Shown: positions 1 through 64,000, numbered from the stretch's first letter. The stretch: 64,000 nt of DNA from Eutreptiella sp. 'Long Island Sound 2002' (GCA_964036045.1 OZ038378.1:76880001-76944000), one strand, 5' to 3'. The notes: generated by a model from the letters alone, not told the origin. Made by a program: numbers and translations.

Positions 1-706
1 CCACATGTCGCCGAGTTAGGGGTGAACTTTGAAAGTGGAACTATTGACGTGACATGGACATTGGATCTGGAAAAGTGCTGGTCAATCATATCAAATGCAG
101 TACAGAAATCTGCACATTGTGAGCGAGCATGACACCGTTTCAAGGCAATCATGAACAGGGTAACTGTTGGTTTTCGCCAGAGCAACGTGAAACCGAAGTA
201 TTCTTATGGAAACTGGAAAGGTGAATTTGGCAGAAGCCCTCCAAAAATTGCCACCAAGTCGATTGAGGAATGCTCTGTGCGCTACTTTTTTGTTGTCGTG
301 TGTCGCGTTGTATTGCTATGCCTTCTAGTGTGTTGTGCACTGAGTCATCGCAGCTGAAACGTCGGGCATACATGACCTGCTGAGGTGTGGGATAGGACCT
401 CTTTTGCACTACCATGGACAAAATGACGGCGGTTGGATGGTGACTGACCGTTTGGCAAATCGATGGTGGCCAATTGCTCTGTCAGCAGAAGGGATGCTGG
501 ACATTTTTGCTTTATACTGTTAAGAACAGGGGGGTAGAGGTAATGCAATGATAGTTGTTTTCTTGGGCTCATCGATACAGATGCAAGGTACTCTGGGGAA
601 CATCAGGCGATTGTTTTGGAAGTTAAAGGCACACGGAGGGGCATTGCATTGGCAGAGGTACAGGATTCAACAAGGTCACGCCTCTCGTGTGGCAGCACTG
701 CATCCC

Positions 707-1279
707 ATGTCGAAGAAGCGTCGTGTGGGGCAGCCCAAAGTAGAGGAGGAGCTGGACTCAGAGACAATGGAGATCGCCAACCTCTGGGCAAAGATGCAGC
801 GCATGCAGCGCAAGCACGAGGAAGACAAAATGCGGCAGCAGGAAGCCGCCTGCATGGCCGTCATTGCAAAGGTTGATGACCTGATCAAGGGCTGTGATGC
901 GCAGTTGAAGCGAGGACGGGCGGCGGCTGGGGGGCAGTTGGCGCGCTCCGTTGATGCCAAGTACTCGGAATTCGGTACGGTTCGGAAGCGACTGCGGGAA
1001 AGCGCGAATTCTTTCAACCGGGAATTGGCGGCAGCGCATAAGAGACTGAAGCAGAACGAGGGACGGCGTACAAGTCTGCGCAGGGAGGCAGAGGCTGGGA
1101 TGCAGGCTCTTAAGCAGGAGCACGGGCGGCAGTTCAGGCTCTTGCAGACGGCCATCCATGCGGACTTGGACCAGCTGAAGGGCTCGATTGCAGCGATGGA
1201 CAAGCAGGGGCGGCTGCAGACGCGTAAGTTGCTGACAGCCATGGACAGCGCGGTACATGCTGCAGCAGGGGGTGAGTAG
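707..1279 (+). CDS. Hypothetical ~190-aa coiled-coil protein (basic N-terminal patch; weak resemblance to SYCP3/Cor1-type axis proteins)
   Basis: Uninterrupted ORF (track 548..1279, first ATG at 707, MSKKRR...) with GC3-rich codons and heptad-like E/K/R/Q/A-rich helical composition. No diagnostic motif. Confidence 0.55.
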   Translation: MSKKRRVGQPKVEEELDSETMEIANLWAKMQRMQRKHEEDKMRQQEAACMAVIAKVDDLIKGCDAQLKRGRAAAGGQLARSVDAKYSEFGTVRKRLRESANSFNRELAAAHKRLKQNEGRRTSLRREAEAGMQALKQEHGRQFRLLQTAIHADLDQLKGSIAAMDKQGRLQTRKLLTAMDSAVHAAAGGE

Positions 1280-2149
1280 CCTCCAACTAGCACCCTCTCC
1301 GAGCGCTGATAGGGCAGCACATGAGAGGAGCATGTAGGAAGGCATGTGTATCTACCAGGATGCAGATGCGGTTTCACATGTACCAAAACATGGCGCACTT
1401 TGGGGTAGGGGTTGTATGCATATTCCTATAGAGCTAGTCCTCACCTGGGCATTTCCAAGTTGTGTCTATGCATGAAGTAGCCATGTCTTCACTATGCCAC
1501 GCTGGTCAGCTTGGTATCTACCGCTCCCCTTTGCAGCTTCGTATCGTTTATTGGTAGCTTTTGGCCTGTACATGTGGAGGTTGGGTGCTTCATGGTTTTG
1601 AGGTTGGTTCCAGCGAAGTCACCCCAATAATAGGGGTTGTGCGCTGTACACAAACTCCCCCTATGTGAACCCAGACTTGACCCAGTTTGGCCAAATGATT
1701 CCCTTCCTGACCTTCTCATTTGCAATGAGCTTCTGTTTCCGAGATGCGGTACTGCAGGCAACAGAATTTTTCCATGCCCAACTGTATGGGGGCCCGTGAG
1801 TGAGGGCCGTTCAATGCTGACACTACTAAGCTGCAGTATCTTGGCCGTTGGCTGGAGGAGTAACTGGGCTTGTAACTGCAGTCACAAGCCCATTGTGCTG
1901 CTCGGTGGGCCCGGCCAGCCAACACACATGGGCACTTAAGGCGTGGATACAGCAGCAGCGGCAACGGCACGCCGGCAGAAAGGTACTTGGGCAGTGTTTT
2001 TACGTTTTTTCCTCTTCAGGGATGTTTATGCTGGAGCAGCAAGCTATGGACCGGTCAATGGTACTGTCACCTGTGCGCCAGTGCACAGAGCAGCGGGCTC
2101 TTGGAAATCGGATAGCTTGATTACAACCCCCTCTCGACCAACATAAAAA

Positions 2150-2640
2150 AAGGGAGGGGTTTGTGGGGGGGGGTTTCCAACCCGCCCCGCAATTCGGCGG
2201 CCGAATTTGGCCGAATTTGCCGAATTGGTCTGCCGAATTGTTGGGTTTCTGAATCTCGCCGATTTGTTTTACCGAATCACTAGGTTTCTGGGACTTTGCC
2301 GCCTCGTTTTGCCGACCTGTTGGGGTTTATGGGTTCTGGGTCACCTGAGTTGGGGGCGTCACTTACTTTGGGACACTGCATAATACCTTTTCTTTGTACA
2401 TTGGTCGTTCAGATTGGCACCATGCAGTGTTTTTACTGTCCACAAAAAGAAGTGTCTTTGGTCCCCTGGGATTCGTTGTCCTCCGCTGATCAAGCTTTGC
2501 TTTCCTGGTGACTGGGAAGCATTTCGCCGAAAAATAGGCCCGCCGAATTGTCCCGCCGAATCGTTTAGGATTTCTTCGCCGAATTGGGGGGGTGGTTGGG
2601 TTTCGCTGCGCAGGGGTATAAGGGGGGGGGGTGACCTGAG
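2150..2640. mobile_element. MITE-like element with GCCGAA(TT) subterminal arrays
   Basis: Clusters of gccgaa at ~2190-2320 and ~2525-2590. Left aacccgccccgcaattcggc is roughly the reverse complement of right gccgaattgggggggtggtt. G-runs at both ends and no convincing coding content. Confidence 0.45.
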
Positions 2641-2684
2641 GGCGTCGCACATCAATGTGAGGTTACGGCAAAGCACCCCAAAGA

Positions 2685-2768
2685 AAGATTGTTAAATCAA
2701 GCGCAGGCGCGGACATCGTACCCCCCCCACCTTTTTGGGGGTCATTCGCGTAGCATACCCCAAGGTAT
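2685..2768 (+). repeat. Dispersed repeat family head (GTTGTTA..CAA...TTTGGGGG(T/C)ATTCGCG-AGCATACCCCAA), copy 1
   Basis: Aligns by eye with 58735-58806 and more loosely with 4797-4955 and 33251-33400. Confidence 0.55.
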
Positions 2769-2982
2769 GGTGTCCGACGTCTAACCCCTGGTAAAGTCAT
2801 CATTATAATAATAATAATCCCCCAATGAATATTTTTGATGTTTAGCCCTTCCCCCCCCCGTACCGGGGTAAACCCCCCCCCCTTTTAATATCACGCGCGT
2901 GATATTATTTCGGTGCGTGATATTATTTTGGGCGTGATATTATTTTGACCACCCCCTGCCTGTCCACCAGATTTTTGTTGTG

Positions 2983-4389
2983 ATGGTTCCTGACTCTGAA
3001 GTTCCATTTCTTGCTGATGTTATTGAGGCCCGGCAGCACAACGAGCTTGTTGTTGAACATGTTTTTGAAGCTGTGACTGATGATGAGGTGTCGGACATTG
3101 AGGAGTACTCCACTGGGGATGACGCTGACAGTGATGTTGAAAACGCTGCTGGGCCAGAAGTTCCTCGTGCTGAAGTTCCTGGTGATGAAGTTCCTGATGC
3201 TGAAGTTCCTGATGCTGAAGTTCCTGATGATGAAGTACCTGATGCTGAAGGTCCTGAACCTGCTGTTGTTCCTGGTGTTGATGGTGATGCTGATGAAATT
3301 GCTCATGCTGCTGCTGATGATGCTGCTGACAATGCTGGTGATGATCCAACTGCAGCTACCAAAAATGAGCGCTTCGTCCAGGCCAAAAAAGATTATCATC
3401 GGGGTAAAGGATCGAGGAACACATTGGGAAAGAGACGACGGGTTGACACACACATCAGGGTGAAAAGACGTGCTGTTGCCCTGCTGCGCGAAGGCCAAAC
3501 TTTCGCCACCATCCAGCGCGCAATCTGGGACATCACTAATGAGCAGTTCTTCCTCGTGAACCAAAGACAATTAAATAACCATTTCTGTGTGGGTCAATTT
3601 TGATGAAATACCAGCCACTCTGGCTGGTGTGATGGGCAATGTTCAGACGTTGGAACACGCTAGAACAGCCAATGTGATGGTAAATTTTCAAGAGAGCCAT
3701 TTCAAACAGATGGGCACTTTGATAGCAATGCTGGGGGTAAAAAAACAAGGGGACCTGTACTGTAATGCAAAACTGAAACCTGCAGTTTTGCTGAAATGCA
3801 AGAAGAGCAAGGTTGTACAAAATCCCCACCAGGTGCAGTGTGTAACGAATGCAACGGGCGTCATCAACACACAATACATGCGTGACCACTTCATCCCATA
3901 CTTGCAAGCACAGCTCCAGAATGTGGGGGGGGGTGCATTATTATTTTGGACTCGGCGCCTGCACACATTTCACAAGCTGTGTTGCAGGCCCTCAGGCACT
4001 GTGGTCTGAGGTATGCTGTGATACCAGGTGGCCTAACCATGTTTATTCAATCGATTGACACTGCATTGGCTGCCTTGTATCGTTTCCCCCACCACAGGTT
4101 GTATGTTTCTCACATGGAGCATCAGGCCAAGCTAACTGCTGCACAACAGCGAGATTTGTTTGTTGAGTTGTGCTATAGTGGCCTGACTGCAGCCACTGCC
4201 AACCTGGATGTGCCTGCAATATTCCGGGATCTTGGTTATATTGATCCCAGCAAAGCAAAGCTTCGAATCCCCTACCAGTTTGCACCCCCAGAAGTTCAGC
4301 CCCAGAATGTTGCAGCTGCGAAGCCCAAGCCGAAACCCAAGGCAGGAGCACGCCAGCTATCTATGGCCACTTTTCTCGCACCAAGATAA
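2983..4389 (+). pseudogene. pogo/DDE_1 DD35D transposase split by two frameshifts
   Basis: WVNFDE (D at 3602), LDSAPAH (D at 3949) and IPGGLTMFIQSID (D at 4057, 35 residues after the second D). Frameshifts at ~3575-3590 and at the T-run ~3944-3947. Acidic repetitive N-terminus. Confidence 0.85.
3157..3262 (+). repeat. 15-bp coding tandem repeat (gaagttcctgatg(c/a)t; EVPDA/EVPGD)
   Basis: About 6-7 units read directly in the transposase N-terminus. Confidence 0.9.
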
Positions 4390-4796
4390 CTATGTGTTTT
4401 GGTTGACAATCACATTTCCCACAGTGTTTTGCCTTGCTGTCTGCGATGTGCTCAGGTGGCCAAAGTGCATGCGTGATATTATTTTAGTGGTCCAAAATAT
4501 TATCATGCATGCGTGATATTATTTCGGTGCGTGATAATAAAGGGGGGGGGGGTTTACCCCTTGTTTGGTGTGTGTGGGGGGGGGGCAACTTCTTTGAGTA
4601 TTGCGGCCGCTGTATGTGGATGTGGACCAGGGACAACTTTTTTCTTGTACATGCACCCCCTAACCCATGGTGGGGGTCCCAGATCCAAACTCTGGGTAAC
4701 CCCTGGTCGGGCCCCCTATGGGCCCTTGCCTGTGAGGACTGCGCCGTTTTGACGCTGGATGGGCTGTTTCGTGGCACCTGAAAATCACCTCGCAGA

Positions 4797-4955
4797 GGTT
4801 GTTAGATCAAAGCCATGCAGGCCTGCATACTGGGGAAAACGCCACATATCCCCCCTTTCTGGGCCTATTCACGTACCCTACCTGAAGCCTTTGAATGGTT
4901 TGGTTAGCCCCTTGTAAAATCATTATGTTGTCCAAAAAATGCATCCCCCAATGAG
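4797..4955 (+). repeat. Dispersed repeat family head, copy 2
   Basis: ggttgttagatcaaa...ggcctattc.c.taccct...atgc..ccaatg aligns with 33251-33400. Confidence 0.6.
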
Positions 4956-5424
4956 TATTTGGTTTGGAGCCCCTCCAACCCCCCCCCCCCCACCCCACAT
5001 GAAACTCACTTTTTTGAGGTGTGGGTGGGGGTGTCAAAAATGTCGACAACACGACCCCTCCTTTTTGGGTCAAAAGTGATGAATTTCCCCCCCATGATTT
5101 TGAGCCAAAAAAGTGTTATCAGGCCTTAACGCCCTAGGGTTTGTGTGAAGTGGATTGGGGCGAGCACTCATGCAGTTTATGCAGTTTTTTGTTATTTTTG
5201 CTATATCGGTTTTTTACGGCGACCTTAGTGACCCCGTGGCACCCACTCTAAGGGTTACAAGTGAGGATGTTGTGACAGCATATGCCTACCAGGATAGAAA
5301 AGGACGCTTTTTGCCGTCTCTAGCCTTGCCTAGGGCGGATCAAGGCCCATGTGAAAGACCCAAAGTCACCGTTTCCACCAATAATGGGTTACGTGTGTGC
5401 ATGGGCCGGTGCAGAACCTATTTA

Positions 5425-6250
5425 TGCAGTTTTCATCCTGGGCAGCTCAAAAATTGAAGTTTCTGAAACACCTTTTTATTTGATATTGTGACCATTCACA
5501 ATGACCACCCAAGCTACGTAAAGCATGTTTTAGCCCATATTTATGTGTTTTTTTTTACGGGGTTTGGGTGCGGGAAAGGGGGGGGGGTCCCAATGGATTG
5601 GTACACCGCCTGCTGATGCAGTTTTTGACCTTGAGCAGCTCAAAAATGGAAGTTTCTGAAATCTTTTTTCATATTATGACCACTCGCAATGACTATGCGA
5701 GCTATGTAAAGCATCTTTTAGGCCGTATTTTTTTTTGGCGTGTGCATTGCTCGGGGTATGCTTGCGAAGTGGTATTGCTGAAGGCAATTGCATTTTTTTC
5801 TCAAAATATGACTCTCTGCCGACCCTTTCTGTGGCTGCTGAGATGGGGTTGGGTGATGGTTTGGTGACAATATGGGTACTTGAGCACCCATGGGGACGCA
5901 CGAAGTGGCTGCTAGGCCCATGTAGCCCCAGCCATGCCCCCCCCCCCCCGAAGAAAAAGCCCCAAAATTGCTGTTTCTTTGGCTATTTAGTTGCACGTAT
6001 TTTTTTTCAAAACTTCAACATTTTCCGAAACTCTTTTGTCACCCTTAGGATGAGTTTGGGTGATGGTTTCGTGACAATACGGATACTTGAGCACGCATGG
6101 GGGTCCACACCGTGGCCGCTAGGCCCATTTCGCCCGAGGCATGGCCCCCCCGAAAGCCCCAAGATTGCTGTTCTTCAAGATGTCTAGATCATATGGTGAC
6201 AATACACGTACTTGAGCACCCATGGGGGCCCACGTATTGACCGCTAGACG
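5425..6250 (+). repeat. Diverged tandem duplications (unit a at ~5425-5560 and ~5617-5745; unit b at ~5843-5980, ~6050-6178 and partial ~6193-6250)
   Basis: gcagctcaaaaat.gaagtttctgaaa occurs twice and gtgacaata....tacttgagcac.catggg three times, seen directly. Typical of TE subterminal repeats. Confidence 0.7.
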
Positions 6251-9200
6251 GGCTTGCAAAATTCCCGGTCATGGGTCTCCATATTTGAGGGTTTTTGGGC
6301 TATTTGGGGGCACGTGAAGATTTTCGAAAGCTCGATTGTTCTCTCTATTTGAGGTGTCTGCCGAAGGTAATACTTTCCCTAGCCTTTGAGGGCATACCCC
6401 GGGCTTTTGAAAGAATCCTTATCAGAGATTGAAGAATGCCTCACCATGGGCATTATTGAGAGAAAAAGGGGGTCTACTTACAGTGCATTCGCACATCGGG
6501 GCCGGGCGCTCCCGCTCGTCAGATGGAAGTTGTCTTTTACTGTGCCTTGTCAGGAGGGAAGCATAGCTAGGGACACCAGCCAAACCTCTTCATGATATCT
6601 GGTTTCTCAAGAAACCTTCCGTGGTGCGCCACAACCCCAACCCCTCCATCCGGGCGCACCAGGATGCCGTCCAAACAAGTTCTGACTAACACATTTTCAG
6701 ACAACAAGTTGCGGAGTGTGCAAGTGCCCCCTGTGTCGAAAACTGCCATTTTCGGATACCGAATTGAGCATGAAGCAGGGGAGGCAAGTCACAATGGGAC
6801 AGGAACTATTGAAGGTGATGTGCATTGAGTACGCAGTCGATTAGAGGAACCTAGATGAAGGTTTTGAACAACGGTGGCAAAAAAAACATTTTCGCGAATA
6901 TTGTTGTTGTTAAGCAAGCGTGTGCAATGATGGCCATCCCTGTTGCACAGCTATTGGGACATCAAATGATTGCAAAGTGGTGTTCAATGAAGTGATTCCC
7001 ACATTGTGGTGCCGCGCTTTAGTCAATTTTAAAGTGAAAATGACTGGTTTATGAGACGTTTATCAAAATGATCGTGCCGACCATACACAATCATCTTCAT
7101 AGCAAGCCGTTTTTCTTCCATGGTGATTTCCAATGCAACACTACGAACCTAACCGCAATGGCATGCGTTCCAATGGAACATGCCGATAGCGGCGTGGAAT
7201 GTGGAAAATGTGCTTGACCGCTGACCCATGGGTCTCTCACTCGAACATGGCTCTGTAGTGCTATTGCGGGTGCGTAGGGGGTTGGGGTGCCCATAACCCC
7301 GGATCTTAACCTTGAGCCTCGCTTCAGGTACAAAGGCGACGTTAAATATGCTCTTGTCCAGCCCAATATCTAGCGGGTCCCAGTCCAGGGCGCCTTTGAC
7401 GCCGTACTTGATTTGATTCATGTGCAACCATCCTCAGAACAACTGAAGGGGCCGGCGAGCTGGGTCCCCCCCCCACCACCACCGCCACGCCCCCATGTTG
7501 CTAGGAATAGCATGCAACGGCATGCCCGTCATTCCTTCTTGCCCTCCACCCGTTGGGGTGCAACATTCGGGGCAGCTCCACGGCAGGTGGTCTGTTGTAT
7601 TGACGCGCATGCATGTACTGCCTCATCTACAACGTTGTATCTCTCTGGAACTACGTCATCTTTAGCACATGTAGCCGGTTGCTCCTGCCACCCATCCATG
7701 CACAAAGCGTCTACTTTGCGTCATCACATGAGGCCCAACCACACCCTAACACCCCCTGCCCCACACCGTGGACAATCAAGTTGACACATGGCCTGTGGTT
7801 GGTGGTAGCCAGCACCGGTTTTTTGTCCCTTCTTTGCCCACAAACACTTTTTTGCCTCTCTCATTTGCAAGGGGCGGGCTTGCGTCTTTGGCTGATCGGC
7901 CATGCTCACGCCACCTCCAACATAACCCCCCCCCCCGTAGAGCTAATTTTGAGCGAGACACTCTGCGTAGAGTGTTGTGGCAGAAGCTAAGAGAGAGCTC
8001 GCACCAAAAATGTTTTCTTTCGACCGAATGGTGTTTTTTGTGGGACCTTGGAAACGGTGCGTCACACCAATTTTGTTTTTAAGCTCTTCACCCTGTTTGC
8101 TATCATCGTACTCAAGGGCTTTAGACTGGTATGAGGAGAGACTAGGTTGTTGTGTGACCTGCAGACTCTGTTGGTCAAGGAGTCTTTGCTCTCACTCAAG
8201 GCACCATTGGATTCGGCTATGTGGGCGCTAGCACGAGGGGCATGGGTTCTTAGATGGGAAGGTTTTTCTCGGGCGGCAGGCATATTGATGTTCTACTTTG
8301 CCACTACATGGTGCATGTTGTTGCAGTGACAAACGCTTTTCACTATCACTGTCACGACCTTTGTCCAACAAGCCTAACTGTCCTCATACATTTGAGTCCG
8401 ATTCATAGCAATGAAGCATTTCTTGCAGCCCCAGGTGGGCCCAGATAGTGGTTGCTGACTTTCGTGCCATCACTATGTGCTTGCTACCTTTGTCGCAAAG
8501 CGAGCATTCGTGTCAGCTTGATCATTCTCTTTCACTCTCACATGGGAAAGAAAGCCGGTGCAACGAAATGCTATGCGTTAGCAACAACCAGTGTGATCAC
8601 GGACTAAAAGGCAACATGCGCTAGGGTTTGATTCTGGAAGCATTCTGGAAGCATCAGGGCATGAAAGATTCCATAAGCAGTAAGTAGTGTTGTTGCGATT
8701 CGAAGGCAAGATTCTGACCTAATGGTGGGTACGACCGCATGCTTACTCAAAGGAGTGTCCACGTGCGATAGCCAAACAGCAAAGGAAAACATGGTTTGTG
8801 TTTTTCCGCCGTCCATGGTGCATAGGCACAATGTAGAAGTTGCCTTGATTTGATTGTATGGTGGGGTATACAATAGCTTGGTTTCCGGTGCTGCACCTCA
8901 CCATCTCAACCACTGCTATGTGCAACGATCACCACAATCAAGTGACACTTCCCTGACATGAACCACAATTAACGCCCACCGAGGCACAATGCTGCTCATT
9001 GCGCAGGATGTGGGGGCGGCTCCCATCATGAAAGGTCTACCCTCATGTCATTCAACTTAGGCTATTATTGTGTCGAGGATTGCGGATCTACGCTTCTGCA
9101 TCCCTATCGCGACATGGATACGACACGATTCTGTGCCGCTGTGTAGATGCCAGCAACGTATTATTCCGTGTTCCTGCACATTCCTATGGTTGCTGCGATG

Positions 9201-12200
9201 ACGAACTATGAGGAGTGGTATTCAATTGTCATTCCTGGTTGGTCTACACAATCCCTACGACCCACCCGTTATAGATTTGAAACTGCGTGCTCATCGAATC
9301 TGACGGTACCTATTCATTTTTCTTGGCCACCACAATGGGAAGGGAGCCGCCAGGTCTAGTTACTTTGTATGGGTGTGTCTCTGTATATTGAATGTGGTTT
9401 GCTTTGTGTTGTTGTGTGCTTTTGGGAAGTTGTCTTTTCGATCGTTCATTTTAAGGCAAGCGACCCACAATGCTGCATGTTATCAGAGCCAAAGCAGTGT
9501 GCAATGAACACTTTGGGCCACCATTCCTAAGTCCGCTAGATTGTTTTGTCTTTGCCTCCGTAAAATTGTGCTCCAAAGCGCATGCCCATGTGTAAGGATC
9601 TTAGAGTCATTGGCACTTCAATATGCCATCACACCTCAAGTGTACAGAAATTTTTTTTTGCAAGAGCACTATGCTAATGAATGGTGCAAAACAAACCAAC
9701 CTGTTGCACCCTATCAGTTAGAATTTTTGCATCAAGTGCATGCTAAAGCCACCAAAAAGAGGGCCGGGCATAATACCATTGCAAAATCTCAGTGACACAA
9801 GGAGCAGCAGAGATCTAAATTCTTCTCTGGTGCGCGAGTGCGACAGAGAGTGACGATTTATATCTTTTTGACAAAAGGCGAATCTTGGCTTTTGGCTGCT
9901 TTTTGATATTTTCGAACTGCAGACTTGATTTCGGAACCGTTGTTTTACCTTGCCTGAAAAAAACCCCGCTTGCAGTAAATCTGTTGGAAATTTACTGGGA
10001 GCCAAGGTCAATAGGCGAAAAGCCGAACAATTTGTACACCGCAATTAGGAGGGCGTTGCAGGTAGATGAGTTATGGAAAAGGGCGGGTGTGGGCCTTAGC
10101 GTAAGGCTGGTTTAGGGGGGGTAGGAAACCGAGGTTGTACCTCATAGCGTAGCTCAGAGAACGAGTTTAGCGAAACTGACTCAAAATGTCACTCTTGTGC
10201 TTAAGATGGCCGGGGGAGGTGAACGGCATTGCGGCAGAGGAAGCATCAGAGCCTAGGGTGGCACACTGAGTGTAAGGGGTAGTATCTAGGTATTCTTTAC
10301 TACTCACGTGTGGCGTTGAGGTCTACCCCTCTTTTTAGTTGGCCTGACATGCAGGTGTCATCATCTTCGAAATCATCTGTATCCAATCGGCGAGGGGAAG
10401 GGGCTTCTACGTCAACATGTACTTCTCTATCCAAGTCGTGCGCCTTCAAATTGGAGTGAGTGAGGACCGCTACAGCAAAACGCAGCGTGGCACTGCCCGC
10501 TAGGCGGCGTTCCATGAACTGGTGGGTGTTGTTTTCGGCGCTAGCAGAGGTGAATGAAAATTTTTTGTATGAAGGCACCATAAGAAAAGGTAGCTGACCT
10601 GTCATGTTTATAGCGAGTTAGGACGGGGTGGGCTTTAGAGAAGGATTTGTGGGCGTCTATGGGACCAAACTCAGCAGCAACACGGAGCACCTAGGACACC
10701 GAATTACTCGGGAGAAAGGACACAGTGATGTAAGATGGCTGGATTGCTTTCATCTGAGCATAGGAACTTACACACTCTTCAAAGCAGGCAAAGATGACTT
10801 GAAAGTTGCTCAATGGGTCAAGCTCCCTACCAAGGCTAAAAAGGGTGAGTTGAACCTTTACTAGGCCAAGCAAATCAAAATTTGAAGACACACCAACAGT
10901 TTGAAATGTGTGGATACTTGGCAGCACATGAGGGTTGTATACTTGACCTGTAGAGAGTGCACCTTTGGAAATTTTTTTGCACGCAAGCAGGATTGTGGGT
11001 GACGATCACACACCTGGGACCGATACTAGAGCAAATGAGTCCCCAAATCATGTTAACAGAGAACAGTAATTCTTGGTTACGATACAACTCATGACGGTCA
11101 ATATAGACCTCAAAAAGTGGATTATCATTGGGTGGGACGTGGGCGGGTCGGGGCACATAGTCCTTGGTAATTGATGGATGGGTCATGGCACCAAGGCCGG
11201 GGAACGTACGTCGGCAGCACAACCCTTTATGAGTGGCATGAAATCTTGGGATGTCTTAACCAATCCCTTTTACTCGTTGGGGTCACCACTCTCAACCAGA
11301 ATGTTGACGCGGATTTGAAAAAGGGTTGGTTCGGACCGGACAAGGTTTCTAAGCAAAGAAGCTAGCTTTAAGCTAACCATGTAAAGCTCAATGGATTTAG
11401 TGCCTATTGTGAGAAAGCAAAATTCTAGTAAGAACATTGGTTTTTCAGGACGAAACATGGCGCTACACCATTCCTTTGATATCTTTTACACAAGAATGGC
11501 TCAGGACCAATTTTATTCACCCAAGGCTTTAAATGTAGGAGACCAATTGGCGGTCCAGCGAGTTGACCATGTGCGGGCCTTGGGTAAAGTGCCTGCGCGA
11601 TACAGAACAGAAACATAGGTGAGAACTCTTTTTTTCGTGAAGAACGTAAGGTGCAGGGGGTGCTCTTCACATAGCTTTTGCGGCTTAGAAAAGCAGCCCT
11701 ATCCTCGAATGGGAAAAGTTTGGCACGAAAAAGAGAATGGACATCAAAATTAGGACTGCCCAATCAAAATTTGTTTGTTTTACAATGAAAAAGGATTTGA
11801 GGTGCAAGTAGGTGGGGAAAAAAGTCGCCAGATAAGTATATATCAATAGGTGGAATGGTTTGGAAAAAAATTTGCAACGGGGCTTGGGTTTTGGAGTCAA
11901 AATATTCAAGTCGGTCACAATTGAATATGTCAATGTATGAATAGCCAGATTCACCGAGGATTGAGAAATCTTCATTCGTGACTAAGAAATGATTTCTTTG
12001 GAGGTACGGGTTCGGGAATGAACATCCTCTTTGTGTTGTTTTCAGGACAAAGTTCAACCGTCTATTACTTTGGCATTGAATTTGCCATCTAGAGTGTCAA
12101 AAATAAGAAGAAAGAATACCACATTGGCTCAATCCGCAGCTTTATTAAAAAAAAGTGGTGGCTTGGATGCCACAACATCTGGTCTATGTGAGGCTGGGAG

Positions 12201-12669
12201 TCCCTTGGGGGAACTTCTCCTTTTTGTGGCACCCTAGGTTTCGGAGAAAAGGTGCCGAACCGCGAGAAGAGATTTTTCCTTTACAAAGTGCTTCCGGCAT
12301 TGTGGTCTCGGAGTTGGTAGCACGGAATTCGGGAAGACGGAAAGGTTGCATGTGTTGGGCGGACTTCCAATCTAGCGTGGAAGACAAACCCAAAGTCTAG
12401 AGGCATGCATGCTGTGAGCGATCTCTGAGAAGTATTGGCCTCTTGGGAAGTAGGGCAGATCAGATAGATACATTGGATAAAGCTAAGGCTCTCCACTAGA
12501 GCGCCCTCAATTTGCTACTAGTGTTTGCCATTGCTACCGTATGCACCCCTCCACATCGCGCTGCCAAACCAATTTTACGGGCCCCGCCAAAGGCGGCCAC
12601 ACACCACACGCTGGCATGACAAGAAACCGGTTTCGACTGCCCCCCCCATGCACGCCTCGGCACTGCTTA

Positions 12670-13100
12670 CTCACTTATGATGAGTTGGCTATCAGCTCCT
12701 TGAACGTTGGAGGCGTCGAGCTCATTGCCAATAGGCTGTGTAGCCTCCTCTCACTCCTCTATCCTCAGCCCTACACCATATCACTACAGGAATACCGCCA
12801 TAGCTCTAGCCTTCCCGCGTGCGACCACGCCAAATCTACCCACGTCCTTCGTCACTCTATATAGACACAGTTGTGGCGTGGTGGTTGAGGCAATGCGGCA
12901 AGAAAAATTCATAATGACGCAAGTTTGGCTGGATCGGTCTCTGCTCCGCCACGTCCCCGGTTGCTTGGCTGAACTTAGGCATGTTTCCTTGGTGCCTTGC
13001 TTTGCTTCCCGGTTTGCTTCTTTCTGGGGTCTTTCTCACCGCCTCAAAAAAGACAACCCAGTCTTGAAAATCCTGCACACCCTTGGGCAGTCACACGAGC
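12670..13100 (+). pseudogene. APE/EEP endonuclease N-terminal remnant of a LINE
   Basis: LAISSLNVGGV...ISLQEYR matches the (S/T)xNVxG...LQE motifs of retroelement AP endonucleases. Downstream motifs were not recovered. Confidence 0.45.
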
Positions 13101-13450
13101 AAGCTGCAACAAGTGGATCAGGCTCACTTGGGTGTGTTGGAGGTACTCAGTGGCGGATGTACATGGCGATGATGGGGAAGGAAACGGAGGCAATCAATAG
13201 AAGAAAAGCAACAAAGGTAGGGGACCCTATGTGACAAAAGAATCACAGTAGGTCACCAAGCACACATGGCCGGGGAGGTCAGGATTGGGATGTTGGGTGG
13301 AGGAAGGTTGCTTGAGTCCCTGAACCCATTCCCACTCTGACCCTCAAGCCGATTCAACGGGTGGTTACACCCAAATCTGGGTGCAGAAATGGCACAAGTA
13401 GGCAAAATTGGGACAATTCCCATGGGTGGCCCGGGGAGCCACGGTTGAGC

Positions 13451-14340
13451 CTATGGCTCATGGGATAGGAGGCACGACCTGAGACTCATACCTAAGTGCA
13501 AGACTTGGAATTCGGCCAAGGCGTATAGGCTACGCTTACTGCATAGCAACACTTCAATCAGTGTCCACAAGAGGACACCAAAAAACATCGTGTTCGGAAA
13601 ATTGTTCTTGAGGCCATTTACAATTCGAACATGGTACTTGGGTTCTGTCAAGAAAAACATAGAGGTGCTGATATCAAACGGCTTCGCCTTAGTGGTCCTT
13701 TGGAAAAGACTGTTAGCAGGAGCCACATGCTCTACATCCGCTAAAAAGGTAGGCCATACCCTGGTAAAATCAGTGGCTATTCGACACACTCCAAAAACAC
13801 CCAGTGTTAAGGTGGTAATAGTTTTTCGGTAGGCGCTTTTTGAAAGCATTAGTTACCCTGCAGCCTGTGTGTGCATAGTCTCCAATGCAAATATGTTCAC
13901 TTCGAAGAAATGCCCCCCACTGAATTTTGTTTACCGTGTCCTCTACCGGAACCAACCTAGAGGCATCGGGGCAGCCCCACCAACATTTTCCCCCTCCGTT
14001 CGTCACCATCATTAGTTTGACATCCCCGGTCAGTTTACATTCAAACTTTTTGGTTCGTTTTTTCACATGGAATGTACAACCTACTTGTAGGTGGATGATT
14101 TGGGCACTTAGGCCCGCATCCTCATGTAAGGCATGCAGCCATGCGGCGTCATCGGCGCTGTCCATGCACGCCCACATCACTCATTTATGGAGGTCCCGTG
14201 CAGCAAAAAACCTTGAGGCCCAGCATTTTGCAAAGACATCTATCCTGGTGACCAATGTGTGCCACAATGCCGTTGCATTGGGGCATATTAAAATCCAAAT
14301 CTTCTCAATTTGCACTTGAAGCTCCCCTGGGGTCTCGGCT
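13451..14340 (-). pseudogene. Mutator/MULE-like transposase remnant
   Basis: WACMD-x-AWLHAL...CTFHVKK gives the MULE D...CxFH motif. Later RVTNAF(K)/SAYRK, across a 1-nt shift in an A-run, resembles TxNxxESxN with GAA>AAA. Contains stops and frameshifts. Confidence 0.55.
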
Positions 14341-14349
14341 ATCTTGAGC

Positions 14350-15400
14350 TATGTGAAAACGAGGTGTTTGAGTGTTGTTGTCGCTGCGCACCGCCGCTCG
14401 ATCATGTTGGGGCCATTGATAGCGTTGGTTGTTGCCGAGTACGGTGTTCCCCTTGTGCGTGCTTCCGCAAGATCACCACGCGTGCATTCGCGCGGGAGGG
14501 CCAACATCTGCCGTATTGATAACCTCAATCTCCCACCGGTGGCCCACAGGTACTTCAGGGGTGCGATGTGGCCCATGCGCCGGAGGACTTTGTTGACGGC
14601 GTTGTACCCGCAGGTGGGGGGTTGTTGTGGCCTGGAGGGGGGGTCCTTCCGTGTGTCAGGGCCTGCCTGTGGGTGATGGGGATGGCCCGGGTCGAGGGTG
14701 CGGCCGCCGTGGATGGCCAACGCCGCTTGATCCACTGGGGCAGGCAGAGCATGGCCAGCCCCAGGTGGTAGCCCGCCCGACCCGAGTTGATTTGGGGCAG
14801 GGCCCGGGCCGGGGCTTGGTCTCCCGGTTGGAGGACGCCCCTGAGGACCCTGTCTTGGGTGGTGGGTTCTCCCAGCGCCCCCGGGGGTGTGGTCCCTGGG
14901 GAGAGCATGGTGTCGGCCCGCCTGAGGACCCATGGGCCATGTGGTTGTGGGCCGGGGAATGCCGCGGCGGAGACTACACAATAGTGCCCGGGTACGAGGA
15001 TTGTACACCAGACCTCGGGCGGGGGCCGGTCGCTATTTGTCGGTGGGGGGGGGGGAGGTCGTCGTCGGGGTTGTGGTGGCCGGTGGCGCAGAGGGCAGTG
15101 TCACGGTCGGGTGCGGTGGCATGTTCCAATTGTTCCGGGTGGTTCGGGTCTGCCGGGTGGTGGTTCTCCGCTAGGGGTTTGTCGAAAGCGCGTGGTTCCT
15201 TCGTGGCTGACGGGGGTGTCGGTGTGGTGTGTCAGGGCCTGGCCCCACTCGATGGAGGGGATCCAGATGCGCTGGTCTTGCATGTGCTAGCCAGCCCTCC
15301 AGACGAAGAGGTCCACGATCGCCTCGTGGCACTACACGAGGGTCCTCATCGTTGTGGTGCTTGGCAACTGGGATGTACAATCCCCCACCACCCTAAACGA
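14350..15400 (-). pseudogene. GC-rich decayed coding fragment, probably retroelement-derived
   Basis: Frames with GC3-biased codons broken by TAG stops (HEAIVDLFVWRAG*HMQDQRIWIP; QDRVLRGVLQPG...LPQWIKRRW). No diagnostic motif. Confidence 0.3.
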
Positions 15401-15595
15401 CAACTACTAATTGTGGGCCCTTTGCGTGAGCGCACTAGGGCCTAATGGAAACACCGGCCCCTTCGCATGAGCGCACTGGGGCGTCATTCAAATCTTGACC
15501 TCTGTGCATGGGCACACTGGGGCCCAAATAAGTTACTGGCCCGTGCGCATGAGTTTACTCGGCCCTCATTGAACTCAAACGGGCCAATTGGGACC

Positions 15596-15790
15596 GCTGG
15601 AACCCCCGGTGGAACCCCTTACTCGAACCCCTTTATGCCCTGGAACCCTTTGCTAGAACCCCTGCTAGTACCCCTTCCAGCGCTGGAACCCCTTGCTAGA
15701 ACCCCCTTCCAAAGCACCCTTCCAGCGCTGGAACCCCTTCCAGCACCCCTTCCAGCACCCCCTTCCACCTCTGGGACCCCCCCCCCTTGT
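15596..15790. repeat. CTGGAACCCC-family short-motif array (downstream of cassette A gene)
   Basis: More than 10 degenerate ctggaacccc/ctagaacccc/ccagcacccc units with ccagcgctgg palindromes. Confidence 0.9.
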
Positions 15791-16262
15791 TTTGCCTTGC
15801 TCTTGCATTGACACCCCCCCCCCCCAAGGTACAGGCATAGGCATAGTGAAGCGGTCAAAGCGGTCTAATGGTCATAAATGTGCAATGTATCAATGTACTA
15901 CCGCGAACCTCGCGCCCCATGGCGCTACCTCTTCACTTGATTCCAAAATCACAGAGAATACAATAGTATAGCAGAAATTTGGGCCAATGAATGCATGCAA
16001 GCGTATAGGGCTGAAGTCTCGGTGGTGTCCGCAAGGGGTATACTATGTGAAGCCTCCCACTCGTGACACCACCTTAGGCACGTCGTGCACAGCGCGACTA
16101 ATGTCCTACGCGAGGTAACGCGCACCCACGGGCAAAAACCAAAAAAGGTGTCTCTTTGTTCAAGGTGGCACACTGCCATCAGCACAATTGCACACCATCA
16201 CGTACATGCACATGTGGGTCACTCGAGGGAATGGCCAACCAACAAGACGCAACTCCTAGGTG

Positions 16263-19200
16263 TTATCTCAGGTTCCAACAGGTCTCATCCAACAGGTCGC
16301 ATCCCCAGGTCCCAAAAGCTCGCATCTCCAGCGCCTACGCCTCCTTGTAATTGCCCGCCATCACTGCCAGCAGCTGCTTTGCCTCCTGCTTTGCTTCGGC
16401 GGTCTTGGTGTTGCTCTCCACCAGCTGCTTTTTGATACTTTCGTTCTGTACTTCCAACTCCTTGACCCGTTTCCGCTCATTGTCCAACCAGGCCTCGGCG
16501 TTCGCCCGTCCTGTGCGCTCCGTCTCAAGGTGCTTTGTTAGCCGGCCAATCAATGTCTCTGCCTTGCTCTTGGAGGCGTCAGATGTCGCCTTTGCCACCT
16601 CCGAGGGGACGCAATCTCTCAGGGTCACACTCATCTGCTGCGACAGGGCGACCTTGCACCGTTGTACCACCTCGTCATCCATAGCCCGAATGTCAACCAC
16701 TTCTTGGGACTGCTCGGATTGCTGGGACTTGGAGTGCAATAATTGTTGTGACATCGCTGCGCGGGTGGTTTGGGCCTTGTCCTTGCGCTGGGCTTTGTCC
16801 TTAGCCTTCTCCTTTGGCTCGTCTTTGGCTTGGTCCTTGCCTTCGTCTTTGTCTTTGGGGCTCTCCTTCGGCTGATCCTTGTCCTCCTCATCTTCGTCGG
16901 CTCCTTGCACCTTAATCGCAGCGCCCCTTGTGTGCCCCCGGTCGCCAACGTAGCTGCCTCTGTCCTCCTTCACCCATGCAATGAACGCCTTCATGGCGGA
17001 CTCTGGAACCTCATCTCCTCCAACGCCTTGCAGCTTCGCAGACCATACCACACACTCCACCCGTCCTCCTCATGGTACATCTGGTACGACCAAGATCGGT
17101 GCAGCCCTTTCCCGACACCACACATGAACTCACCTCGCTTCTTGCCTTGTGCACCCTCCATCCGGACCAGAAACGTGCGCGCCACCTTCACGCCGCTTGT
17201 TGTCGCCACATTGAGCTCCAAAGCCTTGTACCACGGGGTTTGCCCAAACTGGAACATCGCTTTGTCACGGCCCCCGGCTTTGCTCCTACACTCACTGGCG
17301 AAGTCACGACGTCGCGGGCGTGCCACGCGACCGACATTGTATCCACCACAGATGCTGCAGCACTGGCACTATCCCCTCTTGCCTGCAGCTCAGCCACCGA
17401 CTCGTCCCGCTGCACCAGTTGAGGCCACACGGCAACAGTTGCCTGAAAGAACAAGCAGTGCACGTAGTACAACATCTGCTGCAACCCCTGCTGGAACCCC
17501 TTTCTGCACTGGAACCCTCTGCCGGAACCCTGCTGGAACCCCCCTTCCAGCGCTGGAACCCCCTTCTAGCGGACCCTCCCAACGCCGGAACCCCTTCTTG
17601 CGCCTTCCTAGCACCCTTCCAGCACACCCTTCCAGCGCCAGAACCCCTGCTAGCACCCCTTCTAGCGCCCTTCCAGCACCCCCCCCCTCCAGGCGCAAAT
17701 TTTGCCTAAGGCTTCAACCCCATTGCACTCCATGCACATACCTGTTAGCAAGGGCACCAATACTCCTTCGGGCGCTCCGGGTCGGCCACTAGAAGCTCCG
17801 ATTTGACCAGGACAGGCGTGTCAACGACCCACGGTTGCCTGCCACGTCCCATCGCAGGATTTGGGTGAAAGGGGGGTCCACGTTGTCCTCCACCACTGCC
17901 ATCCCACCCACCTCGCCTTCGCGCACCACCATCAGGCTGCTTGGGTGCGTGGCAATGACAGGGAACTTGCTTGGGTTTGGGGCTCACGGCTCCTCCTCCT
18001 CGTGGACAAATCGGCCCAGGGGACAATCTTTGGGGGCGCAAGGCTGGGCAAATGCGTTGGTCACCGGGCCCGCTGAAATCTTTGCCGCCAGTGGCCCTCG
18101 GGCGATTAGTGGTGTACATTACCGTTTGATCGAAGGGCATCATCAACACAGGCGCAAACCCGCACAGATCCTCCTCCACAATCTTCTGCGTCCCCACATT
18201 GACTTCCCCTGCTCCCTCGGTATCGATCTGCGCATGCGCGTTGTCCACAGCAAGCACATCCTCCCCAAAAACCCGCTGACAGTCTGCGCACAGTTGACCC
18301 ACATGTACAGCACAAATGGGACTGTCGTCACAAGCCCAACACTTCGGCGGTGGGTCGGCCTTCACCTAACGGTTGCACCTGGCTGCTGTACAGTGCACGG
18401 CTTTCGGCGACGGCGGCGACGGCTGTTGCGCGGGGGCTGTAGCCTAGGATGGCGGAATGGTCGGCAATGTTGTCTGGTAGTGGACGCGGCGTGTCGCAAT
18501 GGCGGCAAAAGCGATGATAGGGGTTCATCCAGCCGGCGCTTCTCTCGGGACAGCCCCACCACGGTGAATGACGTAACTGCTCAAGATCCACAGGTCGCCT
18601 GCCAGCATACTCATCGAGACCTCCTGCCACAGGTAGGGAACACCAGAGCTAGAACCGTACACAAAGATGTTCTTGCGGCGGTCCATGGGGCAGTCTAGAT
18701 TCATAGGCATGAAGCACGAGAAGGTGTGCTCCACCCCAACGTTGTGCAACTCCAGCGGTAGATCCCAATACCATAGTTGTGGCCGATCGGACATTGCCCA
18801 CACTTACCCAACCTTCACCAAGAACAGACCCGTGTACTTTGTGGACAGGCCTTGCAGAACCCTTTGCGCCCTAAGTACGACGTGAGGTAGCTGAAGACCT
18901 TCGTCTTGACCCCCACTGCTCGTCGGAATCACCGCGTACACCGCATCCCTGTCCCCTGGATCGGGTGGCCGGTTTGGGCTTGGCCATGCCACGTTGAAGA
19001 TGCCGCCCCACCTCTGCCCCACGGTGTCCGCCTCTATCTTCATGTTCGCCAGCATCTCGCCATCCTTCGCCAAGAACTCCTCATTGAACACGTGCCACTC
19101 TGATCCAGCTGCGACAGGTCATGGTCCCTTTCCCGGAAGACGTCAGCCTGCTTCACCGGTTCGCTTGTCCCAATGAGCGGCAGGGCGTGGCACATGGTGA

Positions 19201-19795
19201 TGGGCAAGACCGAGTCCTTGCCCTCCATCAGCACCGGCGTAGTCAACCCCATGAGCCCCGGCTTCCAGCGGTACGGGGAGTTGCTCGTGAGGGAGTAGTT
19301 GGGGAGGGACATGGCGGGCTTGCTGTCCACCACGTTGCGGAGGGTGTCGAGCTGGGTGTGGTTGAAGGGGTACTTGTCCTTCCCGGCCTTCTCGGTGGTG
19401 GGCTTGTGGGCAGCGAAGAGGAGCGTGGTGCCCTCCATCCCCACATGACGCCGTTGTGTGTTGTTCATGGTGGGGTTCGCCCGTCCGGTGCAGGCTTGCA
19501 CAACATCATCCATATAGTCGGCGTGTACCCGGAGTTGCAGGATCGGCACGTGGGGGTTGTCCTCGAGGTTCCCATGTAGCCAAGCAGTGAGGGCGCACGG
19601 CTGCTTGTCGTTGTTGAAGAGGGTGCGGGTGAGGCGGATGCGGGCAATGGTGGTGCCCGGGGGAATCACCACCTTGGTGTAGGGGTGGGTGGTGAGGTTG
19701 GTGCAGCCCAAACCATCGGGGCCAGCATAGCCCCGAGTGCCCACGGCAGCCCGGGCAGCCCTTGTCTAGTCGACCAAGGGGGCCAACAAAGCCAT
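16263..19795 (-). pseudogene. Cassette A two-exon multidomain gene: GNAT-like + PhyH-like 2OG-Fe(II) dioxygenase + Cys/His Zn finger + unknown domains + coiled coil
   Basis: ATG at 19795 directly follows a pyrimidine-rich AG. ILQLRVHADY...RRHVGMEGTTLLFAA is GNAT-like. WGGIFNV, PQLW(Y)WD (18770-18762), FSCFMPMN and LAGDLWILSSYVIHRGG...IIAF form the HxD..H jelly-roll. CxxxxC..CxxC..CxxH..CxxC lies at ~18390-18280. WCPC is followed by CAG|GTATGT. Exon 2 from 17442 has the Y domain (LELNVAT..SYQMY..WSVECVV..LQGVGGDEVPE), an acidic linker and a coiled coil. Several stops and frameshifts. Confidence 0.7.
17443..17741 (-). other. Phase-0 GT-AG intron of cassette A gene containing a CTGGAACCCC array (17483-17690)
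   Basis: Minus-strand donor cag|GTATGT and acceptor ttgttctttcAG|gca. The downstream frame is open (track ORF 17188..17484 frame). Confidence 0.65.
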
Positions 19796-19846
19796 CTAGG
19801 GTGAAATGCAAGGGAACAATGGTGAAACAAGGGCGGCGGACCCCTT

Positions 19847-19975
19847 GCTGGAACCCCTTGCTGGAACCCTCTGCTTGAACCTTGCTGGAATGCACTTTCT
19901 GCGCCGGAACCCCTGCCGGAACCCCTACTGGAACCCACCTTTCTGCGTTGGAACCCCTGCTGGAACCCACCTTTG
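19847..19975. repeat. CTGGAACCCC-family array (upstream of cassette A gene)
   Basis: About 9 ctggaaccc(c/t)/ccggaacccc units seen directly. Confidence 0.9.
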
Positions 19976-20239
19976 TGCGCTTTTGGTCATTTTCGGGAAT
20001 TCAAAATAGCGTGTGGCCCTTCACAACATAGGCTTGCTTTGCACTTAGGACACTCATAGAAACTCGTACAGTGCCTCTTAGGCATTGTAAACGCGTGCAC
20101 ATCGTGGTTCTAGTGGTAGCCAAAAGTGGGGGGGGTTTCTGCGCACACCTTTTAGCGGCACATTCCACACCCGGGTTCAGATTCTAGTTCCCACTCAAGC
20201 TGTGATTCAGACTACAGCCGATGGCCATAGAATAGGGAC

Positions 20240-22345
20240 GACAGTGTTTTGTGCTAGCGGATAGTGACCAACCGTGCCAGGATTTCAACCCCCCCCCCCC
20301 CCCACAGGCCCCTCCTTCTCTGGTGCTGGTGCTGATGGTGTATGGCATACAACGCACAGATTCATCTCAGCCTTTCTAGAGTTGCAGTCTTGTGCCGTTT
20401 ATCACATGTGCTAAAAGCAGGCGTGTTCACAAATCTAATGACCTCATCCTGCACAGACATGGCATTTGACACTTCATCCTTACACCTACTACTGGTGTCG
20501 GCTACGCGCCAGCTACTATTTTTTCACGAACCCATGGCAGGTTGACCCTCCTGTGGCTTCCTCCCCTTTGCTGTTTTTTTCTCCCACATATGTGGAATGC
20601 CACTCTCCAGCGCCGTAACCCTGCTCGTGTTTTTACTTCCTCCTCAGTCCTCTCCTCTGTGACGTCCCTACGCAGGGCGCTAGTAAGGGCGTTCCATGTG
20701 GTTTCCGCCCTTCCGCGTTTGCCGCTCGGGTCCGTGTTGTGTTCTTTCTTGTGGGGAGGGGGGGAAGGGTTGGCGGTCCGGCCCCCGTTCCACCCTCCCT
20801 GCTCCTTGTCGTTGTTTGCGGTTCGTCGTTGGTGGGCGGCGGCGTGCGTCGCGGTTCGGGGCCCGTTTTGCAGGCCACCGGTTTGCCCGGGACCCGGGCG
20901 GGTGGGTGTCGTTGGGCCTGCCCCTCGCTGGGGGAGCGCGTCTCCTCGGCAGGAGCCGGGCACCTATGACTTTCTGCGCCAGAAAAAATACTGGAAAAAT
21001 TGGAAAAAATTTTGACTAAGCTTTTTTGTAATTTTTTTGAAAAGTAATTGTGACCTAAAATCCGCAAAAACTGCAAATGTGTCATTGTAGCCAACCTAAA
21101 TCACATGAAATGAAGTCCCTCTGCCCTTTTGCCGAGCATATCAGAAAAGTTTAACGTTGTTTTAAGACGCCGCAAGAAAAGTTTACCGTTGCTTCTTGCA
21201 AAGACTAACCCACAACACTGTGCAAAAAAAAGTAGCCGTTTGCTCCCTATCCGATGTCAATGCTGCCGAAAGAACCCTACTATTTGGTGGGCAACACAAA
21301 AAAATTGCTTGCAGCAGCCACCCTACGAATCCATTGATGTTGCCAAGCGGCATCAGAGTTCAGACTTGATTGTACAATAGCGCACCAAGTGGCACTGGTA
21401 GCGCATGTGACATGTGGGATGACCCTCCATTTTGGAGCACATTTCACAAACATGCCATTCATAAAAAACCAATAAGACAGGCGCTCCTGCACTGGTGTTC
21501 ACGCACTGTGTGCGCACAGCCAATTAGTCAGATAGCTTTTCGGAGACCACCTTGAATACCACCGACCACTGGAGAAGCACACTTTTGCAGACATTTCACA
21601 CAGCAGACATGCAGCGCGGGCACAGTGCTTAGAACCAAGGTTCAGAGCTGTGGAGTGGTACAACGATTCCACAGTGGCTGTGGCTGTGGATCTGACACGT
21701 AAGGATTGACTGAGTCTGAAACTAGGTAATGCAGTTTGGGACTGCCACGCTTGTAGGCCTCCCAGTGTGCATCAGGCTTAAAAAAAAAGCGGTGTGAAGA
21801 TTGTAGGCTGAGTTTAATTAGGGGGTTGTACGTCATTCACCATCAACAACAAAGAAGGAGGGGGGGGGGAATTCAAGCGCGGTTGGTCACTATTTGGTGA
21901 AAGGTAGAGAACACTGCGTGCCCTATTCAACTTGACGGGCAGTGATCCCAGAAGCACGAAAGCGGACTGAGGACGAAGTAAAAACACAAGTAGGGTTACG
22001 GCACGCTGGGCAGTGGCATTCCACACTTGTGGGGCAAAAAATAGGAAAGAGGAGGGAGCCACATGAGGGCCAACGTGCGATGGGTTGATGAAAAAATAGT
22101 AACTGGCGCGTAGCCTACACCACTGGTACCGGTAGGGAGGTATTGTCAAATGCCATGTCTGTGGAGGATGAGGTCATTCTATCTGTGGACATGCCTGCTT
22201 GTGGTAAACAGCACGAGACTGCAACTTCGGAAAGTCTGAGATGAACCAGTGGATTGTATGTCATACACCATCAGCACCAGAGAAGCAGGGGGGCGGGATG
22301 CAGGCACGGTTGGTCACTATTCGCTTAATGGCAGAGAACACTGCT
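20240..22345. repeat. Diverged ~400-bp inverted repeat pair (arms ~20240-20660 and ~21960-22345)
   Basis: cccacatatgtggaatgccactctccagcgccgtaaccctgctcgtgtttttacttcctcctcagtcc (~20583) is close to the reverse complement of 21963-22035. gatagtgaccaaccgtgcc (20260) is the reverse complement of ggcacggttggtcactat (22303). Confidence 0.75.
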
Positions 22346-23255
22346 GGCCCTGTTCCACTTGAGGGGGGGTTGTGGCTGACAGGTGCGGGCGTAAATGAAA
22401 ACGGGGAGGGGGCGCGAGTACCGTGGGAGCGAGAGCGCACGGGCACGGAAAGGACATGCGGCGCGATCCGACAGGACTATTGGACCGAGACCGCGGAACA
22501 CACAGAAAACATGGAATTGCTTACCGGTTGAGGTCAAGGGGCACCCGGACGAAACAACCCGTCACACACATCGCGAGGGCCGCGAGGAAGAAACGGCGAG
22601 AGGGGGGGGGGGATAGTGGGCACCGGCCCCGCCCCCGGCATGGCGTGAGTGCCGAGCACACACCAACCAGGCACTGCTCCCACCAATGCATGAGTGGGGC
22701 GCAGCACCGCGCACCAACCCTGTGGCTACGCAGCCTCGGCGCCAGCCCCGAGGTCCCATGGCGACAAGCCATTAGCACGCGCCCCGCATCTCCGGCACCG
22801 TGGGTGACCACACATTAGGGGGACGCCACAATGGGGAAGCGCCTGACATTAATTTGCTAGAGGCACGTCGACCGAGGAGTGGTAGAAGGGGAAGCCAGGG
22901 AGGGACACGGCTTCGAGTCCACTAGACCCGGTGGACCCGCCACCAGGCGGGAGGTGTGTCTTAAAGGGCCCCCCACTAGGTCCCGGGGAACGCATATTAC
23001 CTGGCCCGACCAGGTAGCCCCCTCGGAGACCGAAAGGCATCTAGTACCCGAACGATCAAACCTCAACCTCAAACCTCAACCCCCCCTTTCCATATATAAT
23101 TTGTATTGGATCCAAAGCGGGTCGGTGCACCGGCACCACGCGTCAAGGAGAGACACGGGAATGTGACGTTATGCCATCAATAATCATCATTTTTGCATGT
23201 TTTGGGCTTGAAACTCAATATGTTTTTCAGCTTTTTCGTGATCTAACTCAGTATC

Positions 23256-26177
23256 ATGATTGGGACGACCCGTCTGCACCTCACGCTTCGCACGGCGGAC
23301 CTGGAGGTCGTGCACCTCGGTACCCTGAGCGGTGACGGTGGCACCGCGTTGTACCTCCAGGGGACCGTGGTAGGTGCTGCGGCGCTCCCGTACCGTAGGA
23401 GCTGGGGAGGATACGCCTTCCGCCTGGTCATGGCCGAGGCTGTGCTGCCATGGCTCTGGGCGTTTTTTGGCTCTCGGTGGTTAGTCGCGGGAGACCGGGA
23501 AAGGATCTCCGATGCGTTGTGCCGGTGGGTGGAGGTGCAGTTTCTCGCGGAGCGGATGATGCACGTTCCACCACCGCCCAGTGTGCCACCTGTCCGGCCG
23601 GCTGCCCATGTGGTCGCTGTGGCGAAGGCGTCCTGAAGTTGGCGCCGAACCCCCCCCCCCCCCCAAAGAGGGGCCTCAGCGTACCATATGGTAGCTACTC
23701 GAACATCCATGTGGTACAGAAGCACTTCAGGGGGCAAGTGGCCACGGGGCAGCATTGGAAGGGGCACGTGAACGTCTGCCCCTGGTCCAAGCTAGAGGGG
23801 GCGCTCCACTGTCCATGGTGGGCCTGCCGCCACCTGAGGCCCAACCACCTCAACTTGAGGGACCTCATCCACCACTTGGCAAAGGACCATCGGTCAGACC
23901 CATCCCATCGTGAGCCTACAGAGGCCATGATCACGGGCGTCATGCCTCGCGGATTGATGGGGCCCTTTGCAACGGCCCAAGCGTGGCATTTGACGGTCAC
24001 GCAGCCTTCGGGAGTGCAATCCTCAGGAGCGCAGGAGGCCTCTTTGTCGGCAGCATTTAGCAGTGCTCGCGGCTCGGTGGTGGTGTTGTCGACGGTAGGA
24101 AAAGGCAGTGACCCAGGTGCGGCCCGCAGTGGTACGGCGCGGGCTTCCTCAGCACCAAGCGGAGCGCATCCGGTAGCGGCCTCCTGGAGAGGCGCGCGTC
24201 AAGGCTCGGCGTAAGGTCGTGCCAAGGGAGCCTCACAAGCGCTGCCTGGTGCAGGCGATGTTGGCCCCCCTCCTCCTAGCGGACAAGGCCCGGCCGATGA
24301 TCCAAAGCCGGCGGCGATACAGTGATGGGATCCTGCCTCTAACATCAGGACCGCGGTGTGTTGGAACGTCCAAGGCGCAATGCGGGGTGACAACGTGCCC
24401 ACGGCCCCGGTGATGCTCGATAGCGAGGCGTTTGTGGCAGGCATTCTGAAGGCCGAAGGTGCCATCCTTGGTCTCTTCCAGGACACTGGCCTTCAAGACC
24501 CCCAAGGCATGGTACACATGGAGAATCAGTGGTGCCACCATGGGTATCATGCGTTCCTGGGAGTCCACCCCACGGCGGCGCCAGCGGCCGCTGTGCGTCG
24601 TGGTCTCTTGTCAGCCCTTTGGGCGGACGTGTTCGCTGCGGAGGAAGTTCGGGACGTCGTGCACATTGTACCGGGCACAGCCATGGCCCTCGATGTGGTT
24701 ACCGCCGGTGGGACACTCACGGTCATCAATGTCCACGGTCCAGGGAGCGGCGGCGACTTCTGGGCGTCGAAGGCATCTTTTTGGGCTGACGCGGCCGTGT
24801 ATGCAGCGGCAAAGAGCGTGGGAGGCACGAGGCCGGAACTCATCGGCGGGGGACTTCAACATATGGTTGGAGTCCCCGGGGCACCGCACCAAGAAGATGG
24901 TCGTGGCATTGTTGGAGCAGTGTGGGTTTCTGAGGGCGGGATACTCGGCAGAGGAAGACCATCACCCAACACGTGAAGGGCATAAGTTGGACGCCTACTT
25001 GCTCAATGCACCGCTGGTCCCGTGGGCAATGCGTGGACGCCCGTACCTGGTGCCGTGGAGACCTCCCACGGTGCTAGGGTGAGACCATGGCCCAGTGCAT
25101 CCCAATGGCCGTGGCTGCCAAGGAAAGGATCACACGCTTGGCCTACTCGCATGCCCAGGGCACACTACACGCAATACGTTTAGACTCACCGGGAGTCGGG
25201 GAGGCGGCAGCGGCTGTGCTGCAGACGGCTTGTGATGACCCGGCTTTTAGGGGGTGGCTCTCGTTGGACCAGGAGACTGCCACCCTGCACACGCCGGAGG
25301 TTCAAGCAGCCTTCGACCTGCTCTATGGCTCCCTTGATGAAGTGTCGCGGATCGCGGGGGTGCGCATGCCCTCAAGCATGGATCCCCAATACCCATATGG
25401 GTAAGCGGATACCGAGGCGTCCCTCGCACAGGTCCTCAGGGATCATGAGGCCCTCTCATGGCGTGCCCCCGAGCTATGGAGACGACACGCATGGGAGGCA
25501 CGCCTCGCCTCCAGGGATGCCGCCTCCCTCTTGCAGCATCTCAGGCGAGTAGACCCTGAACTGTCCCCCGCCACCATGGAGGATCCAAGAAGCTCTAGAT
25601 CAAGAGCTTCAGCAGCTTGACTTGTGGGTGGGAGAGCTCAGGGGCGTCCCTGGGTGCAACCGGCGCAGGTCCACCAAGGACTACTGGCGGTGTTCCTGGC
25701 ATAGCGCAAGTGGCAACTCGGTCAGGAGGAGAATCACGTCCTGGTCTTTGATGTCTCCAAGGCCTTCGACACCGCCCTGCAAGGGGCCCTGGATCTCCTG
25801 CTGCGGCACGTTCGGGTTCTCGAGGAGCTCATCAAGCTCTTCCATACACTCACTTGTGGCTCCACGGTCCGCATTGTCACCGCGCAGCCCCCCCCCCTCC
25901 CGAGCACCCGCCTCCACCGTGGCCTGTGGCAGGGTGGCGGTGCACTCTCCTCCTCCTAGAGCCCCTCTTGCGAAGCCTTGTCCGCAGAGCCCAAGGGGAT
26001 GCCCGCCACGCAGTGCCGCCCCTGGTACAGGCGTATTGCGACGACCTGCTGCTGATAACACACACGCTGCCACAATTTTTGGAGTACACCGAGGCGATTT
26101 CGAAGTACTCCGTGGCCATCGGCATGTCCCTCAATGTTCGCAAGTGTGCGTACGCCACTACTGCACGCATCTCCTAG
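23256..26177 (+). mobile_element. LINE family 1, 5' part (C2H2 finger, APE endonuclease, partial RT), decayed
   Basis: CPWWAC..LIHHLAKDH finger. EN motifs CWNVQG, INVHGP, GGDFNIW, HKLDAYL and DHGP. RT motifs FDVSKAFD, AQGG.LSPLL and YCDDL, then GMSLNVRKC. Breaks abruptly at 26177. Confidence 0.8.
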
Positions 26178-26595
26178 ATCATGCCCTAGGTACACGCTAG
26201 AAGACCCACTTCCGTTCTACCCTAGATGGCGCTAGAAGACTATCACGAAAAAAATGATTGTTACCCCGACCCATGGGCATAGGGGGTTAGGCGTATGCAG
26301 GGTGCAATTTGGAACCGTGGTACCGTGCTAGGGGGTCCATACCTTAGTCTTTAAAAAAACACATTGTTGACCTGAAATTCAACGACAAAAATAAAACCGT
26401 TCTAGCGCCGTTCACGCGTCGGTCTAGCGAGCGCCGCTGGAAGGTAGCTCGAACTTCTAGCCTAGAACAAAACTAGAACAAAGATGTTCACGCAGGTTTC
26501 ACATGTAAGGGATAGAAAAGTGGGGCTGGGGGGGATAATAAACATACATGCATAAAAATCAACAGCCTTGACGCATGCATAGGCACATATGGTCC

Positions 26596-26644
26596 CACAC
26601 ACACACACACACACACATGGACACACACACACACACACACACAC
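26596..26644. repeat. (CA)n microsatellite
   Basis: Read directly. Confidence 0.95.
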
Positions 26645-26669
26645 TTTGGCATAGGCATATGCACAACTC

Positions 26670-26850
26670 AACACAGATCATAATGTGTCAAGGGTGGGGA
26701 GGGGGGGTTTGAGGCGGAACACAAACACTGCACAAACACCCCCTCGGACTATCACCCCCCCCCCTTCATGTTGCGCTGTGGGTCCTGGGGCTAACCTGCC
26801 TGTTGGGCCTAGGGTGAGGGAGAGTATCTGTTTCCTTTTTGCAAGTGTTG
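26670..26850. repeat. Left arm of inverted repeat pair (partner 34765-34940)
   Basis: ggggctaacctgcctgttgggcctagggtgagggagagtatctgtttcctttttg is close to the reverse complement of caaaaaggaaacagataccctccctcacctcaggcccaactggcaggttagcccc. Track ORFs 26678..26890(-) and 34713..34967(+) are visibly homologous. Confidence 0.85.
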
Positions 26851-27889
26851 CCTGACGCTCGTGGTTGAAATCATCAAGCGGTTCATTCATTTGGAGGAGG
26901 TGGAGAATTCGAGTTGGTAGTGTTTGTGCTTGAAGGGGGCCTTGTGGTCAACATCATTGGTCCGTTTTTGTTTCATCACAGCCACGGCCACGGCCACGGT
27001 CACCATCATCACGAGTGCCTTCACCATGGGCCCGCTGGCACACCACTGCGGGCCGCATAGGCACCAAAGACCATCGGGCACACACACGCTACACCCACGG
27101 CCATACGCAAGGTGGAGGTGGAGGAACCAGCAGATCTAGCTCGCCCCTCTGTCAACCGTGCACCCCCGTGCACCCCTTGTGGTCACGATCGCTGCGAGGC
27201 TGAAGACCGATGTGAACCTGCTTTGAGGAACGAGCTTGACCTCTTGGTGGACCAGGGTGGAAGCTTGGAGCTTGCCGCTTCCACAAGCTTGCCCATGGAA
27301 CGCGAGTGGTGCTGTTGACGACGCCAGAGATTCAATGAGCACAAGCGACGCAAGTGATGAGACCAGCTACCGGAACTCCAGCGACACCAACCCGGCCATG
27401 CTAATGTATGCTCGCAGCCCCCGGTCACACGAAGTGGTAGCATGAGCCGTGCGGTGGCTGTGAGATTCCCATGCCGTACCCTCGTGAAGCCCCTAGATCC
27501 CAACACGAGAGCGCAACCAGTGGGTTGAACATGCACGCAGTATTTCTGCACGTTCTTGGGGATGGTGTGTGCCTGTGTGTGTGTGTGTGGGGGGGGGGGG
27601 GGGGCAGCACTTAGGGGAGGGGCTGCAGCGTCTTTTCCTCCTCGTGACAGCAAGGCGCCTAATGCGGTGTCCGAACATACCTTTACCTTGACACAGCACC
27701 TGAGGGCTAAGCACTGACAGTCCTGGTTGCAGCGCAAGGGGAGGCGGGGTTGATCATCTGGATGAGATGCCCAAATCTCATCCCACCCCAAAAAGCACCA
27801 AGGCTGTATGGGTTCTCTGGGATTGGTACAGTGACTGCACCACGAACAGTGCTGGGTCAAACGACAGCGGCGGTGAAATGGCCAGCGCC

Positions 27890-30800
27890 GCCTTGAGTGT
27901 AGGTGAATTGTCGGTAAAACGACAGTGCACTATCGTTTTACGGGTGTGCACGCAACAGTATATTGTACTCAAGGAGGGGTCAGAGCTGACCCAACCAGCC
28001 TATGCAATATTCCATAGCCCGATCGGGTGAACTCAAGGCACCATTCAACACCGCAAAGGCCTGCCCAAACTACCAACCGCTCGCTCATGACGAAAAGCGC
28101 CCCGACATGATGTTTCTTGTGCATGAGAGGGTCCACATATACTGCAATCTGATGGCCCACCGATCGCCCCATGCCATATCTCTCCGCGCCCAGCTCCCGG
28201 GCGTGCCTGAATTTACCTTCGTGAACCAGCATGGACCGTTCGCCTTACGGGAAAGAGAGGCCTTAGATGCCTGGATTGCTTCCGTTCCCAACGTGGGCAT
28301 TCTTGGAGGGGACTTCAATGACGGAATCTGGCACGCAAGTCCATGTCGCCGGAGGATATGGCACGACTAGCTCGACACCGGGCGCCTTGTTGACCTGTAA
28401 TACCAAACGGTACCTCAGCCACAGGGCCCGAGCCACCCCCGAGGGGGCAAACGCTTGGACGCGCTCCTCTTGTCGCAAACAACATGGAATGCCCTCACGC
28501 CGGTGGCCTACCAAGCGACCATGTTCCCGTCGGCAAGGGATCACGCAGGGGTTGAAATCCACACCACGGTCGTGCTCCCTGAGCCGCAGTCTCCAGATCC
28601 AGAAGTCATCAGCATCCGAGACTTGACGGGTAGAGAGCTGAAGCGTTTCGGTGCACATATGGGAAGGTGGTACCGAGGCGTTCCGAAAAACATGACCGTG
28701 GAGATTGTCAGTAGTATGGTGCTGAAAGAGATCGCGTGGTATGTCGCTGCACACAAGAAGCCCAACGGACGACCGGACCAGACTCACCAGGATTTGCAGA
28801 CCCGTCTCGCCCACAACCCTTGTGACCACGCCGCGCTGAAACAATGGGGGGGACACATGCAACGGAAGCGACACACGGAGGTGATGAAGAAACTACGCCG
28901 CCTCCGCAAATCCGTGATTCGGAGCACGGGGACGTTCTTTGCGGACCTCGCCACGTGGCTTCTGAGGCCGGCCCGCGTCTCGTCCATGTCCCCTACTCTG
29001 GCATGGGCGACCAAAAGGTTGCCCGATTTTGCGGGGGACGCGCATTGGGACCCTGAGAAGGCCTTCTAGGTTTTGCCCAGTCTCCGCGTGCCCGACACAC
29101 CCGTGAGTCAGACTCCGCCAACGTGGCGCGAGTTCAAGGACGCGGCCAATCAGCCCAAGAAAAAGGCGATGGGAATGGACGCAGTTCCGCCGCACACAAT
29201 ACAGTGGCTGCCTGAGAACGTGCAATGGATCCTATACAGGAGAATCTGTGAGGTGTGGAACAAGGGATAGATGCCGACAGAATGGATTGACACCTGCATA
29301 TTGCTGTTGTACAAGAAGGGCGACCCCAGGGATGCGAGCAACTACCGACTCATAGCAGTGTCCACCTGCATGTACCAAATTACCACGAAGTTGATCCTGC
29401 GGCGCATCAAGACACCCCTCACCGAAGTGCTGTCTGAACCCCAAGCAGGAGGGCGAGGGGACATACCACACTATCCCAAGGTATGAAACTATGGTCGTCA
29501 GCGCTGAGCATGCCGGGAACACCGGATGTGGTACTGCTGGATATCGCCAAGGCGTATCCAAGCACCCCCCACCCACTGCTGTGGGCTGCAATGCAGCAGG
29601 TGGGGGTACAGGATCGCTACATCTCCATGATGCAATACACATACCAAGAGACGCGGTGCTGCTATCGGGTGGATGGAGAAAAACACTCATACGACCAAAG
29701 GAGAGGGGTGAAACAGGGGGGCCCCCTCTCCCCCCTACTCTTTTGTGTGGTGTACGAGATGTTTCATGGAACGCTAGCGGTAGAAATCCCCCCCGTACAC
29801 TTCTACACGTACATGGATGATGTGGCCTTCGTCTCGCCGGACTGGTCCACTACGATGGCCGTGCTTTGGAGGGTCACGGACTTGGGAAACGCGCTGGGCT
29901 TCCACGTGCAAAAGGGGAAAACAGAGGTGTACTGCTGGTCGGCAACCTACAAGGCCGATCAGTCACTGTGGGACGGGCCGGTTAATACTGTTAGACCCCC
30001 CATCCTCAGCTACATGGGACACATCATTGCACAGTTGCACACCCACAGTGGGCACACAAGGCGCGGTCCGACTACCTGGACTTGATTACGTCGGACCTAG
30101 CACAATATGCGCACATTCCCATCGATGGCTGGGAACGAAAACAGGTGGTCAACTCCATCTTGATGCCCAGGTGGCTTCACCGGGCGGTGCTCATCCCCTC
30201 AGACAAGTGGTACAAAGAAGTAGACGACTTGTGTTCGGTGTTTGTCCGCCAGCCTAAAGGCATGGTCCCGGCACGAAATACTAAACAACTCAGTGCCCCG
30301 GTATCTTGCGGAGGCATGGGGCTGCACCACATGTATTTGGCCTACCGGCGGCGATTCATCACAACTATGCCGCAGACCATACACCACCATCACCAAGCAT
30401 TTCGGGTATCTCTCAACGCATCAGTTGAACGTACCTAGACGCCTTTTCTTGCGTACGTAACCTTGTTGAACTCAATGGGAGCAATCTCGGGCATATCACC
30501 GGAGCACCCCTGTTGCCGTCCCGGGCGGCCGAGCCTTATCGACAGCGAGGACACGGAGGACGGTCGGATGATCCACAATCGAATGGCCCCCGTCGGCCGA
30601 GAGGACATAGCGCACCGGTACGGCCTTGCCAAACCTTGGTGGCATGTCCTCGAAGGAGGGCAGGTCCCGGCAGGCTACCAACCTACTGCGGTAGGGGGCT
30701 GTGAAGTGTACACCATCGGCGGCGAGCCACAGGGGACGACGTGGTATGCGGATGGAAGCAGGAAGGGCAATCCGGCAATTTTGGGGGGCGCCACGGCCGA

Positions 30801-33141
30801 CTGCTGAGCAGGATTCGGGCTCCACTGCGGTCCTGTGCAGGTGAGAGGGGTGCGGGGTCCTCAAACCCCGTACCGGGCGGAGCTCATGGGCATGTATGTA
30901 GCCTCCTGCCTCGCACAAGCTGGTGATGAGGTAGTATTGGACAACCAAGCCGCAACGGATTGTGCGACAACCGCGCCACACTGCGAAGTCTGTGACGTGG
31001 ACGTCCGCCAGCCATTAGCACATGAGCTCCATGACAATTCACTGATGCCTAGGTGGGTACAAGGCCACCGGGAAGAACGCCAGCCGCGGACCATTCAGGA
31101 TGCTCGAGACATACGGGGCAATAACCTGTCCGACTCGCTGGCGCGCATGGGCAGCGAGCTCCCACTGACACCATACACACCAGATGCGCCGCACGGCATA
31201 GGCGTGGGGGGCACGGAGGCACCCACACCAGCAAAAAAGTGGATTATTGGGGTGCGCGCGCACGCCACACCTGAGGAGGTCCACTACGCAACATGGCTAC
31301 CCCTGAAGGTGGAGCGCCGCAGGCTGTGGCTTCAGTGGGTGTGGGGGAACGTGTGGTGCAAAGGGTGCACGCCACCATGGAAGAAGTCGACCCCATCTTG
31401 TGCCGTGTGTGGGTCCACACACCAAGGAGCGGCACAGACATGGCTTGTGCAGCGTGGGACATGGAGGACGCTGTTCCTGGAAGAGTGGGCGAAAACCTGG
31501 GGACCTTGGGAGTCTATGGCTTGGCAGTGGCTCTCGACAGCAACGCCAAACGACCTTGCCCGTGTCGCGAAGTTCCACATTCCCCTCTCGCTTGTGCGTT
31601 CAATCCCGCAAGACCACATGCCGGATTTTCGGTACAGGGTGGCAGTACACCAGTACGAGTGCATGCAGCTGGCAGGTGAGCTGCGCCACAACCCACCCAT
31701 GCCGCAGGACCCGGTAGAGGAGCGACGCTCCTCATCGGGCGGCACGGCCATTTGGTACATGGCCTTCCGCTGCAGGGCCTAGTGCCTGCCCCCTACCCAG
31801 GAACGCCTTGTGCGACAGTGCCACTACAACCCCCGAAAACGCCCTGCGGCTAGCGGGCACCAAAGGCGGGCAAAACCCAAAAGACACCGCAGGCTGGAAA
31901 CCAAACGCACGGTGGCGAAAATCCTGCGTCAACCGTACACTGTCCCAAGGGCATGTATGGTAATCAGAGCTCTACCGGTGCTGACACGGGACTTGCTCAC
32001 TGGTGCGGAGACTTTCCTCGACGTAGGCATGCACTTGACGCCGTCTGTGACCCCCGTAAAACAGTGGTGTCCGGTTACGGGGGCAACCTACGTGGCGGCC
32101 AGCAATCAGCTGCAGACGGCCCAGTCACTTATCAGGGGAACTGTTAGGGGAATCCTGGCGCAACGACAGGTCACCGTCAGAGTGGCAGTGACGTGGGCCG
32201 CCCACGTGGACACCTGTGTTAGGGTGCCTGCCGTGTCCGCCCAACTTACACGGTTCTGGGTCCACCACAGTGTGCGGCTGACGATCTACGCGGTGCACCG
32301 TGCGCGTCAGCGTGTCCTGTTCGGCACTTTGTCAAGCCTGCGCCGCCTAGCCACACGGGCCCCGCGGCACATGGTTGTTTTGGAGCTGGCACTGCGCTCT
32401 GCGCTCGCCCACACAGCCACAGCTGCCCGGCCCAACATTTGTCACCAACAGCTGTCCTATCAGAAGTTCCGCACATGGGCTGCTATGGTGACCCATAAAC
32501 CGGGGGACAGAGACAAGTGGCTGACCACGGCCATGTGCGGTGCCTTGCAACTTGCCCGCACCCGCCAATATAGGTCCGTGCGAATATGGCGGCAAGAGTC
32601 ACTGGACGAGGTGCGGACCTGCATGAGCAGGTGGCTGATGGACCACCAAGCCTGGCTAGCGGAAATTGCATGGCGGTGGTACCTTGTTCGGGACAAGAAA
32701 AAGAGGCCCGCAAGTGCGGTTGACCTGTCGCGGGGTTGGTGTTTCAAGAGGTGTAGGGCGCACCACTCCGACACCCTGGACTACATCCAACTTACTGGGG
32801 ACCCTGATCCGACAGACCCGTGTGACATTCAGCTCACTAGATCTCCCACCGCACGTGACCTGTAGTCCGACAAATAGCACACTGACAACGCCACACCTAG
32901 CACAATGAACTGGGCTGACACTGCCCGTGGCAGAGCACACGTGCACACCACTGTCTGACGACTTGTGGGATAACTTGTCGCCACAGGCGTCCTTGATGGA
33001 CGTACGTAACCTGCACGAAGCCTATGGTTATAGTTACTGCGGCTAGACTGATGCTAGGCAACTTGCCTATGAGTGCCTCTCCTTTGTTCATAGCGAGACT
33101 TTGAACTTTGAACTTATGTGGTGCCGGAAGTTAAAAAAAAA
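27890..33141 (+). mobile_element. Near full-length non-LTR retrotransposon (LINE family 2; APE-RT-RNase H, I/ingi-like architecture), inactivated
   Basis: EN motifs YIVL(K)E, GGDFND, RLDAL and DH. RT motifs KAMGMD, NYRLIAV, LDIAKAYPS, GVKQGGPLSPLLF and YMDD. Post-RT GGMGL. RNase H motifs WYADGS, YRAELMG, LDNQA, WVQGH and GNNLSDSLA. CxxCGxxH finger, then A9 tail at 33133-33141. At least 8 stops or frameshifts. Confidence 0.93.
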
Positions 33142-33250
33142 GTATTAGTAGCTAAGCAAGTGTCCATTGCTTGACAGCCTATGGGCCCTTGCAGATGAGC
33201 ACTTAGCCGTTTTCAGGCTGGCATGTGTTTGCTAAAAATCACCATGTAGA

Positions 33251-33400
33251 GGTTGTTAGATCAAAACCACGGAGGCTTGCATATATGGGAAAACACCCCC
33301 CCCCTCCCCCTTTTGCGGCCTATTCGCATACCCTATCCCGACGGGTTGAATTGTTGGTTTAACGCCCTTATTTTGTCCAATAAACGCATGCCCAATGTTT
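33251..33400 (+). repeat. Dispersed repeat family head, copy 3
   Basis: ggttgttagatcaaaacc...ggcctattcgcataccct aligns with 4797-4955. Confidence 0.6.
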
Positions 33401-33546
33401 TGACGGGAACCCCTCAAACCCTGCCCCCCCCCAATTGAAACCCACCATTTTCAACAAAAGGGTCAAGAACACAACACGGTCACGTTGAGCTAAACAATTT
33501 AGGGGATTGCGTGGCCTTGATGGACAGTCACAAAGCGACAAGCATG

Positions 33547-33580
33547 CTCCCTCTCCCTCCCTCCCTCCCTCCCTCCCTTC

Positions 33581-33611
<31 letters not shown>

Positions 33612-33622
33612 TCTCTCTCTCT
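33547..33622. repeat. (CCCT)n/(CT)n microsatellite
   Basis: Read directly. Confidence 0.95.
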
Positions 33623-33699
33623 GGCTTTTTTGCATTTGAAAAGTGGCTGCGCCGTGGACACATTGACACATTGACAGGTAGGTGTGTTGGCTAGTTGGC

Positions 33700-34500
33700 T
33701 GTCGGTTTTTTGCGTTGCTTGGTGGGTTGTTGGTTGGTTGGTTCGTGGGCTGCTGAGTTTGGCTGGCTGGCTGGTTGGTTGTTTGGCTGGTTGATGTGTC
33801 GGTAGGGGTTGTTGATTAGTTGGGTGTGTGCACATGTGCTGTAGCATGCTGTGTGGTTTGTGGTCTGTGGTCTGTGGTTTGTGGTTGGTTGTCTATGGTT
33901 GTTGGTCTATTGTCTGTGGTTTGTGGCTGGTGGTCTGTGGTTGGTGGTCTGTGGTAGGTGGTTGCCGGTCAGTGGTCCGTGGTTGCTAGTCTGTGGTTGG
34001 TGGTCTGTGGTGTTGGGTGGCCTCTATGCCGCATGTTGTGTGGTGTTGCTGCATCGTGTGTGTGTTTGGGAGCAGGTATGTACAGCCACTGCAAGGGTCC
34101 TAGGGGGTGCTGCAAACATTTCATTGTGCCGTTCTAGCGGCGTTCTAGCGAGGCGTTTTAGCGACGTTCTAGCGAAGCAGTGGTTGACGCACTGCTTTGC
34201 TAGAACGTCGCTAGGACGCCCGCTACAACGGCACAATGAAATGTTTGCAGCACCTCCCAAGACCCTCGCAGTGGCTGCACATACATGCTCACAGACGCAC
34301 GATGCAGCAACACCACACAGCATGCAGCACAGTGCCCAGCCTACATGCAACATGCTACAGCACGTGTGTACACACCCAACTAACCAACAAACCCTACCCA
34401 CACATCAACTACCCAACCAACCAACCAGGCAGCCAGCCAAACTCAGCACCCCATGAACCAACCTACAACCCAAAAATCAACCACCAACAAACCAACAAGG
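33700..34500. mobile_element. ~800-bp foldback (imperfect palindrome) centred near 34187
   Basis: tgcaaacatttcattgtgccgtt...ctagcgaagcagtg / cactgctttgctag...aacggcacaatgaaatgtttgca. Outer arms 33700-33850 and 34345-34500 are also complementary. A (TGTGGT)-like simple repeat at 33850-34020 lies in the left arm only. Confidence 0.85.
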
Positions 34501-34764
34501 CAGGTTGCAATGCACACATGGGGGGGTGATCCATAACCAGGGAGGAGGGGGGACAAAGCACACCACAACTACTCTCACACAGCCAGTTGGGGGGCATAGT
34601 CCCAAGGGGGCAGGGCGTGGCAAGGGAGGAGGGATGGTGGGAAGGGGTAACCTGACAACACCACAGGCACACACATCAAGGAGGAGGGAAGGAGTAACAC
34701 ACCTACCTGTCAGTGCGTGTCCACGGCGCAGCCACTTTGCAAATGCACTTTAAAAAAAAAGCCA

Positions 34765-34940
34765 CACCTTCAAAAAGGAAACAGATACCCTCCCTCACCT
34801 CAGGCCCAACTGGCAGGTTAGCCCCAACACCCACACCGTATCATGCGAAGGGGGGAGGGGTTATAGCCCGATACTCAGGGGGTGTTTGGGCGGTGTTTGT
34901 GTGTGACATCTTACCCCCCTCACCACCCTCGACATACACT
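34765..34940. repeat. Right arm of inverted repeat pair (partner 26670-26850)
   Basis: See the 26670-26850 entry. Confidence 0.85.
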
Positions 34941-35269
34941 GAGTCACGGGCGTGTCTTCGTCATTAGGGCCATATGAGCATGTTGTGTGGCATTACAGCC
35001 TCCCTCACCTAGGTGTACACATTTCGAACTTTTGTCATTGGTCTTCACCAAAGCTGTTATTTTTGCTATAGAGCAATGATTCTATGTCTTTTCAAGGGTG
35101 ACACACAAGGTTTCCAAGTACATTGGTGCCCTGTGGCCGCCCCTAGTGCTTCTTTTTAGTGTTGTTTCTTTGTACAAATGCTATGTACGTCCAAACGTGC
35201 CTTCCACTCGGGTCATGCATTTTGGTCATTCATGTTCCTTTTTGTTTAGATCACCGTGCCCGCGAAAAA

Positions 35270-37060
35270 CAGACCGAGGTCAAGAAAGTGACGAGCCACG
35301 TTGTTGATTTGGCGGGTGCTCTAAGCCTTCAACACGGGAATCATATTGGGGAGCTCTTGGCGGAATGGGCCAACCTCCCCCCCCCCCCCCCAAACGCTCA
35401 GTGCCAATTTGTTACTTGCCCAAGGACCTGTCCAATTTAGTGGTGCGGTCTGGCAAAGGGCTTAAATTGGTGGATATCCGGGTCCTGTGCCGCGACTCCA
35501 TGGTGGTGACTGTGGCCCAGCTCACGCATCATCGCTTGGCTGTGATCAAGGGTGAGCTACGGGCCCTACTTGACAACCTGCACACACAGTGTGGGGTGCG
35601 CGGGCAGTTTATGGTTCCTTCGACGACGTTTGCATCGAATGCGGGAGACGCGTGGGTCGACTGTGTGCTCAGGGCGATGGGAACGCTGGGGGTCGGTCTC
35701 CTCATGCCGTCCTCGGTGTAGTCGTGCGTGCACGCCCAAGTGCACGCGCAAGTGCAATGGGCCGGACGGCGGCGGGCAACCCGTTCCTACACCTTCAAGG
35801 GTAGGGACGGTTGTGTGCTGTCTGGGCCCCTGCACGGAGCCGCGGTGCGGTCCGTGACGGATTCTGCGAATGACCTCTTGCACACGAGTCTTCCCTGCCA
35901 TGAGCCTAGGCACTGGGCCGTACAGCTTCAGAAAAGTCACGAAGACCTTCTGCACCTCCCAAATACGGGGGTCGGGCCCACTATGCTGGACCACGTGTGG
36001 TTAACGGGCCTCCGGGCGGTATTCTAGTCCGGACTGCCCGGTCCAGAGACCCATCGCCTACTTCACCTAGTGCGGCACAAAAAGGCCACCAAGCGCACGA
36101 AGCAGTCCGCTGCGGGCGATGCATATGTGGTAGGCGAATACGGGGACGACGACTGGAATCCGGAAAGCCCAGGGCTGCACCGTTGGTACGGCATCATGGT
36201 ATCTACTGAGCCTTGAGCACAATATAGATGCCATGTTGCAAAATATTTGGCCATTTCGTTTGGCTATGTTTTGTGAGGATATTTGTAGAGGGGCATCAAC
36301 CGCTTTCTTAAACATGGGCATAATGAGCACAACAATCCCGGGGGGGGGGGGGGTTTCGGGGGGATGGGGTGGATGAGGTGTCAGGGCGTAAGTGGTCGGC
36401 CATCCACAGGGAGGCTAGTGTGCAAGCACAATGTATGACGAGGCTTTTTCCTATTTTGATGTGTCTTGGGTTGTGCATGGGGGGCCACGGTCGCAAGTTG
36501 CATGCTCGGGTAGGGATGCCATGGAGGTGAGGAGGGGCCCGAGCCACATGCAGGCTTCCCTTTCTTACGTCACTTTACATGTGTGCGGCCTTCGGGGACC
36601 ATATAGCTTCCAATGCCAACTCAAATGACAATGTTACACATGTGTAAGTGCCATGTCTTTTCCCAACCCCTTTACGACCTGTATATTGCTCTGATATATC
36701 TGATATATATAGTGATGATCACGGAGCCACATGCATGCTGGGCCACAAAGGACATGTGTCGCAAAAACTTCTCAAACACTCACTTCTTTGCACCGTAATG
36801 TGTGTTATTCCTATTACTCTTGCAAGGAGCCGCACAAGCATTTTGGCCGCTTTGCGACACAAATAGGGCAAATAGCGGGACCATTGCGCCAAGAGGAAGA
36901 GAGGAGGGTCCGTTTGACATTGGTACTGCAATAGGAAGGGCTGTTGTGGTAGGGCATGGTGGCCGGTTACACTCTGCACCTCCGTGAAATGACCGATCAC
37001 CTACAAGAATGCCCGAGGGACGTAAAGTCAAGCGCCGCTGGACCACATGCCAACTAGGCG
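35270..37060 (+). pseudogene. LINE post-RT/C-terminal fragment (possible continuation of LINE family 1)
   Basis: YLPKDL...GKGLKLVDIRVL resembles the post-RT P..GGLGL.DI motif. TDHLQECP near 37000 resembles the terminal H..C knuckle. Decayed. Confidence 0.45.
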
Positions 37061-37929
37061 GCTGCCGCAAGTGAGTGATGGTCAGACATGCCATGGGGGA
37101 TGGTGGATGATGCGACTAGGGGTACTCCGAGCAAGCACAACACCGGCCCCCGTTGTAGGCGGTTACTATTTCGCCACCTCGCCATCGCCCCCTGCCCTCC
37201 ATGCATAGGCCCCCACATGTGTGCCTAGGGGGGCTAGACAAGTTAGCGATAAGTTAGCGCTTGGGTTACCCCATCACTCACTCATTTTCCCATCACGGCC
37301 CCAATAGTGGCAACCAACCATGGAATTGGCAGCGCCTGCATCTGGAGTTGCACCGTAGCCGGTGCCGCAACACCAATCACCACGCCGTAAACGCGAATAT
37401 ATTGACCGTCGGGGGCTCACTTGGGGTGCGACACCACAACAGCCGACAAAATTTGCGCCAGAGCTAATGATGCCTGCCTGCAGGGTCTTGCCGCAACCAC
37501 GATGCCCCTGGACGTACTCATGGCTCCTTGTGCTTTCTCCGTATGAAGCTACGAGACCCTTGCTACAAAATGGTGGTGGGCAGGGTGCTCAGCCAGTTGG
37601 AGTCCCACAAGTGATCTCGGGCCAGTGGGTAGGACGGGTGGTCATGTGGGATTCCCCCTCTGCCCCCTCGCTCTATTTTATGCAAGACCCAAGGCTTAGG
37701 TAACCTTTTTTTGTTTGGGCCAATCTTCTTTCTTCCGCGCCTTCCGCACGCGTGTATGTACCCACTGTGAACGGCAGTTTTGAATGAGTACGCTCACTTT
37801 GCTGATTTTTAGGCCGATTTGCCTATTGTGCCCTGTCTTTGTGCCCGTGTGCGGTGCTTACTTCACCTAAAGTTCATACAAATTCGTACCGCGCAATTTG
37901 TAGCTTGAATAGGTCATAATGTAGCTTAA

Positions 37930-38020
37930 ATTCGCAAATAAAATTTGAATTCGCGTTCGCATTCGCAACCTAAATTTGCCATTGATATGTGCCCTCACAT
38001 TCGCGCGAACTTCGCGCGAA
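37930..38020. repeat. TTCGCGCGAA palindrome cluster 1
   Basis: Perfect copies at 38000 and 38011, with partial ttcgc copies upstream. Confidence 0.9.
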
Positions 38021-38124
38021 TATCCTTTGCTTTTCGCGTCAGCATGTTGTTCTTGTCGTATGTCTTTTGTTCCGACCTCACTTTCGCTTTTTCTGTGACC
38101 ATGTCCAGCTAGCAGTCGATCCCC

Positions 38125-41100
38125 ATGTCCCAGATCGGGTTCCTCTCCCTCCGCGACCCGGCAGACGGCACCCTGGGCCACTACCAGGGCCTCGCCCTTC
38201 GCGCCGGCACGTTGGAGGAGGCCACGTACACGGGGGGCCTGGCAGTGGAGGAGGTGGTGGGGTGGGCGAAAGGGTTGGCCATGCCCCCCCAGGTGATCCA
38301 TGTGGACATGCGCACCCCCGAAAGGGCGGGATGGTTTGGGAAAAAAGGTTGGGCCACTTACCTTTTCCGGGAGTTGCAAGTGGCCCTCCCGGGGTTGCGG
38401 GCCGTCCGGCTCATTCCCGCCCGCGACACGGTGGAGAGCCTTTTGGGAATCATGGCCACGCACACCGTGGGCAAGCCCAAGGCTGGCCTTTGTGCCATCT
38501 ACCCCACCACTGGCCTCGTTTACTGCCCCATGAGGATGGACATGATTGCCATCAATAACTATTTTCCTGCCGGTGAGCCGCAAGCTAACCATTCTAACCT
38601 TCCTTTTCAATGGCAGGGAGTGCAGGCCCAGTGGTGGGACGATATGGGCATCTTGCCCAGCCACCCGACCGTGCCCCCTCTTCACCACATCCCCAATATC
38701 ACTGTGCCCAGTCTCCATAGGATGAAGGGGCTCGGTTGGTATCGGGGAATCGCGGACCCCCCCCCTTCATTACGCCCGAGCCCCCCTTGCTCATGGCACC
38801 CCTGCAGGACCCCCCCTCGTATGCCACCGCTAACCCCTCCGTGAAGGCTGACCGCCCAGCCCCCCCCGATGGCTCGCAACTTCATGGACGGCCTCGGCTA
38901 CACAGTCCACCGCGATATTGTTGTCGCGGAGGACTGCAAGACCACCTGGGGGAAGGTGGAAAAAATTTGGGGTGAGGGGAACCAAGTTCCTCAACACTTT
39001 GACCCGGTGTTCAATGTGAAACCGGTGTAGGAACAGAGGAAGCACCCCACCCTTCCTCAGCGGTACCAGTACAAGCCCTCCAAAACTAGGGGGCTGGCTG
39101 GTGCCCTTATTAAAAAGTTTATTAACTCCATGCAGGACCGTGTCCCCGATCCGTTCGAGGACTTGTTTGAGATGCCGTGTTCGGTCATCGTGTCGGGTGC
39201 TGAGTCGGGGGACCACCTCCCGCACACGGATGTCTCCACCGCCCCCGACATGCCCCCCCCCCCCTGACCGCCACCCCTCCAGCTGCCACATCTCCACCTT
39301 CGTGGCCCTCTCCCCCCAATACCGCCTCAACATCCAGGCGGGAACGGCGCTGGGGGAGGCCACGGAGGAGGGGTGGGACGAGGTCCTCCTCGAACAGGGG
39401 GAGGTCCTCGTCATGGTCAGCACTGCCCGGCACCGCGGGCTCCCCTCTCCCCCCGGGCAAACGATGCAAGGGGCACTGTTTACGCAGTTGACCCCCGATC
39501 GGCGTCATTCGGGGGTTAAGCCAAATACGACGCATCTGGACCCCCTCACCCCCCTGGAGCTCAAGGACTGCCTCGGCCTGCTGAAATGGGGGGGGGTGCA
39601 TGGGGGAGGACGTGCCCACGTTCGGGCAACTTTTGCTGTTGGGTGTTGGATTGGAGGCTCGGGTGGGGCTGGCCAGGGACGTGGTGGACGACGTCTTCAG
39701 GACCCCCCGAGGTGCAGCTAGGCCCCCCGGTGTGCACACACCATCCCTTGTTCCTCTCGCGCTCCGCGCACGGCATCTCCCCCGTCACCGTGCGCAAGGG
39801 GGAAATCCTCCTGTGGAACGGGGCCTATGAGATGGAGGTGGTGAAGGCGGACTCGACGGACAGGGACGCGGAGGTGACATGGGCACTTGGTGCTACGCTG
39901 CCCCCCACGCGCCCGGCCCCCGCGTGGCGGCTGCTGCACGCTGTGCCGGAGTGGAAGCGGGCGAAGGAGTCCAAGAAGGGGACGTGGACTATGACCTGCC
40001 CGTGTGAATGTGAGGTATGCATTGTTTTCTACCCCGTATTCGCGCGAAGTTCGCGCGAAGTTCGCAACTGTGTGCTTCGCATTCGAATGTGCTCATTCAC
40101 GAATTTCTCGCGAAGTTCGCGCGAACTTCGCGCCAACTTGGCGCGAATTTCACATGAATATTTACATTTCATTCATTTTTTTCATTTCATCTCCTTCTCA
40201 GGAGGCATGGCACTGCTGGCTGCCCGACCCCTGAGCGGCCGTGGCCCCCTAGAAGCGATTCTGCCCGGCCGGGCACACCAGTGCCCCTGCACTGCCGGGC
40301 ACGGGCACAGGCACGGGCATGGGCACGGGCACGGGCGGCCACGTGACCTTCGACATGCCCTCGAGTTCGGCCGGCGCCCCGCCCGCAGACATCCGGCTGG
40401 CCGGTCCCGCGGCCCCCCCTCCAGCCCCGGGCCCCGACCCCGTGGTCGTCGCAAACCCTGTGGCAGGAACCGGTGCCACGGCCTACCCGTCGGACCCCCC
40501 CCCCCCATCACGACCCTCTCCATGCTGCGGACCCAGCCCCCGTTCGCATGGAAGCTGGACCTCCCGGAACGGAAGCGGGCAAGGGAGGAGTTCGTGGCGA
40601 CGACGTGGGAGATCGAGGTGGAGACGCACGATGGGGCGCGGGAGCCGCCCCTCAAAATTTCTTTCCCCTGCGCCATCACCCACCCCAACCCCGCGGGAGG
40701 TTGGAAGGAGGGGGAGAGGGTTATTGCCCTCTACGCATACCGGCTGCGTGGAGGGCATTGGAGGATGGATTGTTGTGTGCAGGGTAGGGCGGGGGTGCCG
40801 GTGGGGCAGCTGAGGCGGGTGGCGGCTTTGGCGGTGACGGGGTTGAGGGGATGGGGGGACCGGGTGGAGGAGCACATGAGCTACGCCTGGCTCCAAATGC
40901 TCACCCGGGCAAAGGAGGAGCAGCGCCGGCATTTGGGGGAGGTGAGGGGAGTGGTGGACGTGCATGCGGAGGAGGGGGAGGGGGAGGGGGACGATGCCTC
41001 CTCCATGCGGAGCTCCAGGAGCGGCGGGTCCAAGGGCAAGGTGGGCCGGCCCCGCAGGGCCCCCAAACTGCCCGCCAAGTCGGGGGGCCAGCCCTCGGCT

Positions 41101-41690
41101 GCACAACCCCCGCCGGCAGTGCACGTGGACGCGTGGGTGGCGGCGCAGGCGGGCGCCATGCCTGAGTGGCAAAAGCGGGCGGTGGCGGCGGAGGGGGAGG
41201 TTCTCCTCCTGCGGGGCGAGCTCCAAGAGGCGGAGCAGCGGGCGCAGGAGGCGGGGCGGCGGGCAACGGCAGCGGAGCGGGAGCGGGACGTGCTGCGGGC
41301 GCAGGCCCGCAAACCCAAGCCCAAGCCGGGGCAGCAGCAGGAGGTGGGGGGAGCGGAGGGGGGGGGGGGGGGGGGCAGGGGGGGGGGTGAGCGACGGGGT
41401 GAAGTACCTCATGGCGGGGAGCCAGGCCTGGAAGTCCCAGGCAGAGAAGGTGAAGGGGGAGCTCTCAGCAGTGGCCGCCACCGCGCCTGCTGCTTGGCCA
41501 GAAGGAGGGGGGGCTGTCCTTCGAGTCGGTGATGCCAGGGTATAAAGCTGCCTTGGACAGCCATGACGCTGTTGAGAAGCGGTACCTGGGGGACGCCCTG
41601 TTGGAGGGCGCCACTAACCCTGCCTTCAAGCCCGCCACGCCCGCCGAGGCCCAGGGCTCTGGGAGCTCCATTGGCACTGCAAGCCAGTAG
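38125..41690 (+). pseudogene. Cassette B two-exon multidomain gene: GNAT-like + PhyH-like 2OG-Fe(II) dioxygenase + unknown domains + coiled coil
   Basis: IHVD..FGKKGWATYLFREL is GNAT-like. FMDGLGYTVHRDIV, PVFNV, SVIVSG..DHLPHTD (H 39223, D 39229), STFVALS and LEQGEVLVMVSTARHRG (H 39431) form the dioxygenase. WTMTCPCECE|GTATGC, then exon 2 from 40202 (EAWHCW..KRFCPAGH, WEIEVET..LYAY..WRMDCCV..LRGWGDRVEE, coiled coil). Stops at 39028, 40232 and 40250. Frameshifts mostly at C/G homopolymers. Confidence 0.75.
40015..40201 (+). other. Phase-0 GT-AG intron of cassette B gene containing TTCGCGCGAA cluster 2 (40039-40147)
   Basis: Donor gag|GTATGC and acceptor catttcatctccttctcAG|gag. Splicing joins in frame to track ORF 40319. 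Confidence 0.7.
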
Positions 41691-41760
41691 TGTCACCCTG
41701 CGAACGGCCCTTTTTAACCCTTGTAAATTACACCGGGGCCAACCACTGTCCTGAACATGC

Positions 41761-41856
41761 TGCGAACTTCGCGCGAAATTCGCGCGATTCCTTGCAAATG
41801 CGCGACCGACCTAGCCGACCACTGTCCTGGGATTTTTTGCGCGAACTTCGCGCGAA
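41761..41856. repeat. TTCGCGCGAA palindrome cluster 3
   Basis: Copies at 41768, 41779, 41836 and 41847. Confidence 0.9.
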
Positions 41857-42025
41857 TTTATGCAGTATTTTTGTTTAATAGTGGTTCCCAACACATGGGG
41901 TGTACGAATGTGTTGTACAAATTTTTTGTTGTGCGGTGGATGCCAATGAGGCTGGCTTTGTCTAACTTTCTTGACTTTCATAATCAACATGCATTGCCTT
42001 TTGCCTATTGTCAGTGTTTTTTGTC

Positions 42026-43826
42026 ATGGGACGTGGGAGTGGCGACAAGGGGAAGAAGGCCTTTGCCCATGTCAAGTCCAGGCAGCACCGGGCCCGCCGC
42101 TTGAGGACATTGCAAGAAGTTGTATCGGGGGAACTAGGAGCCGAGTACGTGGTGAGGCACCTTCCGGACACGGGGCAGATTGTCCTCACACCAGTAGACG
42201 GGGGGGGGGAGTGGTGCTCTACCCACTGCACCATCCATGTGGGAGAAGACCGTCGGAGCGGTGTGGCGCATCCGATCGCTGCACTTGTCCAGGACGGAGG
42301 CGCAGTACCTCACTCCCCATTTAGTGGAGGGAGTACCATGGGAGGACTTGTGGGTCACCGTGCAGCAGCTTGCGCAGCCCGCGTAGGAGGGGTTTGTAGC
42401 CAAGACGGGGGATGACACGGAGCTATACGGAGCCTTTTGCCCGTTACCGGCGCGGTTGCAACACCTGTACCGTTGCCGACCGGTTGAACCCGCCCACGTC
42501 CAACAACCGGGCAATCCAAGGCTGCATTGGATGCCACTAGCAGTGGACGGCACGTCGCGGCACGAGGCGTCCTTCGTGCATTGCACCCTCGGGGGTACCC
42601 GTAGCCCCGATCAACTAGCAAGTTGGTGGCTATTGGGGGTTAGTGAGGAGTGGTCGACCTTGTATGCGGCTGCTCAAGAGGTTGACTTCGACCAACAGTT
42701 GTGGGATGCTAGTAAGGTTGTCTTCCAAGACACTTCCGGTGCTGACCGGGAAACACTTTTCTTCCTCTGTGCCGATGGCAAGGCACAAATTTTAATGGCC
42801 AACGGTAAAAATTTCAAAGCCGAGGCTCCACGAGCCATGGTTTGTTGGGTTTGCGGCCGCAATAATCCAGACTGCCTTGCCAATTTTGGTTTGGAAGCCA
42901 CCATTGACGGGTGGTGGGAGGTTGTGCTCCCCATGGGAGCCATATATAGACACATCCTAGCCAAACGTCGCATTCCCGACTACGGGTTGCACGGGGTGCT
43001 GCGGGTAACTATTTGTGGTATTTCCGGCATGAGGGATGCGGTGTCGGCTGCCATTGGCAAGTCCGCGGCGGTCGTCGTCCGCAATTTTTTCCAACCGATC
43101 CTAGATGTTGCCCGCATGGCAGCCAAGACGGTAACAAAGGATAGGATGGCAAAGGGCAATGACACCGCCAACGCAAAGGGAAACGTTAGGCTAGAGTGTG
43201 CCGCGGCTGTGCAACTCATGCGCACCCGGAGGTGGGAGGCACGCATTGCCGTGTGCCTTGAAGAGGGGGGAATGAACAACAAGCGGGTGGGGGGAAAACC
43301 ATGGGGGGATGTTTGTAGGCAGTGGTGGGACAATTTTGCCAAGATGTGTATATATGCATGGTGGACATCTTGGCTGTCCGGGGCAGACTTAGGAAGGTTA
43401 CGTGACTGTAGCATAGCAATGGGCAAAGCCCACTTACTCTTGGAATGGCCTAAGCTGTTGTGGTCACATTTGTGGATTGACCACATGTATTTTTTTGCCA
43501 GCCAATGGAGAAATCTCTCCCAATGGTCATGCTTCACTATGGAAGGCAACCACCGTAGGCTCAAGCGCATGTTGCGCAACAGCGGGGGCCTAAGCCTTCT
43601 GCGTGGGCGGCTAGGTGTGCAGGTTGTCGTTGACAACCACACCATAGACAACAGTCTCGGTGCGGAGGGGTGGGACGTCACAAAGAGGTCCATGCGTGGG
43701 CAAGGCCCAGTGACCGTACAACAATTGGCTAGGCGGGCCCGCAAGAGGGCCTTTAGTGACCTCAACTGTGTACATACCCTTATGCAACGTTTCAGACGAC
43801 GCAAACAGCGCAAACAACGAGCATAG
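42026..43826 (+). pseudogene. Transib/RAG1-core-like DDE transposase (~600 aa; one frameshift, one stop)
   Basis: N-terminal KAFAHVKSRQHRARRLRTL resembles a nonamer-binding-domain-like segment. LAVDG (D 42546), CADGK (D 42774), CWVC (42843), DYGLHG, HLWIDH and MEGNH (E 43542) give the D-D-CxxC-LH-HxxxxH-E order of RAG1/Transib. Frameshift at the G-run ~42200-42210 and TAG at 42384. The last 456 codons are open. Confidence 0.85.
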
Positions 43827-43909
43827 TACGTTTGGACAGTTCATGGCCGGCGAAGTGGACGTGCGTGTTATTGTGAATTAAGATGTGCATGCATACCTGT
43901 ACGCCAATC

Positions 43910-43970
43910 TGGGACAAATTCGCGCGAACTTTGCGCGAAGTTCGCGCGCACTTCGCGCGAATTTGTCCCA
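43910..43970. repeat. TTCGCGCGAA cluster 4, itself a ~60-bp palindrome
   Basis: tgggacaaattcgcgcgaa...ttcgcgcgaatttgtccca, with units at 43919, 43930, 43941 and 43952. Confidence 0.9.
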
Positions 43971-44250
43971 GATTCGCATTCGCAAGTGTCGCAGCAGACA
44001 CAGGCGAACGGCACAATACGAATAGGGCATTAAACGGCTACCATGGCCACGCAGTGTATGGAAAAGGGGTGGTTTTTTCTCGCAGGGACCTGTATTTTAT
44101 TTTTTTAGAATTTTTGAAACCATATCCTCCATTCCAACCCATTGAAAAAGGCCTTTTTCGGACAAAATAGTTGTTTTGGGTACCCATATTCGCTCTCTCA
44201 TTCAAAAGTTCCCTTAATGTCAATTCGCAAAAGGTACATAGTAGGGTTCT

Positions 44251-45290
44251 TTGGTCATTCCACTAGTATCTCTTCTTCCCTATGTTGCAGAACTCATATC
44301 GCAACATCCCATAAGCATGTTCTTTGGCAACCCGGTCCAACTGGGCCCCCTTGCAAAACGCAGCGCCGTTATCTCCGCAATCCCCTATTTTTGCTTTCCA
44401 GCCAGACGAAGTGGGAAGAAAAGGCAAGAGGCATACAATGTTGGACAGAAAGCATGTTCCACACTTTTTTTGAACACCCCAACGGCAACTCGGTGTGATT
44501 TTGTAAGACAAGCAACCATAATTATGTGGAAAGACTGTGTGAGGTGCACTGCGTGCTGCATGAGTTCCTACTCATGCAAACCGATTTGCGTGCATGTTGG
44601 GCAACACGGTTGCCACAAACACACGATCTGTTGCAACATGCGTTTTTTTTTATCTTTCATGGCCATGTCAAATTTGCACTGTCTTGCACCCGAGGCCCCA
44701 AACAAACCCCAAAACGGAACCCTGGACAGGCCCCATCCGCCAAGACAAGTTGCAAAGCCATCAACTTCCACAACACCAGAACATGTCCTTGAAGTTCCCT
44801 GGGATGACTTTTTTGACAATGTCACAAAGGTGGTAAAGGTTTTCAGAGGCGCACCTACAAATTTTCATCTTTATAGGGATCCAACGGATCTTGTGGTCAC
44901 CGATGGGGAAAAGTTGGTGGTGAACCACTTGCTTGAGCATGATATTTTGAGTCAAGTGGAGCCCGAGCTTTTGTTGGAAGACCTTGATAGGGTGCCTTTC
45001 ATAGAGAAGGCGTCCATTTTCACTGAGAACCCCCCTGTGGTGGGTAGGCCCAAGGATTCAGGGGCCTGCCGTACTGTTTATGGTGACTATGGAGATCACA
45101 ACCACCACAAGCACAACCCCCACAAGTTGCACGATCTACCTGTGTTGAAAACAATTGCAGATCTTGTACAATGTTGGATATGGCCAAGATCTTTATCTGC
45201 TTTGGGATCTCCCGGATGCGTTTTTGGCACAACCCCCTTCTCCTTGGCCGCGTGGTTGCTTGCTTTTCATTGGGCCCCGTCCGGGTAGGG
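44251..45290 (+). pseudogene. Cys-cluster + AlkB-like 2OG-Fe(II) oxygenase remnant
   Basis: Open 345-aa frame with CxxCxxC..C..C.H..C.H..CCN, then RTVYGDY...LPVLKTIADLV. A shifted frame gives WH..LG.VVACFSLGPVR (AlkB-type SLG..R). The HxD Asp and distal His were not found. Confidence 0.35.
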
Positions 45291-45559
45291 TCCGCCCTTT
45301 TTGCCGCTTGTTTTTTTCCCCTTGTTGTCATCTTTGTCGTGTTTTTTTTTTGGCGTTCCTCCTCGGGTTCTCTCTCTCGCTCGCGCCCCCTTTTGGCTTT
45401 GGTTTTGGGTTGGTTTTGGCCCGGGCCGCCCGGGCCCTTGGCGCTTTTTTTGTGCCCCTATGCTCTTCTTGCGAGTTCTAGCTCCGGCTTGGGCGTGTTC
45501 CTGCGCTCTGTGTAGGCTTGCTGCGGTTCCTTTTATTCTTTTCTCCTTTGTGCGCCGAA

Positions 45560-46695
45560 TCTGCGGAGATGCTGTCAAGTTATATCTTGGCTGCACCACG
45601 GCCAGAGGCCATTCCTACAGTCCCATTTAGCAGCTTACCATGTGCCAAGAGCATTGCGCAGTTAAAGAATGTTGTTGGGCAGGGGACATTGATCTGTTCG
45701 TTCCCAGGATGCCAACACCGTTTGCGGTTGGTGGGCATGCGAGCACATGTGGCGGCACATTTCTTGTTGGGGCACCGATGGGAGGGCGAGGAAGGGATGG
45801 ATGCGTCCAATCTCTGCCTTTTTTTTTGGGTCATGTATTGGGTTGTGCCATAAGACTTGACACGTAGTGGCAAAGTCCACGGTAACTACCGTGTGGCGTA
45901 CACAAAACAGCATGTGAGCAAAGCAGCGAAGGGCTCGAAATGGAGCCCCTACACGAATGTGCCTACGGCGTGTCTAGTGAAATCATGCACCAAATGGTTG
46001 TGCACGTATGCCCTGCATAGCCACATGCAAGCGGCACATCCCATTATGGCACCTCCGCACTTCATTGTTGGGGAGGAGGAGAGAGCAGCGGTGGTCAAAT
46101 GTTTTGGGGCGGGACGTAGAGGCCAACGTGTAGTGAACGAGGAAACCGACTTACCCATTCCTGCCGTCCAAACTCCTACGGAAGTAGTAGTGGCTGCGGC
46201 GGATAACAGTTCGAGCTCCAGTTTGAGCTCCGGTTCTAGTAGCAATTGGTCGTCCAGCTCCACGTCCATCTCTAGTGCATCGTCAAGTAGCAGTCGGTCC
46301 AGTAGTGTGTCTAGTGCATTTGAGTTTGTGCCCTCTAAGGATGTGTCGGATGCAGGCCCAACAGTTGTTGCAACGCGGGCACAATGTAACAAGAGGACGC
46401 GGACCACACCACCCACAAAGGGGAGAACACCGTCTGGGAATCGCATGAATGGAGTGATGACTCCAATGTGGAGCAGCCTCGAAGGCTCTGTGCCGCCGAT
46501 GAGGAAGCACCGCCCCGTCCTAAACCTGCTCCAAGGCCACCAAGTGAGAATGCCAAGGCGTGGGCTAAGGATGTTCAGGTAAGGGTGGAGGCAATGGCAA
46601 AGCATAAGCGAACCCATTGTCAGGTGTGTGGCCATCCGAACCCCAAGTGCACTTGTGCATGGGCCGTGGGCCCCCGTATCACCCGGCCCAATTAA
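45560..46695 (+). pseudogene. Cys/His-rich Zn-binding domains, Ser-rich linker and terminal CxxC..CxC motif, TE-like, decayed
   Basis: CSFPGC..MRAHVAAH (C2H2), NLCLF, SP(Y)TNVPTAC..C..YALHSHMQAAH, and terminal HCQVCGHPNPKCTC. Contains a stop and a frameshift. Confidence 0.45.
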
Positions 46696-48319
46696 ATTGT
46701 TCACACATATATGGGCATATATATGTTTGGCTATGTTAAGGATGGAATGAAGATGCTACATTCGAAAGCATGGACCTAGTTGCAGTTGTTTGATGTTGCC
46801 ACTCGTCTTCTGCTAGCCGGGATGCCTCTGCTGCTTGGGGGGGACCTGTGCTGGAATACGGTACTATTTTTCATTTTCCCTGAGTGGTAAAACCAAAAAT
46901 TTACCCCACTTGTGTATATTCAAAATGTTCAGAACTAAACGACTAAACGGGGCCCTCAAAAAAGCCCCCAAAATGGGGAAAAATTTGACCGCCCCCCCCC
47001 CTCCCGACCCCCCTGCCCACGCCGCGGGGGTTGGTGTCTAGAACTGAATTGCAGACCCGCCCGTGCAGGCCACCACCCCTCAACCAAGGACTGAGTGATG
47101 CTAGGAACAACTGACTAGCCTCTGAGGCATCACTCTGCAGGCTTTGACATGGCCCTATTATGGAAATATTTGGAACTGGTTCGTTGAAAAACTGGTAGTC
47201 CTGAATCATCTGAAACACCTGCTTGTTGGTGCTTGTCTGTGCTATGGACTGCAATACAATCCCAGAGTCCAACTGATCCAATTGGTATGCCTGAGTAGGA
47301 ATGGACTGCAATCCCAGAGTCCAAGGTACCCCAGGTCCTTCGCAGTGGCACCAAACTTAATGAACCATAGCCCCCAAAAAAACTGGGCCAGGCGCAAAAA
47401 AAAGGCAAAAAGAAAAGATTTGAGTCATTGTGCCGAAAACAGCTCCGCAAAACTGAATTCCGCAAAAAAAATGCAGAAATGAAACAATTTCCCCCTATTT
47501 TGGGTGCTTTTGCAAAATTTTGTCTAAATACAATTGAAAACACCCAACACAAAACTTTCGGATTGGCACGATAATCAATGTCCCAAAACATCAGCATTGA
47601 ATCGCAGTGTGCCTGCAGAGGTGCAATGTTTGCAGTCACAAAGGAGCATGGCCCTACATTCAGGCTTGCAGTCACAAAGGAGCATGGCCCTACATTCAGG
47701 CTGACATCACCGCCATGGACACTACTAACAGCAGGTTGTCGTCCTCCGCTGTATCCTCGTCTGCTATGTTTGTGTCTTCTGGTGAGGGGCATCCTTGGTA
47801 ACCGGGAGAGTAGATCGTTTCCTGAGCTGTTGATACTTGGGCGCAGTTGTTGACTGTTGCAACAATGTCACATGTATTTGATGTGCCTCGTGTCTTGTGC
47901 TGGAGCACAAGCATCCTCCCACCTGCAGGTTCCTAGGTCTTTAATGCAGGTGAAGAGGAACTTTGAGTCACGAAACTAAACAACACTGGACTGAAGACCG
48001 ACCGAAGGAGAACAAAAGACACAAAAATTTGAGTTCCTGGTGATATAGATTGTGCATCTTCGAACCTGAAGACCAACATCTGACAAATTTTGCATGCAAC
48101 TTGCGTAGTTCCCCATAGTTCCCACGAGTTTCCGAGTCGTTGTGCAATTGCCACTGGAAAGCCTTGCTACTGACTTCTGTTCTCAGCATGTAATCCATGC
48201 CCCTGGTTGTCTCCGAACTCGCAATCCATCTCCCCAGCATGCTGTTCTAGTGCCCGCCCTCTTCAGTGTGAAGTTTTCTCCACCCCTGATTGTATCCCCT
48301 CTCATTACGTGTGGCCGAT

Positions 48320-49626
48320 ATGCTGCCCCAAGGCCTCACAGTGTACACCACAAGCATTGGTGCAGTACGCAAAGAGCGCGATGATTGCCGCCGACTGCAT
48401 CAAACTTTCGCCACCCTTGGCATCGATTACGAGGAGGTGGACCTTGCGGACCACAAATTAATCACTCGCAACACAATCAAGATACGGAGTTTGAAGCTGC
48501 GCCTGCCCCAAGTTTTTGTCGGTGAGGATTTCATCGCAGACTATGACACCGTAGAGGAGTGGAATGAGAACGGCGTTTTGCAGGCCAGTCTACACGAGGC
48601 CCTGCAGGCCCATGCCTCGGGGCACGACGCAGTGCTTGAGTCCCAAGGCACAGCTCCGGAGCCCACGTCCAAACCTTCGGACCCTGGTATGACAACGGCA
48701 GGTTCCGCAGCGCAAGCCTGCAGCGCATGCAGTCCTGCCTCGACGGAGCATCATCCTGCTGTTGAGCGGGAGTCCAGCGTGAGCCCAAGTCCTGTCAGCA
48801 CACTGAAGCTGGAAATCGAGACATCGCCGGTGGACCATGAGGCTGCAGCAGCAGATGCGGCCGAAGCACCGGATGATGCGCTGGGCCCTGCAGGTACTGC
48901 ACCCGTGACAGATGTCGCAGCCCCTGGGCCTATACCTGGGCCCATCCTGGAGCCCCAGTCCGCCCTATATCAGGATTGGAGTGCGATGGTGCTACGCAAC
49001 AAATACACGCAGTCCGTGAAGGCCCTTCAGCGCATGGCACTTGTGGAGGCGGATCTGAAAGCCTATAAACGGCAGCAAGAGCAGCAGCAGCGGCAGCGGC
49101 GCCAGGAGGAGGCTGCAAAGGCGCATCTTGCAGCTGCCCAGCGGCTGGATCCCATGCCGTTGTTGCCTGCCCGGATCGCACGAGGCCCTCAGAGCGCCGT
49201 GCCTCGCCCCCCCCCCCCTCGGCCTCCCCTGCCCGTCCCCAAACGCAAGACATTTGACGACCGCGCGGTGAGTGACCGGCAATCGCGAATCAATGCGGAG
49301 GATCTCGCGCACCAACGGCAGCAGCACGAGGCCCCGCCGCCGCAGAGTGCCAAAGCGGGGGCCGTGCGGAGGCCGGTGCTCAGCCCCGTCAAATCTCTGG
49401 CGCCAGTGCAGACTACTACCCTCATCTCAATGGACGAGGCGCTGAAGGACCCGCAGCTGCTGCGGATGTGCGCCCAGAACCGGCTGTTGGACAAGTGGTT
49501 TGAGGAGGTCAAAGCTGCTGCTGTGGCGACGCTTGACCAGCTGAAGGCCGGAAGCTCACAATCGCCCACAGTGCCCATGGCCCCACGAGAGGGGCTGAGT
49601 CTGCTCCTCACGGCGTCGGAGTGCGG
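48320..49626 (+). CDS. Exon 1 of a glutaredoxin-like (GRX_GRX-like/SH3BGR-type) domain protein with Pro/Ala-rich and coiled-coil tail
   Basis: VYTTSIGAVRKERDDC..LGIDYEEVDL..LPQVFVG..WNENGVL is the thioredoxin-fold signature of this family. Long intact GC3-rich ORF ending at a gg|GTAATG donor. Confidence 0.85.
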
Positions 49627-50752
49627 GTAATGTCAGGGCAGAGGCCGTCTGCCCGGACCATCCCCAGACTCCCTCGTGCACACTCACTCGTGCTTGATCT
49701 GGGAATATGGGGTCAGAAGCTGATCGACATCACCACTGGCCCTTGGTCACCAGCACATGCCCTCAGAGGATTGCCCCCCGGAATCGGGTCTGAGTTGGTG
49801 TGTCGAGCCCTGGGCTCATGCTCAGGTAAAGTACTGTTCTCGGGTGAGGGCCGATCTGCCCTTGGCGCTATGTCCAGAGGTGCACCCTGTCTGGTCCCTG
49901 TCGCTGCCCCTCCTAACGCCCCCTCACATTGGCTCCTCCAACATTCAGCTTCCTGCAACGCGCTGCCCAATCCCTGCTTCAGCTGTGTACCCATGTCTCC
50001 CTGACCTGCTTACGCTAGGAACAGAAACTCCCCCCCACCTTTTTGTTTCGTTTTTCTGAGTTCATTTTGGGACATGGGGTGCTCTTAGCGTCTTGCTGCC
50101 TACACGCCTCAGGGGTCCGTAACATGTCTCTTGCACTTGTTCAGGGCGTCCTTTTTTCTTTAGCAGTTGACTGACGGTGGATTGGTGGTTACCCAATGTC
50201 AATCGATGCTTCATTGACGGCAGCCAATGGCAAATTGGCAGAATCCAGGTGTAACTGACCGCGGTTGGCGTTTGACACACAGGTTTTTTTGGCTATTGGT
50301 CGACAGCACTTGTGAGCCAACACCCACGCGTTATTTACCTCTATGGGCAACGGACTTTGGCCGTCCTGCCCAAATCGCCTGCCATACACTATTGACTCCA
50401 CTCCCCACTCCGTTCTTCATGTTGTGTACTGCATGCTTCATGTTATGTATTACAGTCCGGGACTGCATTTGATCAGTATGTTTTCCTTCAGCCGGGGTGC
50501 ACAAGGCAAAAAAACAGTGGTGATATTTTGGCCCTCAACAATGCTGACCGGAGGCGAGCCCCCGTGAGTAATACAGTCGGGAATCAGGGAATGGGTTGGA
50601 AGGGATGGTTGATGGGGCAGGCAGCGAATATGTGTGTGGGCAAATATGTGCAAAAATGAAGTATAAATGTGTATGACAATCCCGGGTCAAAGCAAGATTG
50701 CGATTTGTGACTGGTGGTGCATGAATTGACGCGCTTTTTCTGGTCTTTGCAG
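49627..50752 (+). other. Predicted 1126-bp phase-2 GT-AG intron
   Basis: Donor GTAATG, branch-like aattgac at ~50724 and acceptor ctttttctggtctttgcAG. Confidence 0.6.
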
Positions 50753-50978
50753 GTCGAGTGATCTTACTTGCCTTTCCACACCACGTCCTGAATTTCACTA
50801 CCTCTCCCCACTCCCACTGTCCGACCAGACAGCCATGAGCGCTGCTGAAGCATGCAGCCTCGAACCCCTGGACGCTGCGTCGGAGTCACACACTCTCGGG
50901 AGTATTTCCTTCTCAAGCCAAGACACAGCCTTTACCACTTCGATGATACCTACAGCTCTTGCGAGTGGCTCCATGTAG
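50753..50978 (+). CDS. Predicted terminal exon 2 of the glutaredoxin-like gene
   Basis: After splicing the frame stays open for ~75 codons (GSSDLTCLSTPRPEFHY...ALASGSM*) to TAG at 50976-50978. Confidence 0.55.
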
Positions 50979-52729
50979 CTATAGGTTTAGACGAGAATAA
51001 ACAAGCAGAGCATGGCTGAATGATTCCCGCTTTTCAGCATCCTGACTTTTTGATCATCTGTAGTGTAATAATCATTTGCTTGCCTGATGGGATAGACCTG
51101 CTGACAATGAAGTGTAGCATAGCACTGAAGGGGGCGGTCCCACCTTGGGGTTTTGCTTACTGAGTTGGTTCATTGCAGTTGCAGTTGTTTGTGTTTTACT
51201 CGAACTGCTGAAAGCAGGCCTGGCATGAACTGCTGAAAGCAGGCCTGGCATGCAAGTTGAACATTGCTCTGCATATTGTTTCTGGGTATTTTGGCGCATG
51301 TTGAACGGATTGCTCCCCCACCTGCCTCCCAGGCCCCACTTGCATCCTTCCCCCTCTACAGTCTGGGCGCATGGCTCCACAAAACACAATCAAGTGCATT
51401 TGATTAGAAGTACCAGCCGGCATCCTACTGCACATTTATGGTTCAAACCCCTCCCTGCCCCCAGGGCACCAACACTGCCACGTAATGGGAGGTGCAATGG
51501 GGGGTGGGTGGTGGAAGAGCTGAAGGTAATGCACATGTGGATTCCATAGGAGGGGCTCTGGCAGGGCTTCCGAAGAGATTTGGTGTGCTCCTGTTGGTCT
51601 CTCTGTCATGCAGCCTTAAGCGCAGTGCGCGCGCAGTGCAGGCGCAGTGCAACTATTTGGGTGTCTAGCCGCATTGGAGACCCATACTTTGTGATACTAG
51701 GGGCATCATTGTTGCCCCTAGCCTAGGTTTTGATGCTTCTTCCACATTGGGGATATGGCATTTTTGGATATTCACCCACTTTCACCCATTTCCACCCCGT
51801 TTCACACTTTTTTGCTCATCTCCGCCATGGACTCCCACACTTTGGTGTGGGCCTTTGAGTTGGGGTGACAGACTCCCCGGTTTTTGCCTGACCATAGTCG
51901 AATGCCCTATGCGAGGATGCATCGCTGCTGATGAGGATGCGGGGTTGTACCACAAATGGAAACCGGAGGTTGACGTGGATTCCCTCCTGCAAGCCACTTT
52001 GCCCCCCGGTCCAGTTGAGGATGAAGTGGACACATGCGAGGCTTTGGTACTAGCTGGCAGGGTGAGTGAGCTTTCGAATAAGGTCACTCCGGAGCATTCT
52101 GATTTTGCACTTAGTTGACGATTGAACAGAAAAGAGGATATGTTTGTGGCTTTTTGCATGATGTCTTACGTGAGGGGAAGGTAGCTTGCATTTGTCTTTA
52201 GCTAGGGTAGTTTGGGTGACCTAAATTTAGGAGCATTTGGAAGGGGTGTGCCTGGGGGTTCTTTAGGGAGGACCTTGTCTAAAAGTAGCGCGCAGTGCGC
52301 GCGACGCGCGCGCGCAGTGCAAGGATTCCCCCAAAGGCACAGGAAACCCCGCTCCCTGACTCTGTCGCTAACTTTCCAATGCACAAGAGATTTGAACCTT
52401 GATGCCCCCCAACAACACCTCTCCACTAGCCCCTCCATAGCGAGCTCTTGAGCTGTCGGGCTCTTCCTCAACGAAGTCTCTGACAGGCCTGACCCCTAGA
52501 CATGTTCTTTGTCTGTGTGCACCATTTTTTTTTGAAAAAGCTCCTGGCACCAAGGAGTGTTGTGGATTTCGATGATTCCCCCTGCTGAAGGAGGCGCACC
52601 TGATGCAGTGCATGTGCCATGCACGGGGCACGACCATTTGGCAACATCAATAGGAAAGGTGTTGTGTTATCAGTAGGATTTGTCCTCTCATGCCGGCACC
52701 TCGGAATTTTTTTTTTTGGGGACAGCGAA

Positions 52730-52960
52730 AGGCCCCCAAAATGTACCAAGACGACCCCCGAAATGTACCAAAAGCCCCCCCCAAAATGTACCAAAACACC
52801 CCCCTGTTCAACCACCCAAGTTGTGCCAAAAAAAACCCGGGGGTCTTTTGGTGCAATTTGGGATTTTTTGGGTAATTTTTAGCCGGGGAGGGGGGGGGGG
52901 TACATTTTGCGACAAAAACGGGTTTTTTTTTTGGTACAAAGTAGGGGGCTTTTTGATACG
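52730..52960. repeat. AAATGTACCA motif array with inverted copies (MITE-like end)
   Basis: aaatgtacca occurs three times at 52739-52792. Inverted tacatttt/tggtacaaa copies lie at ~52900-52940. Confidence 0.55.
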
Positions 52961-53650
52961 CACCACAAAAAGATAAAGATGCCTAGTGCATGCCCGATGC
53001 CCTAACCCTTCCCTCTAAAGAGAGCAAAGGGTTTGGCCACAATAATTGTATAAACATCCCTTCTTTCTAGGATAGCACAATCAAGGGCAGAATACACTTG
53101 GCACCCACTTCATATTCTTTGAAATGGCCCTAGGTCCATTGTGGCTTTATGGTACACTTCAGGGGGTTTCAAGAACACATCTGAGGTTTTTCAGTACATT
53201 TCGTCTGGTTATTGTTCGACATTTGCTGGGAGTTTAAGAATAACCTCCGGGAGTGAGTGTGGTGTGGGAGCCCAGGCAGGGTGTTGGGTGGATCCTGAGA
53301 ACTGTCAACCTCCCCCCCTCCCCCAATGGTGTGCCCAGGTCTGCTTGTAGTGCATCTGGGTGGTCCGTTTGGGCAGATTTCAGGCATGGAGGTAGGAGAG
53401 GGAATGGAAGGTCACGGAACTACATGTGATTGTACACTCAGTGTTTTGCTTCAAATTGCTCTTTGTATGCGTGTTGCAGGGGAACGTGGGTGATAGGCGG
53501 TTGGTGCACGGGGTGAATTGCTGTTTGGTTGCGGGATGTCTGACAGGGCTGGGTGGAGTTTTATGCGTGTGGTTGGGGCATGGGTAGTGTCTGTCATACG
53601 CAGATGCGTGGAACCCAGAGGCCTGCAAATGCTTCAACTGTGGGAACCCT

Positions 53651-54411
53651 GCCAGCCCCCCCCCCCCCCCCCCGTTCCGGTCACCGGAATTGCCGGAACG
53701 TGCCGGAATGTTTTGCCGGAACGTTGTGATTCTGTGAGGCTCAATGTTTTTCAGTGAAAACGCTTGCTGCTACTGTCAACCGTTGTCGTCCACTTTGCCA
53801 GTAACACTTTTGTTCGTCCATCCACTGGCAGAGATGTTGAAATGTTGTTTTTGTGGCTCGGTTACAATGAACGGCAACAACACTACACTTGTCTGAGATG
53901 TGAAGTGCAGTTTGATGCAATTCTCCACTTGTGTGCATTTGTCGGCCTGTTGCCACTTTTCTTTCAGACTTGTTTCTGCATGGAAAAAAAAAGGACAGCT
54001 TTGAATGCCGATCAGAGCCAAGTGACAAAAAGTGCAAAAAACTTCCGTGGGTGGCAGAGCCAAGTGACAAAAAGTGCAAAAAGGTTCGGTGGCCCGTTAC
54101 AGGGGATTGAACCCACGCTTGCAGATCTGCAGACCAGTGCATATCCACTGGACCAGTGGCAGGTTCTGAAATACTGCTGACCAGGAACCATATACAGACC
54201 GAGAGATGAAAATTGCTTTTTTGCAAATTGAGGGATGCTTTGGGTTTCCACATTACTCCAACTACCGAACAACCAAAAGGAAGGTGTGTTTGCGCCCTGG
54301 GACTGAGATCCTGGGCACCGGGAACCTCTTTTGCTGAACAAACGGCTCGCCGGAACGTTGCGCCGGAACATTGGGTTTTTCTCGCCGGAACCGGGGGGGG
54401 GGGGGGTTGCC
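53651..54411. mobile_element. MITE-like element with poly-C/poly-G TIRs and GCCGGAA subterminal arrays
   Basis: Left gccag-C18-gttccgg versus right ccggaacc-G14-ttgcc. gccggaa occurs 3-4 times at each end. Internal ~28-bp direct repeat cagagccaagtgacaaaaagtgcaaaaa. Confidence 0.65.
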
Positions 54412-55384
54412 CTGCACCCCAAATCCCAGCAATCTTGCTGTGTATTGTGCTGTGATTGTCAGCGTATAGTGTTTTGTGCCTGGTGTGCACTGAGAAGTGT
54501 ACAGGCATGGCAGTGTCCCACTGGATGGTTGGGGGGAATGGGGCAGCTTCATTTTATCCTTGCAGAGTCAGTGAATCACTACTACGTGTCAGATCTGTTA
54601 CCAGACTTCTGCGGGGTCATTGTGGAAAGGGACAGAAGAATTGTGCAATCTGATGTCAGTGGTCTGCTAGATCTACTCTTCATTAGATGCCTGGGGGGCA
54701 GCTGGCCTGGTCTTTATATGCGACCCCCCCCCCCCCCACCCCCGGCCCCTGGTTTTGAGAGATAGTGGGTTGGGGGGTATGGTGCCAAGAGCGCCCAATT
54801 ATTTTTGTGCATGCCTCCCCTTCATCAACCCATTCATGCTTTGAGCGGGAGATTAGCAAGACGGGGCACTATTCAATTGTCGTTTGTTGCAAAGTGAAGA
54901 CCCTGCATTCAGAGCTCTTCCCCTGCTCAAGTGCAGTCCCAGTGTTTTCACATACATCCCTCAGTACCCCCCAACCCCCAGACAGACATCCCCCCCCCCC
55001 CGGAGGTATGCACGTGGTAGTGGTGGCTCGCGCGCAGCCCCCCCCAAAGTGGGAACCCCCCCCCCCAGCCTAACCGCCACCCCCCCCCCCCCCCCCCCGC
55101 ACTCTCACCCAATAGCCAAATTCCACCAAGTGTGCCCAGAACTTGAGGTCTTCCTGCACACTTGTGCACGAGTGGTTTTATCATTTACTGGGGGAACGTT
55201 AGCGCGCCGGGCGCGCGCCGGGCATCTTTTTGGACCCGTGCCCCTCTAGTGGCCTTTTAGGGGGTGCGCTAAGGGGGCGCACTTAGCACAGTGCAGCTAT
55301 TTGGGCGCCTGGCTGTACTAGAGACCCACACTTTGAGATACTAGGAGCATCATGGTGACCCCTAGCGTAGGTTTTGACTTCTGA

Positions 55385-56075
55385 TTCTGTCCCCTTTGTT
55401 GGGGACCCCCGAGAATGCAGGGGTGAGGGTAGCATTTGCGCCCTCTTTTGGGCCCCAACCTTCTGGTGCTATTGAGGAAACCGGGACAATCTCTGAATCC
55501 ACGTTTTGTTGCGTGGTGCATCATGGTGACCCCTGGCCTAGGTATTGTTTTCGGATTTTGTTCCCTTTCTTTTGGGGACCCCCGAGAATGCAGGGGTGGC
55601 ATAGCATTTCCGCCCTCTTTTGGGTCCCAACCTTCCAGTGCTATTGAGGAAACCGGGACAATCTTTGAATCCACGCTTCGGTGTGGCCCCTCGAGTTGGG
55701 GTTAGGGACTCACAATCCACGCTTCGGTGTGGCCCTTTGAGTTGGGGTTAGGGACTCACAATCCACGCTTCGGTGTGGCCCCTCGAGTCGGGGTTAGGGA
55801 CTCACAATCCACGCTTCGGTGTGGCCCCTCGAGTTGGGGTTAGGGATTCACAATCCACGCTCCGGTGTGGCCCCTCGAGTTGGGGTTAGGGACTCACAAT
55901 CCACGCTTCGGTGTGGCCCCTCGAGTTGGGGTTAGGGATTCACAACCCACGCTTCGGTGTGGCCCCTCGAGTTGGGGTTAGGGATTCACAATCCACGCTT
56001 CGGTGTGGCCCCTCGAGTTGGGGTGAGGGACTCACAATTTTGTCCCCTTTGTTGGGGACCCCCGAGAATGCAGGT
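55385..56075 (+). repeat. Composite repeat: three copies of (t)gt(t/c)ccc..t.ttggggacccccgagaatgcagg framing the 46-bp array
   Basis: Copies at ~55387, ~55559 and ~56040. The first two extend ~115 bp. Confidence 0.8.
55671..56037 (+). repeat. 46-bp minisatellite, ~8 copies, each containing GTTGGGGTTAGGG
   Basis: Unit ccacgcttcggtgtggcccctcgagttggggttagggactcacaat starts at 55671, 55717, 55763 and so on. Confidence 0.95.
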
Positions 56076-56089
56076 AGGTGGGAGATGGC

Positions 56090-56330
56090 CGCTCCTGAGA
56101 ATCACCGACCCTGGCTCCTCAGGAGCACCGACCCTGATGCTGCTCCTCAGGAGCACCGACCCTGATAAATGCTCCTCAGGAGCACCGACCCTGTACCAGC
56201 TCCAGGGTCGGCGATTCTCAGGAGCGGCGGTTATCTTGTTAAGCATTTTGCTCCTAAGGAGCCAGGGTCATTGCTCCTCAAGAGCTAGGGGCGTGGCTCC
56301 TGAGGAGCTAGGGTCAAAGGTTGGCATTGC
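56090..56330. repeat. GCTCCTCAGGAGC palindrome / ACCGACCCTG array
   Basis: gctcctcaggagcaccgaccctg occurs three times, followed by inverted cagggtcggcgattctcaggagc. Confidence 0.85.
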
Positions 56331-58734
56331 TCCGGAGGAGGAAGGGGTTGCGAAAAAAAAATCGAAATTTGACAGTCAACTATGGTCTATGTATGGTGTC
56401 TTCCATGATGTATGCATTTAGAAGTGGAATGGTTGTCATGAAATTTCATATGTTGGTTTTCCCCAGCGTATGCGCCATGATTGATTACGCTGATATTTTT
56501 TACTTTGTAAACGACCTCTCACGAGCTTAGAAAAGGAAAAAAAAAGGCTGTTGAACCAGAAAACACCAAAACAGGGTATCGCGATTTGTTAGTCGCGAAG
56601 CGCCCTGATTCAGGCAGCAGGAGAAAATGAACTGTCGTCCCCATTCAAAGCTGAACCATACACAAATGTTCATTCGTACATCCAACTCACTCATCCATCA
56701 TTAGAAGCTTTCGCCGTGTTCCAAATTACGCCTGTCCACGATTAGTTGTAAGTCGTTGGTGACCAATGGTTGACAACGGGATGACCAGAATGTTGGGTAA
56801 AGAACTGGTCCCAAGCCGTCACTCTACCCTTGAAATCGAAGACAATGATGGTCACAGTTTCAGCACTGCAGCTTCGTCAACAGCATTTGGACGTTCAAGG
56901 GCGGAAAGCACGTGCAGTACATCCTCAACCAGATAACTGACAAGATCGGTGAAAAATTGAAGAGGAAGGTATTTCAGCGGGGGGGGGGGGGCAAACCTGT
57001 GCGCCCTTCGATGCGTTTTGATCTTTTTTGTGTAGTTTTCGATCATTGAGTTCTTGTCGTAGTCTGGGGGTAGTTGCGTGGACTTCAAGTTGTGCAAGAT
57101 CCACTGCACAAGTTGTGCACTGTGCACAACAAATGCAAAGATGCTTGACGACACAGCGGTGAGGCGCTGCCAACTCTCCTCTTCTTTTGGCTGCAGAAAA
57201 TCGATACAAAGCCCCACATCATCAGAAATGATTTGTGGGTTTTCGGCAATTGTCTGATTGGTATGTCTCTACTGGACACTGCACAATTGCTCCCGCAAAA
57301 ATCTGCACTACGTGCCCTCACTGGCAAAAGTGCTCGCTGACGGAACACGTTGCACCAAGCGCTGCAGAGGACACTCCATCATAATGCACGCCACTCCTGC
57401 AGTTAATCCTCAATTCGATTCCCAAACGAAGGAGAATATGACCCTTGTGAAAACCAAGTTCGGCTCCGAGTGCAAGATCGGTGACAAGATGATCGATGCT
57501 GTCTGCAAAGGTGACTGCCCAACCGTGGCAACTGAACGTGATACTGCTTTTGTCCTGAATGGTACCGCCTGAAGCGGCCTTCAATGCATCGGGTTGTGGG
57601 CAAGGTGGGCAAGGTAGGTTGAATAGTGACCAGGGCCCGTTGACGCGCACCTGAACACACTTCGTAGGAGATTTGTTCTTGAAGATCCAGGATGCGCACA
57701 ATTCCAAGACAGAGAGCGCATTGAATCAGTACGCCCGACCCCTGAAAGAAGGCTGAGTCGACTTCGCTGTTCGATGAGAGGAAGACGCTTCTGAAACAGG
57801 TCTGGTCCCAGACTGGCTCCTTACCTGTGTCATGCACAATTCGTAGAGCGGCAAAGTATCCCCAGCCACCCTGAGGAATTTGAGCCACTGCTTGAAAATA
57901 TGGTGGGGGGCGAAAGATGCAGAATGCACGTGGGCGATGTCCGTGATGGGCAATCAAGCAGTCGAAAAACAGTAAAACCTGTGAGCGGCCAGGAAAAAAA
58001 GTGAAAGACAGGCGCTTATGTGAGAAGTTGACGGAATCAAAATTTTGTCACGAGGGGAAGAAAGGCCAAAGGCGCACACAGCATAAGGATAATCTGCACT
58101 CTGCAATCTGAACGCACGTCTCAGCCTTGCAAAACCCTCGGGCACTCACCCAGGAACTGGCACCATCCGGCCGCACACTGGGCAGCCTAAAGGACTCCCA
58201 AATGAAATGGCAGTCCAAAGCAACTCGAGGGATTGTCTGAGACGCCGCGATCCACAGAACGAACTCCGGCAAAACGACTTGATTACACGGCCATGGTCAG
58301 TGTGTGCAGGAGTAGCGAGTTTAAAGCACACTGCTGGAACCCGTTTGACGAAGGAGGAAAGGAAAAGATGTGACATGAAAAGCAGTGGATCACAATGGAA
58401 GGGAAAATACATTGCGACTTTTTCCTGCCAAAGAATACATTGAGATTTTGGTCCAGACCCAACAAGTGAGTGGAGCGCTGGGCGATACCAGACAGAGTTG
58501 CTGCGCGCCCTGCCTGTACCACCGTCTGAAGAAGACATCGAGCTGGCCTGTCCCAAACTGAATAATTTCCTCCAAGGTCCGAACATACCACTGGTCCCAG
58601 CCATACAGTCCCACACAGGGTGGTGGCTTGGGGATGCTTTAGTGTGCATTCTGGGAGGGGGCGGGGCAGGAGCTCCCGCCCAGACCCCGCCCCCCCTTTC
58701 CTCCTCCACTCTAGGTAGCCCATCACCTAAAAAA

Positions 58735-58806
58735 AGGTTGTTAGGCCAAGGGCAGGCGCAAGCGCCATGTCCCCTCTTTGGGGGTATTCGCGCAGCATAC
58801 CCCAAT
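58735..58806 (+). repeat. Dispersed repeat family head, copy 4
   Basis: Aligns with 2685-2768. Confidence 0.55.
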
Positions 58807-59559
58807 GTTTGAAATTGGATGCTTACCCACTTGTAAATTCATCATCTTGGATGGGGGGGGGTTGGTTGAAAATTCGCAATTTCTGGGCGAGGTCGGAAGC
58901 CCCCTCCCCCCCCCCCCCGCCCCGCCATAAAACGGGCTAGACGGCTCCAAATAGCACAAAACTGGTTTGTGGTGATGCGCTTTGCTTCGAGGTCATTTTG
59001 AGCGACTCCTATGTTGTCACATTGTGGCAAAAAAGACTTTTTACTCGCCTGCTTGACTCACCCAACACCCAGTTCTAATCATTTGATGGGCCAGTCGCTA
59101 TGGAGGAACTGCCTTCATTGGAAAACGAGACACGCCAGCGGTCCCCCTCCCTCCCCTTGTCACCCTACTCAAGCAAAGCCCTGTGGGTTCGGACCCCATG
59201 GTCTGTAGACGGTGCCTACGTGCACCCGCAACAACATCGTAGCTGTAGTGGCGGAGCAATTTTTTTTGGCTTTCCAGATCCAGCTGAAATGGAGTTGTTT
59301 TTTTTTTTGGCAACTCAGAACTGCCCAAAATGGGTTTGTGCCGGCTGGACCCAAAGACGGCTTGGAACTGAGCACCACGATATCAGGATCTTTGGGAGAC
59401 ATGGCTGAAGCTCCACAGGTGGGCTGTGGGAAAAACTGGTTGGATATGATGCGATTTCAATACTGGTTTGTGGTCTTGGGAATCTGCCCCGCAACAGCAA
59501 GGGGTAATTTTCATGCCATAGAGGGGTAAGATTTCCACACCAGAAAGGGAGCACAATTT

Positions 59560-60570
59560 TGACCCCAAATTCCCACAGCTTCCTGTGTTGCAACCAGATG
59601 TGGAAAATGGGACAGAAACAAGGCCTACACATAAGATACTCAGTACGCGAGCAAGCGAGGCTAAGGCAACTGCGTAACCAGTGGTCAAATCCATTTGTTG
59701 ATATTGGTGATTGTCCACTGCTTTGTGTTATTTGCCCAGCTTACAAGAAACTTGCAAGAGCTGAGGGCAAAAAGTGGAGCAGAGCCAGCGGCAACGACGT
59801 GTGCAAGTTCTTTGCAGTGCGAGAGCACAAGAAAGTATGTATCTTGTGTTCTAGTGGTCTGTGTTTGCATACCGGTACCCATCATGTGCGCGTCAGGCGC
59901 TGGTTGCAGGTGAGTGACCCCCCGCCCCCCTTTTACCCAAGCTCTGCCCGGGCCTCGAAAAACACCAACACGACAATGGCAACTGTGAGCGACAGGGCGC
60001 ATGGTGTCCCTTATCCCAAAGCCACCAGAGGTCTGCGCAACACCATCAGCTTGAAGTGGTGGGTGGGTGGGTGGGTGGGGGGGGGGTTCCCTTCATGTAC
60101 TCAATGACTGCAACATCATCCTCATGCTCGCCCTTGATTGTAGCAGGTACATGCATCCATGCCCGAGAGCTTAGATATTCCGGTCATGGTCAGGTTACAC
60201 ATCACCATAGACCCCAATGCTATGACACGTTTAGATACACTTTTTCTGAGCTGGTATTGGCACAACAAGACCCCCTGTTCTAGACAAGGCCCGATTGATG
60301 CCCATGCCCACCACCTCCATCCCAATCGAGACGCAGCACACCAGTCGGCGACTGGTGTGGCACCACTGTTCGCCAGGCCACGCGGCGTTGTACGTCCAGC
60401 TGCTGGAAATGTCTGCAGGACGCCATCAACCACTGCTGGACGCCGTCACGCTTTTTCTTGCTCTGTTTCGAAGGATAATTCAGCACCAAAGTTGCAGCCC
60501 CAACGCATACCCTAAGCAACTTCTGCCCATTTCATTGTTCTGTGTACATTTTCCACTTTGTGCATATTCT
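59560..60570 (+). pseudogene. hAT-like transposase remnant (TTF-type Zn finger and HCxxH-like motif)
   Basis: W..F...LLCVIC...W..GN....REH resembles the TTF-type finger. Downstream ATGVAPLF..RGVV and FHCSV(Y) resemble DGA.M.G..GV and HCxxH. Heavily decayed. Confidence 0.35.
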
Positions 60571-60887
60571 CCATTGTACCCAATCGTGTATGTCCAGAAG
60601 GTCTGAAAGCAGAGTCTCATGCTAGGTTTGATCCCTGCTATCCAAACGAGCGCCCTACCGCTGGGTGCTGGGATTGTAAGGCATGATGGCGCCCACGAAT
60701 GCCAGTTTGGGTAGTCAAGGAAAAACAGCAGAAAACGCCCCTACAGGAACTGGAAGCGCGAACCTACAAAAAAAGCAATAGAAATTGCCGGGCAGTGAAA
60801 CCTAGACGGCCATCAACGACCACGTCTAAACGAGCCATGGCATGATACAAAGCCACGGGCGTAGTCGTATATTGTCGGCATGCAACA

Positions 60888-63800
60888 AGTTGAGAAGGGG
60901 GTTTGAGGTGTTGGCACTGGGTGAAATATGTTTTGAGGGCATGGGGGCAGTTAAAAAGGGGGTTTGAGGTGTTGGCATTGGGTGAAATGTGTTTTGAGGG
61001 CATGGGGGCAGTTGAAAAGGGGGTTTGAGGTGTTGGCACTGGGTGAAATGTGTTTTGAGGGCATGGGGGAGTTGCAAAGGGGGTTTGAGGTGTTGGCACT
61101 GGATGAAATGTGTTTTGAGGGCATGAGGGCAGTTGAAAAGGGGGTTTGAGGTGTTGACATTGGGCGAAATGTGTTTTGAGGGCATGGGGGCAGTTAAAAA
61201 GGGGGTTTGAGGTGTTGGCACTGGGTGAAATGTGTTTTGAGGGCATGGGGGCAGTTGAAAAGGGGGTTTGAGGTGTTGGCGTTGGATGAAATATGTTTTG
61301 AGGGCATGAGGGCAGTTGAAAAGGGGGTTTGAGGTGTTGGCACTGGGTGAAATGCGTTTTGAGGGCATGGGGGCAGTTGAAAAGGGGGTTTGAGGTGTTG
61401 GCACTGGGTGAAATATGTTTTGAGGGCATGGGGGCAGTTGAAAAGGGGGTGTGAGGTGTTGGCACTGGGTGTGAAATGCGTTTTGACGGCATGGGGGGAG
61501 TTGAAAAAGGGGTTTGAGGTGTTGGCACTAGGTGAAACATGTCTCCAGGGCATGGGGGCAGTTGAAAAGGGGGTTTGAGGTGTTCGCACTGTGTGAAATG
61601 TGTTTTCAGGGCATGGGGGCAGTTGAAAAGGGGGTGAGAGGTGTTGGCACTGTGTGAAATATGTTTTGAGTGCATGGGGGGAGTTGAAAAGGGTGTTGGA
61701 GGTGTTGGCATTGGGTGAAATGTGTTTTGAGGGCATGGGGCAGTTGAAAAGGGGGCGTGAGGTGTTGGCACCGTGTGAAATATGTTTTGAGGGCATGGGG
61801 GCAGTTGAAAAGGGGGTTTGAGGTGTTGGCATTGGGTGAAATGTGTTTTGAGGGCATGGGGGGAGTTGAAAAGGGGGTTTGAGGTGTTGGCACTGGGTGA
61901 AATATGTTTTGAGGGCATGGGGGCAGTTGAAAAGGGGGTTTGAGGTGTTGGCACTGGGTGAAATGCGTTTTGATGGTATGGGGGCAGTTGAAAAGGGGGT
62001 GTGAGGTGTTGGCACTGGGTGAAATGTGTTTGGAGGGCATGGGGGCAGTTGAAAAGGGGGTTTGAGGTGTTGGCACTGGGTGAAATATGTTTTGAGGGCA
62101 TGGGCTGAGTTGAAAAGGGGGTTTGAGGTGTTGGCACTGGGTGAAATATGTTTTGAGGGTATGGGGGGAGTTGAAAAGGGGGTTTGAGGTGTTGGCACTG
62201 GGTGAACTATGTTTTGAGGGCATGGGGGCAGTTGAAAAGGGGGTTTGAGGTGTTGGCACTGGGTGAAATTTGTTTTGAGGGCATGGGGGCAGTTGAAAAT
62301 GGGGTTTGAGGTGTTGGCACTGGGTGAAATATGTGTTGACGGCAGGGGGGCAGTTGAAAAGGGGGTTTGAGCTGTTGACACTGGGTGAAATGTGTTTTCA
62401 GGGCATACGGGCAGTTGAAAAGGGGGTTTGAGGTGTTGGCATTGGGTGAAATGTGTTTTGAGGGCATGGGGCAGTTGAAAAGGGGGTTTGAGGTGTTGGC
62501 ACTGTGTGAAATATGTTTTGAGGGCATGGGGGGAGTTGAAAAGGGGGTTTGAGGTGTTGGCATTGGGTGAAATGTGTTTTGAGGGCATGGGGGCAGTTGA
62601 AAAGGGGGTTTGAGGTGTTGGCATTGGGTGAAATATGTTTTGAGGGCATGGGGGGCAGTTGAAAAGGGGGTTTGAGGTGTTGGCATTGGGTGAAATGTGT
62701 TTTCAGGGCATGGGGGCAGTTGAAAAGGGGGTTTGAGGTGTTGGCACTGTGTGAAATATGTTTTGAGGGCATGGGGGGAGTTGAAAAGGTGGTTTGAGGT
62801 GTTGGCATTGGGTGAAATATGTTTTGAGGGTATGGGGGGAGTTGAAAAGGGGGTTTGAGGTGTTGGCACTGGGTGAAATATGTTTTGAGGGCATGGGGGG
62901 CAGTTGAAAAGGGGGTGTGAGCTGTTGGCACTGGGTGAAATGTGTTTGGAGGGCATGGGGGCAGTTGAAAAGGGGGTTTGAGGTGTTGGCATTGGGTGAA
63001 ATGTGTTTTGAGGGCATGGGGGCAGTTGCAAAGGGGGTTTGAGGTGTTGGCACTGTGTGAAATATGTTTTGAGGGCATGGGGGGAGTTGAAAAGGGGGTT
63101 TGAGGTGTTGGCACTGTGTGAAATATGTTTTGAGGGCATTGGGGGAGTTGAAAAGGGGGTTTGAGGTGTTGACACTGGGCGAAATTTGTTTTGAGGGCAT
63201 GGGGGCAGTTGAAAAGGGGGTTTGAGGTGTTGACACTGGGCGAAATTTGTTTTGAGGGCATGGGGGCAGTTGAAAAGGGGGTTTGAGGTGTTGGCACTGT
63301 GTGAAATATGTTTTGAGGGCATGGCGGGAGTTGAAAAGGGGGTTTGAGGTGTTGGCACTAGGTGAAATGTGTTTTGAGGGCATGGGGGCAGTTGAAAAGG
63401 GGGTTTTGAGGTGTTGGCACTGGGTGAAATATGTTTTGAGGGCATGGGGGCGGTTGAAAAGGGGGTTTGAGGTGTTGGCACTGGGTGAAATGTGTTTTGA
63501 GGGCATGGGGGCAGTTGAAAAGGGGGTTTGAGGTGTTGGCATTGGGTGAAATATGTTTTGAGGGCATGGGGGGCAGTTGAAAAGGGGGTTTGAGGTGTTG
63601 GCACTGGGTGAAATATGTTTTGAGGGCATGGGGGCAGTTGAAAAGGGGGTTCGAGGTGTTGGCACTGGGTGAAATGTGTTTTGAGGGCATGGGGGCAGTT
63701 GAAAAGGGGGTTTGAGGTGTTGGCACTGGGTGAAATGTGTTTTGAGGGCATGGGGGCAATTGAAAAGGGGGTTTGAGGTGTTGGCATTGGGTGAAATGTG

Positions 63801-64000
63801 TTTTGAGGGCATGGGGGCAGTTGAAAAGGGGGTTTGAGGTGTTGGCAGTGGGTGAAATGTGTTTGGAGGGCATGGGGTGGGTTGAAAAGGGGGTTTGAGG
63901 TGTTGGCACTGGGTGAAATATGTTTTGAGGGCATGGGGGCAATTGAAAAGGGGGTTTGAGGTGTTTGCATTGGGTGAAATGTGTTTTAAGGGCATGGGGG
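60888..64000 (+). repeat. ~61-bp tandem satellite, ~50 copies, continuing past the window end
   Basis: Unit gggtgaaatgtgttttgagggcatgggggcagttgaaaagggggtttgaggtgttggcact, 60-62 bp with homopolymer variation. The 61-aa periodicity of the minus-strand ORFs agrees. Confidence 0.98.

Follow-up and report, generated by a model that had tools for sequence, protein, structure and literature searches.

An open reading frame with the catalytic residues of a RAG1-type transposase, preceded by a long gene with an oxygenase-like iron motif, raises the question of whether the two form one mobile unit in the genome of the euglenid Eutreptiella sp. 'Long Island Sound 2002', and to which known elements such a unit would be related. 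Transposases with the RAG1 fold have drawn attention as the source from which V(D)J recombination arose. The window analyzed here is the whole stretch of 64,000 nucleotides (GCA_964036045.1 OZ038378.1:76880001-76944000), in which an initial annotation, made from the sequence alone, had proposed a Transib-like transposon with a GNAT-like and 2OG-Fe(II) dioxygenase cargo gene. The best explanation, which is very probably correct, is that the euglenid genome contains a multi-copy DNA transposon of the cut-and-paste type and that positions 37757-44238 represent one of its copies, decayed and no longer functional. Coordinates of its features are collected in Table 1.

Limits and mobility of the element

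The unit is bounded by TGTACCC...GGTACA, and the same termini recur at other loci, each time within different flanks. Four further copies (L002-L005), which are 83-93% identical to the window copy and likewise differ from it in their flanks, share its sequence up to 44238 and diverge beyond. Because this similarity runs to 44238, the right end lies 182 nt past 44056. On the left, read-contig depth rises from ~39 to ~8655 (~200-fold) and loose ends occur at 37755 and 37757, so that the left end is placed at 37757, the position at which homology with L004 also begins. A subfamily copy in L006, only 62% identical, is bounded by identical termini. These limits replace those proposed earlier (37763-44056, with CACTG(T/C)G ends), as CACTGYG occurs 43 times in the window and neither of the two copies taken as ends is terminal. 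CACTGTG was also rejected as a RAG-like heptamer, since it lies within the element, is frequent in the window and is missing from the sister subfamily of L006.

The window element is flanked by TA on the left (37755-37756) and TA on the right (44239-44240). Target-site duplications, readable in three or four copies only and ambiguous in L004, are 2 bp long, namely TA/TA for the window copy, TG/TG for L006 and CT/CT around an element nested in L006. When this nested insert and one CT are taken out, the reading frame of the host gene is restored across a conserved domain. Alignment of copy flanks had been expected to reveal a duplication of 4-5 bp; candidate duplications of 3 bp and 5 bp fit neither the window copy nor L006. 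When pieces of the window were compared with the window itself by tblastn, no paralogue was returned at 1e-3, and diverged in-window copies were detected only with proteins of other subfamilies as queries.

Nothing but the poor state of the window copy favors a chance adjacency of genes, or a segmental duplication instead of a mobile unit, and this explanation is hardly credible in view of the sharp common ends, the unrelated flanks, the 2-bp duplications, the high depth and the insertion nested inside another copy's gene. The recurrence of the ends at other loci, with different flanks and 2-bp duplications, bears out the original designation of the unit as a transposon.

Table 1 Features of the transposon copy, numbered from the first nucleotide of the window
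Feature	Position	Strand	Description
5' terminal inverted repeat	37757..37788	+	Heptamer TGTACCC 37757-37763, 14-bp spacer, inner box GTTTTGAATGAG 37777-37788
Palindrome array 1	38000..38020	.	Two TTCGCGCGAA copies phased by 11 bp, 5' of the cargo gene
Cargo exon 1 (pseudogene)	38125..40014	+	tblastn of intact P0099, residues 6-672, over 2 stops and 2 frameshifts; N-terminal domain of unassigned fold, proline-rich linker, PhyH-like 2OG-Fe(II) oxygenase region (putative), C-terminal Cys/His region
Cargo exon 1 lesions			Stops 38842 and 39028; frameshifts in poly-C 39253-39264 and between 39583 and 39694
Cargo iron-triad motif (putative)	39223-39231; 39431-39433		HxD; distal H
Putative GT-AG intron, 187 nt, or intergenic spacer	40015..40201	+	GT/AG in phase; holds palindrome array 2
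Palindrome array 2	40039-40059 and 40116-40125		Inside the putative intron/spacer
Cargo exon 2 or separate gene 2 (pseudogene)	40202..41690	+	Matches to L008/L007 gene 2; low-complexity start, conserved domain (~40540-40950) without assigned function, basic stretch, coiled coil (~41140-41330), conserved tail
Exon 2 lesions			Stops 40232 and 40250; indels at ~40498 and ~41481
Palindrome array 3	41768..41856	.	TTCGCGCGAA at 41768 and 41847; between the cargo and transposase genes
Transposase pseudogene, ~600 codons	42026..43826	+	Relatives, residue conservation, fold matches
Transposase lesions			Frameshift in poly-G 42200-42209; TAG 42384-42386
Transposase catalytic-core ORF, 456 codons	42456-43826		D31, D107, C130/C133, H338/H343, E363
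Palindrome array 4	43919..43961	.	TTCGCGCGAA at 43919 and 43952, with further degenerate copies; 3' of the transposase gene
3' terminal inverted repeat	44195..44238	-	Read inward: heptamer TGTACCT, 24-bp spacer, inner box TTTTGAATGAG

The transposase and its placement

The residues named in the initial annotation, D (42546), D (42774), CxxC, LH, HxxxxH and E (43542), were all found at those codons of the catalytic-core ORF. In an alignment of 20 relatives, D31, D107 and C133 are invariant, while conservation is 90% or more at C130, H338, H343 and E363. Altogether, 98 relatives were found, a deep search yielded 643 representatives, and the cluster of intact transposase proteins has 203 members.

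A structural model of the transposase was compared with the PDB. Of the first 44 Foldseek matches, 42 were to RAG1 or HzTransib (best E 9e-3). With VIA-align, residues 1-406 of the model were matched to RAG1 563-1006 at Z 11.6, a value (~11) that is less decisive here, the model being mediocre (pLDDT 60, pTM 0.52) and its confident part helical; the top 34 entries were all RAG1, BbRAGL or HzTransib, and the first unrelated one appeared at Z 5.9. A Foldseek-independent search of 48,161 chains gave Z values of at least 8 for RAG-family chains only. C133 and H338 are separated by 205 residues and H343 and E363 by 20; the corresponding spacings in mouse RAG1, which we take to be 207 (C730-H937) and 20, are nearly the same. 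The transposase is therefore predicted to have the RAG1/Transib catalytic-core fold, with residue order and spacing matching, and its earlier description as RAG1/Transib-type is upheld at this level.

Sequence comparisons gave a different outcome. The Pfam RAG1 family matched no member of the transposase family that was scanned, a profile of 20 members retrieved no RAG1/Transib chain from the PDB sequences at E values up to 10, phmmer and hmmsearch against the same sequences returned nothing relevant, and Pfam Transposase_21/24 gave no transposase match. Of the similarity to RAG1/Transib anticipated at 42456-43826, the fold match was thus obtained and the sequence-profile match was not. Because no sequence profile reaches RAG1, we regard the protein as a RAG1-fold transposase of the wider CMCT (CACTA-Mirage-Chapaev-Transib) clade rather than as a Transib, and from its catalytic motifs and predicted fold we infer membership in that clade. 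Two clade traits are present, the D-D-CxxC-HxxxxH-E series and a 2-bp duplication (clade range 2-5 bp), whereas the 5'-CA...TG-3' termini of most members are absent, the ends reading TG...CA.

That the element belongs to the Transib superfamily proper, in which case its ends and target-site duplication would both be derived, is unlikely. The top structural matches are indeed RAG1, BbRAGL and HzTransib, but these are the sole transposases of the clade with solved structures, and any CMCT member would match them. D-D-E plus C2H2 had been equated with the RAG1/Transib core, which overstates the case, as C(2)C and H(3-4)H occur throughout the clade (PMC12730594). The ends follow a heptamer-spacer-box plan with a short 5' and a long 3' spacer, the polarity of some Transib families (PMC1131882), and a 2026 preprint describes Transib-lineage elements with 3-bp and TA duplications and non-C termini (10.64898/2026.08.26.747230); even so, the duplication is 2 bp and not 5, the terminus is TGTACCC and not CACAATG, and profile similarity to RAG1 was not found.

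The accessory gene

The order cargo, coiled-coil, transposase, with the cargo upstream and in the same orientation, is kept in at least five diverged subfamilies. It was seen in window element B, in window cassette A (minus strand), in L004, in L006 and the element inserted within it, and in L008, whose three genes are intact (669, 406 and 582 aa). This recurrence indicates that the linkage of cargo and transposase is not due to chance, in agreement with the proposal of a co-mobilized cargo. Every subfamily examined carries a large accessory gene with an HxD...H region, a Cys/His region (ending in CPCECE in exon 1 of the window copy) and a coiled coil, and the cluster of intact cargo proteins has 193 members. 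The gene had also been assigned the position of RAG2L; however, the element lacks a kelch gene, and its cargo precedes the transposase in the same orientation instead of converging on it.

The HLPHTD and ARHRG motifs were located at 39214-39231 and 39425-39439, as previously noticed. Four subfamilies can be aligned over HTD, which reads HRD in the diverged copy of L006, and over RH(H/R)G; in the window copy a frameshift separates the HxD and distal-H halves. In two subfamilies, this region matches Pfam PhyH (E 0.034) and 2OG-FeII_Oxy_3 (E 0.06-0.1) below the curated cut-offs, with best scores of 14.8 bits (cut-off 22) and 14.7 bits (cut-off 27), respectively. The window's own cargo subfamily gave no Pfam PhyH/2OG match, and Pfam scans of all window pieces were empty. 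The nearest named Atlas neighbors are PhyH, HalD and 2OG clusters at 0.93, obtained for two cargo sequences of different subfamilies with a mutual identity of 43%. A cargo profile found nothing among PDB sequences, and TET_JBP, against which a check had been recommended, matched none of the cargo proteins scanned at E values up to 10. The sub-threshold Pfam matches and language-model neighbors suggest that the HxD...H region is likely a PhyH-type 2OG-Fe(II) oxygenase. Of the earlier dioxygenase assignment, the conserved HxD...H motif stands, while an above-threshold profile match is missing and the AlphaFold model of the 640-aa cargo protein (20-row alignment) reaches a pLDDT of 32.

These shortfalls, together with the lack of an identified 2OG-binding residue, could mean that the region is not an active 2OG oxygenase, or that a host gene is carried passively without a role for the element. 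Such a reading is quite improbable: motif and gene have remained linked to the transposase although the cargo proteins of the subfamilies are only 20-45% identical, intact cargo ORFs form clusters of ~190 members, and four independent weak signals agree on one clan. The preferred reading is a putative oxygenase that would serve the element, most plausibly by oxidizing a mark on DNA or chromatin through which the element would be silenced. For TET/JBP genes in fungal transposons, the same role has been put forward, and the parallel suggests convergent counter-silencing by fungal TET/JBP and euglenozoan PhyH-like carriers. The theme of a transposon with its own 2OG oxygenase would thereby extend from fungi to Euglenozoa, with a different oxygenase family.

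The segment reported as K-x-G-W-A-T-Y-L is present, as KKGWATYL, near 38335. Its GNAT-like label was not sustained, there being no Pfam match, a best Atlas neighbor at 0.70 and no acetyltransferase among the neighbors. GNAT motif A (Q/R-x-x-G-x-G/A) was considered and rejected, since Q/R is lacking at -3 (GKKGWA, GGRGWA) and L008 reads LGKSWM.

The downstream coding block is matched by the gene-2 proteins of L008 (40606-41118) and L007 (40654-40974) and shows weak coiled-coil Pfam matches; its two stop codons are sense codons in other copies. The accessory gene is probably a single two-exon gene, judging from sequence features at the junctions. In three subfamilies, the last conserved codon, at which similarity ends, is immediately followed by GT; AG, after a pyrimidine tract, opens the conserved downstream frame in phase 0 in L002, L006 and L008; and block 1 has no conserved stop codon. 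The gene of ~1,100 codons in two exons proposed at the outset is accordingly backed by a phase-matched putative GT-AG intron in three subfamilies and not by a spliced joint in read contigs: no 40014/40202 joint was listed among short Logan contigs of unknown library type. One estuary metatranscriptome contains pieces that are 90-95% identical, which is no proof of transcription. The short contigs P0049, P0060 and P0043, which encode intact transposases, were discarded as transcripts, being genomic metagenome contigs without a spliced leader.

In euglenids, a spliced leader is added to most mRNAs. It is a real possibility, though not the one we favor, that oxygenase, coiled-coil protein and transposase are three separate genes with their own spliced-leader acceptors and that 40015-40201 is an intergenic spacer. 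The spacer carries the same palindrome arrays as do the intergenic stretch between the cargo and transposase genes and both subterminal regions, and a pyrimidine tract, AG and a nearby ATG precede all three coding blocks. In L006 an ATG overlaps the acceptor and is in frame; in the window subfamily, by contrast, ATG 40207 does not share the frame of the peptide AW..LPDxR, which also occurs in L006, and this, with the placement of GT and AG and the open end of block 1, argues for the two-exon gene.

Unequal ends, palindrome arrays and known systems

Each end consists of a heptamer, a spacer of 14 bp (5') or 24 bp (3') and a TTTGAAT box. The 14-bp spacer was found in 3/3 left ends and the 24-bp spacer in 5/6 right ends, from two subfamilies; L004 and L006 have the window's 5' heptamer and 14-bp spacing as well. 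The window copy, the L006 copy and the insert nested within the latter all terminate in 5'-TG...CA-3'. The transposase would cut at these TG/CA termini and may pair one short-spacer with one long-spacer end, in the manner in which 12- and 23-type signals are paired by RAG and by some Transib families. In some Transib families, the 5' repeat is RSS12-like and the 3' repeat RSS23-like (PMC1131882). The present ends, two-part and with 14/24 asymmetry, recall such signals, but have TGTACCC as the heptamer and TTTGAAT as the inner box, where RSS-like repeats have a CAC-heptamer, a 12- or 23-bp spacer and an A-rich nonamer.

All nine window copies of TTCGCGCGAA lie inside the element, where 0.01 would be expected by chance, and in each subfamily a 10-bp palindrome peculiar to it forms arrays at four positions, which are the same throughout. 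The arrays are predicted binding sites of an element-encoded protein and may be regulatory or serve to assemble the transposition complex.

Taken further, these features could denote a deep, undescribed euglenid lineage of RAG1-fold transposons with a 14/24 pairing rule, dependence on an oxygenase/zinc-binding/coiled-coil fusion and a private palindrome code for each subfamily, an idea that is possible but on the doubtful side. Asymmetric end pairing would then be an ancient property of the RAG1 fold and not an animal innovation. Within this deep-lineage scenario, the fusion protein would edit a DNA or chromatin mark, for example in thymine-hydroxylation (base J) or demethylation pathways. The family makes it tractable to test whether asymmetric end pairing is older than animals, and as a protist family in which two-part ends of unequal build occur together with a 2-bp duplication and an oxygenase partner that is obligatory, it widens the range of RAG1-fold elements. 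For genome annotation, it accounts for hundreds of nameless ORFs without a Pfam match.

A literature search on Transib or CACTA in Euglena, and on PhyH cargo in transposons, found nothing. CACTA/En-Spm elements encode the TnpD transposase and TnpA, which binds subterminal repeats. They resemble the euglenid element in clade, as judged by catalytic motifs, in a second element-encoded protein and in many short motifs near both ends. The euglenid element differs in lacking a Transposase_21/24 match, in having arrays also between genes, and in its perfect 10-bp palindromes, in 11-bp phase and differing by subfamily. With Transib, RAG1 and RAGL it shares the fold, the order D, D, CxxC, HxxxxH, E at near-identical spacing (6pqn, 6b40, 4wwx) and the terminal heptamer, spacer and inner box with short 5' and long 3' spacers (Kapitonov and Jurka 2005, PMC1131882). 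It departs from them in having no detectable sequence similarity, TGTACCC in place of CACAATG/CACAGTG, 14/24 in place of 12/23 spacers, a 2-bp in place of a 5-bp duplication, and an oxygenase plus coiled-coil gene instead of a RAG2-like partner. Compared with ProtoRAG/RAGL, the convergent kelch gene is replaced by an upstream partner in the same orientation without a kelch match.

The closest parallel is fungal. RAG1-like ESTA, Plavaka and EnSpm transposons with a TET/JBP dioxygenase were described in 2025 (Kojima 2025, PMC12730594), so the statement that no such combination had been described was too strong. These elements also hold a 2OG-Fe(II) dioxygenase gene, often accompanied by a third gene, inside their inverted repeats, and ESTA likewise produces 2-bp (TA) duplications and has a resemblance to RAG1 that only profile or structure methods reveal (PMC12730594). 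The euglenid element differs from the fungal ones in its host, its PhyH-like rather than TET/JBP oxygenase, duplications not restricted to TA (TA, TG, CT), TG...CA versus CA...TG termini, two-part 14/24 ends and subfamily-specific palindrome arrays. It is a variant of an arrangement already described in fungi, that of a RAG1-fold transposase with a dioxygenase gene.

Limits, copies and target-site duplication of the element

The element spans window 37757-44238 and has the termini 5'-TGTACCC...GGTACA-3', since related copies share its ends and its left edge coincides with a jump in read depth and a pile-up of loose contig ends. A search with the 456-codon ORF at window 42456-43826 retrieved 98 relatives, nearly all on the megabase contigs of one assembly, and five loci were fetched for comparison with the window copy. 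L004, a full-length copy of the same subfamily (83% identity), corresponds to window 37759-44239, and the partial or rearranged subfamily copies in L002, L003 and L005 all terminate at window 44238-44244; past the right end, five flanks bear no relation to one another. In four public runs, summed read-contig depth rises from ~39 to ~8,655 within the bin 37752-37772, and loose contig ends accumulate at 37755 and 37757. The termini initially annotated, CACTG(T/C)G, were displaced by these data: CACTGTG (37763) sits six bases inward of the left end, and CGCAGTG (44050-44056) is 182 bases inward of the right one. This pattern occurs 43 times in the window, and the L006 sister subfamily lacks it at its left end, where the identical heptamer is followed by different sequence. 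The window copy, with a GC content of 63-65% in a repeat-rich eukaryotic window, is a real multi-copy transposon, but dead.

The target-site duplication is 2 bp, in place of the 4-5 bp originally predicted. TA stands on either side of the window copy, TG on either side of the L006 copy (7995-19610) and CT on either side of a diverged member nested in the latter (10976-15343), which has perfect 36-bp inverted repeats. Removing the nested insert together with one CT restores the host frame across the conserved downstream domain, whereas removing the insert alone does not; the duplication is therefore 2 bp. TG/TG fits L004 only if the first two bases have mutated, and TA directly precedes the left end in about half of the read contigs.

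Several features of the copies and their surroundings were also recorded. The L002 copy (3672-16558) is rearranged, with an inverted oxygenase block and part of the coiled-coil region duplicated, and carries a foreign insertion of 6.5 kb at the position matching window 43990, with four bases common to both sides of the insertion. In L008 (2500-4050 and 12159-12563), which represents a different subfamily, the intact element has 125-bp inverted repeats with 91% identity; tandem arrays with a period of ~41 nt flank it on both sides in inverted orientation and are either a satellite used as insertion site or part of the element. One related locus contains light-harvesting-protein genes, and the loci, on contigs of a single ENA assembly, indicate a euglenid alga as host. 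Strong GC skew at the window end is due to a G-rich satellite (see table).

Coordinates and distribution of features in the window and related loci
Feature	Location	Strand	Details
Transposase gene	window 42026-43826		frameshift in ten-G run 42200-42209; TAG at 42384-42386
Two-part unequal inverted repeats	window 37757-37788 and 44195-44238; also L004, L006, L002, L003		heptamer-to-TTTGAAT spacing
Second, very diverged group member	window 13496-19800	minus	same gene order; own palindrome CCAGCGCTGG
Transposase pieces of diverged member	window 13496-14165	minus	
Coiled-coil ORF of diverged member	window 16335-17060	minus	
Oxygenase-like region of diverged member	window 18213-19094	minus	
Palindrome TTCGCGCGAA	window and L004		
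Palindrome TTCGTACGAA	L006 and L007		28 copies in L006
Palindrome TGAGCGCTCA	L008		
Palindromes TAACTAGTTA and ATCGCGCGAT	element nested in L006		
Another, distinct palindrome	L014 upstream region		
Palindrome array extents	L006 8268-19315; L008 4307-11886; L007 39-3051		
piggyBac-type transposase gene	L001 12136-13776		Pfam DDE_Tnp_1_7; adjoins L001/L006 element
G-rich satellite	window 60888-64000		61-bp units, 51 copies, 92% matches; reaches window end

The transposase and its predicted fold

The ORFs and motifs of the initial annotation are present where it placed them, including the catalytic D, D and E at window 42546, 42774 and 43542. In an alignment of 20 relatives (36-92% identity), D31, D107 and C133 do not vary, and conservation at C130, H338, H343 and E363 is 90% or higher; neither lesion of the window gene occurs in P0001, a relative 92% identical to it. 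The spacing agrees with that of mouse RAG1 (C730, H937, H942 and E962): 207 residues separate C730 from H937 and 205 separate C133 from H338, while H942-E962 and H343-E363 both span 20.

Sequence searches yielded no named relative. Eight family members had no Pfam match even at E 5, the family profile retrieved no RAG1 or Transib chain from PDB sequences, and 1.84 billion representatives, searched by profile, yielded 643 relatives, none assignable to a name. Structure searches, conducted with a mediocre AlphaFold model (pLDDT 60, pTM 0.52), pointed to the RAG family. RAG1 or HzTransib chains made up 42 of the 44 best Foldseek matches in the PDB (best E 9e-3, probability 0.97). VIA-align placed model residues 1-406 on RAG1 563-1006 with a Z-score of 11.6, followed by amphioxus RAGL (11.1) and HzTransib (10.4), the first unrelated entry scoring 5.9. 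A Foldseek-independent search of 48,161 representative chains found six at Z of at least 8, all of the RAG family. Matches among AlphaFold-DB clusters were uncharacterised eukaryotic proteins, with E down to 4e-5.

Where the model is confident it is helical, middling Z-scores being common for helical folds, and RAG1, RAGL and Transib are, to our knowledge, the sole members of the CACTA-Mirage-Chapaev-Transib (CMCT) clade with solved structures. For these reasons, the safe statement is that the protein is predicted to be a RAG1-fold transposase of the CMCT clade. Of the RAG1/Transib assignment made initially, the RAG1 fold is thus retained, but strict Transib membership is not supported: sequence similarity to Transib was not detected, the duplication is 2 bp rather than 5 bp, and TG...CA stands at the termini in place of CA...TG. 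According to a 2026 preprint (10.64898/2026.08.26.747230), members of a Transib lineage may differ in both duplication length and end sequence.

Another transposase relative, P0049 (554 aa, 43% identical to that of the window), occurs in identical form on contigs L009-L013, which derive from five different aquatic metagenome samples, so that intact members of the family are environmentally widespread.

The oxygenase-like cargo

The order oxygenase gene, coiled-coil region and transposase gene on one strand is found in L004 and L006 (P0099/P0005 type, after the relatives of cargo and transposase), in the element nested in L006, and in L008, where the three genes are intact (669, 406 and 582 aa). 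L002 holds the same set in rearranged form, and in L007, a metagenome contig, the coiled-coil gene adjoins the transposase gene. Because this order recurs across loci, the objection that other copies lack the cargo fails, and co-mobilisation of an oxygenase-like cargo, as first proposed, is supported. A fragment at window 44875-45168 (plus strand), roughly 640 nt beyond the right end, has 71% protein identity to the oxygenase of the L006-nested element and is a remnant of yet another family member.

P0099, an intact cargo relative (677 aa as called, from a cluster of 193 members), maps to window 38125-40161 across two in-frame stops (38842 and 39028) and two frameshifts (in poly-C 39253-39264 and between 39583 and 39694). 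The motifs HTD and RH(H/R)G align across four subfamilies whose cargo proteins are 20-45% identical, with HRD in the most distant. Pfam matches to the HxD...H region were sub-threshold in two subfamilies (PhyH, E 0.034; 2OG-FeII_Oxy_3, E 0.06-0.1), and the window's own cargo subfamily lacked even those. Language-model neighbours in the ESM Atlas, for both residues 255-500 of P0099 and an unbroken L002 piece of the window's subfamily, were PhyH, HalD and 2OG-oxygenase clusters at 0.93. Structure prediction gave no usable fold (pLDDT 32), and PDB sequences yielded no match to a profile. This region is likely to be a PhyH-type oxygenase, in keeping with the 2OG-Fe(II) dioxygenase originally suggested. 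The accompanying GNAT domain is to be dropped: no profile matched, the N-terminal 235 residues scored no higher than 0.70 in the Atlas and had no acetyltransferase among their neighbours, and K-x-G-W-A is missing the motif A Q/R and has not been retained in L008.

Frameshifts fall mostly in long C or G runs (window 38756, 38860, 39255, 39702, 40498 and 41481), at which one to three bases distinguish the other copies; assembly errors, rather than true lesions, may account for some of these frameshifts. The four in-frame stops of the window copy are base substitutions.

Whether the cargo is a single two-exon gene of ~1,100 codons, as initially annotated, depends on a 187-nt interval. In three subfamilies, conservation of the oxygenase block ends with ...CPCECE, ...CPCDCK or ...CICSGK, the bases directly after that final codon being GT; similarity stops at that GT, with read-through tails of unequal length. 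In L002, L006 and L008, an AG behind a pyrimidine tract starts, in phase 0, the reading frame that continues into the conserved domain further downstream. The peptide AW..LPDxR immediately past the AG is common to the window's subfamily and L006; in the former, this peptide and the ATG close by at 40207 lie in different frames, and the window stops at 40232 and 40250 in the downstream frame are sense codons in other copies. Alternatively, there could be two separate genes, the AG serving for spliced-leader addition, which euglenids could perform there, rather than for splicing; the interval shares its palindrome arrays with the true intergenic spacer, and no RNA junction is seen in the read contigs. 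Given the GT at the block end, the phase-0 AG, the shared peptide and the sense codons elsewhere, we lean towards the fused gene.

End architecture, palindrome arrays and comparison with known systems

At each end, a spacer separates the heptamer from an inner box with TTTGAAT; this box is identical over 11-12 bases at both ends of one element. The left-end spacer is 14 bp in all three ends compared (window, L004, L006), and the right-end spacer is 24 bp in five of six (window, L002, L003, L004, L006; 20 bp in L005). This 14/24 spacing is common to two subfamilies with transposases 62% identical and is absent from the diverged member nested in L006. In several Transib families, the 5' repeat is RSS12-like and the 3' repeat RSS23-like (Kapitonov and Jurka, PMC1131882); the window element shares this short-5'/long-3' polarity relative to the transposase gene.

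All nine window copies of TTCGCGCGAA lie inside the element in four clusters, with 0.01 expected by chance in the 64-kb window. Each subfamily has its own 10-bp palindrome, repeated in an 11-bp phase at four positions that all subfamilies share: 5' of the cargo gene, within the intron/spacer, in the gap separating the cargo gene from the transposase gene, and 3' of the latter. The palindrome of L006 and L007 differs from that of the window by one central dinucleotide. These arrays look like putative binding sites for an element-encoded protein.

A literature search found no published description of this transposon family. Its nearest described counterparts are ESTA, Plavaka and EnSpm transposons of fungi, which carry TET/JBP dioxygenases (PMC12730594). 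ESTA has TA duplications, and its link to RAG1 was likewise obtained by HHpred only (PMC12730594). Compared with the fungal elements, the window family resides in Euglenozoa, carries a PhyH-like oxygenase with no TET_JBP match, and has TG...CA ends with 14/24 asymmetry and private palindrome arrays.
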